Below, piece after piece: positions 1 to 19,904 of a stretch of DNA of 19,904 nt (its first letter is position 1; the number at the start of each line of letters is the position of its first letter). The position numbers and the translations under genes are program-made. The DNA comes from Candidatus Heimdallarchaeota archaeon (GTDB lineage Archaea > Asgardarchaeota > Wukongarchaeia > Wukongarchaeales > JBHIFL01): assembly GCA_046761065.1 (NCBI GenBank), contig JBHIFL010000072.1, positions 1 through 19,904 of the forward strand, in the 5' to 3' direction. The notes below the pieces were generated by a model that saw only the letters and a list, made by a program, of their open reading frames with translations, was not told the origin of the DNA and did no database searches.

Positions 1-246
1 AGCTTTTCTACAAGACTAGGATATCCAATCAACATTAAACCTAGGATCTGGATGACTGTCTCAGAGTGGGTCGTATTTTTCAGCGGTGTTCCTTAGATAG
101 TTCGTCTTGATCGTGTTCAACCGCAATGCCAGAATCCCCGGTCCTTTTGATTTATTAACACGATTTATTACTACAATGCGTATGTTCCTTTTGAACCCCT
201 TAAAGAAATATTCAAAAAGTTAAAAAAAGAAATAATCCGTTGTTCG

Positions 247-1821
247 ATGTCCGGGAGAATGAGAGGAACCAGATTGAACAAGAATCAAACAGCCAGAACA
301 AATTCAATTGCTGTTTTTTGGGATATGGAGAACTGTGCTCCTCCACGAGGAATGAAAGGCCCGGATATTGTAGGGAATTTAAGATCGACGCTTCAAGACT
401 TTGGGGTCATTCGTCAGATTAATGCATACGCTGAACTCCGGCTCATCCCGAAAGACCTTCGTATAGAGCTCCAACGATCTGGCGTGCACCTAATTGATGT
501 TCCGTCACAGGAAAAAGATGCCGCCGACAAAATGATCATCTCAGACCTGATTATGTTTGCAGTCGACAATCCATCCCCCCAGACCCTTGCTTTGATTTCA
601 GGTGACCGGGATTATGCGTATCCTCTAGCCAAACTACGCTTACGGGGATATGAGGTCATCTTATTGATCCCACCAGTCGGGGCACACCCGACCTTACAAG
701 CTCAAGCTGATCGTATCATCGACTGGTATGATCTCGCTAAAGGGGAGCAACTCGAAGGGCCCTCAATTCCAGAAACCTTGGCAACGATCCAATTCGAACC
801 TCTTGTTGCTACCTTGCAGCATTTGAGAGATTTGGGGGAGTTAAATCCCCTCTTTTCACGCGTCGGAGAACATTTAGCCCTCAAATATCCTGCCCGATGG
901 AAAAAAGTAGGTGTCACCCGCCTTAAGGATTATATGGAAGAGGCTGCAAAAGCGGGTTTGGTTTCCTGGGGCGGAAACCCACCCCGCTACTGGGTCACCT
1001 TGGTACTTCCCGAGGCCGATGCGGAAAAACCTCAAGATATGACCATTACCGACGACTCTCGCTTTGGCCCGCTCCTTGTGATCCTCAAGAAAGCACAAAT
1101 GATGGGAATTGATGAACCCGAGATGGCCTGGATTGGCTTCCAACTTCGATCAATGATGCCTGCATGGCGGGAACAGCTGGGATGCAGTCGCCTAATGGAC
1201 TATATCGTAGAGGCGGAGGACGCCGAGTTAATTGAAGTCCGACATGAAGGTCTCCAACATTACGTGCGTTTGAAGTCGCCTGATGTGGTCGAAAGCGCGG
1301 GAACTATTGAACAAACAGATCTTGATCTCCTCGAACACGCTTTGGAGACCCTTCGACAGGATAAACTCCTCCCAACCGAGAAGATAGTGCTGGCAAGAAT
1401 GAGAGAACTCTCAGATGGGTGGACTCTGCAACGATCTCCATTCAATAATACCCGCCAGTTATTTCGGGCAGCAGCTAACCTGCGGGGGATCATTATTAAA
1501 GGAGAGCCCCCAAATCGCCTAGTCTTTCCTGCGCAAGAGGAGTATGAAGGGTTTGACCCAAATGACTGTTCGGTTGATCCCTTCTCCGAAGAACAATGGG
1601 CTGCAGTACAGCAATTCCTCAGAGCTAATCCCCATATAAAGGAGAAAGGACGATATTTCTTTGCCAAATACCTTCAGAAAGAAGGACCCACTCAGTTACG
1701 TGAGTTAAGCTTGGGGGAACTCATGTTACTGGTTCAATTAACTGCTAATAGAGGTTGGATTTTTTTCAAAGGCCTGTTCTTGCATGTGTCCACTGATCTG
1801 TTAGATAAAAACGAACCTTGA
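247..1821 (+). CDS. NYN-domain (PIN-like, limkain-b1/MARF1-type) ribonuclease with two tandem OST-HTH/LOTUS-like repeats and a C-terminal OHA-like region
   Basis: 524-aa ORF. NYN motifs IAVFWDMENC, KDAADKMI and LISGDRDY keep their acidic residues. Two similar ~70-aa repeats start FEPLV (~aa183) and FGPLL (~aa273). The C-terminal region contains LLPTE...DPFSEEQW...GRYFFAKYL...LSLGELMLLV. Confidence 0.85.
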   Translation: MSGRMRGTRLNKNQTARTNSIAVFWDMENCAPPRGMKGPDIVGNLRSTLQDFGVIRQINAYAELRLIPKDLRIELQRSGVHLIDVPSQEKDAADKMIISDLIMFAVDNPSPQTLALISGDRDYAYPLAKLRLRGYEVILLIPPVGAHPTLQAQADRIIDWYDLAKGEQLEGPSIPETLATIQFEPLVATLQHLRDLGELNPLFSRVGEHLALKYPARWKKVGVTRLKDYMEEAAKAGLVSWGGNPPRYWVTLVLPEADAEKPQDMTITDDSRFGPLLVILKKAQMMGIDEPEMAWIGFQLRSMMPAWREQLGCSRLMDYIVEAEDAELIEVRHEGLQHYVRLKSPDVVESAGTIEQTDLDLLEHALETLRQDKLLPTEKIVLARMRELSDGWTLQRSPFNNTRQLFRAAANLRGIIIKGEPPNRLVFPAQEEYEGFDPNDCSVDPFSEEQWAAVQQFLRANPHIKEKGRYFFAKYLQKEGPTQLRELSLGELMLLVQLTANRGWIFFKGLFLHVSTDLLDKNEP

Positions 1822-2258
1822 AGCCTGTGACGAAGGTTTCATGTCTTGTGGGAACCTACTTGGAAGTGACCGATGTCGACTTGGCTGTGTGCCAACAGGC
1901 AGAAGGGGTCCTATCCCCGCCCCCCCGCCCCGCAGTGGGAAATGGCTGGTTTTTGTGGATTGCAACGAGGTCGATACAGTCCTGGGCTACGATTAAACAG
2001 ACGACAAAAGTAGGCCAGATAGGTGGTAGTGCGAAGGTCACGACTGCTAAACCGAACCCGTACGCGACGGATCCGAAGACCAAAGTGATCTGTGTGTACA
2101 CCTACGATTGGACGGATGAAGCCGATGTCTGTCGCATCCGGAGCGAGCTGCGCGCCCTCGGGATCACGCAGAAGATCCCCTACAAGGCGGATGCTGATAC
2201 CTTACGGGACAAGTATCGGGTCACTGGCCATCGGCGGATCAGCAAGTATTATGAATGA
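1818..2258 (+). pseudogene. DUF1917 / Bles03 (C11orf68)-like protein; 5' part frameshifted (pseudogene or sequencing error)
   Basis: The C-terminal half has SAKVTTAKPNP, VICVYTYDWTD and LGITQKIPYKAD. The family motif SGKWLVFV is present only in another frame (1934-1981). Removing single extra bases near 1881, ~1918 and 1982 restores a continuous family-like sequence. Confidence 0.75.
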
Positions 2259-3133
2259 TTTTGACAAACGAAAAAAGGGTCTTTCTCGCGGGATTGGGGT
2301 TTTCGACGGGAAAAAAGGAAAACTACAAGGCCAAGCGCTCCCAATGTGGGGAACCAATCCCAACCCGGTATATCTGGGGTTTGAGTGGAGGGAGATGTCG
2401 TCGCGGGGGGGACCAAATGAATTTCTGGCCATGTGTGTAAATCCCACCAATTTTCTAGAACCGGGTAGGAAAAGATAATCCGTTCCTCTAACTCGATATA
2501 ATAATATGAGAATCCGAGTACGTCGCCGGGTGTAAGGTTGCGGAGGTCTTGTTCCCCATAGGAGATTGCAAGTTCGACATGCCACCCCGTGGTGTTGTGC
2601 CGCATCACTGCTTGGAAATCCAGCTCTGAATGCTCGGCTTCGAGGTCGATCTCATCATCAAATTCCCAACCACTTGCTTGGTCATCCACGTTTCAGTAAG
2701 CATCATACATTAAGAAATCCCATGGGTCTATGCGTTTGTCATCTTCACTCCCATTGGTCAAGTTGTAATCCCGAATACCCCCATCAGGGCACTGATCAAA
2801 GCTAATGGAGAGCTTATCTGCTGCGCCTTCCGGATAGAGGTTTTTGGATGGATCTGGCACATAGGTCCCGACATATAAGTGGCTTGTCTCGTACGCCCCC
2901 CAAGTGGTCAAGGGGAGTGGGTCAACGTCGGGGAGAGAGATGTACCCGTTGTCTGCATAATAGGCTGAAAGGAAAAGGGTGAGCGGTTCTCCTCCCCCAT
3001 ACTCTAACGGGTCGATCGTCCCATCAAGTAGCGGCGCCTCGGAGACAAAAGGCGCTTCAAGGATGGCCGTGCTCGCGTGGATCGGTATGGTCGCAGAGGC
3101 AAGGGCGGTAACGAGGAAGAGCAGAACCAACAT
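2249..3133 (-). pseudogene. Secreted, cell-surface acidic protein (CBM9/DOMON-like) with a PGF-CTERM-like C-terminal anchor, interrupted by one in-frame TGA
   Basis: ORFs 2693-3133 and 2249-2689 share a frame and read ...MYDAY*NVDDQ..., with the stop at 2693-2695. There is an N-terminal hydrophobic signal, APLLDGTIDPLEY and LYVG motifs, a Thr/Pro linker, then IPGWDW + TM helix + RRK. Confidence 0.7.
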
Positions 3134-3574
3134 ACATCGGTTTGTTTGTATCGTTATTCACATCACCTTCCTTTGTAATGAAGTGTCTAACATCCTAATA
3201 TCTTTAGGAATGACTCATTGATTCATGTTGAGTTGAGATCTTGCGAGTTTTCGATTCTCACGAAATTGTGTGAACGAAAGGGGCTTATGGGTGTTATTTG
3301 GACATAGCATCACCCATCAAATCATTAAACCTTAGAGCACTATACCACAAAAACATAAGTGTACAGCATTATACTCAACATCATCGAAGATGATTAATGA
3401 AAAACCAGGAACGAAAAAAGAAGACTCCACCTTTTTAGATCCATACGGGTAGTTCTGCCTTGTTTTTGTTATTTATGCATGGCGAAGAACGAGGCAAACT
3501 CGTTTTGGAAGGAGGTCTCCTTTTCTTAGTCATACCTACCAACACTGTCAAATCGAAATCTTCGTAGGGAAGGC

Positions 3575-4306
3575 TTATTTGGGCTGGAGGGACCGTTTCA
3601 GCTTTTTGGCATGGGTCAAAAGGTCGTGGATGGGCATTTCTTGGTATCCATTCGCCGCGAATTGGGAAAACTCGCGGAGTAACCGAGCTCGTTCGGGTTC
3701 CGGGAGCTTGGAGATATAGGCATCAAAACGAGCCCAATTGGCTTGAATATGGTGATAGTATTTGTGACAAATCGCTTTCGCATGTTGGATATCGTGATGA
3801 GTGGGGGCGCCGACTGTGAACCCTTGACACACAAACCCCATGCCCTCCACCGTTCGCAAGTGGAGGCCAAACGTCATGCGGTTGCGGAGCTTGGAGGCCT
3901 GGTGGTGGTATGAAAACGGATAAAAGACGCAGAGGTGGGGTCGGATGAGATAGATGAGGCACCGATTCGTGTGCGGATTCAAAAAGATGCAGTGCCCCAT
4001 TTTTTGGCGAAGCGCGAACCCGCACAGATTGTCGACGGAGCGAGGCACTTGACAGATGAACTTGGCGAAGGGGACGTTTTTCACCCGTGGCAGGTGATGG
4101 CGGGCGAACGTCCGCCATTCGCGGGCTAACCGGGCGAATTCGTGGGGGGGCAACGGGACTTGCTGGTCATAACGACAGCATCCCCCACATTGGACACACT
4201 CCCAGCGAAAGTGTTTCGGGAGGAAAATGTCGTAAGAAGCGGATTCAATCACGAGAACCGTTTCCAGTTCGTCGGGGGAGAGGTTCAATTGATCCAAGGT
4301 AACCAA
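3575..4306 (-). CDS. YkgJ-family cysteine cluster (CxxCxxCC) protein
   Basis: FRWECVQCGGCC, CIFL...CLIYLIRPHLCVFYPF and a downstream CQGF. GGAGG RBS at 4316-4320 on the minus strand. Confidence 0.85.
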   Translation of the reverse strand: MVTLDQLNLSPDELETVLVIESASYDIFLPKHFRWECVQCGGCCRYDQQVPLPPHEFARLAREWRTFARHHLPRVKNVPFAKFICQVPRSVDNLCGFALRQKMGHCIFLNPHTNRCLIYLIRPHLCVFYPFSYHHQASKLRNRMTFGLHLRTVEGMGFVCQGFTVGAPTHHDIQHAKAICHKYYHHIQANWARFDAYISKLPEPERARLLREFSQFAANGYQEMPIHDLLTHAKKLKRSLQPK

Positions 4307-4553
4307 CCATAGCCGCCTCCATTAGACGTGGAATAGGCTGCAGGGCGACCGCCATTTGCAGCCCGGCACTCAGTTCTATAATTCCAATACCATTTTGATT
4401 TAAAGGCTTCAACGGGAACTTCATTTCGCCAAGCATTTTGTAAGGTAATTTGGATCTCGCAGTTTTCAATTGAGTACTGCCTAGGAATTAACGCAAGGAA
4501 TTGTCACAGTTCCCACGCGCCCAAGGGATTTGCGCCCGTTACCCTCCTATTGA

Positions 4554-4964
4554 TATGAACTGCTCAAAGGTACCTCTCCCACTCACAAGGACACGGACCA
4601 CGACTTCTTCCCAGACCCCCAAGATTCCTTTCCCACTCGCTCCAACTTTTGGTTCGTGGCAGCGATCGTGTTGTTGTTCCTAGGCGTGAGGGCTAAATGG
4701 ATCCATCAATATTACATCTGAAAACGACAAGAAACTCGTAAACGCCGTGAACGGGTGGAATTGGCATCCTTTGCTCAAGGGTTTTGCCCGCGGTGTGGTA
4801 CGGTGCTTCATGCTATCCAATGCCCCCACTGCGGGGTCACTGGATACGTTGGGACGTGTCCGCAATGTCGCACGCTTATTCCGGATGTGGTCAAACAATG
4901 CCCTCACTGTGGCGCCAAAGGGTATTATGGGGAAATTTACCGGGAAAACTCGACTGAAAATTAA
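4554..4964 (+). pseudogene. Remnant of a membrane protein: DTDxD Ca-binding-like repeat + TM helix + four-CxxC zinc ribbon. Only the 69-aa zinc-ribbon part (4755-4964) is open.
   Basis: The frame of ORF 4755-4964 reads YELLKGTSPTHKDTDHDFFPDPQDSFPTRSNFWFVAAIVLLFLGVRAKWIHQYYI*KRQETRKRRERVELASFAQGFCPRC...CPHC...CPQC...CPHC. TGA occurs at 4719-4721 and 4551-4553. Confidence 0.6.
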
Positions 4965-5022
4965 AATCGGATTCGAAAACCCATTAGATCTCCAAATGGA
5001 GGAAGAAAATGATTCGAAGTAA

Positions 5023-5328
5023 TTATGCTTGATGAACTTCGTTCCTTCCTCTGTTCGGAACATGTGTTTTCCGGGAGCAGGTCCGCCAGCACGGGTGCCG
5101 GGTCCCCCCCCACTGGCGTGCCAGCTCGCCAAACACTCCCACCGCCCTGCGTCGCAAATCCTTGTCTCCGGCTTTCATATCCTCTCGGAAGATGGTCAGC
5201 AAGGGCGCAGGATCCTCCAACCAGCCCCCAAGGGTGACAAGAGAATCCAGTGCCTGTCCCCCAAGTCTCTCGACTACCTCGTCTTGTTCTTCTGGTGGGA
5301 GACGGAACCGCACCAGTGGATCTTCCAT
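5023..5328 (-). pseudogene. HEAT-repeat-like protein fragment, frameshifted at a G8 run
   Basis: MEDPLV...WLEDPAPLLTIF...DKDLRRRAVGVFGELARQWG. A one-base shift at the C8 run (5104-5111) gives DPAPVLADLLPE, a second copy of the W-x-x-DPAP-L motif. Confidence 0.45.
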
Positions 5329-5889
5329 CGCGCCCACAAGGGTCACGGAGCGAATTGCGCGCAAAAGAAAAAGCCCAAAAGAGTCAATCGCAGAAACTCG
5401 TCGAGAATGGGGTTCTAGGCGTTCACACGTGAATAGATCCCGCAATGTGGGATATTTGGTAATCCTCCAGCCCTTGTATTATAGAGCGATCGTCCTCAAT
5501 ACATTTATCACAAGGTTTCCTTCTCGAAATTGTGGCATGATAGAAGGCGTATTGAACTTGATAGGGTAAACCGTCGAGCAATCATTTCTCCCCCAAAAAT
5601 TGACACGAACACCTTCGTACAAAACTTGAAGGATTAAAAGTCAAATAAACAAGGCAATAACTGTCGGTTGGGATATAAAGACCCCCTTGAGCACGCAGAA
5701 TCAAGGGTTCTCTAAAACACTCTTTATTCACCGTTTTTAGCCATCATTAATTTTCGTCGGACATTTTGAATAGTTCGAGAAATTCGAAATATTTAAATGC
5801 TCCTAAGGGTTCGAACTTATCAAGTGATCCAGATAGTTTCAGTGACCTCTCCGGGTGTCATCTGGGGGCATACCGAAAGGAGGCGTACG

Positions 5890-7245
5890 ATGTCCAAGCG
5901 GTTAAGGAAAGTGGCCATGGAAGCCGTACACGAAGCAGAAACGGAAGAATTGTCAGTAACCACCCCGTATGCCTTCTATGGGTTTGCAAAAGACCCATTT
6001 AACCCGATGCTGCCGTTAGATGTGGGCGAAGAGGAGCAAGAGGAGTTCGAAAACCATTTTGGGTACGATTTTTTCAGGGGGTTCATAAAAAAGATCGGTC
6101 AAGCGTATAATGCCAAATTAACCGAATATCACAGGTCCTATCGCGTGAATAAACGTTATACGACAAGTCATATTCCGAACCTGATTTTATGTGGGCCGCC
6201 AAATTCAGGGAGGACAACGATCTGTAGGATCCTTGTGGCGGTCCTGAACACTGCTGAAATTCTGGGGCCAGGGGCGGCGCTTTTCACGAGTACGAACGAA
6301 TGGGCCACGATGGGGGCGTCCATTGCGGAAGGGATGCAGTGCTGGCTGGATCCGGCGTATAGAAAAGAAGATGGGCGACCCTCGCTAGTTGGGCTGAAAG
6401 TGTTATTTATCGATCAGGCAGACCCCATTCCTGACTTTCTCGCAATGATTCATGCGCAAATTCAAGATTTAGCGCGGGGACCGGTGATATTGATTCCTGT
6501 GCTAACGCCCATTGGGTATGATTTTCTGGCGGAATACTGTGAAAAGGATGAGGACACCGATCAGTTATTTCGGTTAAGCTCGGAATCGACCGAACGAGCA
6601 CCGCTGACAATCTGGGTAAGACGATGGGATGTCAAGAACCTCACCAAGATGTTACGAGAGCGATTACAGGTGACTGGAGGGAAACTAAGTCCGTTCTCGG
6701 AAAAATTGCTGGAAGAAATCAGTAAACACTCCCTTGGCTTGCCGGGACAAGCGATTAAGTTAGCCGAGCACCTGATGAGGCGTGCAGAATTGTATGGGTT
6801 GGAAAAATGTGATGAAGCACATTTGGAGATCATCATGAATAGTCTCGGGATAACGACGGCGGAGCAAATTTTAAAGGGGGCCTTAGAAGAGAGCCAAGTG
6901 GTCTTGACAAGTGGGTTTGAACTTCCAAGGAAGGAGAACGACGGAACGATCCCACTTGGGGAAACCCGGAAAAAAATCCTCGAGGTGATTCTCCGCCAAA
7001 TAACGATTTTTGGAGATGATGAAGTCCGAAGGGAGATGTTATTAGATCCAAAAGGCCATGAAGCCACGCAACGGACCATAGATGTGAAAAGCTCGACACT
7101 AAGCTATCATTTAATCAATTTGGTGAAGGAGGGGGTGTTGTCTGAATCACGATATCGAAAATCTGTGGCGTATCGTATTCGAAAACCGATTGAGGCGGCC
7201 TTGCAGATAATCCTTTCAAGCAGCATGCGACGGGTAGTGATGTAG
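5890..7245 (+). CDS. AAA+ family P-loop protein (ExeA/Cdc6-like architecture) with C-terminal ArsR-like winged helix; catalytic motifs degenerate
   Basis: The ATG at 5890 follows an AGGAGG RBS (the ORF track starts at 5797). N-terminal YAFYGFAKDPF, Walker A GPPNSGRT, Walker B VLFIDQAD, lid region SLGLPG, wHTH KSSTLSYHLINLVKEGVL. Confidence 0.75.
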   Translation: MSKRLRKVAMEAVHEAETEELSVTTPYAFYGFAKDPFNPMLPLDVGEEEQEEFENHFGYDFFRGFIKKIGQAYNAKLTEYHRSYRVNKRYTTSHIPNLILCGPPNSGRTTICRILVAVLNTAEILGPGAALFTSTNEWATMGASIAEGMQCWLDPAYRKEDGRPSLVGLKVLFIDQADPIPDFLAMIHAQIQDLARGPVILIPVLTPIGYDFLAEYCEKDEDTDQLFRLSSESTERAPLTIWVRRWDVKNLTKMLRERLQVTGGKLSPFSEKLLEEISKHSLGLPGQAIKLAEHLMRRAELYGLEKCDEAHLEIIMNSLGITTAEQILKGALEESQVVLTSGFELPRKENDGTIPLGETRKKILEVILRQITIFGDDEVRREMLLDPKGHEATQRTIDVKSSTLSYHLINLVKEGVLSESRYRKSVAYRIRKPIEAALQIILSSSMRRVVM

Positions 7246-7246
7246 G

Positions 7247-8149
7247 ATGGCTGCCTCTGTGGAACTGACCTTAGGTGGAGTCTTTGGGTTCCGCGGGCAT
7301 TCGGCCGAGGTATACCTTACTATGGAGGAGGCCATCAGGCGATTGCGCAGCAAAACGAACAAACCGCAGAGTAGGAACAACCAATTCATTCCCGGGATCG
7401 ATTATGTCTCGGAAGTGGAACGGTCGGCTCGGTTCCTGTTGGTGCGCTATTTGGAAGGGTATAAATCCGTCCAGAAGACGATAGTGGAAGAAGAAGACCA
7501 GCATTTTGTTGCAAAGCGGATCTGGGTATCTGTTCCGATCCATAAGCACCTGATTGATGGGGTGCTATTTGCGAAGGGAGCCATCCAGGACCGATGGTTC
7601 TTGGTCCAAGGCGAAGAGGTGGGGGAGGCCTTTGGGCGGTTAAATCGGTACTTGCGGGCAGTGGGGGGCGAGGTGAGCCTTTCCAGCTATGCGAGCCCCC
7701 AACAGGAAGCCCTGGCCCAAGACATTCTGGTCACCCTGTATTTCCAGGATCTCTACGGCGGGCGAATCCGCGGGATCAAAATCGCGGGGAAGCGGTATCC
7801 GGTGCTCGGAACGCGGGTGCGGTACTCAGGGGACTGGGACTTGAGGCGTAGCGAGTACGCCGATGAGATCAACGAGCGGCTGAGGGCGGGTGAGAAGGTG
7901 GAAAGCATAACAGTGGTGCCTTCGCGAGCCAGTGTCCCGGCGTCAGTGGGGCGAGAGGTGCCCACATTCACGATTCGAAGCGATCTACGCATTTCCTCGC
8001 GTAGCAAGATCCGGGATAAAACGGTCTGGGCCGCGATCGCGATTGCCAAGTTGTTGGAGGAGCATAATCGCAACCTCATTCAGGAGGTCTTCGAAGAGGA
8101 ACGGAGGCTGCGGTTAAGATCGGTGGTGTCCCTTGAGAAGTTCCTATAA
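7247..8149 (+). CDS. Hypothetical 300-aa alpha/beta protein; possible RdgC-like segment and PIP-box-like tail
   Basis: Long ORF starting 1 nt after the AAA+ stop, in the middle of the operon, with no TM segment. It ends in VVSLEKFL. Confidence 0.75.
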   Translation: MAASVELTLGGVFGFRGHSAEVYLTMEEAIRRLRSKTNKPQSRNNQFIPGIDYVSEVERSARFLLVRYLEGYKSVQKTIVEEEDQHFVAKRIWVSVPIHKHLIDGVLFAKGAIQDRWFLVQGEEVGEAFGRLNRYLRAVGGEVSLSSYASPQQEALAQDILVTLYFQDLYGGRIRGIKIAGKRYPVLGTRVRYSGDWDLRRSEYADEINERLRAGEKVESITVVPSRASVPASVGREVPTFTIRSDLRISSRSKIRDKTVWAAIAIAKLLEEHNRNLIQEVFEEERRLRLRSVVSLEKFL

Positions 8150-8165
8150 CGTGAGGGGTAATTGA

Positions 8166-9515
8166 ATGACAAAGGTGGTGCTCGAAGATTCCAATAGGGG
8201 GGAGTTACAGAGGGCTCCCTCCCTAGGGTTCGCTGCTCGGGGGGCTTGCGATGCGACTGTTAAGGGCGCCAACTCTTGGGGGAACATGGGCGAAGTCAAC
8301 CCCACCCCGGCACTCGTGCTTGCACTCAAGGACAAAATAGGGGGCACGGGGGCAGTTGAGTTGGGGGCGCAAGTGGAGCAGCTTACACAATCAATTCTCA
8401 GGTGGGGGTCGATTTCCCGGCCGTTTCCAATACAAACGATTGGGAGAACCCTAAGGCGGCTAGATTTCAAGCAGTTGCGAGAAGTTGAGCGAAATGGCAC
8501 CGTGTGGGATCTGTTAGGCGAGTTAGACCACGCGCAAGTTGAACCCTTGGAGACCACAATTTCGATCGAGATGTCTAAAACAAGGCGTCAGGTTTATCCG
8601 GCGCTAGCAAAGAAGAACCTTGTGGGGTTCGATGGCGCGTCGGTGGCACTCCGCACCAGCAGTGTCTCGATTGTATATGCCCGCGCCAGCTCTTACGGAT
8701 ACTCGCAACGAACCAATAATGAGGAACGGTTGAGCTTCAACAGCGGGGTCAACCGAATCTGGTGTGACATAGCACCGATCATTCCGTCTGTTCCGAACGC
8801 CTTAGTTACGGACGAGGGGCTGAGACAACTGGTGATGGAAGACTTTGAGAAGACAGTGAGCGGTCAGGATCAAATCCTAATGGCTGAAATTGGAGCGTTA
8901 GCCCGGGTAGAAGCGATGGCAGCAATGCTGTGTGTGGGAGAGTATGGGGAGCTTATAGACCTCATCTTAGTTGATGGGCCGATGTATGTGGCGCGAGATG
9001 GTTTTGAACCAAGCCTGATACGGGCTAATTACCTGAAGCAGGTGGGGATTCCACACATCAGCGTAGTGAAGAATTTAATTGCCTCGCCTGTCATGAAAGC
9101 CGCGGGCCAGAAACAGAATTGGACCGATTTTGCGTTTTTTGCGACGTCCTTACAACCCGGCGAGCGCAGCTGTGCCTTTCTAAGGCATGATGAAGGGAAA
9201 TATGTCATCCCCCATCTCGAGCTCAAGCGGGTCTTCTTTTACTACAAAACGTTACAAGGGGATCTTTTTCGCTATGAGGCACCACTGTGGGTCTGGGAGC
9301 TGGCACAAGTCCGGACAGAGCTCCTCGATTGTTGCATTGCTGATAGTCTCCTGGCGGGGGGCGGTTTTAGTTTTGTGTTGAGTCAGGCAGATCAATTTGT
9401 GCGGATTCGCAAGGATGTGCGGGGATTGTTGCGATCCCTTCAGCAGATGCGTTTGAGGGAACAGGGTGTAGCACCGAGCGAACCCTACGATCAGAAACGA
9501 TTCTGGTGGGTGTGA
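8166..9515 (+). CDS. nurA: NurA-family nuclease (RNase H-like fold) with long N-terminal extension
   Basis: LVGFDGAS, LILVDGPM, ISVVKN, LQPGERS, FFYYK...LFRYE and GFSFVLSQADQFVRI. Lies directly upstream of a HerA gene. Confidence 0.85.
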   Translation: MTKVVLEDSNRGELQRAPSLGFAARGACDATVKGANSWGNMGEVNPTPALVLALKDKIGGTGAVELGAQVEQLTQSILRWGSISRPFPIQTIGRTLRRLDFKQLREVERNGTVWDLLGELDHAQVEPLETTISIEMSKTRRQVYPALAKKNLVGFDGASVALRTSSVSIVYARASSYGYSQRTNNEERLSFNSGVNRIWCDIAPIIPSVPNALVTDEGLRQLVMEDFEKTVSGQDQILMAEIGALARVEAMAAMLCVGEYGELIDLILVDGPMYVARDGFEPSLIRANYLKQVGIPHISVVKNLIASPVMKAAGQKQNWTDFAFFATSLQPGERSCAFLRHDEGKYVIPHLELKRVFFYYKTLQGDLFRYEAPLWVWELAQVRTELLDCCIADSLLAGGGFSFVLSQADQFVRIRKDVRGLLRSLQQMRLREQGVAPSEPYDQKRFWWV

Positions 9516-9528
9516 TGGAGGTTGTCGA

Positions 9529-11322
9529 TTGCCGAAAGTGCCCCCTAAGGACGAAAGGCCAGTGAGATCGGCGCCGGTCCTCCTGGCATCCCGCGTAGGA
9601 GCCATTACCCCTATTTTCCCCCCCTGGCCCGCTGAAAAGGAGATTGGGTACGTATTGGCGGCGGGGGCGAAAGATGCGGTCCGCATCGGCGAAGATCAGT
9701 ACAGCACCGTATTGTGTTTGATCCCAATCCGGCACCGAACCGGGTTGCGTTTGGGGGACCCGGTTTGCATCTGGGATTATGTCGAGGGGGAGGTATTTGG
9801 CGGGGTCATTGCCGAAATCTCGCTGCCAAATATCACAAGGGAACATTTAGAGACCTACCTGTTTGAAGAGTTTGTCCCGACGCAAGAGTTGGTAGCAGTT
9901 GGCTCGATAGATTTTTTGGAGCAGCCAGCCATCATTGCGGTCAAGCTGTTTTGCACCTTGGAGCCAAAGACGTGGCAGAAAGGGCCAGTGGATTATACGC
10001 CACATCCGCGTGCGTCGGTGTTCCGTCCTGGCCCAAAACTTGTCCGGAAGCTGTTTGGGCTTGCAAAAAGCGGGGAAGGGATCTGTTATGGGGTGATTCT
10101 GCTTGGGAGGCAGCCCTATAAATTTGTGACGGGGAACGGCCACGGGACAGTTGATCTTGGGACGGAAAAGGAGGTTGGCGAGGAGCAGGACACGCAGTTG
10201 ACCTATTTTCCCTATATCATGCGGGAGCACTTACTGTATGAACATGAGTTCTCGGTTGGCACAACCGGGAAAGGGAAGACGGCTCGAAACAAGAATGACG
10301 TCAAACAATGGATCGATGTACTCCACGGGGCGGTAGTGATCCTCGACAAACACGGGGAATATGTCGATCTTGGGAAGACTCCGGTGGATCCTCCCAACTA
10401 CAGGGAACAAACGATCTGGGATGATTGCTCCTTTCAAGCAGCGGGGTTAAAAGACCTCAAAATCTTTAGATGGGCGTCTCGCCTCCCGGAGGAACCATCT
10501 CAGAAGGAAGAATATTTCACGGTTCGGTTTGGGGAGTTGGAAAGTTCAGATCTTTGCTATTACTTACCGGAATTAACCCCACAAGGGTACACGGTCTTAC
10601 CGAGGTTGATTGGCTGTTTCGCGCGAGAGTCCGGGCTGTTCCCAACATTGGCCAATTTTGAGCGATGGTTAAGACGGGCAGATCTACCGGAATCTGTCGC
10701 AGATCAACGCACAGTCAGTGCAGTGCTGAGGCGCCTAGCTATGACGTTGGAATCCCATATTTTTGACGGGTTAGATCTAGAAGACATCTCAATCGAAGAA
10801 TTAATCCAACCGGGGAGGGTGAGTGTGATCCCCTTGAATCACATTCTGGATGAAGACGTGGTCACCATCATCGCCTTTCATGTGTTGAATAAGCTCGCAC
10901 GCTACAAACTATCAGGGCAAGACAAGGCGAAAACGCCTGTCATGATCCTTGTGGATGAAGCTCACAATTACTTTCCCCGTTTGGTAGATCCTGAACGAAG
11001 GGCCTTTATCAAACGTCTTGTGCGGCGGGCCAAAACCATTTGTAAAGAAGGCCGTAAATTTCAGTTGCGGCTGCAATTCACGACCCAACGGCCAGAAGAA
11101 ATCGACATAGGCGTCCTTTCGATTGTCAACACGATCACGTTCTTTGGCTGTACGCCTCAGCAAGTATCTAGCCTAAAAAGAGCGATTGAGCTCCCAATCT
11201 CCCCGAACCAGCTGATCAATCTTCCGAAGCGAACCTCCGTCATCTACTCGAAAGATAATACCGATGCCCCAGTGACGGTTCTGGTGCCTTGGCCGACGCT
11301 GTGGCACCCGGTTCGAGTGTGA
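9529..11322 (+). CDS. herA: HerA-family (FtsK-HerA) DNA helicase/translocase with N-terminal HAS-barrel-like region
   Basis: Walker A VGTTGKGKT, ILDKHGEY, Walker B ILVDEAHNY, arginine finger KEGRKF and TTQRP. GGAGGT RBS at 9517-9522 precedes a TTG start. Confidence 0.9.
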   Translation: MPKVPPKDERPVRSAPVLLASRVGAITPIFPPWPAEKEIGYVLAAGAKDAVRIGEDQYSTVLCLIPIRHRTGLRLGDPVCIWDYVEGEVFGGVIAEISLPNITREHLETYLFEEFVPTQELVAVGSIDFLEQPAIIAVKLFCTLEPKTWQKGPVDYTPHPRASVFRPGPKLVRKLFGLAKSGEGICYGVILLGRQPYKFVTGNGHGTVDLGTEKEVGEEQDTQLTYFPYIMREHLLYEHEFSVGTTGKGKTARNKNDVKQWIDVLHGAVVILDKHGEYVDLGKTPVDPPNYREQTIWDDCSFQAAGLKDLKIFRWASRLPEEPSQKEEYFTVRFGELESSDLCYYLPELTPQGYTVLPRLIGCFARESGLFPTLANFERWLRRADLPESVADQRTVSAVLRRLAMTLESHIFDGLDLEDISIEELIQPGRVSVIPLNHILDEDVVTIIAFHVLNKLARYKLSGQDKAKTPVMILVDEAHNYFPRLVDPERRAFIKRLVRRAKTICKEGRKFQLRLQFTTQRPEEIDIGVLSIVNTITFFGCTPQQVSSLKRAIELPISPNQLINLPKRTSVIYSKDNTDAPVTVLVPWPTLWHPVRV

Positions 11323-11337
11323 AGGGAGCTAAGCATC

Positions 11338-11344
11338 TTTTTTT
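11338..11344 (+). terminator. Probable oligo-T archaeal terminator after herA
   Basis: T7 run 15 nt after the herA stop, followed by a long AT-rich intergenic region. Confidence 0.4.
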
Positions 11345-11742
11345 AGGTTAGGTCGCATCAGGTCAAAAATTCTTCAACAAGCACGTTAAATTTAGATGGA
11401 TATAGAGATAGCTTGTTTTCGTTGGGGGTGAGATAAACTCGGGCATTGGTACTACCAGAGCAGGGTCTAGGCCTAATTTTGAATAAAACCGTTGGTTCTC
11501 TCTAATTAAGGTAATTAATCACTCTGTATTCTTTAATGGAACTCCTGTGTTTATAATATTAGATAATTCTAACAAATTCCTGCTTTGATAAATTAACCTC
11601 TAATAAGAATAGGATCATTGCTTTTAAATACAGATATTTTGAAAAGAAAGGCTTTTAAGGTGTTAAGAAGTCCCTTATAAGACTCGAATCAAGGTTCGGG
11701 CTTTATATAGTAAGCGATATCCGAATCAAAAACGGCGAAATG

Positions 11743-11782
11743 CTTTTATAAAAAGAATCATAATCTTTTATAATCAGAATCA
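11743..11782. repeat. Imperfect 18-bp direct repeat, 22-bp period
   Basis: CTTTTATAAAAAGAATCA (11743-11760) vs CTTTTATAATCAGAATCA (11765-11782), 16/18 identical. Confidence 0.6.
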
Positions 11783-11926
11783 CCTAAATGGTACATACAT
11801 GCGAGCAGGACTTAAAATTTCCCTTTTAGTCGCCTCACAAAAGATGAAGGAAGGTGAAGTCGAGGTTAGTAGAAGGGGGAAGCAAGCCCGTAGCAATGGA
11901 GTACCAGCCCAGGGGGTTGTAAAAAA

Positions 11927-12403
11927 ATGGGTAAACAAAGGCTCATCTCTTTCAAATGTCCGGAGGCGTATCTTGAAGGGTTAATAGAATTAGTTCGGGC
12001 AGGTATCTATCCAAGCCGTTCCGAAGCTATTAGAATAGCAATTCGAGACTTGTTACGGCGGGAATTATGGGAGGTGATAGAGCGAAAAAGTGTAACAGAA
12101 TCGATTAGTTCTTCAACATACCCCTCAAATCCACATTACACCCAAACTCCGCAAGTAAAGACGTTTAAACAACCTTTCGACACTGAAGAACCGATCAATA
12201 GGGAACGTCCTTACGGAATAACAACTTCGATACTGGATGCTATTTGCAAATTCCAGCGAGACCTACAGCAAACCTTAGATTTTCCTGTTCGAGAAAAAAG
12301 CAATTTTGGGATCGACGCCTCTTCAATAGATCTCAAGGATACAGAATTATTTAATAGAGGGCACCCCATAAACAAGCCCAGCACGCGTGGCTACGCAAGA
12401 TAG
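11927..12403 (+). CDS. Ribbon-helix-helix (CopG/Arc/MetJ) regulator, CdrS-like, with ~110-aa C-terminal extension
   Basis: N-terminal RLISFKCPEAYLEGLIELVRAGIYPSRSEAIRIAIRDLLRRELW, followed by an S/T/P-rich tail. Confidence 0.8.
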   Translation: MGKQRLISFKCPEAYLEGLIELVRAGIYPSRSEAIRIAIRDLLRRELWEVIERKSVTESISSSTYPSNPHYTQTPQVKTFKQPFDTEEPINRERPYGITTSILDAICKFQRDLQQTLDFPVREKSNFGIDASSIDLKDTELFNRGHPINKPSTRGYAR

Positions 12404-12636
12404 GTGCCTCTTTAAGATTATCACATTCATTCAAGTTATGACTGGATTTCTAGTTTTGTCTTGGGCATGTTCCCACGTAGATCGTTACTCCGATTTGTCA
12501 GACGGTCGAGAGGGGCTTTTTAGAACTCGTTAGAACTAGTTATTTCTCGTAAATGATTATTTTCTTCGCAATTTTCTTATATTTCATTTTGATTAAATTG
12601 GAATGATTCATATTAAGAAAACAGATATAAAATGCC

Positions 12637-13296
12637 TTAAAGAAAAGGATTTGAACGTTTTTCATGAGAGATCGTAGTTGAAGGGCCGTGCCCTGGAGCG
12701 ACTCGAGTTTCCTCCGGTAAGGTGAACAACCGGGTCCTTATCGAAGTAATCAGGGTCTTAAAATCCCCTCTGGGGAAATCCGTTCGACCAATCGATTGCA
12801 TAAATAAGCAATCACCTGAGAAGACCACTCCAAGTTCAGCTGCATAGAAACTTAGGCCTCCTGGGGAGTGGCCAGGGGTCCAGAGAGCTGTTAAGGCAAG
12901 GTTCCCGACTGAGATTTTTTCACCATCCGCAATAAAAAGGTCTGGTTCTTGGAACTTAGGTGGCTCAAAGCCCCACTGGGCCGCCGCTGGATGAGCGGCT
13001 TGAAGGATGGGGTCTTCTGCTTTGTGCATAGCCACCTTACAACCAGTCATCTGGCGTACTTCCTCTATTCCTTGAATATGATCGAAATGGCAGTGGGTCA
13101 GAAGCGCGTATTTCATATTAAGCTCATGGAGTCGCACAAATTTTAGTAGTTGAAGCGGGATTGCCCCTCCATCAATTAGCACGGCTTCGCGAGTCGGGAG
13201 ATGGGCAATTAAATAACTGTTCGTCTGAAGGGGACCTAAAACAGTGGATTTCACTAGAAAATCCTTGTCTGAGAGAGACACAATCGTATTCTCCAT
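12637..13296 (-). CDS. MBL-fold metallo-hydrolase (glyoxalase II / YcbL-like)
   Basis: GPLQTNSY, THCHFDH, TPGHSPG, FSGDCLF, SIGRTDFP, PGHGPSTTI..EKRSNPFL. Confidence 0.92.
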   Translation of the reverse strand: MENTIVSLSDKDFLVKSTVLGPLQTNSYLIAHLPTREAVLIDGGAIPLQLLKFVRLHELNMKYALLTHCHFDHIQGIEEVRQMTGCKVAMHKAEDPILQAAHPAAAQWGFEPPKFQEPDLFIADGEKISVGNLALTALWTPGHSPGGLSFYAAELGVVFSGDCLFMQSIGRTDFPRGDFKTLITSIRTRLFTLPEETRVAPGHGPSTTISHEKRSNPFL

Positions 13297-13684
13297 ATAA
13301 CTAAGCCAGGAATGCGTTTGAGTAAATTATTCCTATTTATCTTTTCTTGTTAACGAAATTATTGTGAATAAAATCTTATCAATAGGAATCTGTTAATGGT
13401 TGATTATAATTGAATTGTTCAATTTTCCAATTGATAAAAGGCTTCATTATATAGCAAAGACATTCTAGTAAGGAATAATTGACTTCTGATCTTGTTGTGT
13501 TATACGTTTCTTGCATACTTTGCTTAATAGGAGTCGCTACTTTAATGTGATAAAGCCTTCTGGGTGTTAAAGGCTGTGTAGGAGAGATTCCATGTAAAGG
13601 AGGGAACTCAATTCGTCATCCTGTTCGTCCCTAAGTCTTCATTTTAATTTCTTCATATCACACCAGAAACTACACAAGAAAAGG

Positions 13685-13746
13685 CAAAAGGTTTAATATA
13701 TGGCATTTTATCAACGAAGGTTTATCAAAGTTAAATAGAATGGTGA
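13685..13746 (+). promoter_or_regulatory. Putative archaeal BRE/TATA and RBS of pepD
   Basis: Purine-rich CAAAAGG then TTTAATAT (13692-13699). GGTGA at 13742-13746 lies 6 nt before the ATG. Confidence 0.5.
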
Positions 13747-13752
13747 TCCCCT

Positions 13753-15186
13753 ATGACCAATAAAGAACTGCCGAGTTTGGAGCCAACACTCGTCTGGAAG
13801 TACTTTAATGAGTTGAGGAAAATCCCGCGGTGCTCAAAAAACGAAGAAAAAGCGGCTGAGTTTGTAGCAAATACCGCAGAGCAGTTTGGCTATGAAACCA
13901 TTATCGATCACATGAAGAACGTCCTCATTCGGATCCCTGCATCCCCCGGTTACGAGGAGAAAGCCCCGACCTGCCTACAATGTCATCTAGACATGGTTTG
14001 CGAGAAGACATCTGATGTAGAACATGATTTTACCCGGGATCCTATTGAGGCATACATTGATGGAGAGAACGTGAAGGCCCGGGGAACAACCCTTGGAGCC
14101 GATAACGGCATCGGCGTGGCGGTCCTGCTTGCCCTCCTCGAAGAAAGAGAATTCAACCACCCGTTCTTAGAGTTCCTCTTCACTGTAGACGAGGAAACTG
14201 GGCTGACAGGCGCTTTTGGGCTTCACGAGGATTTTCTTACGGCTCAACGGCTCATCAATTTAGATAGCGAAGAAGAAGGGACGGTGTACATAGGCTGTGC
14301 CGGTGGTGGGGGCACAGAACTCTACTTACCAGTAAAGAAAGTGCCAGTAGAAAGCGTTGGTCTCCTTATTAAGGTTCACAAGCTTAGAGGAGGGCATTCC
14401 GGCGTGGATATTCATTTGGGTCGTGCTAACGCCATTAAATTACTGGCTCGCGCCCTTGACCGACTCATGAAGTCCGAAACGTTGGAATTAGCACGTTTTT
14501 TTGGCGGGAGTAAACGAAATGTGATCCCTCGCGAAGCAGAGGCGCTTGTCACTGTTAAAGACATGAGCAAGGCAAAGGAAATCCTGAAAAAGAGCGAGGA
14601 AGACTTCAAACTTGAATATGAGGGGAAGGAAGACATGTTAGAGATCGAAGTGAAAGAAACTCCGGTGAAGGAGGTGTTAATTGACGGGGAGAAGGTCATT
14701 CAACTCCTATTAGCCTTGCCACATGGTGTCATTTCCATGAACGCGCATATTGAGAACCTTGTGGACACTTCCACCAACCTTGCAGTGGTGAACACCACAG
14801 AAGAAACGGTGGAGATCTTCCAAAGCACTAGAAGCTCCATAATCCCTGCCTTGGAGGATGTGAGAAGGAGGGTAGAAGCAACTGGAAACCTTGCTGGGGC
14901 AAAAGTGGTCCAGACAGGCAGTTATCCTGCGTGGAGACCTAACCTCCAATCACCTTTGCTGAACCTAGCCCGGGAAACGTACCAAGAGATGTATGGCAAA
15001 AGTCCAGAAGTGAAGGCTATCCATGGGGGCTTAGAGACGGCCGTGATAGGCAGCAAGTACCCTGGGATGGATATGATCTCCATAGGAGCCACATTAAACT
15101 TTCCCCACACTCCTGACGAGCAGATTCACATTCCTTCTGTTACAAAATTCTATAATTATCTGCAAAGGCTATTGCAAATGCTCTGA
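13753..15186 (+). CDS. pepD: Aminoacyl-histidine dipeptidase (peptidase M20C)
   Basis: IPRCSKNE, HLDMVCEK, TTLGADNGIG, DEETGL, NLDSEE, GGHSG, IHGGLE, HTPDE. Confidence 0.93.
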   Translation: MTNKELPSLEPTLVWKYFNELRKIPRCSKNEEKAAEFVANTAEQFGYETIIDHMKNVLIRIPASPGYEEKAPTCLQCHLDMVCEKTSDVEHDFTRDPIEAYIDGENVKARGTTLGADNGIGVAVLLALLEEREFNHPFLEFLFTVDEETGLTGAFGLHEDFLTAQRLINLDSEEEGTVYIGCAGGGGTELYLPVKKVPVESVGLLIKVHKLRGGHSGVDIHLGRANAIKLLARALDRLMKSETLELARFFGGSKRNVIPREAEALVTVKDMSKAKEILKKSEEDFKLEYEGKEDMLEIEVKETPVKEVLIDGEKVIQLLLALPHGVISMNAHIENLVDTSTNLAVVNTTEETVEIFQSTRSSIIPALEDVRRRVEATGNLAGAKVVQTGSYPAWRPNLQSPLLNLARETYQEMYGKSPEVKAIHGGLETAVIGSKYPGMDMISIGATLNFPHTPDEQIHIPSVTKFYNYLQRLLQML

Positions 15187-15417
15187 ATGATTATTGGTAA
15201 AAATTATAAGTTAATTGATAATGTCAAACCCATAACATTTCATATAAGGAAAATATGATGGGCTAATGGATTATCTTCTTTATGTGTGTTACTTTTAAAT
15301 TTTCTAATTTGTGTCTGAAATCTCTACGTATTATTCAAAATTACCATTTACTTTTGAAATCTCCTCGGCGATTAAATAAGACAATCGCTCATTATCTTCG
15401 ATGTGAGCTCTTCCACA

Positions 15418-15433
15418 CAAAAAACTTTTAAAT
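15418..15433 (+). promoter_or_regulatory. Putative BRE/TATA of the dpp operon (likely near-leaderless transcript)
   Basis: CAAAAAAC followed by TTTTAAAT (15426-15433), 27 nt upstream of the ATG at 15461, with no RBS visible. Confidence 0.55.
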
Positions 15434-15460
15434 AGAAATTTATCCAAATATCCCAAAAAA

Positions 15461-17377
15461 ATGGAGAACGAAAAATTGAATCGAGTGAGTAAAATCATAG
15501 CTTATGCTCTCATTCTATCGATGTTTCTGTATCTTCCAGGTTGTATTGGCCAAGAAGCAGAAACGATTACAGAGACCCAGGTGCAAACAGCAACAGAGAC
15601 CCAGATCGAAACAGTGAAACCAACAACACCACCCACCGAGTTCCTGAGTCCATATATTGGGAGTGGAAAATTAGATGGCAAAGGGATTCCGACAAACTTC
15701 TTTACCGATATCGATGTGAGGAAGGGCTTTGCCTATTGCATGGATTGGGACACGCTCATAGACGATGTTTTCTTGGGCGAGGCTGTCCAGCCAGCAACTC
15801 CCATCATCGAGGGATTAGCATACCACAATCCAGACCAGGTAGGATATACTCTTGATCTCACAAAAGCGGAGGAGCACTTCAAGAAGGCGTGGAACGGTGA
15901 AGTCTGGGAGAAGGGATTCAGTTTTACAATTACCTACAATATCGGAAATGAATACCGACGGGTTTCAAGTGAGCTTATTAAGAGAAATGCCGAATCCCTT
16001 AATGAAAAATTCATGATCTACGTCAGAGGTGTACCTTGGCCTACATTCCTTAGTGCTCTAGTCGATGGAACTGGGCCGATGTTTGCGATTGGTTGGCTTG
16101 CCGACTATCCAGATCCCCATAACTTCGCGCATCCATTCATGCATAGCACTGGTGATTTCGCTGGTTTCACCCATTTCAAAGATCCGGAAATTGATGATCT
16201 GATTGAAAGAGGAATTAGGGAAACGGATCCAGCCAAAAGACAAGAAATTTACTATGAGCTTCAGCGGCTCTATGTCGAAAAAGTTCCAAGTATTCCCCTC
16301 TACCAATCCACAGCTCGTTACACTTTTCAAGATTGGATTCAAGGATGGTATCATCAACCCATAGATCCCGGGTTCTACTGGTATCACTTGTGGAAAACCC
16401 CAGGCGCAAAGAACCAAGACAGGGCGGTTGTGACAACGATCGGGGGGCCGCAAACGGTCGACCCTGCGTGGTCTTACGATACAGCCAGTGCGCATCTCAT
16501 AATGAACGTCTATGATCCGTTGATCAAGTTCTATGTTGACCCAGCCAAGACATGGCCAAAGGGACAAACCCCCGAAGAGCTGACACAAGCGACTGATAAG
16601 TTCGATCCTTGGCTCGCGACGGAAGTCCCAACGGTTGCGAATGGCGGGATCAGCCCCGACGGGTTGACATATACCTTCCACCTTCGAGAAGGTATTAAAT
16701 TCACGAACGGGGCAGACATGACAGCTGAAGATGTCGAATACTCTATCGAGCGAGGCATGGTGATGGATCGGGCTGGCGGACCACAGTGGATGTTCTATGA
16801 GCCATTACTAGGGGTTTTTGGTAGTCGTGATTCCGATGGCAACATCCAAGTGTCCTTCGAAGACATTGATAACGCAATAGAAGTAGTTGACACCTACACA
16901 GTTAGATTCAATCTTGCGATTCCCTATGGTCCCTTCTTGACTGTTCTAGCGCAATGTTGGGGTTCGGTCCTTGATAAGGACTGGGCCATCGCACAGGGTT
17001 GCTGGGACGGGAACCCAGAGACCTGGACGGACTATAACAATCCAGAGGTTTCACCACTGGATGACCCGAAGCATGTAATGATGGGAACAGGTCCCTTCAA
17101 ATTTGACCACTTTGATACAGAAGTTGAATGGTTGATCGTTCGAAACGAGAACTTTTGGCATCCTAACGGACCAGCTTACTTCAGTCAAGTCCTTCTGACT
17201 ATCGATCATGAGTGGGCAGCAAGAAAGCTGAAAATGTTGGCTGGGGACGTAGATTTCTGCGCTCCTGAGACTATTGCGGATGCGATAGAGCTTGGGAAGG
17301 TTGAAGGGATTACTTCCATACCAGGTTTCGTCAATCTAGTCTGCGGTGCAATGTTCTTTAACTTCGACATCCAATAG
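15461..17377 (+). CDS. dppA: Peptide/nickel ABC transporter substrate-binding protein (family 5), lipoprotein-like, apparently circularly permuted
   Basis: Signal peptide with LPGC lipobox-like site and a Thr-rich linker. Family-5 motifs include DVRKGFAY, GWLADYPDP, TVDPA..YDTAS, YTFHLREGIKF, TAEDVEYS and GTGPFK. Lies upstream of dppBCD. Confidence 0.9.
   Translation: MENEKLNRVSKIIAYALILSMFLYLPGCIGQEAETITETQVQTATETQIETVKPTTPPTEFLSPYIGSGKLDGKGIPTNFFTDIDVRKGFAYCMDWDTLIDDVFLGEAVQPATPIIEGLAYHNPDQVGYTLDLTKAEEHFKKAWNGEVWEKGFSFTITYNIGNEYRRVSSELIKRNAESLNEKFMIYVRGVPWPTFLSALVDGTGPMFAIGWLADYPDPHNFAHPFMHSTGDFAGFTHFKDPEIDDLIERGIRETDPAKRQEIYYELQRLYVEKVPSIPLYQSTARYTFQDWIQGWYHQPIDPGFYWYHLWKTPGAKNQDRAVVTTIGGPQTVDPAWSYDTASAHLIMNVYDPLIKFYVDPAKTWPKGQTPEELTQATDKFDPWLATEVPTVANGGISPDGLTYTFHLREGIKFTNGADMTAEDVEYSIERGMVMDRAGGPQWMFYEPLLGVFGSRDSDGNIQVSFEDIDNAIEVVDTYTVRFNLAIPYGPFLTVLAQCWGSVLDKDWAIAQGCWDGNPETWTDYNNPEVSPLDDPKHVMMGTGPFKFDHFDTEVEWLIVRNENFWHPNGPAYFSQVLLTIDHEWAARKLKMLAGDVDFCAPETIADAIELGKVEGITSIPGFVNLVCGAMFFNFDIQ
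15569..15616 (+). repeat. 24-bp tandem duplication encoding the Thr-rich linker (TETQVQTA/TETQIETV)
   Basis: ACAGAGACCCAG at 15569 and 15593. Confidence 0.6.
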
Positions 17378-17420
17378 GAATAGTACTAAACCAACTTAAC
17401 TTCCCACCTATCCTAACATT

Positions 17421-17432
17421 CCCCCTTTTTTT
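17421..17432 (+). terminator. Probable pyrimidine/oligo-T terminator or attenuator after dppA
   Basis: CCCCCTTTTTTT about 45 nt after the dppA stop. Confidence 0.45.
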
Positions 17433-17672
17433 AGTAATTCAATTATTTTTAATATAATATACTATGGGATTAGCAAACATTTGGATATCTCAATTCTGCG
17501 AAAAGAAGGGAAACTTGATTTCACATATGGATGTTCCAAAGGATGTTAGCACGAAGGATTTCTTCCATGAAACCTTCGATCTTACAGATCGATCCCTACA
17601 ATTGAAGAAAATGGATGTTGCTTTAGTTAGGTTTTTAAACTTGCGAAAGAGATACTATTGGAGATTTTTTCC

Positions 17673-18707
17673 ATGAAACTTCGGCATTACGTTATACGAC
17701 GGCTTATATTATTGGTTCCAACTCTTCTAGGAGCAACCTTACTTATTTTTGCCGTATTACAACTATTCACTCCTGTGCAGAGGGCTGCCCTCTATATAGA
17801 GAGTGAAAATCAGTTAGATGCCATTCCACAAATAATCCAAACGTATCATTTAGATGACCCACTTTACATTCAATACTTAGTCTGGATAAGGGAGATCCTT
17901 TCAGGTAATTTGGGATGGTCTCGAGCATTTAATTTACCAGTGGGAACTTTGATTAGAAACTTCTTACCAGCCACACTTGAACTAACTCTCTTCTCTGCAC
18001 CTATCATCGTGATTTTAGGAATCCGCCTAGGCATTATTGCTGCAGCAAATAAAGATAAAATGGCAGACCATGTGACAAGATTTACATCAATCATTGGATG
18101 GTCTCTCCCATCCTTCTGGATTGGTATTATATTACTTGCGATATTTTACGGGCAATTTGGATTCTTTGGAACCGGGAGACTGGGATTAGATGCGAATATA
18201 TATGTGAAGAGCTCTGAAGAATTTGTCAGGTACACCCAGCTTAACACAATTGATGCGTTATTGAACGGGGAATACTGGATTTTCATTGACGCGCTTAAAC
18301 ATCTCGTGCTTCCGGTGATCAGTTTGACAATTCAAATAGTCGCTTTAATCATTAGGATTATGCGGTCAAGTATGCTTGAGGCACTTAGCAAGGGCTACAT
18401 CCTCACAGCACGGGCGAAAGGCATATCCACGAAGGATGTAATAAATAAACACGCTAGGAAGAATGCCATGATTCCAGTGTTAACTGTTACAGGGTTGCTA
18501 TTGGCAGGAATGATAACCGGTTTGACTATAACAGAAATTGTTTTCAGCTATCAGGGAATTGGATTCATGTATGCAACTGCCGCCATTCAAATTGATATTC
18601 CCGCTGTTCTGGGGTTCGTTCTCTTGGTAGGAGTGGTCTTTGTATTAGCAAATCTTTTAGTAGACATTTTATATGCATTTGTCGATCCACGGGTTCGATT
18701 GGGGTAA
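17673..18707 (+). CDS. dppB: Peptide ABC transporter permease
   Basis: YVIRRL, LDDPLYIQY, LPATLEL, LPSFW, IMRSSMLE...YILTARAKG, DILYAFVDPRVR. ATG 17673 preferred over TTG 17658. Confidence 0.93.
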   Translation: MKLRHYVIRRLILLVPTLLGATLLIFAVLQLFTPVQRAALYIESENQLDAIPQIIQTYHLDDPLYIQYLVWIREILSGNLGWSRAFNLPVGTLIRNFLPATLELTLFSAPIIVILGIRLGIIAAANKDKMADHVTRFTSIIGWSLPSFWIGIILLAIFYGQFGFFGTGRLGLDANIYVKSSEEFVRYTQLNTIDALLNGEYWIFIDALKHLVLPVISLTIQIVALIIRIMRSSMLEALSKGYILTARAKGISTKDVINKHARKNAMIPVLTVTGLLLAGMITGLTITEIVFSYQGIGFMYATAAIQIDIPAVLGFVLLVGVVFVLANLLVDILYAFVDPRVRLG

Positions 18708-18712
18708 CCGAG

Positions 18713-19648
18713 ATGGTAGTAGCACGGATGAGACGATTCCGAAAGGACGCAGCACCTACGATACGAGAATTAAAATTTTCCCTGAATAGGTTAAAGAAAA
18801 GTCCCCTGTCAATTATTGGGATTTCGATAATCGTGTTTTTCGTTATGATTGCCGTATTTGCACCTGTTCTCGCGCCCACCCCCGAGGGTTGGCGAGATCC
18901 TTATATAATCCCCCATGAGGGATTTTCCCCCGTACCAGAACCCCCTAACGAGCAACACCCGTTTGGTAAAGCATCAGGAGAATTCGATATCTACTACGGT
19001 TGTATCTGGGGGACCAGAACTGCTTTTGTCGTTGGCATAGTTGTTGTAGGTTGTAATGTATTGATTAGTATAGGGGTCGGGAGCATCTCAGGATACTACG
19101 GAGGCATCGTTGATGAGATTATGATGCGATTTACCGATGTAATCATCGCATTTCCTGGCCTCATCCTCGCGATAGCGCTGGTAACAGCCTTAGGCCCAAG
19201 TTTGGGGAATATAATGAAGGCACTCATCTTAGTTGGATGGCCTGGTTACTCGAGGGTAGTTCGTGGAGAAGTCCTCACTATTAAGCAGAATGACTATGTG
19301 GAAGCATCCAAAGCTATTGGGTGTTCGGATTTTCGGGTGATTGCCAGACATATCTTACCTAACGCTATCTATCCATTACTGATCATGGCTTCCCTAGATG
19401 TGGGAGCTATCGTGTTAACAGAAGCGGCATTAAGCTTTCTTGGGTTGGGTCCTCCTATCGGGTTTGCGGATTGGGGCCAAATGATCTCCTTCTCGCGTAA
19501 TTGGATAGTTGGGCCACCGGGGGAACCATATCTATACTGGTACACATACATCATACCAGGAGTGTTTATTTTCACTTTCGTCCTAGGCTGGAACTTACTC
19601 GGTGACGCATTCAGAGATATTTTAGACCCAACATTAAGAAGGAGATAG
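18713..19648 (+). CDS. dppC: Peptide ABC transporter permease
   Basis: HPFG, GYYGGIVDEIMMRFTD, YVEASKAIG, HILPN, EAALSFLGLG, WNLLGDAFRDILDP. Confidence 0.93.
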   Translation: MVVARMRRFRKDAAPTIRELKFSLNRLKKSPLSIIGISIIVFFVMIAVFAPVLAPTPEGWRDPYIIPHEGFSPVPEPPNEQHPFGKASGEFDIYYGCIWGTRTAFVVGIVVVGCNVLISIGVGSISGYYGGIVDEIMMRFTDVIIAFPGLILAIALVTALGPSLGNIMKALILVGWPGYSRVVRGEVLTIKQNDYVEASKAIGCSDFRVIARHILPNAIYPLLIMASLDVGAIVLTEAALSFLGLGPPIGFADWGQMISFSRNWIVGPPGEPYLYWYTYIIPGVFIFTFVLGWNLLGDAFRDILDPTLRRR

Positions 19649-19659
19649 GGGATTAGATA

Positions 19660-19904
19660 ATGGAACAACGAGCAAGAGATCTCCTCAAGATTGAAGACCT
19701 TGTACTGAGATTCTATACATATGAAGGAGTAGTAAAAGCCCTCGAGAAGGTTAATCTAATTATGAAAGAGGGAGAAACATTAGGAGTTGTTGGTGAGACT
19801 GGCTGTGGAAAAACGATGACCGGACTCTCAACTTTATTCTTAACTCCATCCCCTGGAAAGATCGAGGCAGGAAAAATCCAATTCATGAGTAAAGATGGCC
19901 CGAT
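19660..19904 (+). CDS. dppD: Peptide ABC transporter ATP-binding subunit, 5' part (truncated by the window edge)
   Basis: Own translation from ATG 19660: MEQRARDLLKIEDLVLRFYTYEGVVKALEKVNLIMKEGETLGVVGETGCGKT..., with Walker A GETGCGKT. Confidence 0.9.
   Translation, partial: MEQRARDLLKIEDLVLRFYTYEGVVKALEKVNLIMKEGETLGVVGETGCGKTMTGLSTLFLTPSPGKIEAGKIQFMSKDGP

Follow-up and report, generated by a model that had tools for sequence, protein, structure and literature searches.

The NYN endoribonuclease MARF1 of mouse uses four aspartates (D178, D215, D246, and D272) together with N181 and S270 as catalytic residues, and its Mg2+/Mn2+-dependent cleavage of single-stranded RNA requires those aspartates and also the LOTUS region (PMC6217404). 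MARF1 carries two RRMs and eight Pfam-recognisable LOTUS domains, the canonical number for metazoan MARF1 being six to eight, and it works with decapping and P-body factors (PMC6217404). Plant endoribonucleases that combine NYN and OST-HTH domains, such as Arabidopsis DNE1, have been assigned a role in cytoplasmic mRNA decay. On the evolutionary side, the OST-HTH domain and the “LK-nuclease” have been given a bacterial origin with one ancient transfer into eukaryotes, and its few archaeal occurrences have been explained by late transfer of the bacterial forms (Anantharaman 2010, PMC2848206), and the MARF1-type cluster, NYN.1, has been described as confined to eukaryotes (Matelska 2017, PMC5499597). 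We found no paper that connects Asgard archaea with NYN, MARF1, LOTUS, or OHA (OST-HTH-associated) domains and no Asgard table of eukaryotic signature proteins (ESPs) that contains the family, and none of these four terms is mentioned in the accessible supplements to Eme et al. 2023.

Here we describe a gene of this kind on a 19,904-nucleotide stretch of DNA (hereafter the window) from a Candidatus Heimdallarchaeota archaeon (contig JBHIFL010000072.1). Every domain of the encoded protein, a predicted RNA-cutting enzyme, matches a eukaryotic RNA-decay family, the MARF1/limkain-like proteins of protists, fungi, and plants, and not the common prokaryotic type, so that the gene is either an overlooked ESP or the result of an ancient gene transfer.

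Gene structure and genomic context

The NYN-OHA gene is a single open reading frame without an internal stop codon (Table 1); public gene calls place the start at TTG 274, which gives a product of 515 aa. The protein consists of five parts, namely the NYN nuclease domain, two repeats (R1 and R2), a third winged helix (W3), and the OHA domain. The Pfam matches of the NYN and OHA domains and the alignment of R1 with R2 are far beyond what chance would produce. The NYN domain begins with VFWDMENCAPP (residues 23-33), LETLRQDKLLPTE occupies residues 366-378, and the C-terminal region holds WAAVQQFL (451-458), GRYFFAKYL (468-476), and LSLGEL (487-492); all of the motifs quoted in an earlier note on this DNA are present in the 524-aa translation. 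A search of the protein against NCBIfam and an Rfam scan of the whole window gave no match, and a promoter and terminator scan with bacterial-type models returned nothing informative.

Table 1. Features of the NYN-OHA gene and its downstream neighbour, in window coordinates
Feature	Position	Strand	Remarks
NYN-OHA gene	247..1821	+	524 aa from ATG 247
NYN (PIN-like) nuclease domain, MARF1/limkain type	304..741	+	residues 20-165; Pfam, PDB profile, Foldseek
Repeat R1, LOTUS-like winged helix	772..1014	+	residues 176-256, core 183-252
Repeat R2, LOTUS-like winged helix	1048..1281	+	residues 268-345, core 273-342
Third winged helix W3, DUF7602-like	1294..1542	+	residues 350-432; sub-threshold Pfam, VIA-align
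OHA (OST-HTH-associated) domain	1564..1806	+	residues 440-520; Pfam core 464-505 = nt 1636-1761
Bles03-like ORF, 146 aa	1818..2258	+	TTG start overlapping the NYN-OHA stop codon; Pfam Bles03 E 4e-15

The gene is carried by a Heimdall/Hod-type Asgard archaeon. The earlier note had called its ESP proposal relevant if the host was Asgard, and the host is indeed Asgard: the orthologues are labelled as Asgard, and other genes of the window clearly find their best matches in Asgard genomes of the same order. Contamination with eukaryotic DNA was considered and rejected. The window is densely packed with prokaryotic genes (HerA/NurA, an ABC peptide transporter, RHH), orthologues of its HerA cluster, at 55% identity, occur in same-order Asgard genomes only, and the NYN-OHA gene itself has orthologues on Asgard contigs that measure 122 kb, 327 kb, and 1.55 Mb. 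For a dipeptidase encoded at 13753-15186, the named matches came from bacteria or Thermoplasmata and shared about half of their residues with it (about 50% identity), which is uninformative for taxonomy.

The Bles03-like ORF that follows the NYN-OHA gene is probably co-transcribed with it here, but it was not seen beside the orthologues and is not a conserved partner. When nine proteins of the window were compared by tblastn with nine orthologous loci, the NYN-OHA gene alone was matched, and the locus in Hodarchaeales has unrelated neighbours, such as SHMT and an acyltransferase. Since no conserved operon partner was found, the most likely role of the protein is one in RNA turnover or surveillance that it performs by itself.

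The earlier note had also raised a role in defence. A function as an anti-virus or toxin nuclease is unlikely in our view, even though NYN and PIN nucleases are frequent in conflict systems, a HerA/NurA cluster lies 4 kb from the gene, and the patchiness of the family together with a pseudogene copy recalls the dynamics of defence genes. The HerA cluster is separated from the NYN-OHA gene by genes on the opposite strand, and it is kept in same-order genomes that lack the NYN-OHA gene. Moreover, the neighbours differ at every orthologous locus examined, no antitoxin-like partner is present, and PADLOC assigned no defence family to the protein or to the genes next to it. With no conserved neighbours and no PADLOC match, the suggestion finds no support.

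A MARF1-type nuclease domain

Sequence, structure, and phylogeny agree that the NYN domain is of the MARF1/limkain subtype and not of the LabA type, as the earlier note had read from the sequence. Against the Pfam NYN model (PF01936), residues 21-159 score 78.9 bits (cut-off 24.2; E 7.1e-22). Pfam detects both the NYN and the OHA domain in all 16 aligned orthologues. When the family profile was searched against the sequences of the PDB, the MARF1 NYN domain (5yaa/6fdl, mouse and human) was the sole significant match (E 6e-18); two further matches, with E-values of 0.15 and 0.25, were both unrelated. The AF2 model of the domain, predicted with a pLDDT of about 90, gave the same picture in Foldseek, with a TM-score of 0.92 (rmsd 1.4) to the MARF1 NYN domain versus 0.70 (rmsd 3.4) to the bacterial LabA-like structure 2qip. 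The four LabA-like NYN proteins of the same genome scored only 24, 19, 6.5, and 2.6 bits against the family NYN profile.

To map active-site residues onto mouse MARF1, we used the profile alignment to 5yaa/6fdl. D178, D246, D272, N181, and S270 of MARF1 correspond to D26, D94, D120, N29, and S118, all of which are invariant among the 16 orthologues. The position of D215 is occupied by E63 in this protein and by D or E in most orthologues, while three have G, A, or R. We regard D26, E63, D94, and D120, together with N29 and S118, as the putative catalytic residues of the Asgard NYN domain.

Metazoan MARF1/limkain-b1 (NYN domain in 5yaa and 6fdl, LOTUS domain in 5yad) shares with the Asgard protein the NYN subtype, the catalytic constellation, and the succession of nuclease and winged-helix modules. 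The two NYN domains are only about 25% identical, and unlike MARF1 the Asgard protein has no RRM, has repeats that are missed by the Pfam OST-HTH model, and has an OHA domain. It is a relative within the wider family and not an orthologue of metazoan MARF1.

Winged-helix repeats and the OHA domain

The two repeats that had been noted at nt 793-1002 and 1063-1272 are real and correspond to residues 183-252 and 273-342. Their family profiles align in hhalign with a probability of 99.1% and an E-value of 1e-18, and the two copies are 28% identical within this protein. R1 and R2 are homologous repeats of about 75 aa each. In the AF2 model, R1, R2, W3, and OHA all have the topology H-H-(3-5-residue helix)-H-E-E; the OST-HTH/LOTUS domain is described as a winged HTH in which helices 2 and 3 are separated by an additional short helix (Anantharaman 2010, PMC2848206). 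R1 matches the Pfam OST-HTH region of the Asgard paralogue P0207 (E 1.9e-5), and R2 that of the paralogue P0208 (E 6.4e-7). In VIA-align, R2 reached Z-scores of 8.2 to the LOTUS domain of TDRD7 (3rco) and 8.0 to that of MARF1 (5yad), and W3 reached 9.1 (rmsd 2.2) to the LOTUS domain of Tejas (8wxs), but these LOTUS matches (Z 8.0-9.1) rank equal with ORC/Cdc6 and other winged helices. The Pfam OST-HTH model (PF12872) itself did not match the repeats of this protein or of the 16 orthologues. Likewise, hhalign found no significant match to plant OST-HTH for R1 (E 0.27), R2 (E 0.14), or a 47-sequence profile of R-type repeats (E 0.049), the same 47-sequence profile had no meaningful match among PDB sequences, and Foldseek with the four-domain C-terminal model returned only generic tandem winged-helix proteins (TFIIIC, RPC, SelB, ESCRT-II). 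In other Asgard genomes, R-type repeats also form fusions with an MBL-fold hydrolase and with an SF1-helicase domain (Pfam AAA_12), which fits a module that targets enzymes to nucleic acids.

The C-terminal part of the protein was expected to resemble OHA, and this was borne out by a Pfam OHA (PF14418) match above the cut-off (residues 464-505; E 2e-11; 44.1 bits against 26.1), the best E-value among the 16 orthologues being 2.8e-13. The domain is preceded by W3, which scored 20.3 bits against Pfam DUF7602, below the cut-off of 27, with a sub-threshold match in 14 of the 16 orthologues and a predicted structure at a pLDDT of about 90. As a unit, W3 and OHA superpose on eukaryotic OHA clusters (plant MARF1-like NYN+DUF7625+OHA, apicomplexan, and ciliate) with TM-scores of 0.71-0.76, and the W3+OHA family profile aligns to protist proteins with E-values of about 1e-26.

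The protein can be compared with four further groups of NYN proteins that carry winged helices. MARF1-like NYN-OHA proteins of protists and plants have the same order of parts, that is, NYN, LOTUS-like winged helices, a winged helix that resembles the DUF7602/7625 type, and OHA. Among them, Nk52_evm22s307 of Chromosphaera perkinsii (P0064) is 52% identical in the NYN domain and 33% identical over R2-W3-OHA, and a protein of Clastostelium (P0065) gives a full-length alignment; Chromosphaera is an ichthyosporean. In contrast to these proteins, the Asgard version is compact (about 520 aa), lies in a prokaryotic gene context, and lacks low-complexity linkers, AMPK-CBM or RRM additions, and a duplicated W3-OHA unit. 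Fungal NYN proteins (from Plicaturopsis, Pleurotus, Sporisorium, Spizellomyces, and others) have an NYN domain about 39% identical to the Asgard one and also carry R-type repeats, frequently more than one per protein, that are 30-39% identical to those of the Asgard protein, which agrees with the fungal likeness proposed in the earlier note; R1 is 34-39% identical to the repeats of one such protein. The fungal proteins scanned differ in being long, in having disordered linkers, and in showing no match to the W3 or OHA profile at E <= 1e-3. DNE1 and the other plant NYN+OST-HTH endoribonucleases also place winged helices after a nuclease domain, which is 38-44% identical to the Asgard NYN, but their OST-HTH domains are canonical (Pfam E down to 5e-22) and have no significant match to the Asgard repeats. 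Finally, the LK-nuclease/LabA (COG1432) proteins with OST-HTH (2qip, and P0207-P0209 in Asgard genomes) share the general plan of an NYN domain with one or two winged helices after it, and the NYN+R1+R2 region aligns to proteins of this type at the profile level (E 5e-21). They belong to another NYN clade, have no OHA domain, and are the poorer structural match.

Distribution and phylogeny

Full-length orthologues were found in Asgard MAGs only; with OHA, they are present in six of 400 sampled Asgard species (1.5%), from three GTDB families. By source label the orthologues belong to Hodarchaeales and to Heimdall-, Thor-, and Hermodarchaeota, the Hodarchaeales and Heimdallarchaeota labels being added by further MAGs. 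The gene was not found in the two genomes of the same order, estimated to be 87% and 92% complete. A scan of a collection of genome contigs with a back-translated pattern gave only four loci. A second NYN-OHA copy in the present genome is a pseudogene, which indicates that the gene is dispensable in many lineages.

Outside Asgard archaea, the nearest named relatives of the protein are eukaryotic. In an exhaustive search of 1.84 billion proteins, the Asgard orthologues rank first and the later matches that have a source name are all eukaryotic. Among 30 top representatives of the 150 top matches, all 21 with a source name are eukaryotic or Asgard, and two more lie on eukaryote-like contigs. The named eukaryotes include Chromosphaera, Clastostelium, Phalansterium, Planoprotostelium, Chrysophaeum, Mesostigma, plants, and fungi from chytrids to agarics, and the family as a whole ranges over Opisthokonta, Amoebozoa, Archaeplastida, stramenopiles, and alveolates. 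The relatives of the C-terminal part came from this exhaustive search and from local profiles; a word-index homology search with residues 346-524 returned only the query itself. We saw no sign that the architecture is widespread in bacteria. The 14 control prokaryotes all lacked an OHA match, and among the Asgard genomes OHA is confined to the NYN-OHA family. This family is the only prokaryotic branch that we found of an otherwise eukaryotic clade.

Trees were inferred with LG+G4 on 99 rows and with LG+C20 on 54 rows. The Asgard NYN-OHA clade is monophyletic (98/92) and sits within the eukaryotic NYN clade, far from the LabA-like NYN proteins of the same genome. The deep subclades within it correspond approximately to source labels, one being Heimdall, another combining the present genome with Hodarchaeales and further Heimdallarchaeota-labelled sequences, and a third uniting Thor and Hermod. 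Eukaryotic and Asgard NYN-OHA sequences together are split from the LabA-like proteins and the Asgard NYN+OST-HTH paralogues with support of 99/94 on a branch of 0.96, and the domain thus does not branch within LabA/DUF88. It is extremely improbable, given this split, that the protein is an ordinary prokaryotic LabA/DUF88 (COG1432) NYN with bacterial-type OST-HTH whose eukaryotic likeness is superficial. The source annotations do read “LabA/DUF88 family” or “NYN domain-containing protein”, and NYN+OST-HTH proteins do exist in Asgard genomes (P0207-P0209), but these paralogues fall outside the clade, as do the genome's own LabA-like NYN proteins with their low profile scores. The best match in both sequence and structure is MARF1 rather than 2qip, and the restricted occurrence of OHA also argues against this reading.

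Origin of the Asgard gene

The earlier note had left the choice between an ESP and a transfer between eukaryotes and prokaryotes. The eukaryotic affinity is supported, and the trees favour neither origin decisively. In the ML trees under both models, the Asgard clade groups with holozoan and fungal sequences (98/97; SH-aLRT 98) and the distant outgroup falls among amoebozoan and plant sequences; Chromosphaera and fungi form a weak group of their own (64/47). Eukaryotes were monophyletic in none of 200 bootstrap trees. Trees that place the Asgard clade outside monophyletic eukaryotes are 5.4 and 4.3 lnL units worse and are not rejected by the AU test (p-AU 0.43 and 0.34). The outgroup branches are 0.9-3 changes per site long, their long-branch joins were flagged, and the placement of the root depends on them.

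Given its position beside Chromosphaera-type and fungal sequences, which is strongly supported, the gene has a little under an even chance of having come from an ancient eukaryote, a relative of early opisthokonts, after which it would have been inherited vertically, lost in some lineages, and perhaps passed on between Asgard lineages. The very patchy Asgard distribution and the turnover of the gene in its own genome, with an intact and a decayed copy, are consistent with such a transfer. Against it, the root rests on the very long outgroup branches, the AU test gives no significant preference, and no single sampled eukaryote is the sister of the Asgard clade. In addition, the Asgard sequences (39-48% identity) diverge from one another as deeply as they do from the nearest eukaryote, and their divergence follows class-level taxonomy.

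We put forward more tentatively that the gene is a true ESP. On this reading the Asgard ancestor of eukaryotes would already have had a NYN-LOTUS-OHA nuclease, LECA would have received it by descent, and most Asgard lineages alive today would have lost it. The monophyly of the Asgard clade, its deep subclades with their rough correspondence to source labels, and its position outside any one modern eukaryotic lineage point in this direction, and the Asgard-outside tree is not rejected. Five eukaryotic supergroups carry the family, a spread that makes an age reaching back to LECA plausible. Homologues outside Asgard archaea are essentially eukaryotic, as expected of an ESP, but presence among Asgard archaea is not broad, and this low frequency speaks against the ESP reading. 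So do the ML trees, which join the Asgard clade to holozoan and fungal sequences with the outgroup among amoebozoan and plant ones, and the lack of bootstrap trees with monophyletic eukaryotes. It is possible, though doubtful at present, that the MARF1/limkain-type NYN-LOTUS-OHA endoribonuclease passed to eukaryotes from an Asgard ancestor and not from bacteria, which would make it a previously unlisted ESP.

Proposed function

We consider it likely that the gene product is an endoribonuclease of the MARF1/limkain-b1 NYN family, which is of eukaryotic type, and that it is a multidomain enzyme that stands alone. On the model of mouse MARF1, the N-terminal NYN domain would bind Mg2+ or Mn2+ through D26, E63, D94, and D120 and cut single-stranded RNA. 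The four tandem winged-helix modules, of which two are LOTUS-like, one is DUF7602-like, and one is OHA, may direct the nuclease to the RNAs that it cuts or to a partner protein, for instance an RNA helicase, in the way that the LOTUS array of MARF1 does. We infer the RNase activity, the RNA binding, and the cellular role from these likenesses.

A conserved Asgard family that is placed within the NYN clade of eukaryotes and has the OHA module in common with it challenges both the bacterial derivation proposed for these proteins (PMC2848206) and the restriction of the MARF1-type cluster to eukaryotes (PMC5499597). It makes the Asgard family a candidate archaeal ancestor, or at least a recipient, of a eukaryotic RNA-decay nuclease. 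The compact, intron-free NYN-LOTUS-OHA version of 520 aa could open the function of OHA and of DUF7602/7625 to experiment. If the gene is a true ESP, part of eukaryote-style RNA surveillance would be older than eukaryogenesis, and one element of the mRNA-decay and P-body biology of eukaryotes would have an Asgard root.

Domain content and NYN subtype

The NYN-OHA gene is an uninterrupted ORF encoding an NYN domain, two homologous winged-helix repeats (R1 and R2), a third, DUF7602-like winged helix (W3) and an OHA domain. Every motif quoted from this protein in an earlier note, made from the sequence alone, is present in the translation, and the OHA-like C-terminus it proposed is recognized by Pfam above the curated cut-off; an NCBIfam search of the protein gave no match. 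The two repeats described there are also real, as the family profiles of R1 and R2 align with each other (hhalign E 1e-18). Across the alignment of 16 orthologues (A1), mean column identity is 52%.

Features of the NYN-OHA gene, the window and related loci
Feature	Position (strand)	Residues	Evidence or content
NYN-OHA gene	247-1821 (+)	524 aa	
NYN		21-159	Pfam E 7e-22, above curated cut-off
R1	793-1002 (+)	183-252	family profile comparison
R2	1063-1272 (+)	273-342	family profile comparison
DUF7602		350-389	Pfam, sub-threshold
OHA		464-505	Pfam E 2e-11, above curated cut-off
Bles03-like ORF	1818-2258 (+)	146 aa	TTG start overlaps NYN-OHA stop codon
Stretch of short ORFs	4306-5797		~1.5 kb
HerA/NurA cluster	5797-11322 (+)		four co-directional genes
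SBP_bac_5 gene	15461-17377 (+)	638 aa	solute-binding protein
Decayed NYN-OHA copy	contig C25 of the same genome (G000), L002:1441-2500 (+)		
R-type repeat in other Asgard families	L030:1-1950 (+), L025:753-2087 (-)		

When the A1 profile was compared with all PDB sequences, only the NYN domains of mouse and human MARF1 scored significantly (E 6e-18). In an AlphaFold model of the protein (mean pLDDT 80, and ~90 in the NYN domain), the NYN superposes on that of MARF1 with a TM of 0.92 (rmsd 1.4 A), compared with 0.70 (rmsd 3.4 A) for the bacterial LabA-like VPA0982 (2qip), which supports the earlier assignment to the MARF1/limkain rather than the LabA subtype. Against the family NYN profile, the genome's own four LabA-like NYN proteins reached only 24, 19, 6.5, and 2.6 bits. 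The residues essential in MARF1, namely D178, D215, D246, and D272 plus N181 and S270 (PMC6217404), correspond in the A1 profile-PDB alignment to D26, E63, D94, D120, N29, and S118; five of the six are invariant across the family, and most members have D or E at position 63.

The winged-helix array

In the structure models, four domains follow the NYN, each with a helix-helix-(short helix)-helix-hairpin topology that, as modelled, agrees with the OST-HTH hallmark of Anantharaman et al., a winged HTH with one additional turn of helix. The best VIA-align matches included Tejas LOTUS for W3 (8wxs, Z 9.1) and TDRD7 and MARF1 LOTUS for R2 (3rco, Z 8.2; 5yad, Z 8.0); in both cases ORC/Cdc6 and other winged helices scored equally well. 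Neither the Pfam profile for OST-HTH nor those of plant OST-HTH matched R1 or R2, but both repeats matched the regions that Pfam recognizes as OST-HTH in Asgard NYN+OST-HTH paralogues (E 1.9e-5 and 6.4e-7). We therefore call them LOTUS-like, with membership in OST-HTH/LOTUS unproven. Aligned at full length, the NYN-OHA family matches one such paralogue at E 5e-21. These paralogues (350-450 aa; L017, L023, L024, L027; P0207-P0209) form a separate Asgard family lying in the outgroup to the eukaryote-type NYN clade, and they are frequent in GTDB family f33: of its 87 genomes, 47 gave matches, most of them to such proteins.

Many eukaryotic NYN proteins, mainly fungal, contain the R-type repeat at 30-39% identity, as the likeness to fungal proteins drawn earlier had anticipated. 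In other Asgard families the repeat lies at the C-terminus of a 649-aa MBL-fold hydrolase and after an SF1-helicase domain (Pfam AAA_12), fusions that fit a role as a targeting module for nucleic-acid enzymes.

Asgard orthologues and eukaryotic relatives

Our first search recovered full-length NYN+OHA relatives (39-48% identity, 93-98% coverage) only in MAGs, labelled Hodarchaeales, Heimdallarchaeota, Thorarchaeota, and 'Odinarchaeota', followed by plant limkain-type NYN+OST-HTH proteins in which the NYN alone matched. Genome-contig and genome scans added Hermodarchaeota and more Thor genomes. The window's genome, itself a MAG (4.4 Mb, 91% completeness, 8% contamination), belongs to the phylum that includes these named Asgard genomes. 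It also carries a decayed second copy of the gene, 79% identical over residues 7-356, with two in-frame stops at the R65 and W241 positions and without the W3-OHA part; a 402-aa protein from an ENA assembly (P0003) is 81% identical.

We considered eukaryotic contamination as the source of the gene. The window's HerA-like gene and the neighbouring ORF 5797 have adjoining counterparts (55% and 31% identical, respectively) only in the two same-order genomes, which links the contig to that lineage, and orthologues come from Asgard contigs that are 122 kb, 327 kb, and 1.55 Mb long. Contamination is therefore excluded.

An exhaustive search of 1.84 billion representatives returned 2099 matches, 136 of them at E <= 1e-30, and past the Asgard orthologues all source-named matches were eukaryotic: Chromosphaera (Ichthyosporea), Clastostelium, Phalansterium, and Planoprotostelium (Amoebozoa), Chrysophaeum (a stramenopile), Mesostigma and land plants, and fungi from Spizellomyces to agarics. 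Two nameless neighbours of Chromosphaera are also eukaryotic, judging by their contigs, which carry split exons of Aquarius together with kinases and V-ATPase genes. The Chromosphaera protein is 52% identical in the NYN and 33% over R2-W3-OHA (E 3e-35), while that of Clastostelium aligns over its full length and has an extra W3-OHA unit. The W3+OHA pair resembles Atlas clusters that are 100% eukaryotic (TM 0.71-0.76), among them a plant cluster named 'Meiosis arrest female protein 1-like' that combines NYN+DUF7625+OHA. OHA was found in none of 14 control prokaryotes, and the only Asgard genomes in which it exceeded the family cut-off were the six with the NYN-OHA family. The closest known proteins are protist and plant MARF1-like NYN-OHA proteins, whereas metazoan MARF1 has RRMs, canonical LOTUS domains, and an NYN only ~25% identical.

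Phylogeny and origin

In a full-search NYN tree (LG+G4, 99 rows), eukaryotes and Asgard NYN-OHA were split from LabA-like NYNs and the Asgard NYN+OST-HTH paralogues by a branch of 0.96 (99/94); the domain phylogeny proposed in the earlier note thus places this NYN outside the LabA-like clade and with eukaryotes. The Asgard sequences were monophyletic (98/92) and grouped with the Chromosphaera group and fungi (98/97), and an LG+C20 tree of 54 rows gave the same picture. Read literally, these trees nest the Asgard clade within eukaryotes, as expected from an ancient eukaryote-to-Asgard transfer, to which we give something approaching an even chance; however, this position depends on a root that rests on very long outgroup branches. 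The rarity of the family, which our genome scan found in 6 of 400 sampled Asgard species and in neither same-order genome, together with the decay of the second copy, also points to transfer or else to massive loss. Constraining eukaryotes to one clade cost 5.4 and 4.3 lnL units and was not rejected (p-AU 0.43 and 0.34), which is compatible with vertical inheritance from an Asgard ancestor into eukaryotes, a reading we hold possible, if more tentatively. The deep Asgard subclades roughly match source labels, which argues for antiquity within Asgard.

Genomic context and proposed function

No neighbours were conserved across the orthologous loci examined and no defence family matched, so the defence role suggested earlier found no support and this looks like a stand-alone gene. 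The ORF overlapping its stop codon aligns with the C-terminal third of the Pfam family Bles03 (PF08939; E 4e-15), whose name comes from a human protein, and is not beside NYN-OHA in the other lineages examined. Three small Bles03-like genes occur in the genome (contigs C101, C72, and C140) and none in 14 control prokaryotes; this may be a further eukaryote-typed domain in this Asgard genome. Between positions 4306 and 5797 there are only short overlapping ORFs, none with a Pfam match, and no Rfam match. The cluster that follows encodes a 482-aa P-loop protein (no Pfam match), a 300-aa unknown, a NurA-like nuclease, and a HerA-like ATPase, and may represent a HerA/NurA variant of a repair or defence type. 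The solute-binding protein matches the SBP_bac_5 profile in two stretches, with residues 381-635 covering the profile start (positions 2-208 of 368) and the first third resembling, by eye, the family's C-terminal half; the gene may be fused, permuted, or misassembled.

Cleavage of ssRNA by MARF1 needs its LOTUS region as well as the aspartates of the NYN (PMC6217404). By homology, the NYN domain described here would most likely perform metal-dependent cleavage of single-stranded RNA, and the winged-helix array may bind RNA or a partner. The putative role of such a protein would be RNA turnover or surveillance.

In the published view, OST-HTH and its LK-nuclease originated in bacteria and reached eukaryotes by a single transfer, the rare archaeal cases being late acquisitions of bacterial OST-HTH versions (Anantharaman 2010, PMC2848206), and NYN.1 is eukaryote-only (Matelska 2017, PMC5499597). 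Our literature search found no paper connecting Asgard archaea with the NYN-OHA family, and its terms were absent from the Eme et al. 2023 supplementary files that were searched. With the NYN-OHA protein, a known eukaryotic family gains a new, prokaryotic member, and if inheritance was vertical, this family bears on eukaryogenesis.

What the first reader, a model, noticed from the sequence alone, without database searches (positions are those of the whole stretch)
5890..11322. Four-gene operon (degenerate AAA+-wHTH / unknown / NurA / HerA) without Mre11-Rad50: candidate undescribed DNA-processing or defence system
Seen: four co-oriented genes with gaps of only 1, 16 and 13 nt, RBS-like sites before three of them, no convincing gene for >500 bp on either side, and a T-run after herA. 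Known: the housekeeping archaeal module is usually herA-mre11-rad50-nurA, while paralogous HerA ATPases paired with nucleases form anti-phage systems such as Sir2-HerA and DUF4297-HerA. Inference: Mre11/Rad50 are replaced here by a DNA-binding AAA+ scaffold and an unknown protein, which could sense or target DNA and load the NurA-HerA resection machine. That would be a dedicated foreign-DNA degradation or specialised recombination module. It also sits next to a decayed, accessory-looking region.
Basis: partly seen in the sequence, partly recalled or inferred. Interest (0 to 1): 0.85.

Follow-up and report, generated by a model that had tools for sequence, protein, structure and literature searches.

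The report
Extra NurA-HerA operon with novel partners
An uncultured Asgard archaeon carries, besides its ordinary DNA-break-repair genes, an extra DNA-cutting enzyme and motor (NurA-HerA) in one operon with two undescribed proteins, and soil ammonia-oxidising archaea pair the same two proteins with a different nuclease and helicase, so they look like a portable control or targeting unit for DNA-degrading machines.

Summary
Four co-oriented genes lie at 5890-11322 with gaps of 1, 16 and 13 nt. There are GGAGG-type sites before g1, nurA and herA, and a T7 run after herA.

NurA and HerA are divergent but keep their catalytic residues. g1 is an AAA+-like protein with a C-terminal winged helix. Its Walker A Lys, Walker B Glu and sensor-2 Arg are all replaced. 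g2 (300 aa) matches no known family.

The bin also holds a canonical mre11-rad50-nurA-herA operon and a second nurA-herA pair, so this is a third paralogue. The order g1-g2-nurA-herA, followed by an RHH gene where the contig reaches that far, is kept wherever the contig extends across the cassette in related Heimdall/Hod-type assemblies.

This HerA subfamily was found only in Asgard archaea, and its upstream partners vary: none, one g1, two g1, or wH+JAB. The g1-g2 pair recurs in Nitrososphaeraceae before a Cas4/Dna2-like Fe-S nuclease and an SF1B helicase.

I read g1-g2 as a portable adaptor or regulator for processive nuclease-motor pairs. Defence versus specialised repair stays open. I found no described system that matches. 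Earlier notes of this scan report NurA-HerA paralogues with winged-helix partners in other archaea.

The parts
5790..5797 (+). TATA-like element (TATTTAAA), about 93-100 nt upstream of the g1 start; putative archaeal promoter of the operon
   Evidence: Read from the sequence. This is inference only; no transcript data are available.
5890..7245 (+). g1: 451-aa AAA+-like protein with a C-terminal ArsR-like winged helix. Walker A is GPPNSGRT (Lys to Arg), Walker B is LFIDQAD (no Glu), and GLPG stands where I place sensor-2 (no Arg). The N-terminal Y-x-F-Y-G-F-x-x-D-P-F motif is conserved.
   Evidence: Alignments are. The profile against PDB hits RuvB at E 3.7e-4 plus an ArsR wHTH. Foldseek on a low-confidence model finds RuvB, ORC/Cdc6 and RFC. 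Pfam and NCBIfam give nothing over cut-off. GGAGG lies at 5879-5883.
7247..8149 (+). g2: 300-aa protein of an undescribed family that always lies directly after g1. Conserved residues include Q158, K182, D198, R200, E207 and E219, plus a C-terminal L-E-x-F motif.
   Evidence: There is no hit in Pfam, NCBIfam, PADLOC or the PDB profile search. It has 6 close homologues among 5.8e9 proteins and distant relatives by profile search.
8166..9515 (+). nurA paralogue (449 aa) with a long N-terminal extension; catalytic D156, E249 and D270 and a C-terminal Asp at the His position are conserved
   Evidence: Pfam NurA scores 34.9 bits. It is 40% identical to the G001 orthologue.
9529..11322 (+). herA paralogue (597 aa, TTG start); Walker A GTTGKGKT, Walker B LVDEAH, and the EGRKF and TQRPE motifs are intact
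   Evidence: DUF87 scores 37.2 bits and PADLOC HerA 69.7 bits. The best PDB match is 4D2I at E 9e-10. Alignment, tree.
11338..11344 (+). T7 run 16 nt after the herA stop; putative archaeal terminator
   Evidence: Read from the sequence; inference.
11927..12403 (+). RHH (CopG-type) gene of 158 aa. It follows the cassette after a 343-615 nt AT-rich spacer in all 5 related loci that extend that far. It is a possible fifth component or regulator.
   Evidence: Pfam RHH_1 at 2.9e-9. The same neighbour appears in L013, L015 and L017 (Pfam RHH_1) and in L014 (same position, homologous by tblastx).

Best explanation
This is an accessory, third NurA-HerA nuclease/translocase module of a Hodarchaeales-related Asgard archaeon. 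It is encoded in one operon with two lineage-restricted partners.

Shown:
- NurA and HerA keep their catalytic residues, so a working HerA hexamer/NurA dimer that threads and degrades DNA is expected.
- g1 has an AAA+ core with all three hydrolysis signatures replaced, plus a winged helix.
- g1 and g2 are inherited together as a pair. The pair is portable: in Nitrososphaeraceae it precedes a Cas4/Dna2-like Fe-S nuclease and an SF1B (Upf1/Dna2-like) helicase instead of NurA-HerA.

Inferred:
- g1 is a non-hydrolysing DNA-binding scaffold that perhaps still binds nucleotide.
- Together with g2 it recognises a DNA site, end or structure, and recruits, loads or licenses a processive 5'-3' DNA-degrading motor.
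- The downstream RHH protein probably regulates the unit.

The biological role is not settled. I put about 40% on action against foreign or aberrant DNA (defence-like), about 35% on a specialised chromosomal repair or recombination route, and the rest on something else.
For: - Operon anatomy and ribosome-binding sites.
- Catalytic residues kept: NurA D156/E249/D270; HerA Walker A/B and R509.
- g1 motif changes are invariant in its clade and recur in Nitrososphaeraceae as GPECSGRST.
- The order g1-g2-nurA-herA is kept in 8 loci at 59-81% g2 identity.
- Profile search finds distant g2 relatives, and a g1-type gene precedes each in all five whose contigs were read (hhalign of g1 against the L040 protein gives probability 99.2).
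- In 17 Nitrososphaeraceae species representatives the pair sits before a nuclease with the invariant C...CxxCx5C pattern and a PADLOC Cas4 hit at 2e-5, and before an SF1B helicase matching Upf1, Dna2 and IGHMBP2.
- A canonical Mre11-Rad50-NurA-HerA operon exists elsewhere in the bin and in G001, G002, G021 and G104.
- The HerA subfamily is a well-supported clade (99/98) apart from the Mre11/Rad50-linked HerA.
- Upstream partners turn over within the subfamily: none, g1, g1+g1, g1+g2, or wH+JAB.
Against: - No physical interaction, DNA binding or activity has been shown.
- The g1 and g2 structure models are unusable (pLDDT 50 and 39).
- g1-family proteins are common in Asgard genomes without any nuclease neighbour, so g1 could be only a transcription factor.
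- The Cas4-like call for the Nitrososphaeraceae nuclease rests on a weak hit plus motifs read by eye. Pfam and PDB sequence searches were negative.
- Contig C72 is a GC outlier in its bin (47% against 42%). The 'same genome' statement therefore has a binning caveat, though this is offset by the same pattern in four other genomes.
Confidence: 0.55

Rival explanations
1. It is a dedicated anti-virus/anti-plasmid defence system. g1-g2 sense invading DNA and unleash NurA-HerA to destroy it. The Nitrososphaeraceae cassette would be the same system with a swapped effector pair.
For: - g1-g2 are very sparse and occur in two phyla, which implies horizontal transfer.
- Effector swapping and fast turnover of upstream partners, including a JAB protein, are typical of conflict systems.
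- Cassette GC lies in the top 0.8% of the bin.
- Precedents exist: HerA-based defence systems (PMC11291478, PMC11472057) and a CRISPR-linked nurA-csm6-herA in Thermoproteales (PMC3396285).
Against: - No PADLOC system matches, and no defence gene, integrase, transposase or flanking repeat lies next to the window cassette.
- No relatives were found in viral contigs.
- Within the closest Nitrososphaeraceae clade the flanks are syntenic housekeeping genes.
- The NurA-HerA subfamily is present in all sampled members of several Asgard families, which fits vertical inheritance.
Confidence: 0.35
2. It is a lineage-specific cellular repair or recombination route, a second or third end-resection pathway. 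g1 and the RHH protein are merely transcription regulators of the operon, and g2 is an extra structural subunit.
For: - Inheritance within clades is stable, next to metabolic and housekeeping genes.
- Multiple NurA-HerA paralogues are normal in Asgard and Thermoproteales (PMC13748450; PMC3396285).
- g1-like AAA+-wHTH proteins occur widely without nucleases.
- Both partner machines (NurA-HerA and the Dna2-like pair) are classical 5'-3' resection enzymes (established knowledge).
Against: - A plain regulator would not be expected to travel together with g2 to a different nuclease-helicase operon in another phylum.
- The conserved loss of all three ATPase signatures under purifying selection suggests a scaffold role more than a simple repressor.
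- The distribution is extremely sparse for a cellular pathway.
Confidence: 0.3
3. It is a CRISPR-adaptation-linked NurA-HerA, like the nurA-csm6-herA cluster of Thermoproteales.
For: There is a precedent in PMC3396285. The g1 winged helix gives weak PADLOC hits to Csa3 and Csx3 (E 0.002-0.008).
Against: No CRISPR array, cas gene or CARF/csm6 gene occurs in the window or in the related loci. The weak hits cover only the generic wHTH.
Confidence: 0.03
4. The adjacency is chance, or a gene-calling or binning artefact, and the four genes do not form a functional unit.
For: Contig C72 is a GC outlier in a bin with 8% estimated contamination.
Against: The same order and spacing occur in 8 independent assemblies. 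The g1-g2 adjacency is conserved down to 21-25% identity, and all four proteins are under evident purifying selection.
Confidence: 0.02

Closest known systems
Canonical archaeal HerA-NurA end-resection complex (herA-mre11-rad50-nurA operon; Sulfolobus HerA PDB 4D2I)
   Same: It has a NurA-domain nuclease with the D-E-D catalytic set next to a HerA (DUF87) ATPase with intact Walker motifs. 4D2I is the best solved-structure match.
   Different: There is no mre11/rad50 here. Identity to the bin's own Mre11/Rad50-linked pair is only about 20%, and the HerA forms a separate clade. HerA is about 70-100 aa longer and NurA has a long N-terminal extension. Two extra partner genes are present.
Stand-alone or CRISPR-linked NurA-HerA paralogues (bacterial Deinococcus/Thermus pairs; nurA-csm6-herA of Thermoproteales, PMC3396285)
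   Same: It is an additional nurA-herA pair without mre11-rad50, vertically inherited in a lineage, alongside a canonical copy.
   Different: There is no csm6 or CRISPR array, and the partners are an AAA+-wHTH pseudo-ATPase and a novel protein. This HerA subfamily was found only in Asgard archaea.
HerA-effector anti-phage systems (SIR2-HerA, DUF4297-HerA; NCBIfam HerA_antiphage)
   Same: A HerA-family ATPase is paired with a nuclease-type effector. The best NCBIfam and PADLOC hits are partial matches to HerA models that include the anti-phage ones.
   Different: The scores are far below the equivalog cut-offs (51.8 against 800 bits). The effector is NurA, not SIR2 or DUF4297, and no defence context is present.
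Orc1/Cdc6, RuvB, ExeA-type AAA+ proteins with a C-terminal winged helix, and the 'archaeal ATPase' (ATPase_2) families, as relatives of g1
   Same: The architecture is an AAA+ core, a helical lid and a winged helix. The profile and Foldseek matches are RuvB, ORC/Cdc6 and RFC. The N-terminal YGF..DPF motif resembles that of ExeA-like ATPases (from memory, not tested).
   Different: No Pfam or NCBIfam model reaches its cut-off. Walker A Lys, Walker B Glu and sensor-2 Arg are all replaced.
Dna2 / AddB / Cas4-type Fe-S nuclease with an SF1B helicase, as the alternative partner of g1-g2 in Nitrososphaeraceae
   Same: The nuclease has a C...CxxCx5C cysteine pattern and PD-(D/E)xK-like motifs. The helicase matches Upf1, Dna2 and IGHMBP2.
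   Different: It is split into two genes. The nuclease is not recognised by Pfam or by PDB sequence searches. This partner is not present in the window itself.

Membership tests
NurA nuclease family (PF09376) | A NurA domain over the Pfam gathering score, with the conserved catalytic Asp/Glu/Asp (plus His/Asp) set | tested here: met
   The score is 34.9 bits against a cut-off of 21. D156, E249 and D270 are invariant, and a C-terminal Asp aligns with the His of the canonical copy.
HerA/FtsK-type ATPase (PF01935 DUF87) | The central HerA domain over the Pfam cut-off, with Walker A GxxGxGK[ST] and Walker B hhhhDE | tested here: met
   The score is 37.2 bits against 23.2. GTTGKGKT and LVDEAH are invariant across the subfamily. 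The HAS-barrel N-domain was not tested structurally.
Canonical Mre11-Rad50-HerA-NurA repair module | Genomic linkage to mre11 and rad50 | tested here: not met
   No Metallophos or SMC-type gene occurs in the window. The linked set lies on contig C1.
Canonical Mre11-Rad50-HerA-NurA repair module | Orthology with the Mre11/Rad50-linked HerA and the NCBIfam equivalogs (NF040819, NF040937) | tested here: not met
   The scores are 44.7 and 46.9 bits against cut-offs of 970 and 800. The HerA forms a separate clade at 99/98 support, and the own Mre11/Rad50-linked HerA lies outside it on a long branch.
HerA-based anti-phage systems (SIR2-HerA, DUF4297-HerA) | HerA equivalog match and an adjacent SIR2 or DUF4297 effector | tested here: not met
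   HerA_antiphage scores 51.8 bits against 800. No SIR2 or DUF4297 gene is present, and PADLOC gives only partial HerA hits.
CRISPR-associated nurA-csm6-herA cluster | A csm6/CARF gene between or beside the pair, and a nearby CRISPR array | tested here: not met
   No CARF, csm6 or cas hits over threshold, and no repeat arrays in 3000-13000.
Orc1/Cdc6 family (for g1) | An AAA+ domain with functional Walker A/B and sensor-2, a Cdc6_C winged helix, and a Pfam/NCBIfam match | tested here: not met
   No family reaches its cut-off. Walker A has Lys to Arg, Walker B lacks Glu, and the sensor-2 position reads GLPG. Only the general architecture resembles it.
RdgC (proposed for g2 by another first-stage note) | A sequence match to PF04381 | tested here: not met
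   hmmscan of all 7 g2 homologues at E up to 10 lists no RdgC hit. The PDB profile search is empty. The fold could not be tested because the model has pLDDT 39.
Defence system as an experimental category | Protection of a host against virus or plasmid | not testable with these tools
   This needs a heterologous or native infection assay.

The most novel reading that the evidence does not exclude
g1 (pseudo-ATPase AAA+-winged helix) and g2 form a previously unrecognised, horizontally mobile DNA-sensing adaptor. It would define a new family of archaeal conflict systems with interchangeable processive effectors: NurA-HerA in Hod/Heimdall-type Asgard archaea, and a split Dna2/Cas4-like nuclease plus SF1B helicase in soil Nitrososphaeraceae.
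Probability: 0.3. Interest if true: 0.8.

Novelty: new variant of a known kind. Interest (0 to 1): 0.6.

Why it matters
NurA-HerA is the archaeal long-range end-resection machine. How it is targeted and restrained is an open question, and a 2026 review states that no Asgard NurA has been characterised (PMC13748450). This locus gives a concrete, testable case: a paralogous, apparently active NurA-HerA with two dedicated partner proteins, in the Asgard branch (Hod/Heimdall) named closest to eukaryotes.

The cross-phylum reuse of the g1-g2 pair with a Dna2-like nuclease/helicase pair links two analogous 5'-3' resection machines through one adaptor. If that holds biochemically, it would show how processive nucleases are licensed, either for immunity or for repair. 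It would also give a function to a large uncharacterised Asgard/TACK family of AAA+-winged-helix proteins.

Tried and rejected
- AlphaFold2 of g1 and g2 from shallow alignments gave pLDDT 50 and 39. The g2 model was not searched. The g1 model gave only generic AAA+ matches with TM 0.25-0.38.
- Complex prediction of g1+g2 gave no verdict (score 0.00). This counts neither for nor against binding.
- Pfam, NCBIfam and PADLOC gave nothing for g2 and only sub-threshold hits for g1. The PDB profile search for g2 was empty.
- The protein-atlas leads were not informative. DUF4747 and DUF6731 were each carried by 11% of one cluster's members, and otherwise only unnamed clusters appeared. hmmscan did not back them.
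- The RdgC-like and PIP-box idea for g2 has no sequence support. The C-terminal L-E-x-F motif is conserved but is internal in the distant relatives.
- g2 as a decayed g1 paralogue: hhalign probability is 0.3%.
- A scan of GTDB species genomes with the g2 alignment found nothing beyond the window's own genome. The wide g2 alignment was too diverse to scan with.
- Viral contigs held no g2 relatives.
- Rfam, tRNA and repeat scans were negative. There are no mobile-element borders.
- A PADLOC scan of neighbouring genes was negative, except for a JAB protein in a Ranarchaeia locus.
- PDB sequence searches for the Nitrososphaeraceae nucleases were negative.
- The CxxCxxCC gene lies near the cassette in both the window and L044, but the two copies show no similarity. 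It is a coincidence.

Full report
**1. Observation**

The window holds four co-oriented ORFs on the + strand:
- g1 at 5890-7245
- g2 at 7247-8149
- nurA at 8166-9515
- herA at 9529-11322, with a TTG start

An in-frame ATG at 5797 precedes g1, but conservation among homologues begins at the Met of 5890. GGAGG lies at 5879-5883.

The gaps between genes are 1, 16 and 13 nt. GAGGGG precedes nurA and GGAGG precedes herA, while g2 has no site of its own. A TATTTAAA element lies at 5790-7, and a T7 run at 11338-44 follows herA.

Upstream, 4307-5889 holds only short overlapping ORFs with no family hit. Nothing upstream of about 5600 is conserved in relatives apart from two very short matches. Downstream lies a 604-nt spacer of 36% GC.

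**2. The parts**

NurA:
- It scores 34.9 bits on Pfam NurA.
- Aligned with its orthologues and the genome's other two NurA proteins, D156, E249 and D270 are invariant. A C-terminal Asp sits where the canonical copy has His.

HerA:
- It scores 37.2 bits on DUF87.
- Its best solved relative is Sulfolobus HerA 4D2I, at E 9e-10.
- GTTGKGKT, LVDEAH, EGRKF and TQRPE are invariant in the subfamily.

Both enzymes therefore look active.

g1:
- No family reaches its cut-off.
- A profile of its homologues hits RuvB (E 3.7e-4) and an ArsR winged helix in the PDB.
- Foldseek on a poor model (pLDDT 50) returns RuvB, ORC/Cdc6 and RFC.
- Walker A reads GPPxSGRTT, with Lys replaced by Arg; this is invariant in the clade.
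- Walker B is hhhhD[D/Q/H]AD.
- Where I place sensor-2, by analogy with the GDAR motif of Orc1/Cdc6 (from memory, not tested here), it reads GLPG.

g2:
- It matches nothing in Pfam, NCBIfam, PADLOC or the PDB.
- Its model is unusable, at pLDDT 39.

**3. Same genome, other loci**

The bin has a canonical mre11-rad50-nurA-herA operon on contig C1. It also has a second nurA-herA pair on C9, beside CTP synthase and Rio2. The window cassette is therefore a third paralogue.

One caveat applies. Contig C72 is the second most GC-rich contig of the bin (47% against 42%). The cassette, at 52%, lies in the top 0.8% of 5.4-kb windows, and the bin has an estimated 8% contamination.

The conclusion does not depend on the bin. 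G001, G002, G021 and G104 all carry this HerA subfamily, and each also has a NurA gene on the same contig as Rad50.

**4. Conservation of the cassette**

g2 has only six homologues among 5.8 billion clustered proteins, at 59-81% identity. g1 has the same narrow set. Wherever a contig reaches across the cassette, the order is g1-g2-nurA-herA.

An RHH gene follows after a 343-615 nt spacer in the window and in L013, L014, L015 and L017. Source names place these assemblies in Heimdall/Hodarchaeota.

Synteny breaks immediately upstream of g1 in all relatives.

**5. The NurA-HerA subfamily**

Orthologues of this HerA were found only in Asgard archaea:
- Hod/Wukong, at 52-59% identity
- 'Ranarchaeia', at about 50%
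- Njordarchaeales, at 35-38%

The next relatives are haloarchaeal HerA_C-type proteins at E 1e-18. In the tree the subfamily is monophyletic (99/98). It lies apart from the bin's Mre11/Rad50-linked HerA and from the C9 HerA, both on long branches.

The genes upstream of nurA vary across the subfamily:

| Lineage or locus | Genes upstream of nurA |
|---|---|
| Njord genomes | none |
| G001 | one g1-type gene with an intact Walker A Lys, no g2 |
| L094 | two tandem g1-type genes |
| Ranarchaeia locus (L095) | a small winged-helix-like gene (read from the sequence) and a JAB gene |
| Window clade | g1 plus g2 |

**6. The g1-g2 pair elsewhere**

A profile of g2 searched against 1.84 billion representatives found distant relatives at E 3e-11 to 2e-4. 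In all five whose contigs were read, a g1-type gene lies directly upstream. hhalign of g1 against the L040 protein gives probability 99.2. That protein again carries Arg in Walker A.

In Nitrososphaeraceae, 17 species representatives carry the pair, which is 17 of 201 sampled genomes. The operon there has four genes:
- g1
- g2
- a 445-550 aa nuclease
- a helicase of about 440-465 aa

The evidence for the nuclease is as follows:
- The 550-aa form gives a PADLOC Cas4 hit at 2e-5.
- It has four invariant cysteines in the C...CxxCx5C pattern.
- A GRxDxI motif occurs in both forms, followed by QIK in the 550-aa form and DWK in the 445-aa form.

The helicase is of the SF1B AAA_11/AAA_12 type and matches IGHMBP2, Upf1 and Dna2.

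The closest subclade keeps syntenic housekeeping flanks. g2 shows no similarity to g1, NurA or HerA.

**7. The wider g1 family**

The g1 profile hits 90 of 301 Asgard genomes. The hits are often tandem pairs of 380-460 aa with weak AAA and HTH Pfam matches and no nuclease neighbour. g1 is thus a degenerate member of a large uncharacterised AAA+-winged-helix family.

**8. Interpretation**

Two points are shown:
- This is an accessory, apparently active NurA-HerA pair.
- It is inherited with a pseudo-ATPase DNA-binding protein and a novel protein, and these two travel as a pair to a second, analogous nuclease-motor pair in another phylum.

I infer that g1-g2 recognise DNA and recruit, load or license a processive 5'-3' degrading machine, with the RHH protein as regulator.

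The role is open.

For a conflict or defence role:
- The distribution is sparse and crosses phyla.
- Effectors are swapped and partners turn over.
- The GC content is anomalous.
- HerA-based defence systems and a CRISPR-linked nurA-csm6-herA are precedents.

For a cellular role:
- No defence neighbours, mobile-element marks or viral relatives were found.
- Inheritance within lineages is stable.

**9. Known or new**

No PADLOC or NCBIfam system matches. Five paper searches found no description of this cassette. A 2026 review states that Asgard NurA proteins are uncharacterised.

Earlier notes of this scan, which are unchecked AI notes, report NurA-HerA paralogues tied to small winged-helix proteins in Bathyarchaeia, Jord/Freyarchaeia and soil ammonia oxidisers. 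The present case fits that theme, but with a different partner architecture. I did not test whether those loci are homologous to this one.

I class the locus as a new variant of a known kind.

Noticed in passing
window 247-2258: A 524-aa protein carries an NYN RNase domain plus an OST-HTH-associated (OHA) domain. It is followed, with overlapping stop and start, by a 146-aa Bles03-like protein. Another NYN protein lies about 3 kb from the related cassette in L094.
   Followed up: no
G000 contig C9 (L019 8431-11450, minus strand): A second nurA-herA pair of the bin has no mre11/rad50. It sits between CTP synthase and a Rio2 kinase, with a DUF460 protein nearby.
   Followed up: partly
window 1-19904 (contig C72): The contig is the second most GC-rich of 127 contigs of at least 8 kb in the bin (47.3% against a genome value of 42.0%). 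It is an outlier only along the GC axis of tetranucleotide space. It may be mis-binned or a compositionally distinct region.
   Followed up: partly
L014 4219-5562; L053 8044-9690; G451:C64:6541-7572: Single assemblies show broken copies. g1 is split into three ORFs in GCA_012975005. The Nitrososphaeraceae nuclease has an in-frame stop in L053. One g2-like gene carries a TAA. These could be assembly errors or decay.
   Followed up: no
L095 4706-5698 (Ranarchaeia): Upstream of the orthologous nurA-herA lie a 141-aa protein, winged-helix-like by eye, and a 182-aa JAB/MPN protein with the HSHPGE motif (PADLOC JAB 2e-7). JAB is a regulator type known from CBASS-like systems.
   Followed up: partly
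L086 8222-10708; L090 6956-9447; L092 947-3443; L093 6265-8759: A large uncharacterised Asgard family of AAA+-winged-helix proteins is related to g1. Its members often occur as tandem pairs and were hit in 90 of 301 sampled Asgard genomes.
   Followed up: partly
L044 4680-5741: An N6/N4 DNA methyltransferase gene lies directly upstream of the divergent Nitrososphaeraceae g1-g2-nuclease-helicase cassette. It was seen in only one lineage, since L062 is the same organism at 99.7% identity.
   Followed up: partly
window 12637-13296 (minus strand): A metallo-beta-lactamase-fold gene lies two genes downstream. Its orthologues in L014 and L015 carry weak Pfam Anti-Pycsar_Apyc1 hits, and an MBL gene in L095 carries an unmarked (stronger) one.
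   Followed up: no
window 15461-17377: A family-5 solute-binding protein matches the Pfam model in two stretches. Another first-stage note suggests a circular permutation.
   Followed up: no
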